Shown here in pieces: positions 1 through 64,000 of a stretch of 64,000 nt of DNA. Origin of the DNA: Allosphingosinicella sp. (lineage in GTDB: Bacteria; Pseudomonadota; Alphaproteobacteria; Sphingomonadales; Sphingomonadaceae). The notes under the pieces are model-generated. The model saw only the letters and a list, made by a program, of their open reading frames with translations, was not told where the DNA came from and did no database searches. Location of the stretch: contig DASTFN010000044.1 in the NCBI GenBank assembly GCA_035719905.1, positions 4,711 through 68,710 on the forward strand, given 5' to 3'. The translations under genes were made by a program, and so were the position numbers. How positions within the stretch are numbered: position 1 is the first letter of the stretch; every line of letters starts with the position of its first letter.

Positions 1-179
1 GCGATTACAATGCCGACGGCCTCGAGATCGGCTTCAACGCCCGCTATCTGCTCGACATACTCGGCCAGATCGAAGGCGACGTCGTCGAGGTCCACCTCGC
101 CGACGCGGCCGCGCCGACCCTCCTGCGCGAGAATGAAAAGGCCGCCGCGCTCTACGTGCTGATGCCGATGCGGGTGTGA
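1..179 (+). CDS. dnaN: DNA polymerase III beta sliding clamp, C-terminal part (5' truncated by window)
   Basis: Manual translation from position 3: DYNADGLEIGFNARYLLDILGQIEGDVVEVHLADAAAPTLLRENEKAAALYVLMPMRV*. IGFN..YL and YVLMPMR are the DnaN C-terminal signature; recF and gyrB follow. Confidence 0.97.
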   Translation, partial: DYNADGLEIGFNARYLLDILGQIEGDVVEVHLADAAAPTLLRENEKAAALYVLMPMRV

Positions 180-616
180 TGATCGAGCCCGAAGCGCCCC
201 GGACGTGGGCCTATGCGGCGGCCTTGCCCATCACGATCGTCTGCCTCGCCCTCGCCAATTTCATCATTGCCTATCTCGGCGGCCAGGCGAACGTCGAAGC
301 GGCCAGGCTCGGTGCCGTCGCTATCGGATTCGTGCAGGGCGTGGCCGGGGCGGTGATCGCGGGCGTTGCCTCCAGCCAGCTGCTCAAGTCGCACCTCCCC
401 GCCGATTTCTGGCTCAAATGGATAGTGTTGGTGGCGGCAGCCCTGTTCGCGATCGTGATCGCCTGGGCAATGGTCATAGGCAAGGCCGACAAAGCCTTGA
501 CCTGGATGACATTCGCCGGAGTCGCCTCGCTCATCGGCACCGAGGTGGGGCGCAGGATGGCAAAGGCTTTGGGGCGCCGGCCGGGCTACGAGGGGCCTGC
601 CGACTCGCCTTCCTGA
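176..616 (+). CDS. Hypothetical membrane protein (about 4 TM)
   Basis: 146 aa ORF overlapping the dnaN stop (GTGA), with several hydrophobic stretches and backbone-like codon usage. Confidence 0.7.
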   Translation: MMIEPEAPRTWAYAAALPITIVCLALANFIIAYLGGQANVEAARLGAVAIGFVQGVAGAVIAGVASSQLLKSHLPADFWLKWIVLVAAALFAIVIAWAMVIGKADKALTWMTFAGVASLIGTEVGRRMAKALGRRPGYEGPADSPS

Positions 617-653
617 TTGAAATACGGGTTCGGGGCGTGCAACACTGACACTG

Positions 654-1424
654 TTGTCAGCAGCGGAGTCGGTCATGGCGAGCCAGAGCTTCAATCCCGC
701 AGTGCCGATGAAGCGCCAGTGGCGCACCGCGTTCCTGGCGCTTCGCCGGCTGCTCGCGAACGGCGACGACACGGTCCAGGTCTTCCGGATCATGCGCGCC
801 CTCAACGCCGACACGTCGCACCGCAATTACCGCCGGCTGATCGGCAGCGCGCAGGGCGGCCGGCTCGCTTACGCCCGGGTCGAGCTCGCGCCCCGGCTGT
901 GCGACCGCGCCTGGATCGATTCCTTCCCGGAAGGCAGCGTCGGCGCGGCCTACCGCTTGTTCCTCGATCGCACCGGCTATTCGGCCGACGGCCTCGCCGA
1001 AATGAGCGTCGCCGACACCGACATTCCCGCCAATCTCGAGCATCCCTACGCCTGGTTCGGCCGGCGCGAGCGCGACGTCCATGACCTCTGGCATGTCCTC
1101 ACCGGCTACGAGGCCGACGAGCCGCTCGGCGAGGCCTGCCTGGTCGCTTTCTCTTTCGCCCAGACCGGCGGCCTCGGCTGGGCCTTCATCGGCGCGGGTG
1201 CGGCTCTGAAGAGCCTCAAGATCACCGGCAACACCGCTTTCGCCCGAGCGGTCTGGGAAGGCTGGCGCCACGGCCGGCGGGCGGAGTGGCTGCACGGCGA
1301 GGATTATGAGGCGCTGATGGGCGAGCCGCTGGACCAGGCGCGGGCTCGGCTGCGCATCGACGAGCCGGTGCGCTACCGCGAGGCGCAGCAAAGGCTCGCT
1401 GAAGCCGGTCTGAAAGGGATCTAG
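654..1424 (+). CDS. Coq4-family (ubiquinone biosynthesis) protein
   Basis: HDLWHVLTGY (HDxxHxxxGY) followed by GEACLVAF; LPEGS(V)G..Y..F motif; 256 aa. Confidence 0.85.
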   Translation: MSAAESVMASQSFNPAVPMKRQWRTAFLALRRLLANGDDTVQVFRIMRALNADTSHRNYRRLIGSAQGGRLAYARVELAPRLCDRAWIDSFPEGSVGAAYRLFLDRTGYSADGLAEMSVADTDIPANLEHPYAWFGRRERDVHDLWHVLTGYEADEPLGEACLVAFSFAQTGGLGWAFIGAGAALKSLKITGNTAFARAVWEGWRHGRRAEWLHGEDYEALMGEPLDQARARLRIDEPVRYREAQQRLAEAGLKGI

Positions 1425-1431
1425 CCCTTAT

Positions 1432-1524
1432 CGTCATTCCGGCGAAAGCCGGAATCCATGAACACCGCCGCATGCACTTCCCGCCGTCCGTGTTCATGGA
1501 TCCCGGATCAAGTTCGGGGTGACG
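1432..1524. repeat. REP/RPE-like palindromic intergenic element
   Basis: cgtcattccggcgaaagccggaatccatgaacac...gtgttcatggatcccggatcaagttcggggtgacg: hairpin TTCCGGC-GAAA-GCCGGAA plus 12-bp inverted arms ATCCATGAACAC/GTGTTCATGGAT; this pattern is typical of alphaproteobacterial REPs. Confidence 0.8.
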
Positions 1525-1534
1525 TAGAGCGTGA

Positions 1535-5488
<3,954 letters not shown>

Positions 5489-5499
5489 GCGCCCCTCTA

Positions 5500-5562
5500 G
5501 AATAAGCCGATTGCGTAGCTACGTTAAGTGATTGCGTGGCTCAAAACATCGATTGCGTGGCT
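5500..5562 (+). repeat. Three direct repeats GATTGCGT(A/G)GCT at 21-bp period; putative transposase-binding sites at the island end
   Basis: Copies at 5509-5520, 5530-5541 and 5551-5562, starting 21 bp after the gyrB stop codon. Confidence 0.8.
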
Positions 5563-6013
5563 AATAGCGGCAAATAACATGTAGGAAGCCCCCTGAAGAG
5601 GTTCGAGGGACGCGTCAGGTGGCGTCGCATACCTTTCGAGACCTCAAATGGCAGGCCGTTCCTGATCGAGCTCCCAGCACTGTCCGACGAGGGGTCGCCA
5701 AATGCGCTTCGCGACATGCCGGCGTTTCGGCCCCCCAAGCGAGGAAAATCAGCCTAGCCTTGGATGATTGTGAGGCTTGGTCGTCGGCCACTGAAATTCG
5801 GCCAAGTCGAACCAACGAATGACAAGGCGGTCGTATTAGACGGTGGCGTGACCTACGAAGCGGTTCGTTTCGGGGCCGCGGCGCTCAATGAGTTTGCTCA
5901 TTCGTTCATAAAACTGATGGACGGGCTTGTTGTTTTGAAAAGCAGCCTCCTGCCGTCTATTTGAGGTTGCAGCAGCAGATACCCTAGTTAGGCTCTCTGC
6001 GCGGGAGGTCTGA

Positions 6014-6931
6014 ATGGCAAATCGGCGCGAATGGAAGGGCGAGGAGTGGCAGGATTTTGCGCTGCAGCTCGTGCAACGCCGCCACGGCGCCGAAAATGTT
6101 CAGAGGGTGCCGGATACGGTCAAGGGCGATGCCGGTCTCGAATTTTTCACCACCTGCGGCTGTCTTTATCAATGCTACGCGCCCGAAGAGGTCTCGGACG
6201 TTAAGAAGGCCGCCAGTGCCATGAAGGCAAAGGCGGGTCGCGATCTGCCGAAGCTTGTAAAGAACCAGACGGTTATCGAAAATCTACTTGCGGGCACGAA
6301 GGTTCATCGCTGGATCCTTCTCTGCCCCTTTCTCGACGACAAGGAGGTAGTTGCATCGATCAGGGCGCGCGGCGTCACGATCAAAGCGAGCAACCTCTCG
6401 TTTGTACTTCCTAATTTCGAGGCGCTTTGCCATTCGCAAGACGATTTCCAGGCGGAGATCGACCAGCTGAAATCGATGTCGCTTGGCCCTCCGCTCAGCG
6501 TGGTGGCCCCGACAGCGCAACAAGTCACCGACGCTGGCAGCACCGAGATAGGAACGCGCATCGACGAGAAGCTCGGCCGTGCCCTCGGGAGGCGCGCGCG
6601 GCCCGATCAGATTGCCTCGAAGCGTAATGAATATGTGAGGGCCCATCTTCATCGCGAGAATGCGCTCGATCAGCTTCGCGACAATCATGCCGTGCTCTGG
6701 GAGCGGGCCTTCGAGGCGATCGAGGCAGAGGAGGCGCGGCTCATCGCGGTGGGGGCGATTTCGACGCTGCCTGGTCAGCAGCTTCAGGAGAGCATGAGTC
6801 GGATCGAGGCGTCCCTCACTGAGGCATTGCCGACGGTGAGCCCTGGCCTGCGAACGCGAATTGCTCTGGGCACGATCAGCGACTGGCTCATCCGTTGCCC
6901 CCTCGATTTTCCGGACGGCACTGTTTCGTGA
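6014..6931 (+). CDS. Lamassu/ABC-3C effector component (PD-(D/E)xK-like nuclease plus C-terminal domain)
   Basis: GDAGLEFF...YQCYAPE nuclease-like motif; C-terminal DWLIRCPLDF; first gene of a 3-gene coupled operon ending in an SMC-like ATPase. Confidence 0.75.
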   Translation: MANRREWKGEEWQDFALQLVQRRHGAENVQRVPDTVKGDAGLEFFTTCGCLYQCYAPEEVSDVKKAASAMKAKAGRDLPKLVKNQTVIENLLAGTKVHRWILLCPFLDDKEVVASIRARGVTIKASNLSFVLPNFEALCHSQDDFQAEIDQLKSMSLGPPLSVVAPTAQQVTDAGSTEIGTRIDEKLGRALGRRARPDQIASKRNEYVRAHLHRENALDQLRDNHAVLWERAFEAIEAEEARLIAVGAISTLPGQQLQESMSRIEASLTEALPTVSPGLRTRIALGTISDWLIRCPLDFPDGTVS

Positions 6932-7407
6932 CAGATCCCGAAATCACCGATGGACGCTTCTCGTTCCAGCGTCGACCGACCCCCGTGCCGGGTGATCTGC
7001 GAATAGCTTGGAGGGTCTCTCTGATCCTGCTGATGCTGGCGGCCTCGCGGTCGAGTCGGGCGTCGCTCGCCAAGCTGCACATCCTCAACGATGCGATCCG
7101 TTCCAATCAGGTCCATCGGCTGAAGGCCGCGACCGACGCCGATGCTCGAACGCTTCCATGGAATCTCCGCGTCGAACCCGCATTTGCTCGGGCGATCGAC
7201 TTCGTGGTGGGTGAACGTCTTGCGGCTTGGACGAAGGCCGGAGGGCGCGCTTCGCTACAGCTCACCGCCAGCGGGATAGCGGCAGCGGCAGGGCTTGAAC
7301 AATTCCAGGACGCACTTCAGGAGGAGCGAGCCATTATCGCAGAACATGCAAGGAAGCTGACCGAAATCCGTGTCACCGCCCTCCTGGGAGAAAGGCCTGA
7401 CGCATGA
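6928..7407 (+). CDS. ABC-3C middle component (LmuC-like), 159 aa
   Basis: GTG start overlaps the upstream stop (GTGA); small protein between effector and ATPase with R.EPAF.RAIDF motif. Confidence 0.7.
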   Translation: MTDPEITDGRFSFQRRPTPVPGDLRIAWRVSLILLMLAASRSSRASLAKLHILNDAIRSNQVHRLKAATDADARTLPWNLRVEPAFARAIDFVVGERLAAWTKAGGRASLQLTASGIAAAAGLEQFQDALQEERAIIAEHARKLTEIRVTALLGERPDA

Positions 7408-9482
7408 TCAGATTTCGGCATCTCCGGCTTCGGTCCTTTACTGCAACGCGCGCTTTCGGAGCCGACATTCCGTTCGGCCCGGGGCTGAACATAATTCAAG
7501 CGCCGAATACGTCCGGAAAGTCCACTTGCCTGCAGGCGGTGATTTATGCGCTCGGGCTTGAGCGATCGCTTGGTCCGCAGCTCGCTATCCCGCTACCATA
7601 CGCAATGCGCGAGCGCATCCATGCGGCAGAGAGTGAGCCTTACGAGCTCGTCCTGCAGTCGTTCGTTGAACTGGAAATTGAAAACGAACGTGGCGAGATT
7701 GTTGTCCTTCACCGTGATGTCGTCGGTGAGAAGAGCACCAAGCTGGTCCAGGCCTCCTTCGGCGCTGGCTTGAGCGAAGAGGCAGCGACGACACGCCAAC
7801 AAGACTTCTACGTCCTTGATGGCGGCGCTGCCGTTCAGGAAGACGGCTTTCATTACTTTCTGGCTAATTTTCTGAGGTGGAACCTGCCAACGGTCGCCCG
7901 TTACGATGGGACGGAATGCCCGCTCTATTTGGAAGCCATCTTCCCGATGCTCTTCGTTGAGCAGAAGCGAGGCTGGTCGACGATCCAGGGACCATTTCCC
8001 ACATACTTCCGGATCCAGGACGTCGCGCGCCGGGTAATGGAGTTCCTCCTGAACCTAGACGTCGCCCAATATCGCCGGGAACGGACTGATCTACGGCACG
8101 CGATCACGGAACTGAACAGCCGATGGGGAAGCGAGCGTGCAAAGCTTGCGGAGGCTGCCAACCGGATCGGTCGTGTTCGTGGGCTGCCGCAGTCACCCAC
8201 GGCAGAGTTCGCCTTGCAGCCTCAAATCGACCTGCAGCTGTTCCACGAGGGCGAATGGGTCCGGCTGTCGGAGTTGGTCGCCGAGGTGGAGAGCCGGATT
8301 GCTGAGCTGGAAGCCGCGCAATTGCAGACGGTCGAGGACGTCGCGCCGCAACTTGAAGCGCGCATCACCGTATTGCGCGAACAGATCGATCGCGAAACGG
8401 CCGTGCTGGAAGCCGTTCGCGGCGAACATGCCTCTGAAACCCAAGACAGCCAAGCCTTGACCTCGCGGGTCAGAACACTCGAGGTCGACCTGCGCCGTAA
8501 CCAGGACGCGCAGAAGCTGCAGCGTATGGGTTCCGAGCTCGGCAAGGCGTCCTCGGAACATTTGTGCCCGACGTGCCACCAAGGGGTATCGAACGAGCTG
8601 CTGCCGACCGTCGATGCGGTTGGCATGGGGCTCGATGAGAATGTCGCGTTCGTAAAATCGCAGCTGGAGCTTTATCGATCCGCATTGGCCTCATCTCGCG
8701 AACGGTTGCAGGAGATCGCTGGACGATTCCGAGGTGTCGAACGCAATCTGCAGGACAGGCAGCAGGAATTGCGAACCCTTCGGCAGGAATTGCTCAGGCC
8801 AGGAGCTTCCCCATCACGTGCGACGATCGAGAATCTCGTCCGCCAGCAGAGCTTCGTCAATCAGCTGCGCAGCATCGATGACCTTGCCATCTCGTTGATG
8901 GACGAACTCCAGGGCATCGCATCGGAATGGGCGCAGGCGACCGAAGCACTACGGAAACTCCCCGACGACAACCTGACCCCAAATGATACGAAGAAGGTTG
9001 AGGAGCTGACGCGGCGGATTTGCGAACAGCTTACGTCTTACCGGTTTCGGTCGTTCCAGCCGACGGAGATCTCGCTGTCGATGGACAATTTTCGTCCACT
9101 CGTCCGTGAGCGCGACGGCCTCGAAGTCATCGAAAAGGAGATCAATTTCGAGGTATCGGCGAGTGACGCGATCCGCCTGAAATGGGCGTATTTGCTCGCT
9201 ACGTTCGAACTCAAAAGCTCGCAGGACACGCACCATCCCGGCATCGTCATATTTGACGAACCGGGGCAGCAGGAGATCGATTCCGAGAGCCTGTTCGCTT
9301 TCCTGAAGCGAGCCGGCACAGCCAGCCGGAACGACGGTCAGATAATTGTCTCGACCTCGGAGCCGCTGCCTCTCGTTGAGGTCGAAATGCGCGACCGCGC
9401 CCGGATCATCGACTTTCCGGGCTTCATCCTGCAGCCTCTGGAAAAAGAAGTTCCTAATAGCCTTGAGGAGCTGCTGGGGTGA
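7404..9482 (+). CDS. SMC/Rad50-like ABC ATPase (LmuB-like)
   Basis: Walker A APNTSGKST, long coiled coil with CPTC zinc-hook-like motif, SASD signature, Walker B IVIFDEPGQQ; 692 aa. Confidence 0.88.
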   Translation: MIRFRHLRLRSFTATRAFGADIPFGPGLNIIQAPNTSGKSTCLQAVIYALGLERSLGPQLAIPLPYAMRERIHAAESEPYELVLQSFVELEIENERGEIVVLHRDVVGEKSTKLVQASFGAGLSEEAATTRQQDFYVLDGGAAVQEDGFHYFLANFLRWNLPTVARYDGTECPLYLEAIFPMLFVEQKRGWSTIQGPFPTYFRIQDVARRVMEFLLNLDVAQYRRERTDLRHAITELNSRWGSERAKLAEAANRIGRVRGLPQSPTAEFALQPQIDLQLFHEGEWVRLSELVAEVESRIAELEAAQLQTVEDVAPQLEARITVLREQIDRETAVLEAVRGEHASETQDSQALTSRVRTLEVDLRRNQDAQKLQRMGSELGKASSEHLCPTCHQGVSNELLPTVDAVGMGLDENVAFVKSQLELYRSALASSRERLQEIAGRFRGVERNLQDRQQELRTLRQELLRPGASPSRATIENLVRQQSFVNQLRSIDDLAISLMDELQGIASEWAQATEALRKLPDDNLTPNDTKKVEELTRRICEQLTSYRFRSFQPTEISLSMDNFRPLVRERDGLEVIEKEINFEVSASDAIRLKWAYLLATFELKSSQDTHHPGIVIFDEPGQQEIDSESLFAFLKRAGTASRNDGQIIVSTSEPLPLVEVEMRDRARIIDFPGFILQPLEKEVPNSLEELLG

Positions 9483-9752
9483 CCTTCGCCAGGGAATGCT
9501 AAGATAGATAGAGCGGAACGGCTCATGCCATCCAATGCCGACACGTGCTTATTTACCGGGAGCGGGTGCCCAAGATGGCTGAGTTCAGCCCTTCAAACAC
9601 AACGGTAGCATGGGCAGTTCAGACGCATCGCTAATTAACAGGTCGACCATTGATCTTTCGAACGCATTGTCGGTAACCTTCCGGTAGGCACCGCAGGCAG
9701 GTGATGGCGGCGATGGCTGATCGTTTCGGTCGGTCGTGAAGAGGAGGCTGCA

Positions 9753-10124
9753 ATGCGACTGAGCATCATCTGCTTCTGCGCTTCGGCGCTTGGCGGCTTG
9801 GCCTCCGCAGCGGCATTGAGCCAAGAGCGCCGGTATTCGGATCCAGTTACCTTCTGCGCCGCCGTTCGGACGACGAGTGACATTGTCGATAGCGGCAGCG
9901 ATCGCCGCTATCGCGGACCGGCTGCGCCGGATTGGATGCTTCGGGCCGTCGATGTAAGCCGCGAGGCGCAATGGGGGTCGCCGGTATATTGGCGATGCCG
10001 GGGCGGACGGGTGCTCGCTTGCGTCGCTGGCATGAGCGGCCTCAACGCTCAGGTTTGCTTCAAGGAGTTCAACAACGGTCGCTGGGACGAAGCGATTTGG
10101 CAGGACGTAACGCCGCGGCGATAG
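9753..10124 (+). CDS. Secreted Cys-containing hypothetical protein
   Basis: RBS GAGGAGG, signal peptide (..LASAAALS), YWRCRGGRVLAC. Confidence 0.7.
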   Translation: MRLSIICFCASALGGLASAAALSQERRYSDPVTFCAAVRTTSDIVDSGSDRRYRGPAAPDWMLRAVDVSREAQWGSPVYWRCRGGRVLACVAGMSGLNAQVCFKEFNNGRWDEAIWQDVTPRR

Positions 10125-10239
10125 AGGCTTGATCAGGCCCTGCACGATACCGGCGCGGTCCGCTATGATGACAATGTAGCATATCGAGATCTGGCGGCAC
10201 GAATGGATTGTTCACGAATAGAGCACGGGCCTGCCGGCC

Positions 10240-10650
10240 TTAACGCTGACAGTGAGGGCCGGGTCCATAAAACTTAATTGATCGACAAAGTGTAGTTTCT
10301 TCGAACCATTGTCCTTTAGTGAGGTCCTCCCCGCCAGCGGTCACAAGTAGCCATCGGCTTCCACGTCTCCATGCGTAGTGGCACCAAGAAACCGAGGCGC
10401 CGCAGGTAAGAACTTCGGGATGAGGAGGACAGCTGTCCCATCCGCAGGAGTTTTTGGGTGCAAGCGCGACAGGCTGCCACCCTGAGCGAATCAGCGCTGC
10501 GCGTACAGCCGGGTATCGCATCGATGTTGAAAGGCGCGGCATTGGTACACCGGCGCCTGAGGTTGCCGTTCGTGATTTCGGATGTTGAGCTATCAGGCTC
10601 GTGACCGGCATTGCGGTAATGAAAAGAAGAGCGACCAGTTTCCATTGCAT
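10240..10650 (-). CDS. Secreted Cys-rich hypothetical protein (paralog of 11072-11518)
   Basis: Probable start MQWKLVALLF at 10650; Y..VR..LIRSGWQP..CG..SCP..EV..C..C.YAW motif. Confidence 0.7.
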   Translation of the reverse strand: MQWKLVALLFITAMPVTSLIAQHPKSRTATSGAGVPMPRLSTSMRYPAVRAALIRSGWQPVALAPKNSCGWDSCPPHPEVLTCGASVSWCHYAWRRGSRWLLVTAGGEDLTKGQWFEETTLCRSIKFYGPGPHCQR

Positions 10651-10718
10651 TGCAGTCTCCCTGCGAGTTGCAGCTTTTCTGCGGCTCAAGTCCCACGATG
10701 CAGATGGCATGAACCTCG

Positions 10719-11030
10719 TCACTGAATTTCGGCGACTTCCGTAACTGTAGTGCGCTTGTCCATGATACAGACGAAGCGCCTGATGCTCCTCCGATCCGTA
10801 GCTTGCACGAGGGCAACGCCGTGACTTTCGGAGCCGAACGAGGAAACCTGCACTTCGATTCGATCGCCCATGCTGACAGCAGACGACCTCTTGAGCGCTT
10901 CCAGGCATTTTTGGCGTGTTTCCGCTCTGAAGCGCTCCCATTCCCCTGGAGGCGAGGCGTGGCTGGCGACTGCGCCAAAAAGCAGGATTGCGCCGGCCAG
11001 CGCCGATAGCCATGCTCCTGCTGTCACCAC
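10719..11030 (-). CDS. Small secreted hypothetical protein
   Basis: Signal peptide ending ASHA; two Cys; FGSE...CIMDKRT..EV. Confidence 0.65.
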   Translation of the reverse strand: MVTAGAWLSALAGAILLFGAVASHASPPGEWERFRAETRQKCLEALKRSSAVSMGDRIEVQVSSFGSESHGVALVQATDRRSIRRFVCIMDKRTTVTEVAEIQ

Positions 11031-11071
11031 ATTTTTCCCATTTCCCTATCCAGCACGCACATCCCACTCTC

Positions 11072-11518
11072 TCAGTTGCAGTGCCAAACCGCTGTGTACT
11101 GTCGATCCCGGGTAATCGAGGAGCAGCGCTTCAACCTTAAGAAGGTCTGCACCTCTCCCTCCCCGCCACCGGTAACCATCAAATAAGTGTTCGTCTTCTT
11201 CCAGGCATAGAAGCAGGGAGCCTCGGCTCCCACACCGGTGCACCAGATCACTTCCCGGAACGAAGGGCAGCTCCCCAAACCGCACTTACCGCCGGACAGG
11301 GGCAAGGGCGTCCAGCCCTGTCTGATGAGGCTTGATCGCACACGATCATAGCCCATGCCGCTTGGGAATTTCGGGAGCGCGGATGCCGTGGCTTGAGTGC
11401 CGCCGCGCCGCATCTGAGCCTGACTGGGGTCGGGTGAGCCTGACACCAACAGGCCGATCGTACCCAGCACCGTCGTCAGCCCGCCCAATTTGCCCGGAGC
11501 TCCCGCCATTTTCCGCAT
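11072..11518 (-). CDS. Secreted Cys-rich hypothetical protein (paralog of 10240-10650)
   Basis: Y.RVR..LIRQGWTP..CG..SCP..EV..C..C.YAW. The start could alternatively be 11578. Confidence 0.7.
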   Translation of the reverse strand: MRKMAGAPGKLGGLTTVLGTIGLLVSGSPDPSQAQMRRGGTQATASALPKFPSGMGYDRVRSSLIRQGWTPLPLSGGKCGLGSCPSFREVIWCTGVGAEAPCFYAWKKTNTYLMVTGGGEGEVQTFLRLKRCSSITRDRQYTAVWHCN

Positions 11519-11639
11519 CCTATCTCCGCCCGAACGTGCCGTCCGCTTCATATCGATGAACGATTGCAGCCTTCTCATGATCGCTTCCTCAGCCCCTCCG
11601 GGCCCGCATCGGCCCAAGCCGCCAAGGTCAGCTCACGGC

Positions 11640-12188
11640 TCACTCGGGGAAAACTTCCACGAAGCGCCCTGAGCGAAACAGGTAGCCCGTTCGCCCATCC
11701 GTCTCGCAGCCAGCGACGAAGGGAGCGTCGAGCGGCAGCACCTTGGTTGCGCCCGGATCAACGGTCCCGTCTCTGAGAATGGTTCGATAGGCGGTGCCCC
11801 GCCGAGCCACTCCGACGGCCTCGCTTAGCCGAGCCTCCGGCGACAGCGTGTGAATTCGGAACGTTGCCGCCTGAGCGATTGCCGCAACAATGCGCATCTG
11901 CCCGGTTCGAAGCCGCAGCTTCAGCACATAATCTCTTCGGCCGTCGCCGTTGAAGTCTCCTCCCCTGATGCCTTTCTGATATTCGGACGAGCATCCCTCG
12001 GCGACATCGATCCGTCTGGAACCGGGGAAATCTCGAACGATGGCTCGGTTCAGGGGCGTAAGGGGGTCGGCTCTGGGCAATTGAAGGGCAGCCGCCGGAG
12101 TCGGCGTCATGCCCATTACCGCGATAGCCGCCAGTCCAGCGAGGGCTGCCCGATCGCGAACAGGCCCTGCTGCTAAATCAGTTCTCAT
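11640..12188 (-). CDS. Secreted protein with FG-GAP-like Ca-binding motif
   Basis: RBS GGAGG, signal peptide, GDFNGDGRRDYV. Confidence 0.65.
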   Translation of the reverse strand: MRTDLAAGPVRDRAALAGLAAIAVMGMTPTPAAALQLPRADPLTPLNRAIVRDFPGSRRIDVAEGCSSEYQKGIRGGDFNGDGRRDYVLKLRLRTGQMRIVAAIAQAATFRIHTLSPEARLSEAVGVARRGTAYRTILRDGTVDPGATKVLPLDAPFVAGCETDGRTGYLFRSGRFVEVFPE

Positions 12189-12268
12189 CCTCGATCGCCT
12201 CCGTAATGAATGAGTTCGAGAACCGGTTTTGGTGGGCGCGCAGCGCGGTCGGATCCGACGAGGATCAC

Positions 12269-12682
12269 CTACAAGCCCGTGCACAGACGATAGCGGGTTT
12301 GCCCGTACTCATTAGCAACCATGAACTCGGTACGGCTTATGATCGTGTACCGTTCGGGTGTGGGGCTATCCTCGGAGCAGGAAGCGCGGACGGAATAGAC
12401 GTTTCTCGTCACGCTCGTGACCCGATAGCGACACTGGCCGAATTGCGGCGAGTGGAGCGGGAGCCCCTTTGAGATAACGGTCCTGTCGGCCATCGGGGCG
12501 GAGTCGCAGGAACCCGCACGCCACGCAGCAGCGCTGGCATCCACATATCTACCGCTTTGTAGCGGAAGCGTGGCCGCAGCTGAGCGACTTCTTTGTTGAG
12601 CGAAGGACGTGCTTTGCGAGGTGAAGGCGACAGCTGAGGTCAACAGGGCCAGGAATATGAGAGAGTGTCGTTGAAGCTTCAC
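12269..12682 (-). CDS. Secreted hypothetical protein
   Basis: Signal peptide, LPLQSGRYV..C, four Cys; coupled to the upstream gene. Confidence 0.65.
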   Translation of the reverse strand: MKLQRHSLIFLALLTSAVAFTSQSTSFAQQRSRSAAATLPLQSGRYVDASAAAWRAGSCDSAPMADRTVISKGLPLHSPQFGQCRYRVTSVTRNVYSVRASCSEDSPTPERYTIISRTEFMVANEYGQTRYRLCTGL

Positions 12683-12685
12683 GGC

Positions 12686-13258
12686 TCAGTCTCCTCCGAA
12701 TTCGTCCATGCCAGAAAATTCGCGCTGTGGGTTGCGGACCCACGCCGTCTTTCTCCCATCCAGCTGCACGCGCACCCACCAAGTCCAACGGAGGGGCGCC
12801 ACGCTGAGTGGTCGTTCGTAGCGAAGGTTGAGGTCGAGTGATCCTTGGATGATCCGTCCGCCATGCCGAACGACGATCGTGCCTTCGCCGCCGGGATGAA
12901 GCACGTCGACGATACTTCCGACGCGCAACCCCGCCGCACGGTCGGAGTCCCAGACCTTGATGACCATAGCTCTTCGTGGCACCGCCCTTACCTCGCCTCC
13001 TAAGGCAATGATCCTGGTCCCAGCGCGCAACGTGCCTGTTGGCGCTCCATTGATGGCCTGGAACAGCCGCACTGTCTGGCGAGCCCTCCAGGGGCCGAAC
13101 CTGCAGCCCTCGAACGGGCAGGCGTTCGGCACCCGCACCTCGCCGGATCCGGCCTGTAAGGGCCTTGCTGCCTTGCTTTTCGGCAGTTGTGCACCGACCG
13201 GCGGCGGTGAGCCCAAGAAGCCTGCGACCAAGGCAATTCCCAGCACGATCCTTTTCAC
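12686..13258 (-). CDS. Secreted hypothetical protein
   Basis: GTG start with AGGAG RBS, signal peptide ending VGA, CPFEGC motif. Confidence 0.65.
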   Translation of the reverse strand: MKRIVLGIALVAGFLGSPPPVGAQLPKSKAARPLQAGSGEVRVPNACPFEGCRFGPWRARQTVRLFQAINGAPTGTLRAGTRIIALGGEVRAVPRRAMVIKVWDSDRAAGLRVGSIVDVLHPGGEGTIVVRHGGRIIQGSLDLNLRYERPLSVAPLRWTWWVRVQLDGRKTAWVRNPQREFSGMDEFGGD

Positions 13259-13307
13259 GCGACAACTCCTTGATGGCAGGGCCCGAACTTGCGAGTGAGC
13301 CTTGAGA

Positions 13308-14399
13308 TCATCTGCCGGCAATCTTCCAGCCCGACTGCCAGCGCTGGGCATCGAAGCGGAATCGGATGGGTATGGCGGTTTGCGTTGACCACGCCGCATC
13401 CGGCGCCCTGACGCATTTGTCCACCATAGCCCGCTGCTGCCCGCGAAACCGCTTCATGTCCGTGACCCTGATCCAGGCCACCGCCTCTACCGGTACCATT
13501 CCGAACACCGCATCGCGCCCGATGTCCGTGACAGCGACTTTTTCGACGTCCATTATTTCCGAGCATGGGACCGTGCGCATCTTGATCGATCCGCATGTGA
13601 GACGCCCAGGCGGAGCCTGTCCGTTCTCGTCGCACCCTTCGTTGCTCGTGTCGAAGATGATCTTTTTTTGATCCATCAGATGGCTTCGAATCTGTGCCTC
13701 GAGCTGGCCGTTCTCGTCGGTGGGCTGGGGGGCCGGCGGTGCGGACGGAGCCGATGGGGCAACCACCTGTACGATCCGCAGCTCGGGTGTCCGGTAGTCC
13801 ATGGAGAAAGTACCGTGGTCGGTCGAACCCCGGATCTTCCAGGTTCCGGCGATCCGCTTCGCGCCGCTTTCGATGGTGCCGTCATAATCGATGATGAGGT
13901 CCGAACCGTAGGTCTTGCTAAAGTGCACTTTCGAACCCTGTATCTTGCCTTCCGCTTTGACGCTGTGCTTGGGCGCGCCTGCGGCGTCGAGCGAGTGGGG
14001 CTCCATCACTGTGCCGCTAAGTCGGTCCCCTTCGACGGAGGCAGCGAAAGTGAAGGGTGTTGGCGGGTCGTCGCTTCCGGCGTAGCTATAGGACCCTTCC
14101 CATGTGCCGCTCAGTGACCCGGCCTGCGCAGACGGTGCGGGGGGCGACGCCGCAGCGGCTTCGGGGCTAGTCCCACCTGCTTTCCAAGTCACTACTGCGG
14201 CCGCGGCCACCGCAACGGCCAGGCAAGCACCAATCGCGGCTGGCACGGGGAGGCGGCGCTTCTTCGGGGCCTCCGCAGCCTCTTCCTTTTCGACGGTAGC
14301 GACGGAAGTATCGTCTGGCGCAGTTTTCTGGCCACAATGCCGGCAAAAGCGATCCGACTGTTCGACCTTTTCTCCGCACTGTCCGCAAAATCCCGGCAT
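13308..14399 (-). CDS. Zinc-ribbon membrane-anchored protein with a beta-barrel-like periplasmic domain
   Basis: FCGQCG..FCRHCG double CxxC, one TM, then LSGTWEGSY..SGTV..GTW..GTFSM. Confidence 0.7.
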   Translation of the reverse strand: MPGFCGQCGEKVEQSDRFCRHCGQKTAPDDTSVATVEKEEAAEAPKKRRLPVPAAIGACLAVAVAAAAVVTWKAGGTSPEAAAASPPAPSAQAGSLSGTWEGSYSYAGSDDPPTPFTFAASVEGDRLSGTVMEPHSLDAAGAPKHSVKAEGKIQGSKVHFSKTYGSDLIIDYDGTIESGAKRIAGTWKIRGSTDHGTFSMDYRTPELRIVQVVAPSAPSAPPAPQPTDENGQLEAQIRSHLMDQKKIIFDTSNEGCDENGQAPPGRLTCGSIKMRTVPCSEIMDVEKVAVTDIGRDAVFGMVPVEAVAWIRVTDMKRFRGQQRAMVDKCVRAPDAAWSTQTAIPIRFRFDAQRWQSGWKIAGR

Positions 14400-14479
14400 C
14401 TGGCTATCCTGGACCGAGGTCACTGCCTGCTCTGAAGGACCCAACTCTCAAGCGAGCGCAGTCCATATTCGCGGTCAGA

Positions 14480-14764
14480 CTAGCGTCGACTGCCGTTTGG
14501 AAGGTTAGGCCACGGCTCGCACACCTTTTTATCCCACATCATGCGCCGAACCTCGAACCAGCACTTTCGGCATTGGGTCAGGGTCCGTCCGGTGGGCGTC
14601 GAGGGTTTAACACCCCCTCCGAATATGCCTTGTTGCCTGTAATCGCGACACTCATCCGGAGCGGGACGAGTTTGTTGTGCCGCAGAGCTGCTATATTCGG
14701 ATAGATTTACTGGGAAGCTCATGGCGAGGACGGAAAGAGCGATCCACAGGCACCTATACGTCAT
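14480..14764 (-). CDS. Small secreted Cys-rich hypothetical protein
   Basis: Signal-like N terminus, 5 Cys, RBS GGGGA. Confidence 0.55.
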   Translation of the reverse strand: MTYRCLWIALSVLAMSFPVNLSEYSSSAAQQTRPAPDECRDYRQQGIFGGGVKPSTPTGRTLTQCRKCWFEVRRMMWDKKVCEPWPNLPNGSRR

Positions 14765-14911
14765 GTCGGTTCCCCACTGCAGAGATTGAACTGCACTCGA
14801 CTCGTACGCAAACCGGAAAGCTACTTGTTATCTAGCCCCTCGTAAAGCGCTCCTCATCACGTTCTCATTTACATTTATTCTCAAATCACGGCGTACATAG
14901 CGGTCAGGGGG

Positions 14912-15367
14912 TCAGCCGGCCCTCTGGCCTTTGCGGACGCGGATCAGGCGATCCCGGTGCGCCTTCAGGACTAACGCACCGGCTACCTTCCAGCCGATAA
15001 ACGTGAAGATCGCGAACGCGAACATAAGCCACGTTAGGTCGAGTTCAGATCGGGCGGTTGTGAGTTCACGTTGGAAGAATGCGAAAGTGTAGCAACCTCC
15101 CACATACCCGGCGATGGCTGCTCGAGCGATGCCCGGCGGCACTGAACGGATTAGCATGCCACCTAGTCTCCAGACGGCCCACACTGCCGCCCCGGTAAGG
15201 ACAATCACAATCGCCGGATGCAAGGTGGTCACACCTGTGAGGATAGCCAGCTTGTACAAAACGTAGGCGGGAAAGAAGGCTGGTATGAGCACAAGCGCAG
15301 TTGCAAACAGCAGAAGGCCAAGGCCGCCCGCGGTGCTGGAGACTTGCTGATCCGGATCACGGGTCAT
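14912..15367 (-). CDS. Integral membrane hypothetical protein (about 4 TM)
   Basis: Hydrophobic segments; RBS GGAG. Confidence 0.65.
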   Translation of the reverse strand: MTRDPDQQVSSTAGGLGLLLFATALVLIPAFFPAYVLYKLAILTGVTTLHPAIVIVLTGAAVWAVWRLGGMLIRSVPPGIARAAIAGYVGGCYTFAFFQRELTTARSELDLTWLMFAFAIFTFIGWKVAGALVLKAHRDRLIRVRKGQRAG

Positions 15368-15398
15368 TCGATTCGCTCCTGCAGGACGTCAATCGGCC

Positions 15399-15914
15399 TC
15401 AGTCGCTGGTCCAGCGGACCGCAGGCTTGCCATTGCGCATCTTGAAGAGCGCGGAGCTCGACTCCGGACAGGTGAAAGCCACGGCAGTGCGATCGGTTCG
15501 GTCAGGTTCGATGTAGCAGCTGCCTGTCCAAGGTCCCTTGAAGCTGGCGATCGTCAGAGGCCGCCGTTTCGGCTTGCCGGCGAACTCTACGACCAGGGCG
15601 CTGACGGCGCGGCCATCGACCATCCGCACCAAGTCCGCCGTGCCGTTTCGGTCGTAGTCGACCCGGGCAGCAAAGGTGCACTTGTTGTAATCGGCCTTGT
15701 CGCATCGTGCAGCCGGAACCGGGCGCAGCCTGTCCCTGACGAGATCAGGTGTGCCGGCTTGAAAGGGTGACTCCCAAGTACTCGCGGGGGAGGTGGCGAC
15801 AGCGAACTGCGGCCAGAAAAGAGCGACCAGCGGTAGCCATTGGAGGCCCCATCTGGATCGGGCTAGGCTTTGATCGCCCTGTGCTTGTGAATTCCAGCCC
15901 TTGTTTTTGGCCAC
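15399..15914 (-). CDS. Secreted hypothetical protein with FG-GAP-like motif
   Basis: GTG start with GAGGAG RBS; VDYDRNGTADLV; TCPESSSALF. Confidence 0.65.
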   Translation of the reverse strand: MAKNKGWNSQAQGDQSLARSRWGLQWLPLVALFWPQFAVATSPASTWESPFQAGTPDLVRDRLRPVPAARCDKADYNKCTFAARVDYDRNGTADLVRMVDGRAVSALVVEFAGKPKRRPLTIASFKGPWTGSCYIEPDRTDRTAVAFTCPESSSALFKMRNGKPAVRWTSD

Positions 15915-16499
15915 GCGCGGTCTCCTCTAACGCCAGCCAGACAGCCGGCGGCATCTCCCCAAAAAGGGGCAAATGGGGAAAGGAGCTTTTATGTGACGCG
16001 CCCGACCCCGTGCTCAGCACCGCCACCCGGGAGCCGGGCGGTTTGAACACGTGCGAGCACGGATGCAGCACGCCCCACGTATTCGCCGTGAGGCTGTTGT
16101 ATTTCGTGGGCCGCCCGACATGAGCGGACCGTGCTCGGCACGCGTGGTGCACCGACGAAGCTGTTCAAGACTCCGGCGGCGAGGAGGAAACTACGCTGAT
16201 GTTTCCGCCTCGGCAAGCGAGACGACGTTACCTTCGCTCCTCAGGGTGCTGAGACTGCGTTGGAGGTAGCGACTTGCCGGGCGGCAGGCCTCGGCGTATC
16301 CCCATTGCGCGTTCCCGATCGTGGATGTGAGGGAGCGCCCGCCTTAGGGCGCGTGGACCACAGGCACCGGCTTCGGTCGGGTGGCCTGCCGAATAAAACA
16401 CCCTTCGGGGGAATAAGCAGGGCGCACACCCCTGTGGTCCATGCGCATCCAACCACCCGGCTAGGGGCTGGGTGAGGCGGTGGCCGCAGGGGAAGCCGC

Positions 16500-16610
16500 A
16501 TGCCGAATCAACCCAGTCGCACCGAGCTCACGCTCGTGGCGCTGTCGTGGGCGATGTTCGCCTTCACGCTCTTGGTCGCGCTTAGAAACTGGTCTGGCTC
16601 CCCTCGCTAG
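16500..16610 (+). CDS. Putative 36-aa single-TM peptide (below ORF-track cutoff)
   Basis: Manual translation MPNQPSRTELTLVALSWAMFAFTLLVALRNWSGSPR*; purine-rich GGGGAAG upstream. Confidence 0.4.
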   Translation: MPNQPSRTELTLVALSWAMFAFTLLVALRNWSGSPR

Positions 16611-16729
16611 GCCGGTTGCCCCCGCCGTGGACGCTTCCTCCAGCGGGGGCGGGGGCCGGAGTATGCGAACGCAGGACTCCGGCCCCCAAGCATCATCTTA
16701 CGCGGCTTGATACGAGAGCCGTCCGGCCA

Positions 16730-18043
16730 TCAATTGTTCGTCATCACCCGGATCGCAACTTCGTCATCGATATAGTCAATCGGCATGTAGACGATCTGGC
16801 TGGCGCCGCCGCTGGTCGCGCCGCCTGCGGTGATGATCCCATAGGCCTTGATGTTGCCGGCCGAATCCGCCGGCGAGAAGACCGCGCCGCCGCTGTCGCC
16901 GGGCGCGGCGATCAGCGACCCCGAGTTCCGGACCGCGTGGATCCAGCCTTTGACCCCGTTATAGGTGTAGGCGCCGTTGTCGATCGTCCCGCAGACGAGC
17001 CCGGTCTTCCACCCGGACTTGCAGATCGCCATGCCCGACGTCTGACCGTAATAGCCGACGGTGCCGGTCACATAGAAATAGCCGCCGCGCGGATAAGCGG
17101 GTTCGGTCGAGTAATTCTCGTAATAGACCCACGAGCCGGTATCCATGCCGGTCGTCTCATGGAACTGGTAATCGTATTTCGTGCCGTAGGCCCAGCGCGC
17201 GATGGTCGGGCTGGGCAGTTGCACCCAATGGCCCTCGACCGAATACCAGTACTTGCCGTCGGGACCCGGTTCGCAGTGGCCTGCGGTGAGGATGCCCTTC
17301 GTCGTCCCGAGCGTCGCCGGGAAAGCGAAGGAGCAGCCCTTGTACGGGTCGGGGTTGACCGGATCGATCTGGTTGGTCTGCCAATAGTTGAACCCGCCGT
17401 AGATATAGTCGCCGAGCTGCACGCCCACCGGCGCCGCCGTCGGCGTCGGGATTGGACCGACCTCCACCCTCGGCGCGGGCGAGATGCCGGCGAGCGCGGT
17501 CCTCACCTTGTCGGCCTCCGCGGCAGTCTCGACCCGCACCGCCAGCGTCCCCGTCTCCTCCTCGATCCAGCTCGTGAACTTCTTGATCCCGGCCGCCTGG
17601 ATGCGCTTGTTCACGTCGTCCTGCTCGGCGAGCACCGCCTTGCGCGGCCGAGGCATCTTCTTGAGCTGGACGTAACGCCGGATCTTCGGATCGATCTGGT
17701 ATTTGAGAAGCTTGCGGTCGTCGGGATCGGTGAAGCCGATCACGATCTTGAACACCGGCGTCTGCTGGACCCAGATTCCCGCAAACGACGGGTCGTCGTC
17801 CTTGAACACCTGCGCCACCAGCGCGGATATCTCGTCCTGCAGCCGAATCCGCTCGGCCGCGTCCGCGACGCTGATCCCATAAGTGGAAGCGAGATAGCTC
17901 GCTCCGGGTGGAACGTCCGATTTCGTCGCCGCCTTTGGCTTGGGCGGCGCTTTCGGCGCCTCGGCAGTGGGTTGGGCAAGGCTCGCTGTCCCAAGCAGAG
18001 CCAGAGCTGAAATGAAGCAACGCACCACGGGAAACCGGTTCAT
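16730..18043 (-). CDS. Secreted S1-family serine protease (alpha-lytic/streptogrisin-like, with pro-region)
   Basis: Signal peptide; ILTAGHC (catalytic His), YDY, CKSGWKTG..CG, GDSGG (catalytic Ser). Confidence 0.9.
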   Translation of the reverse strand: MNRFPVVRCFISALALLGTASLAQPTAEAPKAPPKPKAATKSDVPPGASYLASTYGISVADAAERIRLQDEISALVAQVFKDDDPSFAGIWVQQTPVFKIVIGFTDPDDRKLLKYQIDPKIRRYVQLKKMPRPRKAVLAEQDDVNKRIQAAGIKKFTSWIEEETGTLAVRVETAAEADKVRTALAGISPAPRVEVGPIPTPTAAPVGVQLGDYIYGGFNYWQTNQIDPVNPDPYKGCSFAFPATLGTTKGILTAGHCEPGPDGKYWYSVEGHWVQLPSPTIARWAYGTKYDYQFHETTGMDTGSWVYYENYSTEPAYPRGGYFYVTGTVGYYGQTSGMAICKSGWKTGLVCGTIDNGAYTYNGVKGWIHAVRNSGSLIAAPGDSGGAVFSPADSAGNIKAYGIITAGGATSGGASQIVYMPIDYIDDEVAIRVMTNN

Positions 18044-18052
18044 GTCACATCC

Positions 18053-18598
18053 TCACGTTCCGTTGATCGCATAGAGATCCTTCGGGCAGCCCTGCCCGGG
18101 AGCGGCGCTGAGCCGCAGATCGGTCGCGCCCGGCCGGCCGAAGAGTCCTCCGGGGAGGTTGACGGTCGCCCCCAGCTCGAATTCCGTGCCGTTCGGCAGA
18201 CGTATCCGCGGACGCTCCGCCGTGCCCGCCCATCGCGTCCCCGCCGGCCACACCGGCGTCGATCGTCGCTCGCCCGACTTGAAGACCAGGCACGTCCCCT
18301 CGATGCCCAGCGTCCCCATCTGAAGCGCCAGCGGCAAGGGATGGTCGGAGCGTTCGTTGAATATCAGGGGGACGGGGTCACGCACGGCCTGAGTACCCAC
18401 CGCCGAAGGCTGGGCGGCGGCCGGGTCGGGAGAACTCACATTGGCGGGCGGGGACTCGTCTTCGCGGTTCACCGAATCGGGAGCCGAGCTGCACGAGGCC
18501 AGCAGCAGAACGCCAAGCGTACAGTACGCATGTTTCACAGACATCTGTTTCGACACAACGCTACAAACTAGGCCGATTCTACGCTTGGCGATCGACAT
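18053..18598 (-). CDS. Lipoprotein co-transcribed with the S1 protease
   Basis: Lipobox LLASC; GTL..EGTCLV..PVWPAG; AGGAG RBS; ends 9 bp before the protease start. Confidence 0.7.
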   Translation of the reverse strand: MSIAKRRIGLVCSVVSKQMSVKHAYCTLGVLLLASCSSAPDSVNREDESPPANVSSPDPAAAQPSAVGTQAVRDPVPLIFNERSDHPLPLALQMGTLGIEGTCLVFKSGERRSTPVWPAGTRWAGTAERPRIRLPNGTEFELGATVNLPGGLFGRPGATDLRLSAAPGQGCPKDLYAINGT

Positions 18599-18823
18599 CG
18601 TTCCGACTCCTTTCATTCGTCTTCTTTCGCAAAGCACCCTCGGGCCGTGTGCTGACTCCGCTTTGGAGCGGAAATTTCATCGTCATCCTTAACAGTCCCG
18701 ACGGTAACTTACTCGACAGGAATCTGTAGCCGCTCGCATGCTCTAGGTCGTAGATGGGGCCGACTACGAGACCCGCCGGTAGGACGCGCCCTTATCCAGT
18801 GCACTGGATCGCACCACCACCTT

Positions 18824-19243
18824 CTAGGTCTTCTTGGCCTTGAGCACGAAGGCGGCGCAGCCTTCGACGAATTCCCAGCTGGAACCACGGCAATCGCGTG
18901 GACTCGTCACCTTGCGCGCCTCAGCCCAGCGATAACCTGCCTCGTGGCGCTCGCAGCCGCCCGGGCAGCCGAAACCGCGGAAGCCGGCTTGTTCCTCTGT
19001 GTGCCGCCTTGCATCATAAGCCGAATAGGTCTCGCCGTTCTTCACGCCGTCAATAGGAACGCCGGTGTGGAACAGGGTGCGGCTACCGGACGCTTCGTCC
19101 GAGTGAGGGCCGCCATAGCCGAATAAGTCGACCACCGAGCGCCGGAGCCCATCATCCATCGAGACAAGTGCGCCTATGAAGGCAAGGACCACGAGCGCCA
19201 TTGCTGCGAGAAGCAGCCCGGGGCGGTCGGTGCGAATCCCCAT
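18824..19243 (-). CDS. Membrane-anchored Cys/His hypothetical protein
   Basis: One TM, then C..GC..HEAGYRWA..C.G.S..FVEGC; ATG overlaps the CDF stop (TGATG). Confidence 0.7.
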   Translation of the reverse strand: MGIRTDRPGLLLAAMALVVLAFIGALVSMDDGLRRSVVDLFGYGGPHSDEASGSRTLFHTGVPIDGVKNGETYSAYDARRHTEEQAGFRGFGCPGGCERHEAGYRWAEARKVTSPRDCRGSSWEFVEGCAAFVLKAKKT

Positions 19244-20157
19244 CAAACCGTCTCCGGCGGCGCCTGCTCGCAATCCTCGTGCGGCGCCGTCTCGATCTGG
19301 ATCGTCGAATGCTCAATGCTGTAGCGCTCGTGGAGCATCTTTGCAGCCTCGCGCAGGAAACCATCGTCCGGACGGCCCCCAGGCATAACCAGGTGGCAGG
19401 TGAGCGCCACCTCGGTCGTGCTCATCGGCCAGATGTGGAGATCGTGAACCCGCTCGACCCCGGTCAGGGCAGCGAGGCTCGCCTCGACGTTGGCGGGCAC
19501 GATCCGGGACGGCACCGCGTCGAGCGACATCGAGAGGGACTCGCGCAGAAGTCCCCAGGTGCCGACGAAGATCACCGCGACGATGACGATGCTGACCAGC
19601 GGATCGATCCAGTGCCAGCCGGTCTTCCAGATGATCAATCCGGCCACCACCACTCCGGCCGACACCGCGGCGTCGGCCGCCATGTGCAGATAGGCGCCAC
19701 GGATGTTGATATCGCCCTTCCGGCCGCTCGCGAACATCCAGGCGGTGATGCCGTTGACGACGATGCCGATCGCCGCGACGATCATCACGGTCCCGCCCTC
19801 CACTGGATGGGGATGGGTGAAGCGGCGCGTCGCCTCGACCGCGATCGCGCCGATGGCGACGAGCAGGAACACCGCGTTGAACAAGGCGGCCAGCACCGAG
19901 GACTTGCGCAGGCCGTAGGTGAAGCGCTCGCTGGGAGGCCGCTTCGTCAGCCTTACGGCGCCCCAGGCGACCAGCAGGCCGAGGACATCCGAGAGGTTGT
20001 GCCCGGCGTCGGCCAGCAGCGCCATCGAGTTGGCGAGGAAGCCGTAGCCCGCCTCGACCAGGACGAAGCCGATGTTGAGGATCGCGCCGATCAGGAAGGC
20101 GCGGCCGAAATCCTGCGGCGCGTGGCTGTGGCCGGAATGGTCGTGTCCTGCACCCAT
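19243..20157 (-). CDS. czcD: Cation diffusion facilitator (CzcD/ZitB-type) transporter
   Basis: His-rich N terminus, LLADAGHNLSD, AYLHMAAD, VHDLHIW. Confidence 0.92.
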   Translation of the reverse strand: MGAGHDHSGHSHAPQDFGRAFLIGAILNIGFVLVEAGYGFLANSMALLADAGHNLSDVLGLLVAWGAVRLTKRPPSERFTYGLRKSSVLAALFNAVFLLVAIGAIAVEATRRFTHPHPVEGGTVMIVAAIGIVVNGITAWMFASGRKGDINIRGAYLHMAADAAVSAGVVVAGLIIWKTGWHWIDPLVSIVIVAVIFVGTWGLLRESLSMSLDAVPSRIVPANVEASLAALTGVERVHDLHIWPMSTTEVALTCHLVMPGGRPDDGFLREAAKMLHERYSIEHSTIQIETAPHEDCEQAPPETV

Positions 20158-20209
20158 GATCAACACTCCTGCCTTTTCATAACGCCGCCGTCACCCACGA
20201 ACGGTCCCA

Positions 20210-23200
20210 TCACTTCGCCTCCGCCGGGCGGCCGAATATGCTCTCGCCCTCGTAATCGCCCCTCAGATGCGGCTTGCGCACCCGGAGCAGCAGCCGGCTG
20301 ATCGCCGGAAGCACGAACAGGGTGAGCAGGGTTGCGACGATTAGCCCGGCGATGACGACAATCGCGAGCGGCTTCTGGACCTCGGCGCCGCGGCCCGTCG
20401 CCACCGCCATCGGGACGAAGCCGATGGCCGGGACCACTCCGGTGATGATGACGGCGCGCACCCGCTCCATCATGCCGTCTACGATCGCGTCGGCGACCGG
20501 CACGCCGTCGGCCATGCGCTGGCGGATGCTGGTCATGACAACGAGCCCGTTCAGCACCGTCACTCCGGAGAGGACGATGAAGCCCACCGCCGCCGAGATC
20601 GAGAAGGAGAGGCCGGCGAGGAACAGTCCGAAGACTCCGCCCGCCAGGCCCAGCGGCACCGCCGAATAGACGGCGAGCGCCGCCGAGACGCTGCGCAGCG
20701 CCATGAACAGAATCCCGAAGATGAGGAGGAAGACGAGCGGGATGACCAGCGTCAGGCGAGCCGAGGCGGCCTGGAGGTTCTCATACTGGCCGCCCCAGCG
20801 GATGAAGACCCCCGGGGGAAGCTGGACCTCGCGGCCGACCCTCGCTTGCGCCTCCTCGACGAACGAGCCGAGATCGCGGCCGCGAACATTGGCCTGGACG
20901 ACGACCCGGCGCTGGCCGTTCTCGCGGCTGACCTGGTTGACCCCTTCCGAGACCTGGAAGCTGGCGAGCTGGCTGAGCGGGACCGATTGGCGCACGCCTA
21001 CGCCCTCCGGCAGCATCACCGGCAGCGCACCGACCGCCTCCAGGTCATCGCGGGACCGATCGTCGAGCCGAACGACGATGTCGAACCGCCTGTCGCCTTC
21101 GAAGACGAGACCGGACTCCCGCCCACCCAGCGCAGCGGCGACGGTGTCGCTCACCTCCGTCATCGACATGCCGTAGCGGGCGATGGCGTCGCGGTTGAAC
21201 TGGACGTCGAGCGTCGGGAAGCCGGCGGTCTGCTCGACGCGAAGGTCCGAGGCGCCCTCGATCCGACCGACGATGCTTCCGATCCGGGCCGCCACCCGCT
21301 CGAGCTGGCCCAAATCGTCGCCGAAGACCTTGATCGCGACGTCGCCGCGAACGCCCGCGATGAGCTCGTTGAAGCGCATCTCGATCGGCTGGCTAACCTC
21401 GTAGGCGTTGCCGGTAAGGCTCGCCATCTTCGCCTCGATCCGCTCGACCACCGCCTCCTTGCCGTCGACCCCGTCCGGCCACTGGTCCTCGGGCTTGAGA
21501 ATGACGAACGAATCCGAGACATTCTGCGGCATCGGATCCGTGGCGACCTCGGCGGTCCCGGTCTTCGAATAGACGAATGCCACTTCGGGAAGCGACGAGA
21601 TCGCCCATTCCACCCGCCGCTGCATGTCGAGCGACTGGTCCAGCGATGTCGACGGGACCCGGATCGCCTGTACGGACAGATCGCCCTCGTCGAGCTGGGG
21701 GATGAACTCCTGGCCGAGCGTCAGGAACAGGATGCCGGCCGCGACGAAGGTGCCGACACCGGCGCCGATCCACGGCCAAGGCCGTGCGATAACCCGCCGC
21801 AGCAGCGGTTCGTAGCGCGCCTTGACCCAGAGGATGGCCTTGACCTCCTTTTCCGCCACCTTCCCCCGGATAAGGATCGCCACCATCGCAGGGACGAACG
21901 TCAGCGAGAGGACGAAGGCCCCGACCAGGGCCAGCATCACCGTCACCGCCATCGGCGTGAACATCTTGCCCTCGACCCCCGTGAAGGTGAGCAGGGGCGC
22001 GAAGACGAGCAAGATGATTGCTTGGCCGTAGACGGTGGGACGGACCATCTCCTTCGAGGCCTCGAAGACCTCGTGGAGGCGTTCCGGCAAGGTCAGCAGC
22101 CGTCCCTCTCCATGCTGCCGCTCCGCGAGCCTTCGCAGGCAATTCTCGATGATGATAATCGAGCCGTCGACGATCAGCCCGAAGTCGAGCGCCCCGAGGC
22201 TCATCAAATTCCCGGAAACGCCGTACTGGTTCATCCCGATCGCCATCGTCAGGAACGAGAGCGGGATGACGAGCGCGGCGATGATCGCCGCCCGGATGTT
22301 GCCGAGCAGCCAGAACAGCGAGGCGATCACCGCCAAGGCGCCGAGGACAAGATTTTCCTCAACGGTCGAGATCGTCGCCTCGACCAGTGCCGAGCGGTCG
22401 TAGACGGGAGTGACCCGCACTCCGGGCGGCAGCGAGCGGGAGACCTCCTCCAATCTCTCGGCGACCGCCTTGGCGACGATCCGGCTGTTGCCACCGGCCA
22501 GCATTAGCGCGGTGCCGACGACCGTCTCCCGGCCGTTGATCGACGCGGCGCCGGTGCGCAGCTCGCCGCCGACCTGGACGGTGGCGACATTGGCGACGGT
22601 CACTGGAACCCCGCTACGAGTGGCGACAGCGGTGCGACCGATCTCGTCGATATGACGGATGCGGGCGTCGGCGCGGACGAGGAAAGCTTCGCCGCCCCGC
22701 TCGATGAAGTTCGCGCCCACCGAGATGTTCGCCCGCTCCAGCGCCTCGGCGAGCTCGGAGAAGGAGATTCTGTAGGCGGCGAGCCTGCTTGGATCGGGCT
22801 GGACGACGAACTGCTTCTCGTACCCCCCGATCGAATCGATGCCGGCGACGCCCTTGACGGTGCGGAGCTGCGGGCGAACAACCCAGTCCTGGACGGTCCT
22901 CAGATAAGCGAGGCGCGAGACCTCATCGCTCAATTGCTCGCCCTCGGGCGTCAGGTAGGAGCCGTCCGGTTGGAAGCCGGGGCGGCCGGCGATCTTCGGA
23001 TTGCGGGCCGTGGCCGTGGGCGCGAAGCCGACCGTCCACATCAGGACCTCGCCGAGGCCGGTCGAGACCGGCCCCATCTGCGGCTCGACGTCCGCCGGCA
23101 GGCTCTCGCCGGCCTGGGCGAGCCGTTCTGCGACCTGTTGCCGCGCAAAATAGATGTCGACGCCCTCGTCGAACACGGCCGTCACCTGGGCGAAACCGTT

Positions 23201-23461
23201 GCGCGAGATCGAGCGGCTATGGTCGAGGCCGGGTATCCCAGCCAGCGACGTTTCGAGCGGGAAGGTGACCAGCCGCTCCATGTCGAGGGGCCCGAACTGG
23301 GGCGCCGAGACGTTCACCTGCACCTGCTTGTTGGTGATGTCCGGCACCGCGTCGATCGGCAACCGATAGAGCTGGAACGCGCCGTAGGCGGCGACCAGCA
23401 GGGTGACGAACAGCACGGCCCATCGGAAGCGGACGGCGGCGTCGAGAATTCGGTCGATCAT
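20210..23461 (-). CDS. czcA: CusA/CzcA-family heavy-metal RND efflux pump
   Basis: IDAVPDITNKQVQVN, GNLMSLGALDFGLIVDGS, GAEVQKPLAIVVI; 1083 aa. Confidence 0.95.
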   Translation of the reverse strand: MIDRILDAAVRFRWAVLFVTLLVAAYGAFQLYRLPIDAVPDITNKQVQVNVSAPQFGPLDMERLVTFPLETSLAGIPGLDHSRSISRNGFAQVTAVFDEGVDIYFARQQVAERLAQAGESLPADVEPQMGPVSTGLGEVLMWTVGFAPTATARNPKIAGRPGFQPDGSYLTPEGEQLSDEVSRLAYLRTVQDWVVRPQLRTVKGVAGIDSIGGYEKQFVVQPDPSRLAAYRISFSELAEALERANISVGANFIERGGEAFLVRADARIRHIDEIGRTAVATRSGVPVTVANVATVQVGGELRTGAASINGRETVVGTALMLAGGNSRIVAKAVAERLEEVSRSLPPGVRVTPVYDRSALVEATISTVEENLVLGALAVIASLFWLLGNIRAAIIAALVIPLSFLTMAIGMNQYGVSGNLMSLGALDFGLIVDGSIIIIENCLRRLAERQHGEGRLLTLPERLHEVFEASKEMVRPTVYGQAIILLVFAPLLTFTGVEGKMFTPMAVTVMLALVGAFVLSLTFVPAMVAILIRGKVAEKEVKAILWVKARYEPLLRRVIARPWPWIGAGVGTFVAAGILFLTLGQEFIPQLDEGDLSVQAIRVPSTSLDQSLDMQRRVEWAISSLPEVAFVYSKTGTAEVATDPMPQNVSDSFVILKPEDQWPDGVDGKEAVVERIEAKMASLTGNAYEVSQPIEMRFNELIAGVRGDVAIKVFGDDLGQLERVAARIGSIVGRIEGASDLRVEQTAGFPTLDVQFNRDAIARYGMSMTEVSDTVAAALGGRESGLVFEGDRRFDIVVRLDDRSRDDLEAVGALPVMLPEGVGVRQSVPLSQLASFQVSEGVNQVSRENGQRRVVVQANVRGRDLGSFVEEAQARVGREVQLPPGVFIRWGGQYENLQAASARLTLVIPLVFLLIFGILFMALRSVSAALAVYSAVPLGLAGGVFGLFLAGLSFSISAAVGFIVLSGVTVLNGLVVMTSIRQRMADGVPVADAIVDGMMERVRAVIITGVVPAIGFVPMAVATGRGAEVQKPLAIVVIAGLIVATLLTLFVLPAISRLLLRVRKPHLRGDYEGESIFGRPAEAK

Positions 23462-23462
23462 C

Positions 23463-24671
23463 TCAATGCTCCGCTTCGCTGGCGCCGAGCTGCGACTTCA
23501 GGACGAAGGCACCTTCGGTGACGACCGTGAGGCCGGGCTTCAGGCCCTCGAGGATCTCGACTCGCCCACCCGTGCGCCGGCCAACGGTCACCGGCACTGC
23601 CTGAAAGCCGCCTTGGGCCTGAACGAAGACGACGTCGCGTCCCTCGACCTGCTGCACCGCCGCTTCGGAAAGCACGACGCCGCGGGTGACACTGCCCTGC
23701 GGCACGATCCGCACGCGCACGGCCTGGCCTTGGGTGAGCGCGGCAGGCGTGCCCAGCGGCTGGAGGACGACCGTTGCGGCGCGGCTCTCCGGATTGAGGG
23801 CTGGCGTCGAAGAGCGGACTACGGCCTCGACCGTGGCCCCGCCCGGCAGCTCCACCACCGCGCGGTCCCCGGGCCGGATACGTTGCGCGTCGGCGGCGGG
23901 TACGGCGGCATTGATCTGGACCCGGCGCGGATCGGCCACGTTGAAGAGTTCGGCCCCCGCCGAGACGAAGGCGCCGAGCTGGGTATCGACCTCGGTAATC
24001 CGGCCCGAGATGGGGCTGCGCACGGCAAGGTAGCGGCCGTTACCCGTCACCCCCGCCGTCTGGACCGCCACCTGGGCCCGTTGGACCTCGATCTCGGTGG
24101 CATCATGGGCGGCCCGAGCCGCCTCGAGCGCCTCGCGGGACGTGACCTTTTGCTGGAACAATCGCTCCTCGCGCGACCAGGAGGCATGGGCCGCCCGCTC
24201 GCGAGCCACGGCCGCATTCCGCTCGGCGATCAAGGCGGCGGCCTGGCGGCTTTCGAGAAGGGCGACCGTCTCACCAGCGCCTACGGGGTCTCCGAGCCGC
24301 TTGTTGATCCGGACCACGGCGCCGTCGGCCCGCGCGGTGAGCAAAGCCTGGCCTTCGGGCGGCGCCGCCACCGTAGCCTGGGCGATGATCTCGGAGGCCA
24401 AGGAGCCTGCTTCGATCCTCGTAGTGGCGATACCGCTGGCCTGAAGCCGGGCGGGCGTCATCTCGACGAAGCCCTCGCGGCCGTGACCCTCCTCCCCGGC
24501 ACGGCCCTCCTCGCTCTCTCCGGCAGTGGCCGTGACCGCGACGTCGGTGCCGCCCTGTGGCGCCGTGGACCGTCCGATCAGCACCCCGCCCACCCCGGCG
24601 GCCAGCGCAACGGCGGCGACCCCGGCGAAGAGTTTGCGGCGGTCCTCCATGACGATGTCGATGATTTTCAT
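23463..24671 (-). CDS. czcB: RND membrane fusion protein
   Basis: N-terminal TM, barrel-sandwich VRSPISGRI, VVTEGAFVLKS; upstream of the RND pump. Confidence 0.9.
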   Translation of the reverse strand: MKIIDIVMEDRRKLFAGVAAVALAAGVGGVLIGRSTAPQGGTDVAVTATAGESEEGRAGEEGHGREGFVEMTPARLQASGIATTRIEAGSLASEIIAQATVAAPPEGQALLTARADGAVVRINKRLGDPVGAGETVALLESRQAAALIAERNAAVARERAAHASWSREERLFQQKVTSREALEAARAAHDATEIEVQRAQVAVQTAGVTGNGRYLAVRSPISGRITEVDTQLGAFVSAGAELFNVADPRRVQINAAVPAADAQRIRPGDRAVVELPGGATVEAVVRSSTPALNPESRAATVVLQPLGTPAALTQGQAVRVRIVPQGSVTRGVVLSEAAVQQVEGRDVVFVQAQGGFQAVPVTVGRRTGGRVEILEGLKPGLTVVTEGAFVLKSQLGASEAEH

Positions 24672-24682
24672 GGCATGGATCC

Positions 24683-26023
24683 TTATTGGGCCGCAACGCG
24701 ACCGAGCTCGGCGGTGGCGAGAGCCTGGGCGAGACGGGCTTCGACCAGAGCGAGCTGGGTGGCGCGGTAGGCGTTCTGGGCATCGAGCAGCTCGAGCATC
24801 GTCGCCCGGCCCTCGCGGTAAGAGATTTCGGTGAGGCGAAGCGCCTCTGCCCCCTCGGGCACGGCAGCCCGCTCCAGCGCCTCTACCCGTGCCGCGGCCG
24901 CCTCGACCGCGATGATGGCGTTGCGGGCCCGAACCCGCGCCGAGGCGGTGACGCTCGCGAGGTTCGCTTCGGCGGCTCGGACGCCGGACCTCGCGGCGGC
25001 GATATTGCCCTGGTTCCGGTCAAAGATGGGCAGGGGCATCGAGACGCCCGCAACGAGACCGACGTCGCCGCTCTCGCGGACGTGGCGAACCCCAAGGCCC
25101 ACGGCGGGGTCGAGTCTCCCGGAGGAGACTTCCCGCCCGACCTCGGCTTCGGCCCGCAGGCGCTCGGCCTCGGCTAGCCTCACCTCGAGGCTCAGCTCCG
25201 GATTGACCGTCACTGGTTGAAGATCGAGCAGGTCGCCCGTCACGGTTTCCGGCGGCTCGGTCACGCCGAACAAGGAGGCGAGCGTTCCCCGCGCGGCCTG
25301 CTCCTCGGCACGAGCGGCCTCGACCTCGGCCCCAGCCTGGGCCGCGGCCGAGCGGGCCCGGACCGCGCGCAGCGGCGGATCGCGGCCTTCCTGGACCAGG
25401 ATCGTCTCGACCCTCGCCAGCTCGCGGGCGACCCCTTCGTTCTGGATCGCGATCCGAAGCCGCTCGCGCGCCGTCACCGCCCGGGCGAACTGCTGGCGGA
25501 TGGATTGAGCGAGATCAGCTCTTGCTATGGCGAGCCGCAGTTGTTCGGCGATCAGGTCGGCGCGGGCGGCGGCGACCCGGGGGCGGCGCCGCCCGCCGAG
25601 ATCGAGCCGCTGGTTGACCGAAAGCGTCGTCTCGGTCGACTTGAGCCCCGATAGCTCGCCGGTGCCGAGGAGATTCTCGACCTCCAGGCTCAATTCCGGA
25701 TTGCTGCGGAACCCCGCCTGACGGATCCGCGCCTCCGCCGCTTCGACCCGCGCTCGCGCCGCGACTATCGCCGGGGAGCGCGCTTCCGCCTCCCGAAGCG
25801 CCTGGTCGAGCGTCAGGGAGGCCGGAAGCGGACCTTCAACCGGGGCGGGGCCGGGAAGCCCTCGGGACCATAGCGGCGGCGCGGGCGGGCCGGCAGGACG
25901 AGGTGCGCTCGGCGAGCCTACTTGCGGCGTGGCGGGCGTGCTGACCTGCGCCTCGCCCACGGTGGCGAGCATTAGGCAGGCGGACGCGCCCGCGGCGCGT
26001 GCCCAGCATGGTGATAACGGCAT
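24683..26023 (-). CDS. czcC: TolC-family outer membrane factor
   Basis: NPELSLEVEN, PLPIFDRNQG, YREGR..LELLDAQ. Confidence 0.9.
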   Translation of the reverse strand: MPLSPCWARAAGASACLMLATVGEAQVSTPATPQVGSPSAPRPAGPPAPPLWSRGLPGPAPVEGPLPASLTLDQALREAEARSPAIVAARARVEAAEARIRQAGFRSNPELSLEVENLLGTGELSGLKSTETTLSVNQRLDLGGRRRPRVAAARADLIAEQLRLAIARADLAQSIRQQFARAVTARERLRIAIQNEGVARELARVETILVQEGRDPPLRAVRARSAAAQAGAEVEAARAEEQAARGTLASLFGVTEPPETVTGDLLDLQPVTVNPELSLEVRLAEAERLRAEAEVGREVSSGRLDPAVGLGVRHVRESGDVGLVAGVSMPLPIFDRNQGNIAAARSGVRAAEANLASVTASARVRARNAIIAVEAAAARVEALERAAVPEGAEALRLTEISYREGRATMLELLDAQNAYRATQLALVEARLAQALATAELGRVAAQ

Positions 26024-26082
26024 GATTCATCCTGAAATCCGACAGCTTCGAGGTCGCCTGCGAACAGGCGGCGAGGCGGATT

Positions 26083-26457
26083 TCAGGCCTGGGGAGGGTG
26101 GTAGGGCCCGTCGCGGGCGAAAGCGGCCAACGGTCGGGCCAGCGCCATCTCGAACGTCTGACGACGGCCTTCGTGGGTCACACTACCGCTGGGAGCGGGC
26201 GGAACCGCGAAGCCATGCGAGGCGTGGCTGAACCCGCAATGGGGCGCCTTGTCGCTGGAATCGTCGCCGTCCTGCCCCGGCGCCGGGTTTTCGAGGCGAT
26301 GTCCGTCCTCGTCGTAGACGGCGGCGGTCTGCGAATGGCCCGCTTCGTCCTCGATGCATCCGAGCTCGGCAAGCGCGGGCGTTACCGACGCGAACGCTAT
26401 GAAAAGCGTCACGGCAGCATGCAGAATCATACGGGACCAGCGGGCCAGAACGGGCAT
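26083..26457 (-). CDS. CzcI-like periplasmic His/Cys protein
   Basis: Signal peptide, HCGFSHASH; first gene upstream of czcCBA. Confidence 0.55.
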   Translation of the reverse strand: MPVLARWSRMILHAAVTLFIAFASVTPALAELGCIEDEAGHSQTAAVYDEDGHRLENPAPGQDGDDSSDKAPHCGFSHASHGFAVPPAPSGSVTHEGRRQTFEMALARPLAAFARDGPYHPPQA

Positions 26458-26526
26458 TGCTTTGCCGAATAGCCGAAAGTCGAACAAGCCGATAGCCTTG
26501 TGATCAATGCACTATGGCCCGAACCA

Positions 26527-27141
26527 CTACAGCCACCGCCGGGTGGCGCGGCGATAGTCTTCATATTCGGATCCGACTGCTTCGCTCAGATGCGCTTCCT
26601 CCAGACGGACTTGGATCTGCATCAGCGCCTCGCCCAGCATCATGACGGCCAAGGTCGCGCCGGTCGGCAGGACGAGGAACAGGCCGAGCAAGGCCAGCCT
26701 CATACCGAGGAAGATCGGATTGCGGCTCAGCGCGAACAGGCCGGTCCTGACCAAAGGCGGCTGGGACGCGGCATCGATGCCGATACGCCACGACGCTCCC
26801 ATCTGAGCCTGCGCCACGACCACCAAGACCAGGGACGCGGCGAGAATGGACCAACCGACCAAAGGAAAGACCGGGCTATCGAGCCACAGCAGGCGACCCA
26901 TAGCCTCGATTGGCAGGCCGAGCGCGATTGGAACGAGGACGATCGGGATGGCCAACAGCGTCAGGCGGAACCACCGCCCGACCAGCCCCTGGGCGCTGTC
27001 GTCGCGAGGCAGCACCAGAGCATTGGTCCCGTGCCGCCGCCACAGGCGCCAGGTCGGCCAGAAAAATGCCGCGAGGAAGAACAGGGCGAAGTAGGCGAGC
27101 AGCGCCATCGCTATCGAAGGGCTGCCACCGGCCGTCATCAT
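26527..27141 (-). CDS. Isoprenylcysteine carboxyl methyltransferase / PEMT-family membrane protein
   Basis: QMGASWRIGID, LVRTGLFALSRNPIFLG, EEAHL..G.EY..Y...RRWL. Confidence 0.85.
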   Translation of the reverse strand: MMTAGGSPSIAMALLAYFALFFLAAFFWPTWRLWRRHGTNALVLPRDDSAQGLVGRWFRLTLLAIPIVLVPIALGLPIEAMGRLLWLDSPVFPLVGWSILAASLVLVVVAQAQMGASWRIGIDAASQPPLVRTGLFALSRNPIFLGMRLALLGLFLVLPTGATLAVMMLGEALMQIQVRLEEAHLSEAVGSEYEDYRRATRRWL

Positions 27142-27144
27142 TTG

Positions 27145-27858
27145 TCAGTCTTGCGAATTGCCGGTAGGCTCGGCCGGTGCCGGTTTGGCTTCCGCCGGTG
27201 CCGGCGCCGAAACTCCAGCCCCGGTCAGTATCCCCTGTAGCTCGGCTAATTCCGCCTGCTGGTCCGCGATGATCCTGCGGGCGATGGCCGCCACTCGCTC
27301 GTCATTCCCCTGCGCCAGCACGATCTGCGACATGGCGATCGCGCCCTGATGATGCGGGATCATCTTGCGGACGAAGGTGTGCGACGTGTCCGAGCCCTTG
27401 GCGGCCATCATCGCCTCGTGCATCTCCTTTTCGGCGGCGCGATAGGGCTGTGCGGACGCGGGATCGGGCGCGGCGTCCTGCCGGATCAGGCCCTGCAATT
27501 CCTCGACTTCCTGCTGCTGCTTTGCAATCACCCGCCGGGCGATGGGGATGACCCTGGTGTCGTAGCCATGGGCGACCTCGATCTTCGCCATCGCGATCGC
27601 GCCCTTGTGGTGCTCGATCATCTTGCGCACCCAGGTGTCGGAGACATCCGCGCCGACCGCCGATACCATCACGTCGTGCATCTTGATCTCGGAAGCCAGA
27701 TACGGGTCGTTGCCCTCGCCGATATCGGAGTCGCTGACTGATTGAGAATTACCGTGACCGGCGGCCTGATTGCCGCCTCCATGGTCCGGCTGTCCGCAGG
27801 CAGAAAGGCTGGCCGCCAGAGCGAGCGCCAGGGCCCACCCCGGAATCGCGTTCTTCAT
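27145..27858 (-). CDS. DUF305 (CopM-like) lipoprotein
   Basis: Lipobox LSAC; two MIEHHKGAI/MIPHHQGAI helical repeats. Confidence 0.85.
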   Translation of the reverse strand: MKNAIPGWALALALAASLSACGQPDHGGGNQAAGHGNSQSVSDSDIGEGNDPYLASEIKMHDVMVSAVGADVSDTWVRKMIEHHKGAIAMAKIEVAHGYDTRVIPIARRVIAKQQQEVEELQGLIRQDAAPDPASAQPYRAAEKEMHEAMMAAKGSDTSHTFVRKMIPHHQGAIAMSQIVLAQGNDERVAAIARRIIADQQAELAELQGILTGAGVSAPAPAEAKPAPAEPTGNSQD

Positions 27859-27942
27859 CTCTCGTCGCTCCGATCTCGCCGGCAAAGGCTGACGGCAACC
27901 TGCGGCCCAAAGACCGTCCGCACCCTCGCTTAGATGCCTTCG

Positions 27943-28146
27943 TTACTGCTGGTGCTGGCCCATGTCGTGGCCGGCATGCTCGTCCTGGCTGGCCTTGCCC
28001 TTGCCGTGCATGTCGCAGCACTTCATTGGCTTCGACTTGTCCTTGCAGCAGCACTCCATCTTCGGCTTCTCGCCCGGCGCGGCCTCGGCATGGGCGATGC
28101 CGGGAACGGCGATCGAGAGGGCGATCGCAGCCATCATCATTTTCAT
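27943..28146 (-). CDS. Secreted Cys/His-rich metal-binding microprotein
   Basis: Signal peptide ending AHA; ECCCKD..KCCDMH..EHAGHDMGQHQQ. Confidence 0.75.
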   Translation of the reverse strand: MKMMMAAIALSIAVPGIAHAEAAPGEKPKMECCCKDKSKPMKCCDMHGKGKASQDEHAGHDMGQHQQ

Positions 28147-28349
28147 TTTTCAGATCCTCCGCAGTCGCTGCGAGATAGGCCGGAATGGCCGATCGTGCAA
28201 CGCATGATGCGAACCGTTCGCAACTAGCCTTGTCCCGGCGGCAGCGCAGGCTTACGTCCCGGTTTCTACCATTCGAGGACCGCCGTCATTCACTGGGCAC
28301 ACCCACAAGGTCGACGCGGCCACCGCCGGCCCGAGGCAGGGCACTGATC

Positions 28350-28640
28350 GTGCCGGTGCCTTCCGAGAGAACAGGTCTTCCTTTGCGTTGGCAGGGCACG
28401 CCCGACGGCAGGAGCCTGGGGAAGCCCATCCAATTCGCCAGGGACTATCTGGCCGCGCGACCCGAGGGCGTCCCTTTTCACGAGCTCGAACACGCCGTCC
28501 GATCCCAGATGGGTGTCCGTAACCGCAGATCTGTGACCAGGCTCCGCTACGAGTTACTGAAGCATGGGGAGGCCATCGAAGTTGGCGACAAGCTCGTGCC
28601 GCTGCGGCTAAGCCGAACCACGCGAGGTGCCCGTGCATAG
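28350..28640 (+). CDS. Small basic hypothetical protein
   Basis: 3' part of ORF 28185-28640 from the GTG at 28350; overlaps the next gene. Start uncertain. Confidence 0.35.
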   Translation: MPVPSERTGLPLRWQGTPDGRSLGKPIQFARDYLAARPEGVPFHELEHAVRSQMGVRNRRSVTRLRYELLKHGEAIEVGDKLVPLRLSRTTRGARA

Positions 28641-29007
28641 ATTCTGCCGGCCAATGCTGCTCTCCCTCTTGCTCGCGGCCGCCTGCTCCGATGGGACGCC
28701 GGAGGCGCTCCCGCCCAGGATCCTCTGCGCCGCCGAGTCCCTCCACCAGGCCCGCGATGCGCCGTCCCGAGCCGAGGAAGACCTGCTGAGGGCGCGATCG
28801 GACATCTTCGCCCGCAAGCTGCCCGCGGACAAACGCCAGCGCTGGTGGACGGAGATCGACCGGCTCTCGGACCGGCGCGGCACGCAGCCGCTGATCGAAG
28901 CCTCGATCTGCGAGGCCCTGCTCACCGATGAGGACCGACGAGGACTCGCTGCCTCGGCGGTTACAGAGGCGAACACCCACCAGGATGCGATCGGAAACCG
29001 CCAGTGA
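28627..29007 (+). CDS. Hypothetical lipoprotein
   Basis: Lipobox LAAAC; GTGA-coupled to the next ORF. Confidence 0.5.
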   Translation: MPVHRFCRPMLLSLLLAAACSDGTPEALPPRILCAAESLHQARDAPSRAEEDLLRARSDIFARKLPADKRQRWWTEIDRLSDRRGTQPLIEASICEALLTDEDRRGLAASAVTEANTHQDAIGNRQ

Positions 29008-29420
29008 ACCAGGCTTCGCCTGCGCCCCGATCTCTCGTCGACATCTTCCGCAAGGGCCGGGAAGAGCAGCGTCTCCATCTCGTGGCCGCGCTCGCCGTCG
29101 CCGCTTATGCCTGGACGCTTCATGGTCTGATCGGCGGCATCCTAACTTTCAGCACCATCGTGATCGCAGCAGCCCTCACCAACCTCGCCATCGCAGCCGT
29201 CGGCGGCGGCCCGAAGCTGGCTCGGATCAGCCGCTGGGCCTGGCTGCTGGCGGTGCTTGCGGCGCTGGTCATAATCGGGCGTCCCGCCGCGGAACGGGAC
29301 TGCGAGATACAAGCCTCGCCCTTCTGGAGCCTGCCGCAGCTCGCCTTTTGCGATGAGGACAAGGAAGCCGCCCGAAGGGCTGCGCATCCAAGGCCAAGGC
29401 CGCACGAACATCTTCCATAA
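29004..29420 (+). CDS. Hypothetical membrane protein
   Basis: Three hydrophobic segments; coupled start. Confidence 0.5.
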   Translation: MNQASPAPRSLVDIFRKGREEQRLHLVAALAVAAYAWTLHGLIGGILTFSTIVIAAALTNLAIAAVGGGPKLARISRWAWLLAVLAALVIIGRPAAERDCEIQASPFWSLPQLAFCDEDKEAARRAAHPRPRPHEHLP

Positions 29421-29458
29421 CCGAGCCGTCGCTACCGTTCAGTCACGCAGGAGGCGGA

Positions 29459-30217
29459 TCAGGAGCTTGGAGCACGCTCTGCTCGAGCGCGACGCCGGCG
29501 CTTCCAGGCATTGTAGCCGAGGCGACTCGGGAACATGACGATCCCGGTTACCATCACCACCAGCGCCAGAGCCGTGGCGACGATCAGGAGCGGTGTGTTG
29601 AAATCCTCATGGTTCCTGAAATCCATGATGTGGAGCGACCAGAGGAAGTCGTAGACCCGCCACAGGGTCGAGCGCCGCGCGGTCACCGCGCCGGTGTCGG
29701 CGGCGACGTAGACGGAACGCTTGGCGCCGTCCTCGAAGTCGACGCGCCAGGCGGGCAGGGCTCCGCGATATTCCGGCGATTCCTCAGTGACGAGAGCGGT
29801 ACGGACCGCGCGGGCCTCGCCGGCCTGGTCGCGTTCGGCCACAGTTACTGCCGTCGCACGAGGGAGGGGCGAGAGGAGGCGGCCGGTCGAGAGGTCGTAG
29901 AGTTTCGGGCGGTCCTTGCCCCTGGACACCAGAGCGACGGGCTTGCCGAGCATGGCGCGAAGCTCGACCTTGTCCCCGGCCGCAGTCCCGCCAGCGCCGA
30001 TCCGTGCGAGGCCCGCGGAGGCAATTTCGAACGGTATTTCGACCGGCGGCACCGCGGCGACGCTATGCTCGCTCCTCACCCGCTCGATCGGCACGACCGC
30101 GAAGAAGAGCCCGCTGACGAACCAGAAGAGGATCTGGATCGCCATCAACAGCGCCAGCCATTTGTGGATCTTGCTCGACAGCTTCGTCACCGACACCGGC
30201 ACACCCCTTATTCTCAT
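29459..30217 (-). CDS. PepSY-domain membrane protein
   Basis: HKWLAL...W..SG, VYVAADTGAV, WRVYDFLWSLHIMDF. Confidence 0.85.
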   Translation of the reverse strand: MRIRGVPVSVTKLSSKIHKWLALLMAIQILFWFVSGLFFAVVPIERVRSEHSVAAVPPVEIPFEIASAGLARIGAGGTAAGDKVELRAMLGKPVALVSRGKDRPKLYDLSTGRLLSPLPRATAVTVAERDQAGEARAVRTALVTEESPEYRGALPAWRVDFEDGAKRSVYVAADTGAVTARRSTLWRVYDFLWSLHIMDFRNHEDFNTPLLIVATALALVVMVTGIVMFPSRLGYNAWKRRRRARAERAPSS

Positions 30218-30256
30218 TCGACAGGGGGCGGGGTCTCGCCCGCCCCCGACAAGCCT

Positions 30257-31099
30257 TCAGTTCGACATGTTCCCCATGTCGTGGCCAGCGTGCGGATCGG
30301 CCTTCTCGGGAGGTGTCGCCTTCGGCTCTACCTTGGGCGCGGCCTTGGGCTTCGGAGTCGCCTTGGGCTGGACAGGCGGCACCGGGGCGATCTTGGTCAC
30401 AGGCCCGGTAGCCGCATCCGTAACGGGCTCCGCCGCAACGGGCCCGGCAGGCGCCGGTTGCCCGCTCAGCATCCGCTCGAGCTCACCAATCTCCTTCGTC
30501 TGGTCGGCCTTAGTCTTCTCGGCCATTCGCCGGACCTCGCCGGTCGCGCCGTTGGCCAGGACGGCATTCGACATCTCGACGCCGCCGCGATGATGCTCGA
30601 TCATCTTGCGGATCCAGATCTCGGACGCGTCGGCGCCCTTGGCCGCCATCATCCGCTCGTGCATCTGCTGCCCGCCGGCCCGATAGGGCTCCCCCGACGC
30701 TGGGTCGGCCGCCCCCTGCTTCGCGAGCTTCTGAAGGTCCTGGATGTCGCGGGTTTGCTTGGCGATCGTCCGCTCCGCCATTGCCCGGGCCTCCGGGGTC
30801 GGGCTCTGCGATAGAAGGACGTTGGACATGTCGACGGCGCCGCGATGGTGCTCAATCGTCTTCTTGACCCAGGTGTCGGAGACGTCGGCGCCGACCGCCG
30901 CCGTCATCGCGTTGTTCATCTTCATCTCGGCCTGGGCGTAGGGGTTCGAGGGATCGGACATCATCCCGTTCTCCATGGCCATGTTGTCCATCATGGCGTG
31001 ATCGTTCGCCATCGCGTCGTTGCCTGAATCAGGCTGGCCACAGGCCGCAACGCCGGCGAGAAGGGCCGCGGCTAGGGTCGTTTTCCAAATCCTCTTCAT
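30257..31099 (-). CDS. DUF305 (CopM-like) lipoprotein with His/Met tail
   Basis: Lipobox VAAC; IEHHRGAV twice; C-terminal DPHAGHDMGNM. Confidence 0.85.
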   Translation of the reverse strand: MKRIWKTTLAAALLAGVAACGQPDSGNDAMANDHAMMDNMAMENGMMSDPSNPYAQAEMKMNNAMTAAVGADVSDTWVKKTIEHHRGAVDMSNVLLSQSPTPEARAMAERTIAKQTRDIQDLQKLAKQGAADPASGEPYRAGGQQMHERMMAAKGADASEIWIRKMIEHHRGGVEMSNAVLANGATGEVRRMAEKTKADQTKEIGELERMLSGQPAPAGPVAAEPVTDAATGPVTKIAPVPPVQPKATPKPKAAPKVEPKATPPEKADPHAGHDMGNMSN

Positions 31100-31141
31100 C
31101 ACTCTCTCCTTCGAAACCAAATTCAGGAAGCCAATCAGTCT

Positions 31142-31786
31142 TCACCAATTCATGTGGTCGATGCCGTGGACCAGCGCGCCGCCGAACCAGCCCTGGACGA
31201 TTATCGCGGCGGTGATGCCGGCCAGTGCTGCGATCATCCCCGGCCGCCGGTCCTCCTCGGGCCGCTTCCAGGCCCAGATCGCCAGCGCCAGGCCGGAAAG
31301 GCCGATCGCCGTGCCAAGCCAACGGTGGACTCGAAGCAGCGGATCTGTGTCGGTCAGCGTCAAGCTGCCGGCGAACCAGCCAAGCACCATCGCCACCGGG
31401 GCAATAAGGCCGCCGGCCACCACGAGGAACTGCACCGGTTTGCCGAACGCCGGCCGCCTCCTGCCGACGACCGCGGTGAACAAGGCCGCCGGGAAGAAGG
31501 CCAGCGGGAAGTGGATGATGATCGGATGAAGCCGGCCCATCCAGTCAAGCAGACGCTCGAACGTGGACATCTTCGTGCGATCCTCATCCATTTTCTCCAT
31601 CATCCCGCCCATGTCGTGGCCGGCCATGGGATTGTTGCCCGTCGCCGCAGCTTCCAGCGATGCACTCTGCTGAGCCGCAGCCGCGGGCTGATCGCGCTCC
31701 TTCCTGTGGCCGAGCGCCGGCGAGGCGACGAGGGTGAAGGCCAGCACCCATAAGGCGAGCAGCGAGGCGATCCGTTTCAGAACCAT
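31142..31786 (-). CDS. DUF2231-type membrane protein of copper clusters
   Basis: LHPIIIHFPLA..HRWLG..GWFGGALVHG. Confidence 0.8.
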   Translation of the reverse strand: MVLKRIASLLALWVLAFTLVASPALGHRKERDQPAAAAQQSASLEAAATGNNPMAGHDMGGMMEKMDEDRTKMSTFERLLDWMGRLHPIIIHFPLAFFPAALFTAVVGRRRPAFGKPVQFLVVAGGLIAPVAMVLGWFAGSLTLTDTDPLLRVHRWLGTAIGLSGLALAIWAWKRPEEDRRPGMIAALAGITAAIIVQGWFGGALVHGIDHMNW

Positions 31787-32925
31787 GCCCTCACTCCCAG
31801 CAGCAGGTTCCAGCCGCCGCGGCGCTCGCCAACCGCTCGCCGGAAGTCAGCCGTGTCGCCAAAGGCGCGTTCGTAGGCGACGCCGACATAGGGCGCGAAC
31901 TCACGCTTGATCTCGTAGCGGAGACGGAGCCCAAGCTCGGCTGTGGAGAGACCCGATCCAATGCCGATCTCCGGCACGTCCTGAGCGGCCAGGTCTAGCT
32001 CGATACGCGGCTGGAGGATCAGCTTCTGGGTGAGGCGCAGATCGCTCTCCACCTCGAAGCGCGCCGAGACATCGCCCTTGTTCGACACGATCGCCGCGGC
32101 ATCGACTTCGAGCCAGTAGGGCGCGAGCCCCTCGATGCCGAGCACGAGATAAGCCCGCTCCGGGTCCGGCCGAAGGTCGTAGCGAACACCCGCCTGCAGG
32201 TTCCACCAGGGATCGATCGCCCGGCTGTAGAGCGCCTGGACCTCGGCCTGCTCAGGCTTGCGCCCGAAATCGCCCTCGATCTCAGTCTTCAGCCAGAGCT
32301 TGTTGATGTCGCCGCCGTACCAGGCTTCGGCGTTCAGGAAGTAGCCGTCGCGGCCGCTCCTGATCCGCGCCTCGAGTTGGTCGATCAGGATCTTCGACGT
32401 CACGATCGAGCCGTGCTCCCGCCGGAGCTCCTCTCGCGCCTCGGCCATCGCCTCCTGCCCGAAGAGTGAGTCCGCCGCGTGATCTGGCCCGGATAGCGCG
32501 CCAGGCGGCGGAGGTGCGACGGGCGGCGCCGGTCTCTGCTCGGCCATCGCGCTCATGTCGTGCCCCGCGTGAGGATCGCCGGCTGGCGGCGTTGATGCGG
32601 GCGGCATCGCATGGCCCGCGTGCGGGTCTGCCGCAGGCGCCGGAGCAGGCACCGGCATGACGTGGCCGGCATGGGGATCAGCGGCGGGCGACGGAGACGG
32701 CATCGGCATCGGCGTCGGCGGAGCAGGCATGACATGGCCCGCATGCGGATCAGCGGCGGGCGCGGCAGCCGGAGCAGGCATGACATGGCCCGCGTGAGGG
32801 TCGGCCGCCGGCTCGGCCGGCTTGGTCTCCTCCTTCGGCGGCGCCGGCATCGTGTGGCCCTCATGTTGGGCGAGCGCGGGGGCCGAGACGGAGGCCGCAA
32901 GAGCGAGGATCAAGATCTTCTTCAT
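31777..32925 (-). CDS. copB: Copper resistance outer membrane protein B
   Basis: Start MKKILIL at 32925; His/Met repeats; W.GGD.NKLWLKTE, GLRLRYEIKREFAPYVG, GVRAWF terminus. Confidence 0.93.
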   Translation of the reverse strand: MKKILILALAASVSAPALAQHEGHTMPAPPKEETKPAEPAADPHAGHVMPAPAAAPAADPHAGHVMPAPPTPMPMPSPSPAADPHAGHVMPVPAPAPAADPHAGHAMPPASTPPAGDPHAGHDMSAMAEQRPAPPVAPPPPGALSGPDHAADSLFGQEAMAEAREELRREHGSIVTSKILIDQLEARIRSGRDGYFLNAEAWYGGDINKLWLKTEIEGDFGRKPEQAEVQALYSRAIDPWWNLQAGVRYDLRPDPERAYLVLGIEGLAPYWLEVDAAAIVSNKGDVSARFEVESDLRLTQKLILQPRIELDLAAQDVPEIGIGSGLSTAELGLRLRYEIKREFAPYVGVAYERAFGDTADFRRAVGERRGGWNLLLGVRAWF

Positions 32926-34751
32926 GCCGCGTCTCCGTCGAGCGGCCGGACCGTCACGACACGCATCATCCCGGCGTGCATGTGGAGCAGCAGGTGGCAG
33001 TGGAACGCCCAGTCGCCGGGCGCATCGGCGGTCATGTCGAAGCTTAGCTTCGCCCCGGGCAGCACCATCACCGTGTGCTTGACCGGCTTGGCCTCCTGCC
33101 CGTTCACGACCTCGAAGAAGTGGCCGTGAATATGCATCGGGTGGGTCATCATCGAATCGTTGATCATGGTGACCCGCACCCGCTCGTTCCGCTCGAAACG
33201 GATCGGATCGGGATTCTCGCTGAACTTCTCGCCGTCGATCGACCACATGAAGCGCTCCATGTTGCCGGTCAGATGGACCTCGACGGTCCGAGTCGGCGCC
33301 CGGGTGTCCGGGCTTGGCGTCAGCGCCATGAGGTCCCGATAGGTCAGCACCTTGTGCCCAACGTCCTCGAGCCCGAGGCCCGGATCGCCGGTCCGGTCCA
33401 CAGGCGCCATCGCGATCGCGTCGACGCCCACCCCCACCTTGACGTTCGGCGGCACCTTCGACTTGTCGCGCATGTTCATGCCGCTCATGTCCATGCCGCC
33501 GCTGGAGCTCGGAGCGGCGGAGGCCGAGGCGGGATCTGAACCGTGATCCATGCCCGCCATCGCGCCTGTCGCGGCGGCACCTGCGCCGGCTCCATGGTCC
33601 ATTCCCGGCATCGAGCCGTGGTCCATGCCGCCCATGCCCATGTCCTTCATGGTCAGGACAGGCCGCTGCCGGAGCGGCGGCACCGCGGTGGCCATGCCCA
33701 TCCGAGGCGCCAGCGTTGCCCGGCCCTTTCCGGACCGGTCCATCGACTCGGCAACGAAGGTGTAGGCCTGGTCGCCGGGGGTCACGATCACGTCGTAGGT
33801 CTCGGCATTGCCGATCTGGAGCTCGTGGACGTCGACCGGCATCACGTTCTGCCCGTCGGCGCTCACTACCTTCATATCCAAACCGGGAATTCGGATATTG
33901 AATATGGTCATCGCGGCGGCGTTGATGATCCGAAGCCGCACCCGCTCGCCCGGCTGGAACAGCCCGGTCCAGTTCTCAGCTGGGCCGTGGCCGTTGATCA
34001 GATAGGTGTAGGCGGCGGCCGTCACGTCGAGAATGTCAGTAGGGTCCATCCGCATCTTCGCGAACATCGCCCGGTCGGCGGCCGGCATCTGCTGCTCGGG
34101 ATCGCCGCTAAGGCGCCCGAGCAGGGTCATCTTCTGCCGGTTGAAATAGCCGCCCTCCTTCTTGAGCTTGGTGATGAGCTCGTGCGGATGCCGGAAGGTC
34201 CAGTCGGAGAGCACGATCACATGCTCGCGGTCGTAGGCGACCGGGTCGGCGTCGGCGGGATCGATCACGATTGGGCCGTAATGGCCCATCTGCTCCTGTA
34301 GACCCGAGTGGCTGTGATACCAGTAGGTGCCCGACTGCCGGATCGGGAACTCGTAGACGAAGGTCGACTTCGCCTTGATGCCGGGGAAGCTCACCCCCGG
34401 CACGCCGTCCATCTGGAACGGCAGGATGAAGCCGTGCCAGTGGATCGAGGTATCCTCGTCCAAGCCGTTCTTCACCGCGATCCGGGCGTTCTGGCCCTCT
34501 CTGAGCCGCAGCAGCGGGCCCGGGATCGTACCGTTGATCATCACCGCCTTGCCGGTGCGGCCACCGACTGAGAAAGGCTTCATACCGATCTCGAGGGCGA
34601 TATCCTCGCCCGATAGCGTCGGCAGGGTCGGCGCGAGGCCGGGCGTGCCGCTATGTGCCCAGGCCGGGAACAGCCCCTGCATGCCGAGGCCAAAGGTGCC
34701 GAGCGCTCCGGCGCGGAGCAAAGTCCGGCGGTCAACTGAAATCTGATTCAT
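32922..34751 (-). CDS. copA: CopA/PcoA multicopper oxidase (Tat-exported)
   Basis: RR Tat motif, IHWHG, YWYHSH, HPMHIHGH, WAFHCHLLLHMHAGM. Confidence 0.96.
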   Translation of the reverse strand: MNQISVDRRTLLRAGALGTFGLGMQGLFPAWAHSGTPGLAPTLPTLSGEDIALEIGMKPFSVGGRTGKAVMINGTIPGPLLRLREGQNARIAVKNGLDEDTSIHWHGFILPFQMDGVPGVSFPGIKAKSTFVYEFPIRQSGTYWYHSHSGLQEQMGHYGPIVIDPADADPVAYDREHVIVLSDWTFRHPHELITKLKKEGGYFNRQKMTLLGRLSGDPEQQMPAADRAMFAKMRMDPTDILDVTAAAYTYLINGHGPAENWTGLFQPGERVRLRIINAAAMTIFNIRIPGLDMKVVSADGQNVMPVDVHELQIGNAETYDVIVTPGDQAYTFVAESMDRSGKGRATLAPRMGMATAVPPLRQRPVLTMKDMGMGGMDHGSMPGMDHGAGAGAAATGAMAGMDHGSDPASASAAPSSSGGMDMSGMNMRDKSKVPPNVKVGVGVDAIAMAPVDRTGDPGLGLEDVGHKVLTYRDLMALTPSPDTRAPTRTVEVHLTGNMERFMWSIDGEKFSENPDPIRFERNERVRVTMINDSMMTHPMHIHGHFFEVVNGQEAKPVKHTVMVLPGAKLSFDMTADAPGDWAFHCHLLLHMHAGMMRVVTVRPLDGDAA

Positions 34752-34845
34752 GATCGTCCTCACAGGCGCACGCCTCCTCGGCGCGCACGGGGCGTCAGCG
34801 AGAGCCGGAGGCGGCGCACGCAGCGCCGCCTCCGCTCCTCATTGC

Positions 34846-35067
34846 TTACTGATTGGGCTGCTGATGCTGGCTCATGTCGTGGCCGGCATGCTCGCCGCTA
34901 CCGGGCTTGCCTTTGCCGTGCTCGTCGCAGCAGTCCATCTTCATGCCCATCTTCTCGCAGCAGCACTTCTTCTTCGCCTGCGTGGGGGCTGGCGTAGGCG
35001 CCGTCTGGGCGTGGGCGACACCGGGAATCGCGATCGCAAGCGCGAGCGCAGCAAACATCATCTTCAT
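34846..35067 (-). CDS. Secreted Cys/His-rich microprotein (paralog of 27943-28146)
   Basis: MKMMFAALALAIAIPGVAHA..KCCCEK..DCCDEH..EHAGHDMSQHQQ. Confidence 0.75.
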   Translation of the reverse strand: MKMMFAALALAIAIPGVAHAQTAPTPAPTQAKKKCCCEKMGMKMDCCDEHGKGKPGSGEHAGHDMSQHQQPNQ

Positions 35068-35098
35068 CGAATCTACTCCTGAAAAATCGAGAAAAGTC

Positions 35099-35566
35099 TC
35101 AGATCTTCAGGAGGCCTCGGGGAGGGGGAGTTGCGGCCTCGGGCACGAGGCCGTGCGGCACCGAAACCAGGGTCGCCACCCGTTGCGGGCCATGGTCGAG
35201 AAGCTGCGGCCCGAGCTGGCCGCCGACGGCCGGAATCGCCGGGACGGCGGCGCAAGCCTTGACGCAGTCGCGGGAATCGGAACCGCAAGGCTGATCCTTC
35301 GACTTGCCGTCCATATCCTGGCAGGCGGCCCTGGAGGCGTCGCCGGCCATGTCGTGGCTCATCATCTGATGGTCAGCCGTCTGCGAGGCGGAGGCGGTCA
35401 TCCCTGCGTGGTGCGCCGCGGCCGAGGCCGGCGCAACGCCGATCGCCGCGAGCGGCGACATGGCCAGCGCGAGGATGGCCAGGAACCGGATGAGGCGCGT
35501 CAGCAGCACGGGGCGCAAATAGGCCGCCGGTCCGCCGGTTGCAATGGTCCGAAACCGGATGTTCAT
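35099..35566 (-). CDS. CopL-like Cys/His/Met periplasmic protein
   Basis: Signal/TM segment, AHHAGM..HQMMSHDM, C..C..C..C; start overlaps the cueR stop. Confidence 0.55.
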   Translation of the reverse strand: MNIRFRTIATGGPAAYLRPVLLTRLIRFLAILALAMSPLAAIGVAPASAAAHHAGMTASASQTADHQMMSHDMAGDASRAACQDMDGKSKDQPCGSDSRDCVKACAAVPAIPAVGGQLGPQLLDHGPQRVATLVSVPHGLVPEAATPPPRGLLKI

Positions 35567-35958
35567 GACGCTTTCCCTTCGAGGCCGCCCAGGATCGGGC
35601 AGTCGGGGCGCTCGTCACCATGGCAATTGGCGGCAAGGTGCTCGAGCGAGCGCCGCATGGCGTCGAGCTCCTTCGCCTTGCGCTTCAGCTCGGCCGCCCG
35701 AGCCAGCGCCAGGGCCTTCACGTCGGCGCTGGCCCGTCCGCGGTCCTGCCACAGTTCGAGGAGCTTGCCGATTTCCTCGATCGGGAAACCCAGATCCCGG
35801 GCCCGCCGAATGAAACGAAGCGTATGGATGTCGCGCTCATCATAGTCCCGGTAGCCCGAGTCCCGCCTCGCCGCCTTGCCGATCAGCCCGATCGACTCGT
35901 AGTGGCGGATCATCCGCTGGCTGACGCCGCTTTCGGTCGAGGCCTGCCCGATCTTCAT
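35563..35958 (-). CDS. cueR: Cu(I)-responsive MerR-family regulator
   Basis: [24 protein letters not shown]-terminal CHGDERPDC. Confidence 0.92.
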
Positions 35959-38312
35959 AGCCGCACTCCCCTCAGCCGGAGCGAGTTGCCGATTACCGCG
36001 ACCGAGCTCAAGGCCATCGCCGCGCCGGCTATCATCGGGCTGAGCAGCAGGCCGAAGAGCGGGTAGAAGACCCCGGCCGCGATTGGCACGCCCGCCCCGT
36101 TGAACACGAACGAGAAGAACAGGTTCTGGCGAATGTTGCGCATCACCGCCCGGCTGAGGCGCCTTGCGCGGACGATTCCGCCGAGATCACCCTTCACAAG
36201 CGTCACCGCCGCGCTCTCCATGGCGACGTCAGTCCCGGTCCCCATAGCGATGCCAACATCGGCGGCCGCAAGCGCGGGAGCGTCGTTGATGCCGTCCCCG
36301 GCCATGGCAACCCGCCGGCCTGAGGCCTTCAGACGCTCGACCACCGCTTGCTTCTGATCCGGGAGGACGTCGGCGATGACCTCGTCGATGCCGCCGACCT
36401 GGCGCGCCACCGCCTCAGCGGTTCGCCGATTGTCCCCGGTGAGCATCACCACCCGGACACCGTCCCGGCGCAGTTCGGCAATCGCCTCAGCCGCGCTCTC
36501 CTTGATCGGGTCGGCGACTGCGATGAGCCCCGCCAGCTTGCCGTCGACGGCGACGAACATCACGCCCTGACCCTCGGAGCGAAGCTCGTCAGCCTGACCC
36601 ATCAGGGGGGAGGGGTCTATGCCGAGATCGGCCAGCAGGACCTTATTGCCCAGCGCCACCGGCCGGCCCTCGACCGAGCCGCTGACGCCTTTGCCCGTAT
36701 GCGAAGCGAAGTCGGTGGTTCCAGCCAAAGCGAGGCCGCGCTCCTCGGCCCCTTCGACGATCGCGGCAGCCAGCGGATGCTCGCTGCCGCGCTCCAGCGA
36801 GGCTGCAAGGCGCAGCAGATCGGCCTCGTCGACACCGGCCGCCGGGATGACCGCCGTGAGCTTGGGCTTGCCCAGCGTCAGGGTGCCGGTCTTGTCGACG
36901 ACCAGAGTATCGATCCGCTCCATCAGTTCGAGCGCCTGGGCGTTCTTTACCAGCACGCCGGCCGTGGCGCCGCGGCCGGTCCCGACCATGATCGACATCG
37001 GCGTGGCAAGGCCAAGCGCACAGGGGCAGGCGATGATCAGCACCGCCACCGCGTTGACGATGGCGAAGCTCATTGCCGGCTCCGGTCCGAAGATCGCCCA
37101 GACCCCGAAGGAAATGATTGCGATGAGGATGACCGCGGGCACGAACCAGGCGGACACCTTGTCGGCGAGCGCCTGGATCGGGGCGCGAGAGCGCTGCGCC
37201 TCGGCGACCATCCGGACGATCTGGGAGAGCATCGTGTCCTGACCGACCCGCTCGGCCCGCATCAGCAGGCTGCCGGTGCCGTTGACGGTGGCACCCGTCA
37301 CCTTCTCTCCCGGCACTTTTTCCACCGGAACCGGCTCGCCGCTGATCATCGACTCATCCACTGACGAACGGCCCTCGACGACCACGCCGTCGACCGGCAC
37401 CTTTTCGCCCGGCCGCACCCGAAGCAGATCGCCGGCATGGACGTGACCGAGGTCGATATCCTCCTCGCGCCCGTCGTCGCGGACGATCCTCGCCGTCTTC
37501 GGCGCCAGCCCGAGCAGCGCCCGGATCGCCTTGCCGGTGGCCGAGCGGGCGCGCAACTCCAGCACCTGCCCAAGCAGAACCAGGGTCGTAATCACCGCCG
37601 CGGCCTCGAAATAGACAGGCACCACGCCGCCCATCGTACGGAAGGAGGGCGGGAACAGGTTTGGAGCCAGGGTCGCGACGAGGCTGTAGGAATATGCCAC
37701 GCCGACGCCGAGGCTGATCAGAGTGAACATGTTGAGGTTGCGGCTCTTCAGCGACGCCCAGCCCCGCTCGAAGAACGGCCAGCCGCCCCAGAGCACGACC
37801 GGCGTTGCGAGCGCGAGCTGCACCCACACCGAGGTCCTCATGGGCAACCAGTGCCAGCCCAACAGCTCCGAGCCCATTGCCAGAACGAACAGCGGCAGCG
37901 ACAGGGCCGCGCTCACCCAGAAGCGGCGGCTCATGTCGATCAGCTCGGGATTCGGGCCCTCGTCGAGGGTTGGCATCTCCGGCTCGAGCGCCATGCCGCA
38001 GATCGGACAGCTGCCAGGGCCAATCTGGCGGATCTCCGGATGCATCGGACAGGTCCAGATCGCGCCCTCAGGCACGTCCTCCGCCCCGGCCGCCTCGGCT
38101 TTCGGATGTAGATAGCGATGCGGATCGGCGATGAACTTGGTCCGGCAGCCCGCGCTGCAGAAATGATAGGTCGCGCCGTCGAGCTCGTGATGATGCGCCG
38201 TCGCCGCCGGATCGACCGTCATCCCGCAGACCGGATCCTTCACCGTGGCCGCCTCCGGCTGGGCGGTATGATCGTGATGGCAATGTCCGGCATGGTGATT
38301 CTGGGCGTCCAC
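35955..38312 (-). CDS. P1B-type copper-translocating ATPase with YHS domain
   Basis: [41 protein letters not shown]. Probable GTG start at 38312 with GAGGAGG RBS. Confidence 0.96.
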
Positions 38313-38370
38313 AGCTCGATCCTCCTCGACGAAGCCGCCGATTCGGCTCCCGTGGACCCTCACATGGTGT

Positions 38371-38391
38371 TTGACACTATGTCAGAGTCAA
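38371..38391 (-). promoter_or_regulatory. Putative MerR-type promoter/operator of the ATPase-cueR operon
   Basis: Minus-strand TTGACT (38391-38386) followed by the perfect palindrome TGACA-N3-TGTCA (38372-38384) in the spacer region. Confidence 0.5.
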
Positions 38392-38455
38392 GCGGCGTCT
38401 GTTCGCCCCAGGCCCTCTCGGGCGGATGCGCGCCCGATGCTCGCACCTCCGTTGT

Positions 38456-39349
38456 CTACCCCAGCCTCTTACGGCAGACCCGCTCCACGCGCCGCTGAAG
38501 CTCCGTAACCCGCTCCGTCAGCCAAGTGATCTCGTTTCGGGAGATCCTGTAGTGCGGCGAGTAACGGGCGTTTACATAGGCCTGTCGCAGCAGTTCGAAG
38601 GCCCGCCGCTCGAATTTTCCTTCCCTGGGCCAGGCCTCGATCAACTCCGGAGCTATCTGTTCAGCCTGGGACCGCAGGAAGTTCAGCTTGTGCGACTTGG
38701 GGCTGTAGAGGGTCAGAACGAGCAGGACGCAGTGATACAGCCGCTCTGCCGTCTGATGGAGGTCGAAGGCAGCCTCCTTCCAATATTCCTTGCCGGCGGC
38801 CGTGCGGGCCAGATCGAAACGGCGCTCGGCGCTTGGATACCACTCGTTGAAATAGGCCTCCGCTTCGACCCTCGCCTGTTCCTCCGGCAGCTTTCTCGGC
38901 GTGGTGAAGGCGAAGCCCTGAGCCTCGTAGAGGACCGCCCCGTGCTCCACGATGTCCACGAAGAAGGGGCGGCCCCGCTCGAGCTGGCTGTTCACGTCGG
39001 AAAGCGAATGGACGATAAAGTTGACGGGCGCGCTGAGGCTCCCGGCAATCGATGTCTCGCGCATCAGCCTGTCGTCGGCGACCGACCAGAAGTCGATCAC
39101 GTCCGTCAGACGATCGTCGCTGACGACGACGAGGATATCGTAGTCCGATCTGTAGCCACCGACCGGATCATCCACCCAGTCTCCTCGGGCATAGGAGCCG
39201 TAGAGCACCACCTTGAGGATGCGTCCGCCCTTTTTCCATTGCTGGCTCGCCCGCGCCGTGACCGACTCGAACTCCTCAAAGAGAATCCGAACCACCGAGG
39301 CGAGCTCTCGCTGCTTGCCGTCCGGCAGATGATCCAGGCTCGTTTTCAT
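38456..39349 (-). CDS. Fused minimal nucleotidyltransferase-HEPN protein
   Basis: Start MKTSLDHLP at 39349; LYGSYARGD..SDYDILVV; HEPN-like AAFDLHQ.AE..HKL..YVNARY. Confidence 0.88.
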   Translation of the reverse strand: MKTSLDHLPDGKQRELASVVRILFEEFESVTARASQQWKKGGRILKVVLYGSYARGDWVDDPVGGYRSDYDILVVVSDDRLTDVIDFWSVADDRLMRETSIAGSLSAPVNFIVHSLSDVNSQLERGRPFFVDIVEHGAVLYEAQGFAFTTPRKLPEEQARVEAEAYFNEWYPSAERRFDLARTAAGKEYWKEAAFDLHQTAERLYHCVLLVLTLYSPKSHKLNFLRSQAEQIAPELIEAWPREGKFERRAFELLRQAYVNARYSPHYRISRNEITWLTERVTELQRRVERVCRKRLG

Positions 39350-39876
39350 CCCGCCCCATGTCGTCGCGCCGGCGCGGAATGCCAAGCGCATTTCATCGCT
39401 GTGCGTCCGCCGCGGCTCGCGTGAGCGGCCGTCCCGACGGCTCCCGCCCGTCGATTGAAAAGAGTCACAGTCTTTTCCCTCGAACATCCCCATAAATCTT
39501 TTCGGTCCGGATCGGACCTTCCTGCGAGCGTTCCGAATGCTCAACCCGTTGAACATCCATGGAGTCCGCTCGGCGCACCCTCCCTTGCTGCCAGCACCGT
39601 CCGTCCCAATCGGGTTCCCAATTCAGGAATCCAATGCAATACGCGGATTGATCGGCTCGAGCAGAGATGCAAACACTCGCAGGACGTCGACAGCACGACT
39701 CGCACGGAGCACCCAAGGTGGAAGTGCACACACCGCCACTTGAACATCTCCACGCAGCACCGACGTAGTCGTCACAACAATCGCATACCCAACCGTCGCC
39801 GCTTCACTGCGGAGGCGGCTTTACAAGCAGGATCGGAATAAGTAGCGTGGTGGACGACGCACGGCAGGGGGCAAGC

Positions 39877-40500
39877 ATGGCGAGTACTGTGGACGCATCG
39901 TCCGATGCGGTATCTCGCGACTCCCGTGCAGCCCAGTTCCACTCCTTCCATCGATTTCAAAGCCAGCAGTCCGATTGGGTACCCTTCGAACCAACGAAGC
40001 CCAGCGGCATGTCGACGCCCCAGATCGAAACTTTGGCCGAAGGCCTCGCATCCGAGCTGAACTATGTTCCGGGTACGGACATCCGCGAACTCGTCGTTCG
40101 TATAGGCGGCAAACTCTTGTCGACACCGGTACTCGGCGTGTCGGATGGCACTGACGGCACCCTGCTGCTTCGCCCGGACTCAACAAATTTCGTGATAGTT
40201 CTTCCAGTCAGAGCGAGCTCGCGCCAGGATCAACTGGCAGTAGCCAAATTACTGGGGCACTATTTTTTGCATTATCGGTTTTTCCAAATCGAAACCGAGG
40301 GCAAGGCCAGTCGTCCAACGCCGGCGCGAGCACAGCGCGAAGCGCTGCTATTCGCACTTGCGTTCCTTATGCCAGCAGAGGCATTTTCTCGCGCCTATGA
40401 ACTGGCACACGGGAAGATGGACGTGGTAGCAGCGTCTTTCGGCGTGCCGTTCGAAGCGGCGGAACTGCGTCACCGGAGGCTCCAGATCCGAGCCAAGTAA
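39877..40500 (+). CDS. ImmA/IrrE (DUF955)-like protein with degenerate HExxH
   Basis: AKLLGHYFLH where AHELGH is expected; EALLFALAFLMP where EANxFAAxxLMP is expected. Confidence 0.7.
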   Translation: MASTVDASSDAVSRDSRAAQFHSFHRFQSQQSDWVPFEPTKPSGMSTPQIETLAEGLASELNYVPGTDIRELVVRIGGKLLSTPVLGVSDGTDGTLLLRPDSTNFVIVLPVRASSRQDQLAVAKLLGHYFLHYRFFQIETEGKASRPTPARAQREALLFALAFLMPAEAFSRAYELAHGKMDVVAASFGVPFEAAELRHRRLQIRAK

Positions 40501-40518
40501 ACCGCCATCGGGGGGCTA

Positions 40519-41718
40519 GTGGCGCAACTTCCAGACCATATTCCCGAGATTCTGAAACCGCGCCTGCGCCTCTTCATGAGCGTGGATGTCGTCGGCTCGA
40601 CGAAGCTGAAGCAGCCCGAGTTTCTCAGCAAGCAGATCGATTGGCTCGACATTCTGCAGCGGTTCTACGGTGAGACTGTCGAGGCCGTGCAGACTGAATG
40701 GCTCGCCCTGCGAGCGCTTTTCCCGGATCCTGCCACCCACCCGGACTTCCTTGGCGATCCGCCGCAATTCTGGAAAACGGTCGGCGACGAGGTCCTCTAC
40801 TACAAGGACCTCACCGACAGCCGGCAGCTGGCCCTCGCCCTCGAATGCTGGAAGAAAGCGCTGACGCGGGTCAGGACCTTCCTCTACAAACAGAACGAGG
40901 GCGCGCTCAAAGACGCGGTTCCGGAGGTTAAGCTCGACGTCAAATCGGCCGTATGGACTGCCGGCTTCCCCTGGCGGAACAAGACGATCGTGAGCCCGTC
41001 CGGATTGCTCAACGAGCTGTGCAAGGGTGACTACGCCGAGGTGTTCCAGAACGCCCACGAGAAGGCTCACCGCGAACCAGCGCCAGGAGACGGAACGGGC
41101 GCGCGGGTCGAATTCGATTTCATCGGCCCAGGCATCGACATCGGGTTTCGCCTCTGCGGATTTGCGACGGTGCAAAAAATGGTGCTGAGCATGGATGCCG
41201 CCTACATCCTAGCGGCAGTTCGCGGCGCCAACGCCTTCCTTCTACCGGAACCTCTATATTATGACGGGCGCATTCCCCTCAAAGGCGTCTTCGCCGGCCG
41301 GGAATATCCGCTTTTTTGGATCGACAACTCCCATCCCGACTCCTTCGAAGCCAAGGAGTCGCGCGCTCGGCATCCCATCAGCGACACCGATGTCCTCAGA
41401 TTCTGCGAGACGTTTTACAAGGAATTCTACAACCTCTTCACGCACCGCCCCTTTATCGTCGGCGACCATGGCGGCCTCACCGCGATACCCGACGATTTCG
41501 ACCGCTGGATGGGTGTCCAGGTTGCCCAGTACGAAGAGCGCCGGAAAGAAGGCGAGCGCCGCCAGCAGGCCGAGCAGGAACTGACGAGAGCCGGCGCTTC
41601 GCGCGGAGGCGGCGCACGGCAGCCGGCCGCAATCGACGTCAACGAACTCAAACAGAGACTCACTCGGGATATCGCACCCCAGGCCGAGGACGAGCCTGAG
41701 GCTCCCAAAAAAACCTAG
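40519..41718 (+). CDS. Class III nucleotidyl cyclase-like protein
   Basis: LFMSVDVVGST, WKTVGDEV, DFIGPGIDIGFRL match the D-xx-GST / GD / GxxV(N/D)xAxR layout. Confidence 0.65.
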   Translation: MAQLPDHIPEILKPRLRLFMSVDVVGSTKLKQPEFLSKQIDWLDILQRFYGETVEAVQTEWLALRALFPDPATHPDFLGDPPQFWKTVGDEVLYYKDLTDSRQLALALECWKKALTRVRTFLYKQNEGALKDAVPEVKLDVKSAVWTAGFPWRNKTIVSPSGLLNELCKGDYAEVFQNAHEKAHREPAPGDGTGARVEFDFIGPGIDIGFRLCGFATVQKMVLSMDAAYILAAVRGANAFLLPEPLYYDGRIPLKGVFAGREYPLFWIDNSHPDSFEAKESRARHPISDTDVLRFCETFYKEFYNLFTHRPFIVGDHGGLTAIPDDFDRWMGVQVAQYEERRKEGERRQQAEQELTRAGASRGGGARQPAAIDVNELKQRLTRDIAPQAEDEPEAPKKT

Positions 41719-41758
41719 CGCATTTCCGATGCCGCATCTCCAGCCCTGGCAGGCCGCG

Positions 41759-42838
41759 CTACCGTTCCAAGGCTCCGCGGAACGCGTCGGGGAAAACATC
41801 GATCGCATCAAGCACCGCCGAAAGGGCCAGCGCCGGGCGTTCAGCGAGCTCTTCGACCGATAACGGCGGGATCATCGACAAGAGATGGAGCGCCCTGGGA
41901 TCGTCTGGGACCGGCTCGCCAGCGGCCTGCCCTACCACCCACGGCAAGAGCGCGAACAACGCCAGCTCGTGAGCACGCCTGTAGAAGCAGGCTTCGCGCA
42001 CATCAGGGTGATCGATGCTGCGAGCGAACTCATCGACGGTCCAGGCAGTCGGATGGCGCTCCCGCCAGGCTTTCACCCAGGCATCCTCGCGAGGAAAGCC
42101 TGATGTCGCGAAGTGAAGCGCCGGCTCCTCGATAATCCTCCTCCTGGACGACTCCGCCTGCGCTGGGTTCACCCGGATCTTCACCGCTCCGTAGCGCAGC
42201 CTCGCCCGCAGGAACAGACGAGTGGTCTCGGCGTGAACGGTACCGCCCAAGCGATCCTGCTCTCGAAAATGTCCACCCCAGCGGACATAGTCGGAAAGCA
42301 AGTAGCCGCACGCTTTGTCGTCGACGATTACCTCCTCATTGTCGCCGACGCCGGCGGCCTCCATCGCATCGACGATCGACCTTTCGAGCGCCCGATATTC
42401 GGGATGAGCCGCATCGAACTCTGCAGATCGGCGAATCGCTCCCTCGAGCAGGAAGCCCCGACGGCCGGCCAGCGCTTCCCACATACGCTGCGAATACCCG
42501 GGCAAGTAAAGCGTGTCGGCGTCCGCCTGAAGGATCAAGAGTTCCTCAGGCGCAATGCCAAGGTCGGCTGCTAGATCGGCCGCCGCGAAAGCGCCCCGTC
42601 GCCTCGGCGGAACGAACCCGCGCTCAGGCTCGACGAGGATCCGGACGGATCCCGGGCGGGACGCGGAGGCGATCCGTTCCATAACCGCCGGCGTCCGGTC
42701 GGTTGAACCGTTGTCGATAAGGAACAGGAATACATCATCAGCCGCCGCAACACCGCTTACGCCAAAGCCGAGCGATGAGGCTGCAGCTTCGATGTATCCT
42801 TCCTCGTTGAGGCAGGGGATGACGATGGCGACTGCCAT
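41759..42838 (-). CDS. GT2 / GT-A glycosyltransferase, last gene of the RiPP operon
   Basis: AIVIPCLNEE, LIDNGSTDRT, LQADAD; starts 1 bp after the upstream stop. Confidence 0.88.
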   Translation of the reverse strand: MAVAIVIPCLNEEGYIEAAASSLGFGVSGVAAADDVFLFLIDNGSTDRTPAVMERIASASRPGSVRILVEPERGFVPPRRRGAFAAADLAADLGIAPEELLILQADADTLYLPGYSQRMWEALAGRRGFLLEGAIRRSAEFDAAHPEYRALERSIVDAMEAAGVGDNEEVIVDDKACGYLLSDYVRWGGHFREQDRLGGTVHAETTRLFLRARLRYGAVKIRVNPAQAESSRRRIIEEPALHFATSGFPREDAWVKAWRERHPTAWTVDEFARSIDHPDVREACFYRRAHELALFALLPWVVGQAAGEPVPDDPRALHLLSMIPPLSVEELAERPALALSAVLDAIDVFPDAFRGALER

Positions 42839-42839
42839 C

Positions 42840-43418
42840 TCAAGGTCGAGCCGGACGAACGGCCACCGTTCTCCTCGCCGCCCGCCGACTCGCGCCTCCG
42901 CCGTTGGGTTTTTGCGGCAACAAGGCCCGAGCCATCCGCAACGACGCTGCGCATCGCGGCGAGCAGGGCACATGGCTGATCCTCGTGCGTCCCTCATTAT
43001 AGCCGCTCGGGTCGATCATCCTAAAAAGGCCGACAAAGCGCCGCGATGCGATCGTCTGTCCCCAATCGTCTAGCCCTTCATCATTGCGACGCCCGGCTGC
43101 AATGCAACAACACGCCGGATACCCTAGGGCCAGGCCCAGGGCGATGGTATGCCTCCCGGCCCTGGCGTCGATGCGCAAGACCCGCCGGGCTGAGCCGGCG
43201 ATGGGAGCGATGGAGAAAAACCCGTCTTTGTCTACAGCCGCGAAGAGCCCTTGCCGACGGGCCCACCGGCGAACCTCATGGCGATCCGCCCGATACACCA
43301 GCTGACTTCGCATTACCGGCCTGACCGACCCTCGAAGCTGAGCGAGATCGACTTCCGCCGAAGCGCGCATCCAACGCGGCCTGGCGCTCGATCCGGTCAA
43401 GACCGTTTCCTCGTCCAC
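42840..43418 (-). CDS. Cys-rich DUF483-like hypothetical protein
   Basis: LGLALGYPACC and SHVPCSPRC..S motifs; overlaps the GNAT stop. Confidence 0.6.
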   Translation of the reverse strand: MDEETVLTGSSARPRWMRASAEVDLAQLRGSVRPVMRSQLVYRADRHEVRRWARRQGLFAAVDKDGFFSIAPIAGSARRVLRIDARAGRHTIALGLALGYPACCCIAAGRRNDEGLDDWGQTIASRRFVGLFRMIDPSGYNEGRTRISHVPCSPRCAASLRMARALLPQKPNGGGASRRAARRTVAVRPARP

Positions 43419-43867
43419 TTCATGATCAGCTGATTGGTCGGCAAACCGGCGTCGACATAGCCGGCTTCCTCGGCGGCGCGGCGGGAAGCCACATTGATCT
43501 TCCGCATGTGGGCGTAGACGACATCATACTGGCTCGCCTCGCTTGCGAGCCGATAAGCTATACGACCAACGCCTCGGCCTTGGGAGGACTGGTTCAGATA
43601 GATTTGAATCGAGGCGTGCTTTCCGACCGGCGCCTCATCGATCCAATTGATGTAAATCACTCCTGCCCGCTTGCCGGCCGCGCGGATCACCCAGGCATGA
43701 CCGCCGGGACCGCCGCCCTTTCCGGGCGTCCCCTTGGTAGGAACCAACTCCACCTCGGCCGCAGTGACCTTGGCTAGGTCGGGTCTGGGTTTCGATGCCT
43801 TCGGCTTGGGTGTCGGCCGCGTCGGCGACCTCGGCCGCGAAGGCGGTTTGCGCTTGGAATCAGGCAT
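43397..43867 (-). CDS. GNAT-family N-acetyltransferase
   Basis: SQGRGVG (Q/RxxGxG), N.ASRRAAE.AGY; ATG at 43867 overlaps the upstream stop. Confidence 0.85.
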   Translation of the reverse strand: MPDSKRKPPSRPRSPTRPTPKPKASKPRPDLAKVTAAEVELVPTKGTPGKGGGPGGHAWVIRAAGKRAGVIYINWIDEAPVGKHASIQIYLNQSSQGRGVGRIAYRLASEASQYDVVYAHMRKINVASRRAAEEAGYVDAGLPTNQLIMKWTRKRS

Positions 43868-44855
43868 AGAGCTCCTCCAGCCCCGCCTGCAGACGCCGGT
43901 CGGACTCGTCCCACAGCTCGGCCGGGAAAAACCCCGGCGAAAAGGCGATGACAGCGTCCTCAATCCTCGGCACCAGCTGCGCGTTCCTTAGAACGGAGGT
44001 CAGCCGATCCACCTGCCGAAGGACGTCATCCGCTCCCGGGTCGAGCACTTCCGGGCGCTCGCGCCAATCCCCGTCACCATCATATCGGTTGTTGAAATAA
44101 TCCATGTCGACGTGGAGCAGGACGGGCCCAGGCCCGATATTCTCAACCCACCGGTCGAGATCGTCAGTGATCCGATATTTGCCTGGGCCAGTGCCGGCGC
44201 TCGCCTTCACGAGCTTCACCGCCGGCCGTGACGCGCCAGGCTCGAGAAGATCGTCGGGTTCGTGGCCAAGTTCAATCGTGTAGTCCGTCGTCTCGCGTAT
44301 CTTCGGCGCCTGACCGAGCTGCCGCACATCCGCCTGTGGAAAGCGATGCAGGAAGGGCGTCAGGAAGCTGCCCATACCCACGGCCCCGCTTTCCAGCGCG
44401 GAGCGAACACTGCCTGGTGATGCCACGTCGAAAACCTCACCGCTGATCGGGTCGACCAACTCGCCGTCGCGCGTGAACAACCGGGGCGATGCAAGGTCGC
44501 GATGATCGTCAACATGGAGAATTGTCAGCGGATCGCGCGGAGAGCTGCCTGATCGTGCAACCCACTCGCTCCAGCTGTGCAGCGTCCAAGTATCGTACAG
44601 CGCCCGAAGCACTCGGCCCGTACGTCGCCTTGCTAGTGCCATCTCGCCGCGGCCGATACCACCCCACGACCCGAGGCCGGTGTCCAGCGCCGGATCGACA
44701 TGGCGATCCTCGCCGTCAGGCCAGCCAAGCCTCAGTTCCCAATGATCGCCGTGCCGAACGGCCGTGGCGTCCTTGTCGCAGAAGTAGTCCCTGAGGGCGC
44801 CGTGGCGAGCGGCCTCGTTCTCCGGCAGCCGCTCCAGGGGCACATTCAGCGACAT
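43860..44855 (-). CDS. Arginase/ureohydrolase-fold (UPF0489-like) metalloenzyme
   Basis: LHVDDHRDL (HxDxHxD), LHVDMDYF (DxD), SPGFFP; TGATG-coupled to the radical SAM gene. Confidence 0.72.
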   Translation of the reverse strand: MSLNVPLERLPENEAARHGALRDYFCDKDATAVRHGDHWELRLGWPDGEDRHVDPALDTGLGSWGGIGRGEMALARRRTGRVLRALYDTWTLHSWSEWVARSGSSPRDPLTILHVDDHRDLASPRLFTRDGELVDPISGEVFDVASPGSVRSALESGAVGMGSFLTPFLHRFPQADVRQLGQAPKIRETTDYTIELGHEPDDLLEPGASRPAVKLVKASAGTGPGKYRITDDLDRWVENIGPGPVLLHVDMDYFNNRYDGDGDWRERPEVLDPGADDVLRQVDRLTSVLRNAQLVPRIEDAVIAFSPGFFPAELWDESDRRLQAGLEELYA

Positions 44856-46990
44856 CAGGCAGCCAGCGACTGGTGCGTCGCCTGACCCTCCAGCACTCCG
44901 GCCAAAGCCCGGCCAACCTCGGTGAGTGGACATCCCCGCAGGGTGGCGAACGCCTCCTCCAGGTTGCGATCGGTGTCGGCAAGCTGATTGAGGGCACGCA
45001 TCCTCAGACGCTCCGGCCCGCGATCCCGAACATGCTCCCAGAATCGCCGCAGCTCGATGAACACGAACACCGCATGTAGGACCCCGGACGCCGGGCGAAG
45101 ATCCTCCCGCCATGGAGACACTACAAGGCCTCCCGGCTCCGTCATCGGGAAACGCCGCTCGAGTAGGTAGAGCTTTTGATGGCGATGCTCATGGATGAGC
45201 GAGTCGGCGAGATCGTAGGGATCGATGATCCGATCGCCCTGAACGACGGATACGAACAAGGCGCCGGGCACCGAGTTGTCGCTGAAGGAGACAATCTTCT
45301 CCGGGTGCGCCGACGGGTCGCGAACAAACTGAACGGCTCGACAGATTCGGCCTATCTCTTCCCTGAGGGCTGGCCGCCATTCCCCGATGATATCGAGAGC
45401 CTCGCTCACCACCGGTGCGGCCGATGCCGCGACCTCCGGCCCCTCAAAGGCAATGGATGCGCCGAACGGTGCGCGCAGCCAGGGATCGTCAATGCCGACC
45501 GACAATCCGTTTGTCGCTATCGGCCGACTTAGCACCTGCTCGAGATACGACACATTGGGGCTAAGCGGCGCCCCGTCGACGTCGTAGACCGTGCGGCCCT
45601 CACGCTGAGCTATAAATGCCCTCTGCCACGCCGTCAGGCCGGGATTGCCAGCCAGGATCAATTTCTCTTCAGAGCTGAGGCCATCAATGAGTTCGTGCAG
45701 CCGCTGATCGCCGAGACCGGCTCCGACGACTTCGCTCAATGCCTTGTCGAGGTCCGCGGCATTCTCTTGGCAAGTTTCGTCCCATAGCTCCGCGACGATA
45801 GGCGCCGCGCGCTCGGCAAGCTCGTAGGCCGCCAGATCGACATCGAGCTCACGCGGCGCAGGAGCGGCCGGACCAGCCAGCCCGCCCTCCAGCCGTCGTC
45901 GGACGTGGGCGACAAGGCTTTGCATCTCGCCGCAGTAGACGGTGGGATTGGCAAAGCCATCGGCACCGAAGCGATGGGGCACGGAACCGCCGCCGCAAAT
46001 GTCGACGATCCCGCAGGCCTGGCAAACCGGGCTTAAGCCCTCTTTCGACAGCAAGCGGCGATGGGCTTCGATCGCGTCTGAGGAAGCGACGACAGAAATT
46101 GGAGTATCGCGAACCGAACCCGCAAGACGCGTCGCTCCGTCCCCCACCACCTTCAGTACGTCGAGGTCATGATAGGTGCCGTCAGTCTCAATGGTGATCA
46201 GGCTGACGTCGCCCAGACCGAACGCATCGGTTCCAGATGAAAGCCCCATGATCGCGTCGAGCAGGGATTCAAAAGTCCGCACTCGCAGCTCAGGATATTG
46301 GTCGAACCATATATCAAACGCTTCGATCAGCCATCTCTCGTAGCGGCCGGGGTCAAGATCCCGGCCGGGTGGCGGCTGATTGTGGTGCGAGTCCGGAAGC
46401 AGGAAATCGAGCTTGGGAGGTGCGTGGCCGGAAAAATATTCAAAGAGCGTCGCCGGCGGCACGCTCGCATCGATTACCGAGATAACGCCCGCGAAAGTAT
46501 TGGGCCTGGCCTTCAACCGCTCCAGGGCCGCCTCGACTTTATCGAAGCTCGATCGCCCACGCCGCGTGGTCCTGTGGAGATCGTTCACCTGCCGAGGCCC
46601 ATCGAGGCTCAACGAGACCGAAATCCGCTCCGCCTCCAAGGCGTCGAGGACTTCGTCCGTGAGGAGCAGCCCATTGGTTTGCATGCCGACTTCAAGCTCG
46701 ACATCAGGGCCCACGGCCGAGCGTAAGTCACGCGCGAACTCGACGATGTGATCACTGCCGGCGAGCAGCGGCTCCCCGCCGTGGAAAATCACCGCAGCGC
46801 GCTTCAGGCCGACTTCAGACGCGTATTCCGCAAGCCGGTTCGCAAAAGCCGCGCGGTCGTCAGCGGAAAGATGGCGTGGCATCGACCGCCAGGCCTGGTC
46901 CGCATGATGATAGACGTAGCAATAATCGCAATCGAGGTTGCACCTCGATGCGACCTTGACGAGGAACGACGTAATCCTCGCCGCTGTCAT
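44855..46990 (-). CDS. yhhB: Radical SAM/SPASM peptide maturase fused to HExxH domain (FxsB/YhhB-type cyclophane synthase)
   Basis: KVASRCNLDCDYC, IFHGGEPLL, SPASM CQAC...CGGG..HR..YC, C-terminal LIHEHRHQKL; 10 bp downstream of the precursor. Confidence 0.88.
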   Translation of the reverse strand: MTAARITSFLVKVASRCNLDCDYCYVYHHADQAWRSMPRHLSADDRAAFANRLAEYASEVGLKRAAVIFHGGEPLLAGSDHIVEFARDLRSAVGPDVELEVGMQTNGLLLTDEVLDALEAERISVSLSLDGPRQVNDLHRTTRRGRSSFDKVEAALERLKARPNTFAGVISVIDASVPPATLFEYFSGHAPPKLDFLLPDSHHNQPPPGRDLDPGRYERWLIEAFDIWFDQYPELRVRTFESLLDAIMGLSSGTDAFGLGDVSLITIETDGTYHDLDVLKVVGDGATRLAGSVRDTPISVVASSDAIEAHRRLLSKEGLSPVCQACGIVDICGGGSVPHRFGADGFANPTVYCGEMQSLVAHVRRRLEGGLAGPAAPAPRELDVDLAAYELAERAAPIVAELWDETCQENAADLDKALSEVVGAGLGDQRLHELIDGLSSEEKLILAGNPGLTAWQRAFIAQREGRTVYDVDGAPLSPNVSYLEQVLSRPIATNGLSVGIDDPWLRAPFGASIAFEGPEVAASAAPVVSEALDIIGEWRPALREEIGRICRAVQFVRDPSAHPEKIVSFSDNSVPGALFVSVVQGDRIIDPYDLADSLIHEHRHQKLYLLERRFPMTEPGGLVVSPWREDLRPASGVLHAVFVFIELRRFWEHVRDRGPERLRMRALNQLADTDRNLEEAFATLRGCPLTEVGRALAGVLEGQATHQSLAA

Positions 46991-47000
46991 GAAACCGCTC

Positions 47001-47174
47001 CTACGAGCGGCTGTGACGGTGATGCATCCGGTCGTAGCTGGTGATCACCTCGCTCGCCTCAGCTTCGGCCAGCACACGCTGCTGAAGCCGCTGGAGCGCA
47101 GGATTGGCAGGGCGCGCGCCGAGAACGGCAGAGCGGAGAGAGGCAGACGACTTGGAAGCCAATGCGGCGGACAT
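47001..47174 (-). CDS. yhhA: RiPP precursor peptide, 57 aa (YhhA-type triceptide precursor); absent from ORF track
   Basis: Manual translation MSAALASKSSASLRSAVLGARPANPALQRLQQRVLAEAEASEVITSYDRMHHRHSRS*; strong RBS AAAAGGAG; directly upstream of the radical SAM gene. Confidence 0.88.
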   Translation of the reverse strand: MSAALASKSSASLRSAVLGARPANPALQRLQQRVLAEAEASEVITSYDRMHHRHSRS

Positions 47175-47358
47175 GCTTCGTTCTCCTTTTCGAGACCCAA
47201 CCGTAGCCGTTCGCCCCGGTCACTTCAACAGGACCAGCCGACTTTTTACGTGAATTTCGGATATTCTGGATCGTGGGCGCGCCGGCTGAAACCGTCCTTG
47301 CACCACAGCGCCCGTTCAGCCTAGCCTGACCGCCTTCGCGCCCGCGAGTCTCAACGAA

Positions 47359-49056
47359 ATGTCTTCTCCCCTCGAAGCTTATCGAATCTTTATCGCTTCA
47401 CCGAGCGGACTAAAGGCCGTGCGAGAGCGCTTTCGAGCCACAATAGACAAGTACAATGAGACCGATGCCAACCGGCGCGGCGTGATGTTCATGGCGGTAG
47501 GGTGGGAAGCCACCCTTCCCGGAATCGGGCGGCCGCAGAAGATCATCAACGACGATCTCCATGGCTGCGATTACTTCGTCCTTGTCCTCCATGATCGGTG
47601 GGGGACTCCCGCCTCCAACGAACCTGATGCGGAAACGGGATCGGAGGAGGAATTCCGCATCGCGCTCGAGTTGCAGCAAGACAGCGACAAAGCGATGCGG
47701 GACGTGGTCGTCTTCTTCGTCAGCGTCGACCCGGGAAAAATGAGCGACCCAGGCCCGCAGCTCCAGAAGGTGCTCGATTTCAGGAAAAAGATCGAGGCTG
47801 ACAAGAAGCTCCTCTACCGCCAGGTCGAGAATGCGGACGACTTTGCCGACGCCTTGCGCGCCCATCTCGCCCGTTGGCTTCATAACCACGAGCAGGGCAA
47901 GGCCGGCGGGAACGGCGCCGAGGCCGAAGTCCCAGCCGAATCCGAAACCATTGCCCTCGCGCCGGAACCGGCTGAGGTTGGAGCGCCGGGCCCGGACGAT
48001 CAGGGAACGGCGTCGCCGGCGGCACCCAACAGCGGCGACGACCTCGTCGCGAGAGCGAACCAGCTGATCGCCGAATCTAAACCCACCGAGGCCGAAAGCC
48101 TGCTCGCCACGGCTGCCGAAAAGAGGAACAATCCCGCCCACTTGCTGGCCTACGCCGAGCTCTTGGCCCGCCTCAGTCGTCCCCGAGCAGCCGTGACGGA
48201 GTACGAAGCGACCGCGGACTTGGCCCAGGACGCGGGCGAAGCCGAAATCGCACTGCGCGCCCTCTTGGCTCTGGCCTATCTGCAGGATGATCTCGGCCGC
48301 GGCGATAAGGCGGAAGAGGCGGCCGCAAGAGCCATCGAGATTAGCCTCGCCACAGACGAGCTCCCGGGCGCCGCGCGAGCTCGGATCCTGCTTGGCGAGC
48401 GGCGACGGCGAGCGGCCCGATTCGCGGAGGCCGAGGAGGAGTATCGCCAGAGCATCGATCTCGCCGCTCACGGAGGCGACCCCCTGGCCGAGGCTGACGC
48501 ACGGATCGGCCTCAGCGAGGTTTTTCGCGATCAGGAAAGGCTCGATGAGGCGCGCGAGTCCCTCTGCAAAGGCATCGCCTTGAAACAGCAGGGCGGAGTC
48601 ACGGATCTCGGGGACGCTTATGCTGCGCTTGGCGCTATCCTCGAGACGATGGGCGACGAGGACGGCGCCGAAAAGCACTACGGAATGAGCCTCGAGCTTT
48701 TCAAACAGAAGGGCGACCGGTCCGGACGGGCAGATGCGGCCGATCACCTCGGCCAGGTCCGGCTTAGACGAGGCGACCTTGAAGGTGCCGAAGACGCCTT
48801 CCGCGACAGCGCCTCACTCTTCGAGGGAATGTTCAACTTCGAAGGCGCTGCCGACGCCTATCTCAGCCTGGGCCGGATTCAGACCGAGAGAGGCGATTTA
48901 GGAGCTGCGGAGGAATCGTTCCGCTCAGCACTCTCCCTGGCCGAACGCAAAAAAGACCCGGCGGCACGCTCGCTTCGCGAGGATATCCTCAACTATCTGG
49001 AGAGCATTATCGCGCGCGCCGGCGCCGTGGTGGATCAGCCCCCTCCGGCCGGTTGA
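47359..49056 (+). CDS. DUF4062-domain plus TPR-repeat protein
   Basis: RIFIASPS..ER..GWE..QK.IN..L..CD.FV..L..RWGT..EEEF..A; C-terminal helical TPR-like repeats. Confidence 0.8.
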   Translation: MSSPLEAYRIFIASPSGLKAVRERFRATIDKYNETDANRRGVMFMAVGWEATLPGIGRPQKIINDDLHGCDYFVLVLHDRWGTPASNEPDAETGSEEEFRIALELQQDSDKAMRDVVVFFVSVDPGKMSDPGPQLQKVLDFRKKIEADKKLLYRQVENADDFADALRAHLARWLHNHEQGKAGGNGAEAEVPAESETIALAPEPAEVGAPGPDDQGTASPAAPNSGDDLVARANQLIAESKPTEAESLLATAAEKRNNPAHLLAYAELLARLSRPRAAVTEYEATADLAQDAGEAEIALRALLALAYLQDDLGRGDKAEEAAARAIEISLATDELPGAARARILLGERRRRAARFAEAEEEYRQSIDLAAHGGDPLAEADARIGLSEVFRDQERLDEARESLCKGIALKQQGGVTDLGDAYAALGAILETMGDEDGAEKHYGMSLELFKQKGDRSGRADAADHLGQVRLRRGDLEGAEDAFRDSASLFEGMFNFEGAADAYLSLGRIQTERGDLGAAEESFRSALSLAERKKDPAARSLREDILNYLESIIARAGAVVDQPPPAG

Positions 49057-49064
49057 CCCGAGAC

Positions 49065-50624
49065 TTAGAATTTCCAGCGGTCTTCCCAGGTGGAAAGCGT
49101 CATCTCACCCACCAGGCCGGGGCTGGCCTTTTGTCCGCGCCGGCGTTCTTCCTGCTCAACCGCCAAAGACAGGTAGATCAGCGCGGCTCGGGCCTTCTTC
49201 ATCACGAGCATCGCCTTTTCCGCGAAGTCGTCTCGCGACAAAGAAATCCGCAAGCCGTCGGAGGACAGCTCGAGCTTGTGCGCATGCTCGGCCCGCCATG
49301 CCCATCCCTCGTGAAGCTGAAGATATTTGTGTTCGAGGTGGTTGCGAAGGTCCGCCAAGTCCCTCGCCTCGGGTTCGAGGGCTTGGCGTGCCTGCTCCTC
49401 GAAGATGTCCTTGGAGAGCCAGAACAAGCCTCGCAGCGGCCAGTTCTGCAGCAGGGAAAATTGCGTAAGGAGCGGCTTGGGAGGCTTCCCCTTCACCTCA
49501 TACCAAACGCTCCTGAAGCTGACCTGCGTCGGCTTGTGGCCGACGCTCCAGTAGGAGTTGATGAAGTAGGCGATCTTATCGAACAGCGAGTAGGCCGCCC
49601 GATAGCCAAGCCGCAGCAGCTCCGTCGCCCGGCTGAGCGAGGGATAATCGAACGTGTTGTACTGGAGGACCCAGCGATCCGAGAAGTGCGGCTTATCGGC
49701 CTGAAGGCCCTCGAAGAGGGCGTATCGCGCCGACACATATTCCTGCTTCAGCTGATTGAAGAAGCCGATCACCACCGGCATCCCAGGATCGGATGTGCTG
49801 ATCGAGGGGAGGGTCAGCACATCGTGCGCCGCGATCGGAGCCTGCACCACGTCGTTGAGCGGGTTTAGAAACAATCGGTTGGCGAGACACCATGACCGGT
49901 AATCCCGCTCGAGACGGCTCCGTCCGAGGCTGCCCCGCTCAGGCTTAAAGTCGCTGCGGATCTCGTCGAGTGGAAAATAGCCGGCGATCTCCTCCCGGTG
50001 CCTGGTGAAATAGGCATCGGCATCCTCGACCGCGGCGCTATCGATGACTGCGCCCTCCTCCGCCGACCGCGCCAGGCTGTCATGGGCCTCCAGTGCGAAG
50101 ATCCCGACATGTCCTGAATCGTACAGAGATCGCGCATAATGGGAGAGGCCGACGCCGCGGTTTCCGAGCGCCATGGCGAACGTCGGAATGATCCGCAGCG
50201 CCCGGTCCCAGACCTCAAGCGCCTCAATGAACCTGCCGATCGTATCGAGGCATCCGGCGAGATTGGTCAGAATCTGACATTGGCGAACAGGGTCTAGTTT
50301 CGGAAACTCATCATGATTGACTGCCTTTCTCAATGCCAGGATCTGAGCTTCGAGACAGGCGTCCTCCCAGGCCCAAGGGTCTGGCTGGGCGATCGCGCGC
50401 CGGGCTGCCAGCAAGTTTGCCTGGAAATAATGGACCAATATTTCGTCGGCGGCCGCGAGGGTACGAGTTCCTAGCTCGGTGAGGACCTGCTCAGCTCGAT
50501 CGAGGCCCGCCGCAATACCGCCTTCATGCGATAAATCGATCAATGTCGCGGCGGCCGACAAGGCCTGATCTGTCGGCAGACGCTCGATGGGTGCATCGAT
50601 CAGGCGTTTTAGAAATGCATCCAC
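49065..50624 (-). CDS. TPR plus LA2681-type HEPN protein (putative RNase toxin)
   Basis: N-terminal TPR (LTNLAG..GRF.EA..WDRAL), NRLFLNPLND, LRGLFWLSKD, RNHLEH (Rx4H). Confidence 0.8.
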   Translation of the reverse strand: MDAFLKRLIDAPIERLPTDQALSAAATLIDLSHEGGIAAGLDRAEQVLTELGTRTLAAADEILVHYFQANLLAARRAIAQPDPWAWEDACLEAQILALRKAVNHDEFPKLDPVRQCQILTNLAGCLDTIGRFIEALEVWDRALRIIPTFAMALGNRGVGLSHYARSLYDSGHVGIFALEAHDSLARSAEEGAVIDSAAVEDADAYFTRHREEIAGYFPLDEIRSDFKPERGSLGRSRLERDYRSWCLANRLFLNPLNDVVQAPIAAHDVLTLPSISTSDPGMPVVIGFFNQLKQEYVSARYALFEGLQADKPHFSDRWVLQYNTFDYPSLSRATELLRLGYRAAYSLFDKIAYFINSYWSVGHKPTQVSFRSVWYEVKGKPPKPLLTQFSLLQNWPLRGLFWLSKDIFEEQARQALEPEARDLADLRNHLEHKYLQLHEGWAWRAEHAHKLELSSDGLRISLSRDDFAEKAMLVMKKARAALIYLSLAVEQEERRRGQKASPGLVGEMTLSTWEDRWKF

Positions 50625-50736
50625 GATATCTCACTTTCCACACAAGCATTCCCGCTCGCCCGGCAGATAGCCTATCCTGGCGAAATGGCAGACGTCTCGG
50701 GACCGCCAATCGGATTTCCGGTTCTGCCCGCGTCGG

Positions 50737-51306
50737 TCATCCGCATATGCTTTCGCATGGGACACCGTCCCCATCCCCGTCCAGCCGCGATACGCCGCAC
50801 TCGTCGAGATAGAAATTGGCCTCCGCACAGCTGTTCATTTCCCCGCAGGTGCGCTTCCCACCGCATTGCTGACGTCGCTCCCGCTTCGGTCGAACCGCCG
50901 CCCGCGGCGCAGGCCTGTAAGACCTCGGCTCCGATGACCGCACCGGGTAGCTTTCCGACAAATAGCGGCTTGCTATCCAGCAGGGTGTGCCCCCCGCGTC
51001 GACCTGCGACCAGCCGTCCTTCTCTTCCCGAACGGATACGCTGTCGGCGAATGCGAAGCGCGATACCACCTTGGCAGACACGCGCGCGGCGCTTCGGCAG
51101 TTTAGAGAGTTCGATGAGACGAACCGCATTTCCGTAGCGGACGAGGCGGGCCCACGCCCGCTGGCGGCGTTGTCGGGAGCCGCCCCGTCGTCGCCGCCAG
51201 TGCCGCTGCTGCATTTTCCGATCGCGAACAAAATAATCAGGATGATGACCAGCAGACCGCACCCTCCGGGGTCTTGCTTGGTCGGTCGCCGGCCACGCCT
51301 AGCCAC
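50737..51306 (-). CDS. SH3b plus excalibur Ca-binding domain protein
   Basis: One TM, LNCRS..GWS.V..CWI.S.YL (SH3b), C..MNSCAEA.FY..CG..RLDGDGDGVPCES.C. Confidence 0.85.
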   Translation of the reverse strand: MARRGRRPTKQDPGGCGLLVIILIILFAIGKCSSGTGGDDGAAPDNAASGRGPASSATEMRFVSSNSLNCRSAARVSAKVVSRFAFADSVSVREEKDGWSQVDAGGTPCWIASRYLSESYPVRSSEPRSYRPAPRAAVRPKRERRQQCGGKRTCGEMNSCAEANFYLDECGVSRLDGDGDGVPCESICG

Positions 51307-51457
51307 AAAGACGACTCAATGCGATCCTGCCAGCCCCTAGCATCCTTGCATACTTTACGACTTCCATGGCTCTTTCAATCTGGACGGCGCTGGGAAATAC
51401 AGATGGTCCGATAGGTCGCCCATGTTCGGCCTCGAGTCATTCGCCTATACGTGAACC

Positions 51458-52411
51458 GTGCCTCCCATCCTCTATCTGGATCAGAACGCCTGGGTGGCGA
51501 TCGCCCGGGGTGCCTGGGACAAAAGCGCGTATCCAAGGGAGCACTCGGCGCTGGCCGTTCTGGTCGAAGCCATCAAGGCGCATGGGCTGATCGTTCCGCT
51601 CACCTTCACGAATCTCTACGAGACCATGAAGATCAACGATCACTCCCGCCGCAGCGCCATGGCGTACGCCCAGGCGACGGTTAGCCGCGGGCAAGTCTTT
51701 CGCGGCCGCCGCCGCATTTTCCAGGAGACGCTTTCATTTTATCTCGCGAACCATTTTGGACTGCCAAAGGCCGGGTCCTCCGAACATTGGTTCCTGTCAG
51801 ACGTCTGGTTCGAAAGCGTGGCCGATCTTTCCTCCGGCGCCTTCGAAACAGTCGTGTCACAGCGGGTGGTCGACCTCATTCGAGCCAGGCCTGCCGAGCT
51901 TCTCTTCGATCACCTGGTCTCGACGGACGAAGAGGTGCGGCGGGAAGGGGTGCGGCGCTACAGCGCCAGCTCCGCCGAGCTCCTCTCGGGCATTGAAGCT
52001 CGCCGTGGCTTGGCGGCAGGATAAAGTCTCGCGCTTCGCAGACGTGCCTACAGCGCCCAGCTCATGATCGATGAACTCGAATTCATCCTGGCCACGGGCC
52101 GCGGCCTCGGCCTCGACTGGCGGAACGTGAGAGACATCGGCTCTCCACTGATGCGAAAGCTCACCGCCGAGGTGCCCGTTCTCCATATCGAAAGGGAGCT
52201 TGCCGTCAGGATCGAGGATCAGACGCGTCGGATCTCGGAAAACGACCTCCGCGACATGTCAGCCTTCACAACCATCTTGCCATTCGCCGACATCGTCGTT
52301 GCGGAGAAGCCCTTCGTGAACCTCGCGCGGCAAGCGAAGCTCGGAGAGCAATACGGGACAAAGCTGTTCACATCGATCTTCGACCTCTCGCCACTAGTGA
52401 TTGGCAGTTGA
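51458..52411 (+). pseudogene. PIN-like domain gene interrupted by an in-frame TAA at 52022-52024
   Basis: ORFs 51458-52024 and 52064-52411 share a frame and read through as ..AAG*SLALRRRAYSAQLMIDE..; ILYLDQNAW and NDLRD..AD..V.EK are PIN-like motifs. Confidence 0.7.
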
Positions 52412-52563
52412 AGGGCGACCCCCATGCGGAACCGTTCCGCGCAGTTAGCGATTCCCGCTGGAACGATCCGCGAGACGTACTCCTCAGGGACGAAAACTGC
52501 GCGCTAAGACGCAAGGTCACTGAACTCAGGTACGAGCGGCAACCCTACAATTCAGGCAGTGCG

Positions 52564-53919
52564 ATGAAGCCTTTTCCCATTCAGACGCTTACCGAGGCGG
52601 ATCTCGACAGCATCGTCGAGGCGGCCGGGGGCATGCGCGCCCACCCAGACGCTGACCGACGCGACAAGGTCGGTGCCGACTACGTCCTTGGAAAGACCGT
52701 CATTGAGCTGAAAATTCTTAACGAGGAGGGGTTCGACAAACCGACACGGCAGGCAAAGCTGGCGGAGCTGTTCCGAGCGCATCAGCCCGATCGGCCCGTC
52801 GTGGTCGTCGATCCCGAACTACTTCCTGACGGCGATCGCCGCCGCTACCGCAATATCGTCGAGCAACCGATCAAGCGGGTCATCGCGAAATCGAGGCAGC
52901 AGCTCGAGCAAACACGGGAGGAGTTCGGCGAGACCACCGGCTCCGTCCTGTGGATCGTCAACAACGGCTATACCGCGCTCGATCACGATATGCTCGAGGA
53001 GCTGGCCGCCAATCGCGTTCGCCAGGACACGAGCAGCATCGACGGGATAATCGTGTCGGGATGCTACTATCATAGCGACGGGTTCGACAGCTTTTTCCTG
53101 TGGCCATGCGACTACGTTCCAACCCGCCTCGATCATGGCTTTCCGGAATTCGATCGGCTGCAGGGCGAGTTTCAGGCCTTTGCCGAGTCCTTCATGACGA
53201 ACCTCATGAGGCAGACGCAGCCGGCGGGCGATAAGTTCGAGGTACGTGACCTCGTCTTCGACGTGGACGGCGTACGGTTCGTCCGGCCGGCCCCGGTGAT
53301 GGGACAGCCCTCCGAATTCTACGTGGGCGGGCGGCCGCGCGCAAACAGCTCCGGGATCGAAGCATGCCCTCCCGTCGGGCTAATCGTCCCAGGACTGAAG
53401 CGCGCGGACTTAGAGCTCATCGCCGGCGTCATCGGCGAACCAGAGGGCCCTCTCGGCAATTGGCCAGCTTGGCAGCGTCATCTGGAAGGAGCGGCCGCCG
53501 CCGCAAATCCCAAAAAGCCGCTCATTTCCATTCCCATTGATGCCGAAGAGTGGCTGCGATGGTGCAGGGCCGAAGATGAGAGCCCATCCCTTCGAACCCT
53601 CGGTCACTTCGCTCATACGATCTTCGAGGAGCGAATCCGCGCCATTCTCAAATCAGCGCGTGAACGCACCGAGGGCGGGATCATCCCCAGCGCCTATGTC
53701 CTCGCCGTCACTCAGGAGATCGGTCAAGATCGCGCAAACGATGTCTCCGACATCGCTGCCCTCCGCGAACGCGCCACCGACGGTCCAATTATCCGACCGC
53801 TCGCGGAGAACCTTCGCATCTTCCATGAACACGCCATCGCCTTGGCGGCAGCCTACGCATTGCGTGAGGGTCTCGACGTGGTTCTGTGGAGCCGGAATAG
53901 CCGGTACGGCTGGATTTAG
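52564..53919 (+). CDS. Hypothetical protein with PD-(D/E)xK-like motif
   Basis: ADYVLGKTVIELK; the start could be as early as 52408. Confidence 0.55.
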   Translation: MKPFPIQTLTEADLDSIVEAAGGMRAHPDADRRDKVGADYVLGKTVIELKILNEEGFDKPTRQAKLAELFRAHQPDRPVVVVDPELLPDGDRRRYRNIVEQPIKRVIAKSRQQLEQTREEFGETTGSVLWIVNNGYTALDHDMLEELAANRVRQDTSSIDGIIVSGCYYHSDGFDSFFLWPCDYVPTRLDHGFPEFDRLQGEFQAFAESFMTNLMRQTQPAGDKFEVRDLVFDVDGVRFVRPAPVMGQPSEFYVGGRPRANSSGIEACPPVGLIVPGLKRADLELIAGVIGEPEGPLGNWPAWQRHLEGAAAAANPKKPLISIPIDAEEWLRWCRAEDESPSLRTLGHFAHTIFEERIRAILKSARERTEGGIIPSAYVLAVTQEIGQDRANDVSDIAALRERATDGPIIRPLAENLRIFHEHAIALAAAYALREGLDVVLWSRNSRYGWI

Positions 53920-53984
53920 GCTCCCCATCATCCCCGGCGGTTGGTCAGCCGGGCCTCCTTTGTAGGTCTCAGAAGGCGTTCGTA

Positions 53985-54335
53985 TCATGGGCGATCGCTC
54001 AGAAGGCGTGTCATTTGGTCGAATGCGCGCTGTGATATGGTGATGATCGCTCGGCCCATCTCGGTGCCAGGATAAAGCCGCTCTACCATGCCGTGTTCCT
54101 CCAGAAGGGTTAGCCAGCCTGCTGTCTCATCTGTCGACACGCAGTCTGCAATGGAGGCGCTGATGACCGAGACCAGCCGTGGGTCGCTCGCAGCGATGTA
54201 GAGATCGAGGAGCAGGTCCCACGCGGGTTCGCCAAAGAGAGTAGCGCCGAATTCCTGATCGCGCAGGCGTCGGAGGCGATAGAGGCGACGGGCTTCTTCG
54301 ACCGCCGTGGCGGGAGCATCTGGAGATCCCGGCAT
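53985..54335 (-). CDS. Winged-helix (MarR-like) protein
   Basis: R.RRLR...F..LFGEPAWDLLLDLY...L...G.V.R pattern. Confidence 0.7.
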   Translation of the reverse strand: MPGSPDAPATAVEEARRLYRLRRLRDQEFGATLFGEPAWDLLLDLYIAASDPRLVSVISASIADCVSTDETAGWLTLLEEHGMVERLYPGTEMGRAIITISQRAFDQMTRLLSDRP

Positions 54336-54503
54336 TTGAGCATCCCGGCGAAAAGGTCCGTTTTGGATTATACAAATCCATCAACCTGTCGAGTAGAAAC
54401 CATCGCTAATGCAATAATAGGATATGACGGTTGGGACGACGCAGCCAGCGGGCCTGCCATGGCTTTTTTCAGGCGGTGACCGGACTTCCCCGCCCTTTCA
54501 AAT

Positions 54504-54800
54504 CTACGTTTGCGACGTGGCAGTCCCACATGCCTTGGTAAGAAAGGCGCAGAGTTCGCGGACTGCATCCGGACAGGCAGTATAGGTGACGACGCGGCCC
54601 TTCTTCGAGGAAGTGACGAGGCCGGCCCTCGAGAGAATCGCCAGGTGCGCGGACATCGTGTTCGCGGGAGTATTCGACTTGGCGGCTATCTCACCTGCGG
54701 AGAGGCCCTCCGGCTGCTGTCCGGCCAAAATAGTGAAGACGTTCAGGCGGGTCGCCTGGGCGAGAGCGCTCATCATCTGCATTGCTGTCATCTTTTCCAT
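54504..54800 (-). CDS. ArsR/SmtB-family repressor
   Basis: ALAQATRLNVF..L..GLSAGEIA..NTMSAHL..L.RAGLV...GR...Y. Confidence 0.92.
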   Translation of the reverse strand: MEKMTAMQMMSALAQATRLNVFTILAGQQPEGLSAGEIAAKSNTPANTMSAHLAILSRAGLVTSSKKGRVVTYTACPDAVRELCAFLTKACGTATSQT

Positions 54801-54900
54801 CCCTCTAGAATAATCGAACTAGGGGTGTCGTCAATTCGCCCTGGCCGTTTTCTGCCCCATTTTGACTCATATAATATTCGATGGTTCTGGAACCGTTGAA
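54795..54900. promoter_or_regulatory. Two related 24-bp palindromic boxes, putative ArsR operators
   Basis: TTCGATGGTTCTGGAACCGTTGAA (54877-54900, +) and TTCGATTATTCTAGAGGGATGGAA (54818-54795, -, overlapping the arsR ATG) share TTCGATnnTTCTrGAnnnnTnGAA. Confidence 0.55.
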
Positions 54901-54979
54901 ATATATTAACGTCGGATTATGTCAGGTTCAGCCGTGCTGCTCTCGTTGCCAAGCAGGCGGACTTAGGACCACAGGCGAC

Positions 54980-55702
54980 ATGGAGTTCGCTATGAATGCG
55001 ATGACCATTTCTCGAATGAAGGCTGCTTGCGCGGGTGCGCAGGCTGTAAAAGCTAGCCCCGGCGATCCGCTGGACGCTGACTCTCCCTTCGATGACGTCG
55101 TAATCACCACCAGCCGAGCATTGTGCCGGCTTGCGCTGATTGCGACTGAGACAGGTGCTCGCTTTCAGCGAGAGGCCGAACCACACGATCCGATGTCTTG
55201 GTTGATGTCTCCGCGCAGGATGTTCGCCGGCTCGACGGCATTGGAGGCATGTCTTGAGCGCGAGCACTTTCTGCGGGCCCTTCTGCTGCATGGCTTATCG
55301 CTTGGGCTCGATGCCGACCCCGAGGAGATCGACGGCCTCCTGGACGATCCTGTAGACGATCATGTTGTCAGCCGGTGTCGCCGAGGTACCTCGAGAGCAG
55401 TCGCACGATTGAGGCTCTATACGGCAACCGTGCTTCGCTCGACTTCCGGAACCATGCTTCAGGCGTTCCATGCCTCGGTCACGTCCTCGGTGGAAGAATT
55501 TCGGGGCAAGCTCGAAGAAAAATTTGGTCCGGCCGCGGCTGAACGTGCCGAGATCCGCGTCGGCTTTGATCCTGCAGCGCCCATCGTTCTCGCCCTGGTG
55601 CCGGCAGCCGTCGCCAAGGTGCTTCGGAAGGTCGAGCGGGAGAGTGCTGCGCCGGCTTACGGCAACTTCGCAGTGACAATCGAGCACTGTCTCGAAGCCT
55701 GA
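54980..55702 (+). CDS. Hypothetical protein (paralog of 56768-57529)
   Basis: RLAL.A.ETGARFQRE..HDPMSW..PR..F.G..A..ACL.R...LHGLSLGLDADP shared with the second copy. Confidence 0.75.
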   Translation: MEFAMNAMTISRMKAACAGAQAVKASPGDPLDADSPFDDVVITTSRALCRLALIATETGARFQREAEPHDPMSWLMSPRRMFAGSTALEACLEREHFLRALLLHGLSLGLDADPEEIDGLLDDPVDDHVVSRCRRGTSRAVARLRLYTATVLRSTSGTMLQAFHASVTSSVEEFRGKLEEKFGPAAAERAEIRVGFDPAAPIVLALVPAAVAKVLRKVERESAAPAYGNFAVTIEHCLEA

Positions 55703-55799
55703 GGTCGTCACCTCACCAGAAGATCACCTCACCAGAACAGATGCCCCGCGCTCCCGTCCCGGACGGCGATGTGAGCGCGGGGGGTAGGGAGCTTGCGCC

Positions 55800-56684
55800 A
55801 TGAGCAATGGAAAACCCAATGGGTATGTCTCGCCATCCGGTGCGGACGACAGTCGGATTTTGCGCCGTGTTGATATTCGTGAGGGGCAGACCGGCGAAGG
55901 AAATCAAGCGGACGCTCCGTTCGTCGGTATCGCTGTAGACGTTGAAACGACGGGATTGGATCGCACGTCCGATCGCATCATCGAGCTCGCGCTGAGGCGG
56001 TTCCGGTACGACCGTAATGGCGTGATCACGAACATCGACATTCCATACAGCTGGCTGGAAGATCCCGGGAGACGCATTCCCCCGGAGATATCTAAGCTGA
56101 CGGGTCTCACCGACGCCGATGTGGAGGGGCAATCCATAGATGATGGTGACGCCGTACGCTTGCTGGGCACCGGTACGCTGATCATCGCCCACCATTGCCG
56201 GTTCGATCGCCCATGGGTCGAGGCACGGCTCCCCGGTGCCACAGGACTCGCCTGGGCGTGCTCGATGGAGGGGATCGACTGGCGGGCTCAGGGCCTCGAA
56301 GGGGGTAAGCTCGGCTTTCTCCTTACGCAGGCGGGATGGTTCCACACGGGCCATCGTGCCGGTGCCGACGTGGATGCCGTCATTCAGTTGCTGCGCCACC
56401 GGTTTGAAAACGGGCGGACCGCTCTGTCAGCTTTATTGGAAAAGGCGGCCCAGCCGAGCTGGATTGTTCGCGCGGTCGGCGCCGACTTCGGCGTCAAAGA
56501 TCTGTTGCGCTGCCGCGGGTACCGCTGGGACGCCGGTCGCAAGGTCTGGTGGCGTGAGGTGGCCGACCCGGATCGTACCCCGGAGGAGTTCTGGTTGGCG
56601 GCCAATGTCTACTCCGGGCACGCAAACCCGAAGGCCCTCGGCCCCACCTTCGAGGAAGTATCTGCCTTTACGAGGTTCCTGTGA
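55800..56684 (+). CDS. DEDDh 3'-5' exonuclease (DnaQ-like)
   Basis: AVDVETTG, IIAHHCRFDR, HRAGADV. Confidence 0.9.
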   Translation: MSNGKPNGYVSPSGADDSRILRRVDIREGQTGEGNQADAPFVGIAVDVETTGLDRTSDRIIELALRRFRYDRNGVITNIDIPYSWLEDPGRRIPPEISKLTGLTDADVEGQSIDDGDAVRLLGTGTLIIAHHCRFDRPWVEARLPGATGLAWACSMEGIDWRAQGLEGGKLGFLLTQAGWFHTGHRAGADVDAVIQLLRHRFENGRTALSALLEKAAQPSWIVRAVGADFGVKDLLRCRGYRWDAGRKVWWREVADPDRTPEEFWLAANVYSGHANPKALGPTFEEVSAFTRFL

Positions 56685-56767
56685 TTGCTGCCTCCATTGG
56701 GCCGCCGACCAAGATCGAGGGCGGGGGAGCATCGCAATCAACCAGCGTAGAATTAAGGAGAGGTAAA

Positions 56768-57529
56768 ATGGAAGCGCACACCGAAACCAGAGAAGCTAGC
56801 TTGCTAATCGACGGCCCAATGGCGGCAGATTCGAACTACGGCTGGGTCTCGGAGGCGCTCGCGCGATACGACGATCCGCTGGATTTTGACGTCCCGACTG
56901 ACGTGGCGGTTACCACGACTCGTCGCGGACTGGTTCGCCTTGCTTTGGTCGCCGCCGAAACCGGAGCTCGCTTCCAGCGAGAGGGCATGTCTCATGACCC
57001 AATGAGCTGGATGCTGGCCCCTCGTGCGTTGTTCGACGGTGCGAGCGCGATCGACGCATGCCTCGAGCGGAACGGCTGCATGCGCGGCCTTATGATCCAC
57101 GGCCTGTCGCTCGGGCTGGATGCGGATCCTGCCATAATCGATGCACTGGCCGCTGATGGCGACGAGGAAGAGCTTGAGGCTCAGCCGCGTGGTCCGGGCG
57201 CGGAGATCCTTCCGTTCGCTCGCCAGCCGGAACCCCAACTCCGTCTCTTCACCGCGACCGTCGTCTCCCACGACCGGGGCGAGACGGTCCACGCTTTCCA
57301 TGCGTCGCTTGCAATCGATGAGTCAGAGGTAAAAGGGCGCCTCTACTGCCGCATCGGCGCCGCCTCGGTCCACGCCCGGATCGTGGCGGGCTTCAATCCC
57401 GCAGACCCGCTGGTCGAAGCACTTGTCGCGCCTGCTATGTGCGATACTTTGGAGTTGGTCGACGGGGACCCCGGTTCGCCGCTCGCGGCCGGTCTCGACC
57501 TCAACATCGAGCAGCGCTTCTTCGGGTGA
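56768..57529 (+). CDS. Hypothetical protein (paralog of 54980-55702)
   Basis: Same conserved blocks; GGAGAGG RBS before the ATG at 56768. Confidence 0.75.
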   Translation: MEAHTETREASLLIDGPMAADSNYGWVSEALARYDDPLDFDVPTDVAVTTTRRGLVRLALVAAETGARFQREGMSHDPMSWMLAPRALFDGASAIDACLERNGCMRGLMIHGLSLGLDADPAIIDALAADGDEEELEAQPRGPGAEILPFARQPEPQLRLFTATVVSHDRGETVHAFHASLAIDESEVKGRLYCRIGAASVHARIVAGFNPADPLVEALVAPAMCDTLELVDGDPGSPLAAGLDLNIEQRFFG

Positions 57530-57627
57530 CCCGCCCAGTTGTGACCGACGCCGCTCCACCAAATCATGGTCGTGATGCCTAAGCCGATTGCGAGTTCCTT
57601 ATCTCATTAGTGGTCATGAAGATGAAC

Positions 57628-59109
57628 TTAGCTCTCGCCTGCTCCGAGTACATCTACATGGACCACGACAGGGACGCTGTGGGCCTCAGAGACTTCCATG
57701 GCGCCTTTGGCGAGCTGCAGGAAGGCGGCATCCCGGACGGAAGCGTCCGCTACTGCAACAGTGAGATGCCAGACATGATCCTCGGCCTGCCGAACCTGCA
57801 CGTTAGCCGCTCCCCCGGGCGTGCTGCATTCGGCGACTCTCTCGAGCAGGTGGCGCACGTCGCCATGCCCTTTGATTGTTGGCCGGCCACCGCGACTACG
57901 GGCCGGAGGAGGGCTATTAGCGTCCGTAAAGATATCCTCCCCGAGAGCAGCCATCAGCGGCGCGACATCGAGGGGGATAGCGGTAGCCCATGCAGCCTTC
58001 GGTACCCTCCGGTTGGCCATTTCATCCACGGCCTCCGAGAGCATGCGTTCAATAGTTGCCAGCGGCTGCACGGCAGTGACCCGGGGATCGTATCCGAACG
58101 CGTCACCACGATCTGCGCGGCGTTCGAGCCGAAAGGGGCCAAGTCCCATGCCCAGAAGGCGTCGCGTCGGGCCGCCCTGATGCAGGAAGATGTCGCGACG
58201 CTCTATTATTTCGTAGCTTTCTGCTAGCAGGGCATCAGTTAGGTACTTCCACTGCTTGGCGAATGTGGTGGCAATCACGATCTTGGGTTTGGGCTGCGAA
58301 GACGTTTGGGACACTACGTCATCTTCACGCGCCAGGCTGATCCGTCGGTTAACATCCTGAAGCGCGAGAAGGACTCCGCGTGGTTCAGCCGATCCGGCTA
58401 TCACAGCGGCACCAAGCGGGCTGCCGGACCACAAGTCGATGGCAAGGGTAATCGTGGGGGGCAGGCCGTCTTCTTCAGCGACCAATCTCTTGATGGAGGT
58501 ATGGTCGATGACGAGGGTTTCTACAAACCGCTCCGCGACGACGTCGCGCTCTTGCGCCTGACGTCCCAGGTTCAGCGTCAGGGTGCCCGGAGTCGGATTG
58601 GCTGATCGTAAGGCGCGCTCGTGGAACACTCGCAGCGCAGTGTCGCTCGGCAGGTCACCCGGCCCGGTCCAAGTTTGCCGCACGTGCGAGATAATCTGAG
58701 CGGTGGAGGCGAGGGGATCGCGCTCCAGAAGACTTTTGATTGAGGCGGAGATGGCGCTGGCCGTTTCTTCGGCGGCCAGGCGCGTTGGTCGCTCCATGCC
58801 GAGCTTCTGGTGAGGCACTAGCGAGAAGGGCGATCGGTCATGCGCCCTCCAGTGCGCCACCAACTGGTAGAATCGTGCGATTGCGAGCCCCGCCTCTTTC
58901 GCGGCGCGCAGTGTGTCCGCCGACGTGGGGCTCTCCAGTTCGTCGTACGCACGGAGAGCCTTAAGGCGGCGCAACGCCACCTCCTGCTTGGCAATCGGAA
59001 GCAGAAGCCACTCGGTTTCAGAGAGAAATGGCTCGTCTTTCAATAATGCTTCCATGCTACGCACACGCGCGAGGATAGCGCGTGCGACGTCCTTCGACGA
59101 CGGCGTCAT
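57628..59109 (-). CDS. TnsB/TniA-like protein with degenerate DDE triad
   Basis: N-terminal HTH block, then LVIDHTSI..TITLAIDLWSGSPLG; second Asp and Glu positions appear replaced (IVIATTFA, HQGGPTRRLLG). Confidence 0.7.
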   Translation of the reverse strand: MTPSSKDVARAILARVRSMEALLKDEPFLSETEWLLLPIAKQEVALRRLKALRAYDELESPTSADTLRAAKEAGLAIARFYQLVAHWRAHDRSPFSLVPHQKLGMERPTRLAAEETASAISASIKSLLERDPLASTAQIISHVRQTWTGPGDLPSDTALRVFHERALRSANPTPGTLTLNLGRQAQERDVVAERFVETLVIDHTSIKRLVAEEDGLPPTITLAIDLWSGSPLGAAVIAGSAEPRGVLLALQDVNRRISLAREDDVVSQTSSQPKPKIVIATTFAKQWKYLTDALLAESYEIIERRDIFLHQGGPTRRLLGMGLGPFRLERRADRGDAFGYDPRVTAVQPLATIERMLSEAVDEMANRRVPKAAWATAIPLDVAPLMAALGEDIFTDANSPPPARSRGGRPTIKGHGDVRHLLERVAECSTPGGAANVQVRQAEDHVWHLTVAVADASVRDAAFLQLAKGAMEVSEAHSVPVVVHVDVLGAGES

Positions 59110-59270
59110 GGCTCTTTCTCCCTATTTTGGTCAACGTGGAGGATGCGCACCGATGTTCTTGACATCGGACTTCTGCATCCTAGATTATTTCGTAATCTTA
59201 CAGAAAAGGCGGTTGCGTTGAGCTACTCGGATGTGCTGGATCATGAGCGATCCCTGATCGGAACCTCACC

Positions 59271-59933
59271 TTGAGGCGGAACCGCGGTCCCAACGTGGCG
59301 GTGCCGGTGCGGGAAGTACGGAGGCGCTCCTCCGCCTGCACGACCGGCAGCGTTCCAGTTCCGGTCATCGGCACTTCGCTGCATGGCGAGGGCAGGCTCG
59401 ACGTCGACCTGCACGTCCTCGTGTCAGTGCTGCCCTGGGTGCGCGAGTATAAGGCGCAACCCATGCGGTTGCCGATCTGGGTGGAAGGGCGGTGGTCCAC
59501 CTATGTCCCGGACGGACGACTGCTCGGCTTGGCGCGGCCGCTCTGCGTCGAGGTCAAGCCACTGAAGAAGCTGCGGGTCTCACCCGACCTGGACGGCAGG
59601 AAAATTGCTATTGAGCGGGCTCTAGATCTGCGCGGCGAGGACTTCGTGATCTGGACCGAGCTTGAAATTCGGGCTGAGCCCCTTTTCCCCAATGCCAAGC
59701 TGGTTTGGTCTCATGCCCAAAACGCTGCCCCTACTGAGATCGTGGAGACCTGCGCGAAGCTGCGGAACGTCGCCTTCTCAATCATGGATGAGGTCGTCGC
59801 CGCTTTTGGGGGGGGGCAGCACGGCTGGCGGTTGGCGTTGGCGCTGGTCGGCATGAAGGTCCTCGCGCTCGACCTCAACCAGCCCATCGTCGGCTCGTCA
59901 CGCGTGCGGGTCGGCACTCGCGGATGGATTTGA
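59271..59933 (+). CDS. tnsA: TnsA-like endonuclease
   Basis: VREYKAQP..YVPD..VEVKP (PD-ExK), WTELEIR; directly upstream of tnsB. Confidence 0.8.
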   Translation: MRRNRGPNVAVPVREVRRRSSACTTGSVPVPVIGTSLHGEGRLDVDLHVLVSVLPWVREYKAQPMRLPIWVEGRWSTYVPDGRLLGLARPLCVEVKPLKKLRVSPDLDGRKIAIERALDLRGEDFVIWTELEIRAEPLFPNAKLVWSHAQNAAPTEIVETCAKLRNVAFSIMDEVVAAFGGGQHGWRLALALVGMKVLALDLNQPIVGSSRVRVGTRGWI

Positions 59934-59943
59934 GGAGCGACCA

Positions 59944-62241
59944 ATGGCGCAGACTACCTTCAGATTAGCTCGGGGCGACACCATTGCAATGCCCGACGGT
60001 ATAGCCGGGACTCAACTCTGGCGCGTCGAGCGACGCCTTCAGAAGGGCTATTTGACCTCGTCCAGCCACGCCCCGGATCGCGTTTGGACGCACGATGAGA
60101 TCATGGCGGCCTGGTGCGACCACCGAATGGAGCATTGGGCAGCCGATCTGTCGGGACTGGACGAGGCTCTCGCGGAGATGCTGCAGAGCGATCTTGACCG
60201 CTGGTCACCAGAGAAGATCTTCGAGGCGCGTTGCCGAGAAACTTATGCCAGACGAGTTGACGAATTGCGTGGCGCCGGCGTCCGCAAATACAAGGCGTAT
60301 CGGCGAGCAGCGGCGGAGATCACCGCGGAGTTCGGGGATGAATGGGCAAAGAGGGCGGCGGAGCTCCGGGGGGCCGCCGATGCGCTGGCTCCAAGGCGCC
60401 TGAAGACTCGGTCGATTGCATTGGCCCAAGCTCCCATTCCTCCACTCACGCTGGGCTGGAGCGCGGTGAAGAAGTGGTGGCTGAGGTGGGACAAAGCTGG
60501 ACGGGATCTGCGGGCGCTCATCTCGCAAGATCACCTTCGTGGCGACCACAGGCCTCGCTTCGACGACAGGAGGGGCGAGCAGAAGGACGACGCGGACGTG
60601 CGCTGCGTCTATGGCGCCATGGCCTGGCTCGCACGGACCGTCTACATGGGTCAGACGGACCAAGACGGCGACGGTAAAGCATCTGGCCATACTGCCACGT
60701 CCACCAAGAAATATGCTCACGAGCGGCTCAAGGAGAAGCTGAAGTCGCTCCGCCTTCCGACCGTGTCGATCACCACATTCTCGAAGTTCCTTCGCGATCG
60801 CTACGATGCATACGACGAATACCGGGCGCGCTTCGGGCCGAGGGCCGCCTATCTGAAGTTCCACATCTTCGAGAGACGCGCACTCCCAGACCGGGCCATG
60901 GAAGAGGTGGAGGTAGACCATTGTCTCCTCGACGTGTTCGTCATGGACCGCCACGGGCGGGTCGCTCGTCCTTGGCTGACAGTGCTGATCTGTCGCGCCA
61001 CGAAGATGATCGTCGGGATCCACATCGGGTTCGATCCCCCCAGTTCCGAGACGCTGGCTCGCGCGGTCCTGCACGCGATCCTTCCGAAGGTGCTCGATGG
61101 CACTGGTGCCAAGCACGATTGGCCCTGCATGGGGGGCTTCGACATGCTGATCACTGATCGGGGCCTCGAACTCATGAGCGAGGCCTTCCAGCGCGCCGGC
61201 AACCGTCTTAAGTTCGCGATCGTCAACCTTCCGGGAAGGTCTCCGTGGTTGAAGGCGACCGTCGAGCGTTTCTTCGGGACGCTTGGTGTGCGCGTCCTGT
61301 CGCGGCTAGAGGGGACGACCCGTGCGCGGGCGCCAGACTGGTATGATCCACAGGCCCGAGCGCGGTGGGGATTGGCGGAGCTCACCGCTGAAATCGTCCG
61401 GTGGATCGTAGACGATTATCACGAGGCGCATCACGACACGCTCGGCACATCACCCCGACGCCGTTGGCAGGAGCTCGCCGAGGATGCGCACTGCGGCGGT
61501 GTTCGGGTGCCGCCGCCCTTTAAGGAGGTTTTCCGGATGCTGGGTGAGGGTGGGATCACCCGCGTCATCGGCAATAGCGGCATTCCCTTCGACAACAATC
61601 ACTACTCAAGCCCCGATGTGGAAAGATACAGGCGCACTCACGACGGTAAGAAACCGGTTGAGATCATTGCCGAGTATTTCGATCGGAGCTTCATCTGGGT
61701 GAAGCTCGGTAACGATTGGAAGGAGGTGCCGGCGGTCGGCGGCGTCCGCCTGCAAGGGCTAAGTCGCTACGCTAACCGAATCGTCAATCGACTCGCCCGC
61801 AAACTCACGCCGCAGGGTGAGGAGGTCACCGAGGACACATTGGAACGCGCCCGCATTCAGTGTGAGGAAGAGGCGCGCACGATGAAGGGGCGCCGCGCTA
61901 TACGCTTCGGGTCCGAGGGCGCGCTAGCCACCGACGTCCTTGGTAACAACGGGCGGCTCGCGGTGTTGGCAAACGGATTGGAAACGCCGTTAATCGAAGA
62001 CTCGGCTCAGGCGCCAACCGATAAGGCACCGACGTTCACGATCGAGCAGAAGTCCTCCGCCGAACGGGAGGCGGATGCCCCATCCGTAGATGCGCCTGAG
62101 CATGGCGCCGCCACCGATCAAGGCAATGATCTTGAGCAGAACGAGCCGAACATCGCTGGGCTCGCGATTATGACTGCACCGAAGCAGGATCTGGACTCCA
62201 TTCTGGCCGAGCTTTCCGGCGCCCATAGGGTGCTACGATGA
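59944..62241 (+). CDS. tnsB: DDE transposase TnsB (Mu-transposase-like C terminus)
   Basis: EVEVDHCLLD, RPWLTVLIC, LITDRGLE, KATVERFFG, YH...H..LG.SP...W. Confidence 0.92.
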   Translation: MAQTTFRLARGDTIAMPDGIAGTQLWRVERRLQKGYLTSSSHAPDRVWTHDEIMAAWCDHRMEHWAADLSGLDEALAEMLQSDLDRWSPEKIFEARCRETYARRVDELRGAGVRKYKAYRRAAAEITAEFGDEWAKRAAELRGAADALAPRRLKTRSIALAQAPIPPLTLGWSAVKKWWLRWDKAGRDLRALISQDHLRGDHRPRFDDRRGEQKDDADVRCVYGAMAWLARTVYMGQTDQDGDGKASGHTATSTKKYAHERLKEKLKSLRLPTVSITTFSKFLRDRYDAYDEYRARFGPRAAYLKFHIFERRALPDRAMEEVEVDHCLLDVFVMDRHGRVARPWLTVLICRATKMIVGIHIGFDPPSSETLARAVLHAILPKVLDGTGAKHDWPCMGGFDMLITDRGLELMSEAFQRAGNRLKFAIVNLPGRSPWLKATVERFFGTLGVRVLSRLEGTTRARAPDWYDPQARARWGLAELTAEIVRWIVDDYHEAHHDTLGTSPRRRWQELAEDAHCGGVRVPPPFKEVFRMLGEGGITRVIGNSGIPFDNNHYSSPDVERYRRTHDGKKPVEIIAEYFDRSFIWVKLGNDWKEVPAVGGVRLQGLSRYANRIVNRLARKLTPQGEEVTEDTLERARIQCEEEARTMKGRRAIRFGSEGALATDVLGNNGRLAVLANGLETPLIEDSAQAPTDKAPTFTIEQKSSAEREADAPSVDAPEHGAATDQGNDLEQNEPNIAGLAIMTAPKQDLDSILAELSGAHRVLR

Positions 62242-63353
62242 CATATCAGCACAGCAATCTAGATCCAGCCATGGGTGCGGTCGCGGACCTCGAACTCGCG
62301 ATCATGTCCCACCAGATGTTGGATCAGGCGATCGAGGCGATGACTATCTTGCTCGCTCGTTCGAGGCACCGTCGCGGGAGACAGCACCTGCGTGCCCGCG
62401 GTATGCTTCTGGTCGGCGACGCGGGAGCGGGCAAGTCCACCATCATCCAGCACTTCTTGGATCTTAACCCCCCGGAGCAGACGCTGGACGGGATCGTAAT
62501 GCCTGTCGCTGTGGTGGAGGTGCCCCCAGCACCGACACTGCGAGCAACCGTAGATGCGATCTATGCGGCGCTCGGCTATCGCGCCGAGAAGGCGCTGTCT
62601 GCCGAGGACATAGTCAGGGATCTCACTGGCAAGGTAGACCTGCTCGGCGTCGGAGCGATGCTTCTCGACGAATCCCACCACATTCTTGCTTCGCGTCAGT
62701 CCGCCGACGTGACCGAGTTCCTCAAGTCGCTGCTGAACAGGCTGGGCTGCAGCATGATCTTTGCTGGACTCCATGAGCTGAAGGACCTTCGTGGCTCCCT
62801 GCAGCTCAACCGCCGCCTTTTCCCTGACGCCGTGCTCCGCCCTTACAATTTCCTCAACACGGCCGAGCGCCTCGAGTTCATGGCCTTCCTCAATGCCCTC
62901 GAGCTTCATGCGATCAAACTTCCTGAGCCCTCCGGGCTTGCCAATCAGGAGATGGCGCGCCGGCTCTACGCAGCGTCGGGAGGGCTGCTCGGCATCGTCA
63001 CCAAGTACCTGTCACATGCCCTGCTTCTGGCGCACCTGCGCGGACTAAGGTGCATCGACCTCGATCTTCTCGCCGAGATCGACGCGAGTTGGTGCGGTCT
63101 GGCCGCGGCACCCGATGATATCCGCTTCGACGATGACATCTCCTTGGACCAGGGTGTGGACGTTGCAGGTCTCTTGGCCCAGGTCGGACGCGCGCGGATC
63201 GACGTCCCTTCCAATCCTTTCAAGTGTGATGCCGGTCTGGTCTTCGACATTTACAAAACGCGCGCAGCTCAGCAGGTCGTCGAGCCGCCGAGGCGTCGCC
63301 TCGACCGCCGGATGAGAGGCACCGGACCGGATCCCCAGAAGGCCTTTCAGTGA
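62238..63353 (+). CDS. tnsC: TnsC/TniB AAA+ ATPase
   Basis: LVGDAGAGKST, LLDESHH, LKSLLN, QL.RR; ATGA-coupled to tnsB. Confidence 0.92.
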   Translation: MTYQHSNLDPAMGAVADLELAIMSHQMLDQAIEAMTILLARSRHRRGRQHLRARGMLLVGDAGAGKSTIIQHFLDLNPPEQTLDGIVMPVAVVEVPPAPTLRATVDAIYAALGYRAEKALSAEDIVRDLTGKVDLLGVGAMLLDESHHILASRQSADVTEFLKSLLNRLGCSMIFAGLHELKDLRGSLQLNRRLFPDAVLRPYNFLNTAERLEFMAFLNALELHAIKLPEPSGLANQEMARRLYAASGGLLGIVTKYLSHALLLAHLRGLRCIDLDLLAEIDASWCGLAAAPDDIRFDDDISLDQGVDVAGLLAQVGRARIDVPSNPFKCDAGLVFDIYKTRAAQQVVEPPRRRLDRRMRGTGPDPQKAFQ

Positions 63354-64000
63354 CTCTTCCACTGCAATTACGCATGCGTTTGCAGGAACCGGGTCATGGC
63401 GCCCTGCTCAGGCTGTGTGCTCGAAACGGCCGAACGGTGGTGCAATCCTTCGCAACATCGATTGGTGTGCAGCTACGAGCGGCACTGGCTGGTCGCGAAG
63501 TAGCCCTAATCGCGGAGCTGGCGGGGCTCTCGCTAAACGCGACTACCTGGTGGTCACCTGTCGTTGCGTCTGCGGACCGCATCGTTTCGATTGCGGGCGA
63601 GGAGTTGTCACTGGGCGACTGGTCCGTCGCGACTCGCCGCCACTGTCCGGAGTGCCTACGCTGCGATGCCGAAGAGGCGAAAGCGCGGAAGCTTCCAGCC
63701 GACTGGGTTGCTAGCCACCGGTCGTGGTGGGATCTCCGTTCGATCGCCGCGTGTCCCGAACATGGCGTCGCGCTGATCGACGCCTGCCCAAGTTGTTCTT
63801 TGCCTCTTGGCTGGCGGGATGCCCGGCGCCTCGTCTGCCCGGGTTGTCAAGGAGATCTCATCGTCGACTCCTCCCCACTCGACGATCCGCTGGGCCGATA
63901 CGTCGCGGCTCGGCTGGGTATCGGACGATCCGATCGGCCGGCTGTTCTGGAGGACCTGCCACTTCGGCAGGCTGTGCGGCTCTGCGGCAAGCTCGGACGG
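63350..64000 (+). CDS. tniQ: TniQ/TnsD-family target selector (3' truncated; absent from ORF track)
   Basis: Manual translation from GTG 63350: MTLPLQLRMRLQEPGHGALLRLCARNG...RHCPECL...WWDLRSIAACPEHGVALIDACPSC...CPGC, the TniQ zinc-finger pattern; open to the window end. Confidence 0.9.
   Translation, partial: MTLPLQLRMRLQEPGHGALLRLCARNGRTVVQSFATSIGVQLRAALAGREVALIAELAGLSLNATTWWSPVVASADRIVSIAGEELSLGDWSVATRRHCPECLRCDAEEAKARKLPADWVASHRSWWDLRSIAACPEHGVALIDACPSCSLPLGWRDARRLVCPGCQGDLIVDSSPLDDPLGRYVAARLGIGRSDRPAVLEDLPLRQAVRLCGKLGR

Follow-up and report, generated by a model that had tools for sequence, protein, structure and literature searches.

Three-residue cyclophanes on aromatic-X-X motifs are formed by SPASM radical SAM enzymes in several systems, including XyeA/B, GrrA/M-OscB, FxsA/B, HaaB, HtkB, and MicB; however, their motifs and partner residues differ from those of the peptide described here. 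Closer to it are the YhhA/YhhB/YhhC system (Sugiyama et al., JACS 2022) and the ChlA/ChlBH system of the cyanobacterium Chlorogloeopsis sp. PCC 7702 (PDB 9gm3, 9gmc, and 8s5f; Morishita et al., Nat Chem 2024, and Ruel et al., JACS 2025, both as cited in PMC12636437). In the former, YhhB joins Tyr-C3 and His-C2 to Arg-C-beta, according to PMC11002830, and the HExxH partner produces erythro-beta-OH-Asp, the hydroxylated Asp being given as the L-erythro form in PMC12186529. A His-Asn-Arg ring is also described in PMC11499958. For the Chl system, cyclization by ChlB is reported to follow a hierarchical order (PMC12912966), and ChlH is an aKG-dependent non-haem iron HExxH enzyme, whose beta-hydroxylation of Asp and His takes place after the cyclophanes have formed (PMC12636437). 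The bioactivities of triceptides have not been elucidated (PMC12257519).

Comparison with these systems indicated that a 57-residue ORF in the window, the 64,000-nucleotide stretch of Allosphingosinicella sp. DNA analysed here, very probably encodes a YhhA/ChlA-type precursor of a triceptide RiPP, which would be ringed and hydroxylated by the adjacent fused enzyme. This assignment is based on the family models for the peptide and the enzyme, both of which were matched above the curated cut-offs, on the structure matches to ChlB, ChlH, and ChlA, and on the published work on orthologues. The gene order and the fused radical SAM/aKG-HExxH architecture of the locus are like those of ChlA/ChlBH, and the maturase is 47% identical to the ChlBH enzyme over its full length. 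In the core, SYDRMHHRHxRS, the window and the PCC 7702 chl locus (L062) differ at one residue only, which is Ser versus Asn at the central position of ring 3. The window leader has diverged from that of ChlA save for an xPALxR block, and the host of the window is an alphaproteobacterium rather than a cyanobacterium. As for the Yhh system, both equivalog models (NF041705 and NF041707) were passed by the window pair; however, YhhC is a separate protein supplied on a separate plasmid in the citing papers, whereas the window hydroxylase is fused to the synthase.

The precursor family is already known: it is curated (NF041705), it has been characterized both structurally and experimentally, and RefSeq names such peptides. 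Several of the 317 peptide-related clusters in the protein database already bear the NCBI name “YhhA family cyclophane-containing RiPP”, and the database relatives of the maturase likewise carry the YhhB name. The peptide is a further orthologue of a characterized RiPP precursor, and PGAP with NF041705 would name such an ORF. The case also demonstrates that precursor genes below an ORF cut-off can be found from sequence alone.

Precursor gene and peptide

The initial annotation had placed a 57-aa peptide at 47001–47174, and translation of the minus strand over this interval gives exactly 57 residues followed by a TAG stop codon, with no longer ORF possible in the frame. The peptide ends in ITS-YDR-M-HHR-HSR-S. 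The three aromatic-X-Arg triads carry the residue numbers originally assigned to them, namely Y47-D48-R49 (47028–47036, minus strand), H51-H52-R53 (47016–47024, minus strand), and H54-S55-R56 (47007–47015, minus strand), with M50 between the first two and S57 as the last residue. All three lie in a near-invariant C-terminal block, I44–S57 (47004–47045, minus strand), which is preceded by the leader region M1–V43 (47046–47174, minus strand). The latter contains the block N24-P-A-L-Q-R-L30. Both regions were delimited by conservation in the 79 loci described below, and the boundary between leader and core presumably falls between them.

A ribosome-binding site, AAGGAG (47182–47187, minus strand), was read from the sequence 7 nt 5' of the precursor ATG. 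The precursor stop codon overlaps an AGGAG preceding the maturase ATG, from which the precursor gene is separated by 10 nt. A promoter and terminator scan of 41500–47500 revealed nothing above shuffles, and a sigma-70-like promoter was not found upstream. The peptide gene and the maturase gene are each present in a single genomic copy, as judged from the genome scan.

The peptide scored 64.1 bits against the NCBIfam model NF041705, “YhhA family cyclophane-containing RiPP” (cut-off 36, E 9.1e-18), and 63.6 bits in the genome scan. It also matched ChlA in the structure where the latter is co-crystallised with ChlB (PDB 9gmc_B, E 8e-8). The features that mark membership of NF041705 are present: the Tyr-x-Arg, His-x-Arg, and His-x-Arg triads correspond to Y47DR, H51HR, and H54SR, and the gene adjoins, on the same strand, a YhhB-type radical SAM/SPASM maturase. 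The family models, the matches to the ChlB, ChlH, and ChlA structures, and the literature all agree with the earlier proposal of a Tyr/His/His cyclophane precursor bearing up to three rings.

The fused maturase and its predicted chemistry

The radical SAM gene at 44855–46990 (minus strand) had been named as the partner of the peptide, and this pairing is corroborated by a passed YhhB model, by the short gap between the genes, and by the match to the solved structure of ChlB. The product of 711 aa combines a radical SAM/SPASM cyclophane synthase (residues 6–368) with an aKG-HExxH beta-hydroxylase (residues 528–697). It scored 487.7 bits against the YhhB equivalog NF041707 (cut-off 445), and its C-terminal part scored 142.8 bits against the aKG-HExxH peptide beta-hydroxylase model TIGR04267 (cut-off 40). 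Residues 4–368 matched residues 5–369 of the ChlB radical SAM domain (9gm3_A, E 3.8e-134), and residues 384–706 matched ChlH (8s5f, E 6.1e-76). In 14 maturase homologues, the CX3CX2C cysteines C17/C21/C24, the SPASM-region cysteines C323/C326/C332/C353, and the HExxH residues H600-E601-x-x-H604 (H600-E601-H-R-H604 in the window) were invariant.

By analogy with the orthologues, the N-terminal ~43 residues with the conserved NPALQRL block would serve as the leader bound by the radical SAM/SPASM domain. The enzyme would abstract a C-beta hydrogen from each of R49, R53, and R56 and join the Arg C-beta to C3 of Tyr47, C2 of His51, and C2 of His54, respectively. The predicted product carries three three-residue cyclophanes, on YDR, HHR, and HSR, at a cost of 2 Da each (-2 Da). 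The fused aKG-HExxH domain would then beta-hydroxylate ring-internal residues, for which Asp48 and His52 are the expected positions (+16 Da each); since this hydroxylase is part of the same enzyme, +16 Da steps are to be expected besides the -2 Da steps. The chemistry outlined here comes from the published work on orthologues, from which we infer that the Allosphingosinicella copy is expressed and processed and would behave in the same way.

Conservation of the precursor across related loci

A search with one genome per species yielded 80 loci with the fused enzyme (41–81% identity), so that 81 loci including the window were compared. The related loci belong to Alpha-, Beta-, and Gammaproteobacteria, Cyanobacteria, Acidobacteriota, Actinomycetota, Bacteroidota, and Planctomycetota, that is, to at least six phyla. 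The closest maturase relatives, with 80–81% identity, are found in Allosphingosinicella MAGs. The distribution of the family is sporadic: among 400 further genomes sampled from the phylum, the cut-off was passed by one, and among 15 from the same family as the window genome it was passed by none.

In 79 of the 81 loci, the maturase is immediately preceded by a small ORF with the same core, and one of the two loci without it is cut at a contig end. The core, SYDRMHHRH[S/N]RS, is nearly invariant in these 79 loci while the codons vary, and in 63 of them TSYDRMHHRH[N/S]RS is followed immediately by the stop codon. The Ile three residues before the Tyr (I44), the Tyr itself, R53, R56, and the His of ring 3 do not vary in any of the 79; the ring-1 Arg, R49, is replaced by Lys in a single locus. 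The N-P-A-L-Q-R-L block of the leader is likewise conserved across the set. Each invariant core residue is written with 2–6 different codons, and the preservation of the residues in spite of this variation indicates that selection acts on the protein; the peptide is thus under purifying selection. The Ser in the middle of ring 3 counts against the triceptide reading, in that the studied peptides have Asn at this position, but Ser is found there in 32 of the 79 loci.

The otherwise fixed C-terminus is longer in three loci, from Parvularculaceae (L025), Terricaulis (L029), and a groundwater proteobacterium (L035), where PG or PR follows the final Ser/Thr.

Genes downstream of the maturase

The peptide and maturase genes head a tightly packed minus-strand operon. 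The cassette 3' of the maturase consists of genes for an arginase-fold protein, here termed X (present in 81/81 loci), a small GNAT acyltransferase (77/81), a DUF483-like Cys-rich protein (48/81), and a family-2 glycosyltransferase (GT2; 53/81). When the ORFs of the 81 loci were clustered all against all, the recurrent ones were limited to the six genes of the cassette and the shadows antisense to them, and neither an exporter nor a protease was among those conserved. Of the four genes kept downstream of the maturase, one likely encodes a peptide arginase, and all four are concrete candidates for the missing steps toward the natural end product.

Protein X (43860–44858, minus strand; 332 aa) starts at an ATG that overlaps the maturase stop codon (ATGA). 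As a single sequence it had no Pfam match. Alignment of its homologues revealed invariant HxDDHxD and HxDxD motifs, and the sole match of the resulting profile in the PDB was the peptide arginase OspR (8brp, E 1e-5). The AlphaFold model of X (pLDDT 94.4) also had OspR 8brp as its top Foldseek match (E 5.3e-10, probability 1.0, TM 0.50–0.56), followed by ureohydrolases, at a sequence identity between X and OspR of 17–18%. OspR coordinates manganese through six ligands, H12, D39, H41, D43, D165, and D167 (PMC10028609). The residues D117, H119, D121, D251, and D253 of X are invariant; the first three align with D39/H41/D43 of OspR, D251 and D253 were assigned to D165/D167 by motif only, and an equivalent of His12 is not evident. 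The fold and the DxHxD and DxD motifs are common to both proteins. However, X scored below the cut-offs of both PF12640 (UPF0489; 13.9 bits, cut-off 27, with weak matches in 23 of 29 homologues) and NF052474 (17.7 bits, cut-off 350), and for this reason it was not filed as a member of the peptide arginase family. From the model and the profile match, X is likely a remote relative of peptide arginases.

The GNAT gene (43397–43866, minus strand) begins with an ATG located within the X gene, so that the two genes share 8 nt (seven coding bases and the first base of the stop codon). Its product matches PF13302 and PF00583 and is a minimal protein of ~156 aa, with a Lys/Pro-rich N-terminal tail of ~45 residues and a core of ~100–110 residues. 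The DUF483-like protein (42840–43418, minus strand, start uncertain) gave weak PF04467 matches in 14 of 20 members. It has invariant LGYPxCC and HxPCxxxC motifs, which suggest a possible metal or Fe-S site. Its model (pLDDT 88) had no relative in the PDB by structure (best E 0.77), and its profile gave no meaningful match there. The last gene of the cassette encodes the GT2 (41759–42838, minus strand; PF00535, E 3e-8), which in some loci is located upstream of the cassette instead.

Possible fate of the predicted tri-cyclophane

The presence of these genes raises the possibility, which we put forward tentatively, that the tri-cyclophane is an intermediate: X would turn one or more of the ring Arg into ornithine, the GNAT would acylate the freed amine, and the GT2 would add a sugar. 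Such a relay would extend the triceptide assignment rather than strictly compete with it, and its product would be one not yet described for the YhhA/ChlA family. It is consistent with the constancy of the X and GNAT genes, which, where present, always follow the maturase immediately, with starts and stops that overlap, with the retention of the DxHxD and DxD metal motifs in X, whose closest fold and sole profile match is a peptide arginase, and with the identity of the three ring-closing residues, each of which is an Arg that varies little or not at all. A precedent is provided by the selidamides, whose operons, with their Arg-rich RiPP cores, likewise pair an arginase-fold enzyme with a GNAT (KspR/KspN and PhaR/PhaN; PMC8784127) and in which arginase action is followed by that of the GNAT. 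In biphenomycin-like peptides, an arginase acts on an aromatic motif that has already been modified (PMC12257519).

However, X is only a remote relative of the selidamide enzymes and OspR, with scores that fall far short of the curated PF12640 and NF052474 cut-offs and one ligand His of OspR not accounted for. Its putative substrate here is a cross-linked Arg, and an Arg cross-linked at C-beta might not be accommodated in an arginase site. Deacetylases and other amidinohydrolases share the arginase fold as well, and no link between triceptides and arginases was found among the papers searched, in which the primary triceptide studies are represented by citing articles. As the arginase-then-GNAT relay is established in selidamides, conversion of the invariant ring Arg to ornithine and then to acyl-ornithine is a reasonable idea, and we consider it plausible by analogy.

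A broader proposal is somewhat more doubtful. According to it, the characterized tri-cyclophane is only an intermediate, which a cassette devoid of exporter and protease genes would convert to an (acyl)ornithine form and glycosylate, and the role of the end product would be physiological and conserved, for instance the binding of metal or a function like that of a cofactor, instead of that of a diversifying antibiotic. Such a role is suggested by the near-invariance of the core from Bacteroidota to Cyanobacteria and by its content of His and beta-OH-Asp.

Other identities of the open reading frame

Returning to the YhhA/ChlA-type precursor, assignment of the peptide instead to the His-Xaa-Ser (HxsA/B) or the FxSxx-COOH (FxsA/B) radical SAM system is very improbable. 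The tail R-H-S-R-S does contain H-S and ends in x-S-x-x, and the maturase is also above the cut-off of the broader FxsB subfamily-domain model TIGR04269. However, the maturase scored only 60 bits against HxsB (TIGR03978, cut-off 370), position -5 of the peptide is Arg and not Phe, so that the F-x-S-x-x C-terminus is absent, and the scores against the specific equivalogs, YhhA and YhhB, both exceed the cut-offs. The HxsA/B and FxsA assignments were therefore ruled out by scores and motif. The scores against XyeB (152 bits, cut-off 450) and GrrM (98 bits, cut-off 310) were also well below the cut-offs.

A frame left open by chance in the GC-rich DNA, or an upstream ORF with a regulatory function, neither giving a modified product, has a negligible probability and is effectively refuted: short ORFs are indeed numerous in the region (133 of at least 40 aa in the surrounding 14 kb), so that a 57-aa open frame alone proves nothing, and a Pfam search with the single peptide sequence gave no match, but the HMM E-value of 9e-18, the position upstream of the maturase in nearly all loci, and the amino acids kept over synonymous variation across phyla, with up to six codons per invariant residue, place the ORF far above chance, and an orthologue has been co-crystallised with its cognate enzyme.

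Genomic surroundings

A copper-resistance region (31777–38363) is located 9–14 kb from the operon encoding the His-rich peptide; it includes genes for a multicopper oxidase (32922–34763, minus strand) and a copper P-type ATPase with YHS and HMBD domains (35955–38363, minus strand). A link of the RiPP to copper handling was considered and is not supported, copper genes being found within 8 kb in only 6 of the 80 related loci.

The operon is flanked by conflict-type genes. On one side, these are an MNT-HEPN gene (38456–39556, minus strand) and an IrrE/M78-like gene (39847–40500, plus strand). On the other side are a DUF4062-TPR gene (47359–49056, plus strand), which is also divergent from the operon in five related loci, and an HEPN_LA2681 gene (49065–50624, minus strand). 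A gene for a TniB-type AAA ATPase lies further along the window (62238–63353, plus strand), as would fit an island that is bounded by a Tn7/Tn5053-like element and may include the operon. Taken together, the copper-resistance, HEPN, IrrE-like, and TPR genes and TniB in the wider window suggest such an island.

Follow-up and report, generated by a model that had tools for sequence, protein, structure and literature searches.

A predicted catalytically dead TniA/TnsB-like protein encoded divergently from tnsA in a group of Tn7-like transposons, mostly in Sphingomonadales

Transposase DNA-binding parts are reused to hold transposition down in Tn5 Inh and in the truncated transposases encoded by insertion sequences, and the phage Mu repressor c shares the enhancer-binding domain of MuA. 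Such precedents involve either a shared domain only or truncations of the active gene itself. The active enzymes that come into comparison here, TniA (Tn5053/Tn402), TnsB (Tn7 and type V-K CAST; PDB entries 8ea3, 7svw, 7pik and 9bw1) and MuA (4fcy), carry helix-turn-helix (HTH) domains followed by an RNase H-like core. Tn7-like elements also encode accessory proteins, among them CvkR (Alr3614), a MerR-type repressor of type V-K CAST elements (PMC9938897), and TnsF of Tn6022, which PMC10293859 presents as an inactivated tyrosine recombinase serving as target selector. A DDE-dead component of the TnsB/TniA type is apparently undescribed for Tn7-like elements: full-text searches within the literature library used found none, and keyword searches of the surveys PMC10293859 and PMC8649781 met no such passage.

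The gene studied here lies in a stretch of 64,000 nucleotides from an Allosphingosinicella sp. contig, hereafter the window, where it occupies positions 57628..59109 on the minus strand as an open frame encoding an inactive TniA/TnsB-like protein of 493 aa (P0001), with an ATG start and a GGGAGA ribosome-binding site ahead of it. A tnsA-like gene starts 161 bp away on the other strand, head-to-head. Frame and gap, re-read from the sequence, are as described in the original prediction, which was made from the letters of the window and their translations, and every motif quoted there is present in P0001: VIDHT (D202), TLAID (D225), IVIATT (277-282) and HQGG/GGPTRR (310-317). P0001 has no family match in Pfam, NCBIfam, PHROGs or PADLOC, no PDB match by sequence with either the single protein or a profile, and no BLASTP similarity to the neighbouring TnsB; every member of the family that we saw is named 'hypothetical protein' in the databases. 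The frame is a real gene rather than a chance one, because it has 14 close homologues (42-83% identity) and 131 profile clusters, and because its dN/dS, given below, is low.

An AlphaFold2 model of P0001 built on the 14 homologues (mean pLDDT 69, with 80-90 in the core) has a helical N-terminal region and then an RNase H-like arrangement, b1-b2-b3-a1-b4-a2-b5 (residues 198-303), which is the order found in TniA, TnsB and MuA. The top 24 Foldseek matches of this model in the PDB were all transposases; E values were 1e-9 for the type V-K CAST TnsB (ShCAST), 1e-7 for Tn7 TnsB and 2e-6 for MuA, and IstA was matched as well. At the profile level, hhalign related the family to a set of 27 active TniA-type transposases, encoded by genomes of this order and phylum, with a probability of 97.9% (E 3.8e-13, 324 columns), P0001 residues 26-378 corresponding to residues 5-364 of the 535 in TniA. 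The alignment with the neighbouring TnsB family was weaker (E 0.0046, 291 columns).

The N-terminal helical region (residues 26-170; 58600..59034, minus strand) aligns to TniA residues 5-152 and so to the two HTH subdomains, which agrees with the earlier claim that the N-terminal HTH was kept. It is the best-conserved part of P0001, with 76% mean identity among orthologues, and relatives of P0001 give weak HTH_23/28/29/32 matches. The RNase H-like core with its degenerate site (residues 196-330; 58120..58524, minus strand), placed by the model and by residue mapping, has 65% mean identity; as in TniA and TnsB, the DH motif is on strand 1 and AID..S..G on strand 3, and D202 is nearly universal. 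A conserved RNase H-like core and D202 are not obviously needed by a pure transcription factor, which is a consideration against a regulatory role.

D202 (codon 58504-58506, minus strand) falls on the first catalytic Asp, in the DH motif. T281 (58267-58269, minus strand) stands where active enzymes have the second Asp (that of DN/DR), and R316 (58162-58164, minus strand) where they have the Glu (that of ER). This mapping is the same in the profile alignments to the TnsB family and to the active TniA-type proteins, and the flanking GG and R-L-x-G motifs match in both. The four residues on either side of T281 include no acidic one, and shifting the alignment by one residue therefore does not rescue the active site. 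The loss of the second Asp and the Glu, as originally claimed, is borne out by these two independent alignments, and the comparison that had been suggested as a check, profile and structural alignment to TnsB/TniA, revealed no intact DDE triad in P0001. Lacking two of the three DDE residues, P0001 is predicted to be a catalytically dead protein of TnsB/TniA fold.

The hhalign result leaves TniA beyond residue 364 without counterpart in P0001; in TniA, the beta-barrel and the tail for coupling with the AAA+ partner are located there. P0001 gives no match to Mu-transpos_C (PF09299), and the place of the transposase beta-barrel and TniB/TnsC-binding tail is occupied in the model by an extra alpha/beta domain (residues 416-487; 57649..57864, minus strand), which follows a disordered linker and consists of H416-429, E436-453, H456-477 and E481-487. 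Foldseek gives only weak small-domain matches for this domain, which may be a dimerisation domain. Unlike tnsB and tniA, the gene is encoded alone and divergently, not in one operon with an AAA+ regulator. Because it lacks three features that define the active family, namely the triad, the coupling region at the C terminus and the place in the operon, P0001 is a derivative of that family rather than a member of it.

An exhaustive profile search gave 131 clusters at 50% identity, 57 of them with E below 1e-10; a related-locus search with a narrow alignment returned only two MAG loci and one weak match, and a word-indexed search with a broad profile did not extend the family. Among about 100 family representatives the first Asp is nearly always kept, and the other two sites hold a range of non-acidic residues (T/S/A/C/V at the second, R/K/Q/H at the third). 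Only the five remotest matches have D, D/N and E; they carry rve and Mu-transpos_C domains and are true transposases. Among the matches in 401 genomes of the same order, active and inactive types separate cleanly. Long ORFs (at least 535 aa) contain VQIDHT, DN and GGHIERLI and fit the TnsB model better; shorter ones, of about 230-530 aa, have neither DN nor ER and are scored by the inactive model alone. Matches outside the order, in 401 genomes sampled across the phylum, were almost all active-type. In one alignment, a few short distal members of the gene pairs described below have acidic residues close to where the second and third catalytic residues would be; they were rejected as active enzymes, the active-type TniA profile aligning only their first-Asp region.

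A maximum-likelihood tree was built from 75 proteins. One branch (SH-aLRT 100) sets every one of the 45 inactive proteins apart from every one of the 30 active TniA/TnsB proteins; it is the deepest split of the tree and leaves the cognate TnsB on the active side. P0001 is thus not a recent duplicate of the adjacent TnsB, and the topology is compatible with one old inactivation. The inactive lineage scores closer to TniA-type transposases than to the neighbouring TnsB. Where the original prediction spoke of a TnsB/TniA paralog, the fold upholds the relationship; a recent paralogue of the neighbouring TnsB is contradicted by the deep split and by the lack of BLASTP similarity. Estimation of dN/dS, likewise suggested at that stage, gave 0.14-0.24 for the dead-transposase gene (unsaturated pairs only) versus 0.10-0.16 for tnsB, and on these rates the gene is evidently under purifying selection.

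The element that carries the gene spans 5496-67075 (61,580 bp), its right end lying beyond the window on the same contig. These limits follow from the 5-bp sequence GCCCC, which is present in two perfect copies, one at 5491-5495 and the other at 67076-67080. The left boundary (5491..5562, plus strand) comprises the duplication, the terminus T5496 and three TnsB-type GATTGCGTRGCT boxes at 5507, 5528 and 5549, spaced 21 bp apart; at the right end, beyond the window, four inverted copies lie unevenly spaced at about 66965-67064. The boxes, pointed out in the original prediction and here located at both ends, are inside terminal inverted repeats beginning TCT, and none of this end type occurs near the dead-transposase gene. 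The left boundary is 3 bp after the stop codon (5486-5488) of gyrB, identified by Pfam. In two genomes of the same genus (G208 and G261) gyrB and the right flank are unlinked, and an empty site was not found there.

The tns genes occupy the end opposite to gyrB, and their transcription runs toward that end. They are a tnsA-like gene (59271..59933, plus strand; 220 aa, TTG start) with a weak Tn7_TnsA-like_N match (E 0.002) and NF033179; tnsB (59944..62241, plus strand), encoding an active-type DDE transposase of 765 aa whose relatives match PF00665/PF09299; the tnsC/tniB AAA+ regulator gene (62238..63353, plus strand; PF05621 TniB, E 2.6e-22); tniQ1 (63350..64000, plus strand, continuing to 65107 beyond the window; PF06527, E 2.5e-9); and, beyond the window, tniQ2 (64978-66984), which follows tniQ1 and overlaps the terminal boxes. 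The full DDE triad attributed to the neighbouring TnsB is D325/D405/E441, invariant in a 20-sequence alignment. With its tns genes, 5-bp target-site duplication, asymmetric ends and insertion after gyrB, the element is a Tn7-like transposon.

Whether homologues are always divergent from tnsA and always lack the D and E had been posed as a question in the original prediction. Upstream sequence was available for ten distinct orthologue loci (the window, L001, L002-4, L061, L056, L057/58, L100, L101, L102 and L103); in every one of them the gene is divergent from tnsA, with gaps of about 150-380 bp, and the degenerate site recurs across the family. Only one copy departs from this arrangement: P0019, which is truncated at its N terminus and lies in another context, unlinked to tns genes. 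In more distant elements of the same order the inactive members usually form a convergent pair, the proximal one divergent from tnsA-tnsB-tnsC-tniQ, and tnsB was found beside inactive members in 15 of 17 loci (within a 20-kb stretch). The dead-transposase gene is a fixed accessory gene of a Tn7-like transposon group, mostly in Sphingomonadales. The finding that was to count against the prediction, scattered and frameshifted remnants, did not materialize: the frames are intact and the position next to tnsA is fixed.

Beside the gene lies the rest of a 4.7-kb cassette (54504..57529), delimited by Pfam and PADLOC matches and by a shared nucleotide block. It holds genes for an ArsR-type HTH protein (54504-54800, minus strand), u273 (54881-55702, plus strand), a DEDDh exonuclease (55800-56684, plus strand) and u282 (56681-57529, plus strand). 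Alignment shows u273 and u282 to be paralogues; u282 has an AlphaFold2 pLDDT of 57 and no match by Foldseek, family searches or PDB profile search. The dead-transposase gene is convergent with, and not co-transcribed with, the cassette operon. The cassette's own ArsR-type regulator could be the true promoter-binding factor, a consideration against assigning that part to P0001.

Comparison of the window with two related loci, L002 and L061, separates the history of the cassette from that of the tns genes. The dead-transposase protein is 83% identical, and u282, the exonuclease, u273 and the ArsR-type HTH protein are 78-96% identical, whereas TnsA, TnsB, TnsC, TniQ1 and TniQ2 are only 26-35% identical (TnsB 33%). 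A continuous block of 86.5% nucleotide identity runs from 54501 to 59229-59232 and takes in the cassette, the dead-transposase gene, the first 120 bp of the intergenic region and the predicted tnsA promoter. The end repeats of the L002-type element differ from those of the window in sequence and orientation. At L100 an orthologue of 61% identity goes with a TnsB of 25% identity that has an HTH_TnsB domain, and at L102 one of 55% identity goes with a TnsB of 41% identity. Taken together, these comparisons indicate that one dead-transposase lineage serves at least four tns lineages. On these identities, the gene is inherited with the tnsA promoter region and the ArsR-HTH/exonuclease cassette, and not with the tns genes or the ends. 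HTH20 and u282-like genes also adjoin inactive members in distant elements (L037, L039 and L055); the exonuclease is absent at several distant loci, and L103 has other cargo beyond its u282-like gene.

The divergent control region (59110..59270) contains only one strong promoter-like site, a candidate tnsA promoter found by a promoter scan (score 10/12), with TTGACA at 59159-59164 as -35 and TAGATT at 59181-59186 as -10 on the tnsA strand, separated by a 16-nt spacer. Alignments of 8-9 loci from four tns lineages disclosed three invariant motifs: GGTCAAC (59129-59135), CTTGAC and CA(T/A/G)CCTAG (59176-59183). Taken along the strand of the dead-transposase gene, the invariant blocks read TAAnCTAGGnTG, GTCAAG and CGTTGACC, the last of them exactly 19 nt before the ATG. 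The blocks are invariant although coding synonymous sites are saturated (dS above 1), and the GTCAAG and CTAGG blocks coincide with the -35 and -10 of the candidate tnsA promoter.

The same motifs admit a plainer account, in that they may be ordinary promoter elements and not operators; the spacing of the TTGAC/GTCAA inverted pair, moreover, shows a variation of about 4 nt, and this would be an unusual feature in a rigid dimeric operator. Both points tell against a regulator. In the window a palindrome of 7 bp covers the tnsA -35; it was dropped, since it is not conserved in L002. A leader RNA hairpin (GUCAA...UUGAC) was also considered; its consensus energy is only -3.2 kcal/mol and its arms are invariant, so that they give no covariation evidence, and the pair is treated as a DNA-level motif.

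Because the gene always travels with the promoter of the operon, P0001 is most likely a transposase turned regulator. We tentatively propose, at somewhat less than an even chance, that it is a non-catalytic DNA-binding regulator of tns expression. The protein, derived from TniA/TnsB, has kept the bipartite HTH region and RNase H-like core and gained a small C-terminal domain, through which it is possibly dimeric. On this proposal, it would bind DNA in the control region shared with tnsA, the putative target being the TTGAC/GTCAA inverted pair and the CTAG-centred block over the -35 and -10, and binding would gate transcription of tnsABC-tniQ and probably of its own gene too. Its overall role would be that of a transposition repressor or switch, delivered as a portable cassette, and CvkR offers a precedent for a repressor encoded by a Tn7-like element itself. 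The original prediction had listed several roles for an end-binding protein; among them, transposition repressor fits best, although it would act at the tnsA promoter region and not at the ends.

Binding to the element ends themselves, as that prediction had it, would make P0001 a dominant-negative competitor, an immunity factor or a non-catalytic filler of the transpososome. The retained bipartite DNA-binding region of transposase type and core fold are consistent with this, as are the non-catalytic protomers included in TnsB and MuA transpososomes (PDB entries) and the constant position beside a tns operon. We nevertheless consider it unlikely. P0001 is separated by the deepest split of the tree from every active TniA/TnsB tested, cognate TnsB included, to which it has no BLASTP similarity; it has no C-terminal part of the kind through which transposases are coupled to TnsC/TniB; end-type boxes are missing near its gene; and its 83%-identical orthologues reside in elements with a TnsB of 33% identity and different, oppositely oriented end repeats, with orthologues of 55-61% identity in two further lineages. 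The idea of an accessory target selector, also raised at the start, is very unlikely. A TnsF-like protein that recognises target DNA and recruits TniQ/TnsC has a precedent in the inactivated recombinase described as a Tn7 selector in PMC10293859, and P0001 does have sequence-specific DNA-binding domains. However, contact with TniQ/TnsC would be required, yet near-identical (83%) dead-transposase proteins go with TnsC and TniQ of 26-35% identity; the element already has two TniQ-family selectors, and the gene is outside the tns operon on the opposite strand. An end competitor, a transpososome subunit and a target selector each need element-specific contacts, and the evolutionary independence of P0001 from TnsB, from TnsC and from the ends speaks against all three.

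Another reading gives P0001 a part in the cassette, as its DNA-recognition component in processing of, or defence against, DNA ends or intermediates, whether the element's own or those of rival TniA-type elements. Divergence of the protein follows the cassette genes and not the tns genes, the cassette moves whole as one 4.7-kb block, HTH20 and u282-like genes lie by inactive members in three distant elements, and the family is nearest to TniA-type transposases. This reading is improbable all the same, given that the exonuclease is missing from several distant loci, that L103 carries other cargo after the u282-like gene, that the cassette was never seen apart from tnsA save for one N-terminally truncated copy, that u282 has no fold or family match and that the gene converges on the cassette operon. 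A specific version, in which P0001 together with the DEDDh exonuclease and u273/u282 would detect and degrade rival TniA-type ends or police the element's own excision products, is distinctly unlikely; if it is true, the Tn7-like element would be carrying a guard against transposons that itself derives from a transposase. That the gene is instead a functionless, decaying remnant of a nested TniA-type transposon is barely conceivable. The lost catalytic residues and the one truncated, tns-unlinked copy (P0019) would suit a remnant, but the frames are intact at all loci, the dN/dS values are low, the same degenerate site is found across the 131 clusters, and the gene has a fixed position and belongs to one deep inactive branch. 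A pseudogene is excluded by these conservation data.

The proposed regulator differs from each of the described systems. Tn5 Inh comes from the same gene as the transposase of its element, whereas P0001 is the product of a separate, almost full-length gene with no BLASTP similarity to the cognate TnsB, retains a dead core and forms an old independent lineage. Like CvkR, it is transposon-borne and encoded beside the transposition genes; a regulatory role has been shown for CvkR and is proposed for P0001, and the MerR fold of the former is unrelated to the transposase-derived fold of the latter. TnsF resembles P0001 as a recombinase-family accessory protein of a Tn7-like element that has lost catalysis. 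It belongs, however, to another enzyme superfamily, is operonic with TniQ and works through it, whereas P0001 is evolutionarily uncoupled from TniQ/TnsC. P0001 is an example of a recombinase-family protein that has lost catalytic residues and been kept by a mobile element, whether as an accessory protein or as a regulator, and the regulatory role proposed for it is plausible.

Tn7-like elements, including CRISPR-associated transposons, are intensively studied as genome-insertion tools, and little is known of their on/off control in their hosts. The family described here is unannotated, having neither a Pfam nor an NCBIfam model, and in it a dead transposase copy has been swapped along with the promoter of the operon among at least four unrelated tns lineages. 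If the protein is a repressor or switch, the cassette would be a portable control module for Tn7-type transposition, and the family would be a clear example, in bacteria, of the domestication of a DDE transposase by the transposon itself.

The dead transposase, a 493-aa inactive TniA/TnsB-like protein (57628-59109, minus strand) divergent from tnsA, lies in a discrete cassette of 4.7 kb that is common to different tns lineages. Copies occupy 54501-59230 of the window, 9881-14578 of locus L002 and 9878-14569 of locus L061; the cassette DNA is 86.5% identical between elements, whereas the proteins of their tns operons are just 26-35% identical. The cassette comprises an ArsR-type HTH gene (HTH20, 54504-54800, minus strand), u273, a DEDDh exonuclease gene, u282, the dead transposase gene and the predicted tnsA promoter, and its breakpoints fall where the HTH gene ends on one side and immediately ahead of the tnsA start on the other.

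The proteins u273 (54881-55702) and u282 (56681-57529), encoded on either side of the exonuclease gene, are paralogues with 40% identity and belong to one unannotated family. They share a conserved N-terminal motif, DPLDxD...TTRR...GARFQR...HDPMAWMLAPR, and a confidently modeled C-terminal alpha/beta domain; searches for fold and family matches to them found none. A second exonuclease-u245-HTH20 set is present in locus L001.

A single Tn7-like element of 61.6 kb fills window positions 5491-64000 and runs on to 67080 of the contig. Its insertion point lies 3 bp past the stop codon of gyrB, and the target duplication is the 5-bp GCCCC. The tnsA-tnsB-tnsC-tniQ-tniQ genes are, unusually, at the end distal to the attachment gene and transcribed outward; the terminal TnsB boxes are partly covered by tniQ2.

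An identical 13-nt sequence, CCCTCTAGAATAA, occurs at the left terminus of the element (5493-5505) and at 54801-54813. The second copy is part of an imperfect palindrome between the divergent HTH20 and u273 genes, in their promoter region; this palindrome is kept only in L003, a close relative. A CTAG-centred block resembling CCCTCTAGAATAA covers the predicted tnsA -10 (TAGATT, 59181-59186). This recurrence may reflect chance or a common operator. A perfect 7-bp inverted repeat, CCGATGT-N5-ACATCGG (59149-59167), is centred on the predicted tnsA -35 (TTGACA, 59159-59164); it is not kept in L002.

One relative of the dead transposase, P0019 (L059 1214-2338), is 42% identical but only 374 aa long, the N-terminal ~110 residues being absent; its neighbours are SRAP, DUF6771 and Tle1-like genes, and its 16-kb contig contains no tns genes. 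In other Sphingomonadales Tn7-like elements (L036-L050), the inactive family takes the form of a convergent gene pair whose stop codons overlap, as in L040 (8982-11225), L043 (8813-11178) and L037 (11047-13085). The proximal protein is ~390-430 aa and the distal ~250-360 aa, and in many of these proteins even the first Asp of the DDE triad is gone. The 493-aa single-gene form, with its additional C-terminal domain, may substitute for this convergent inactive pair.
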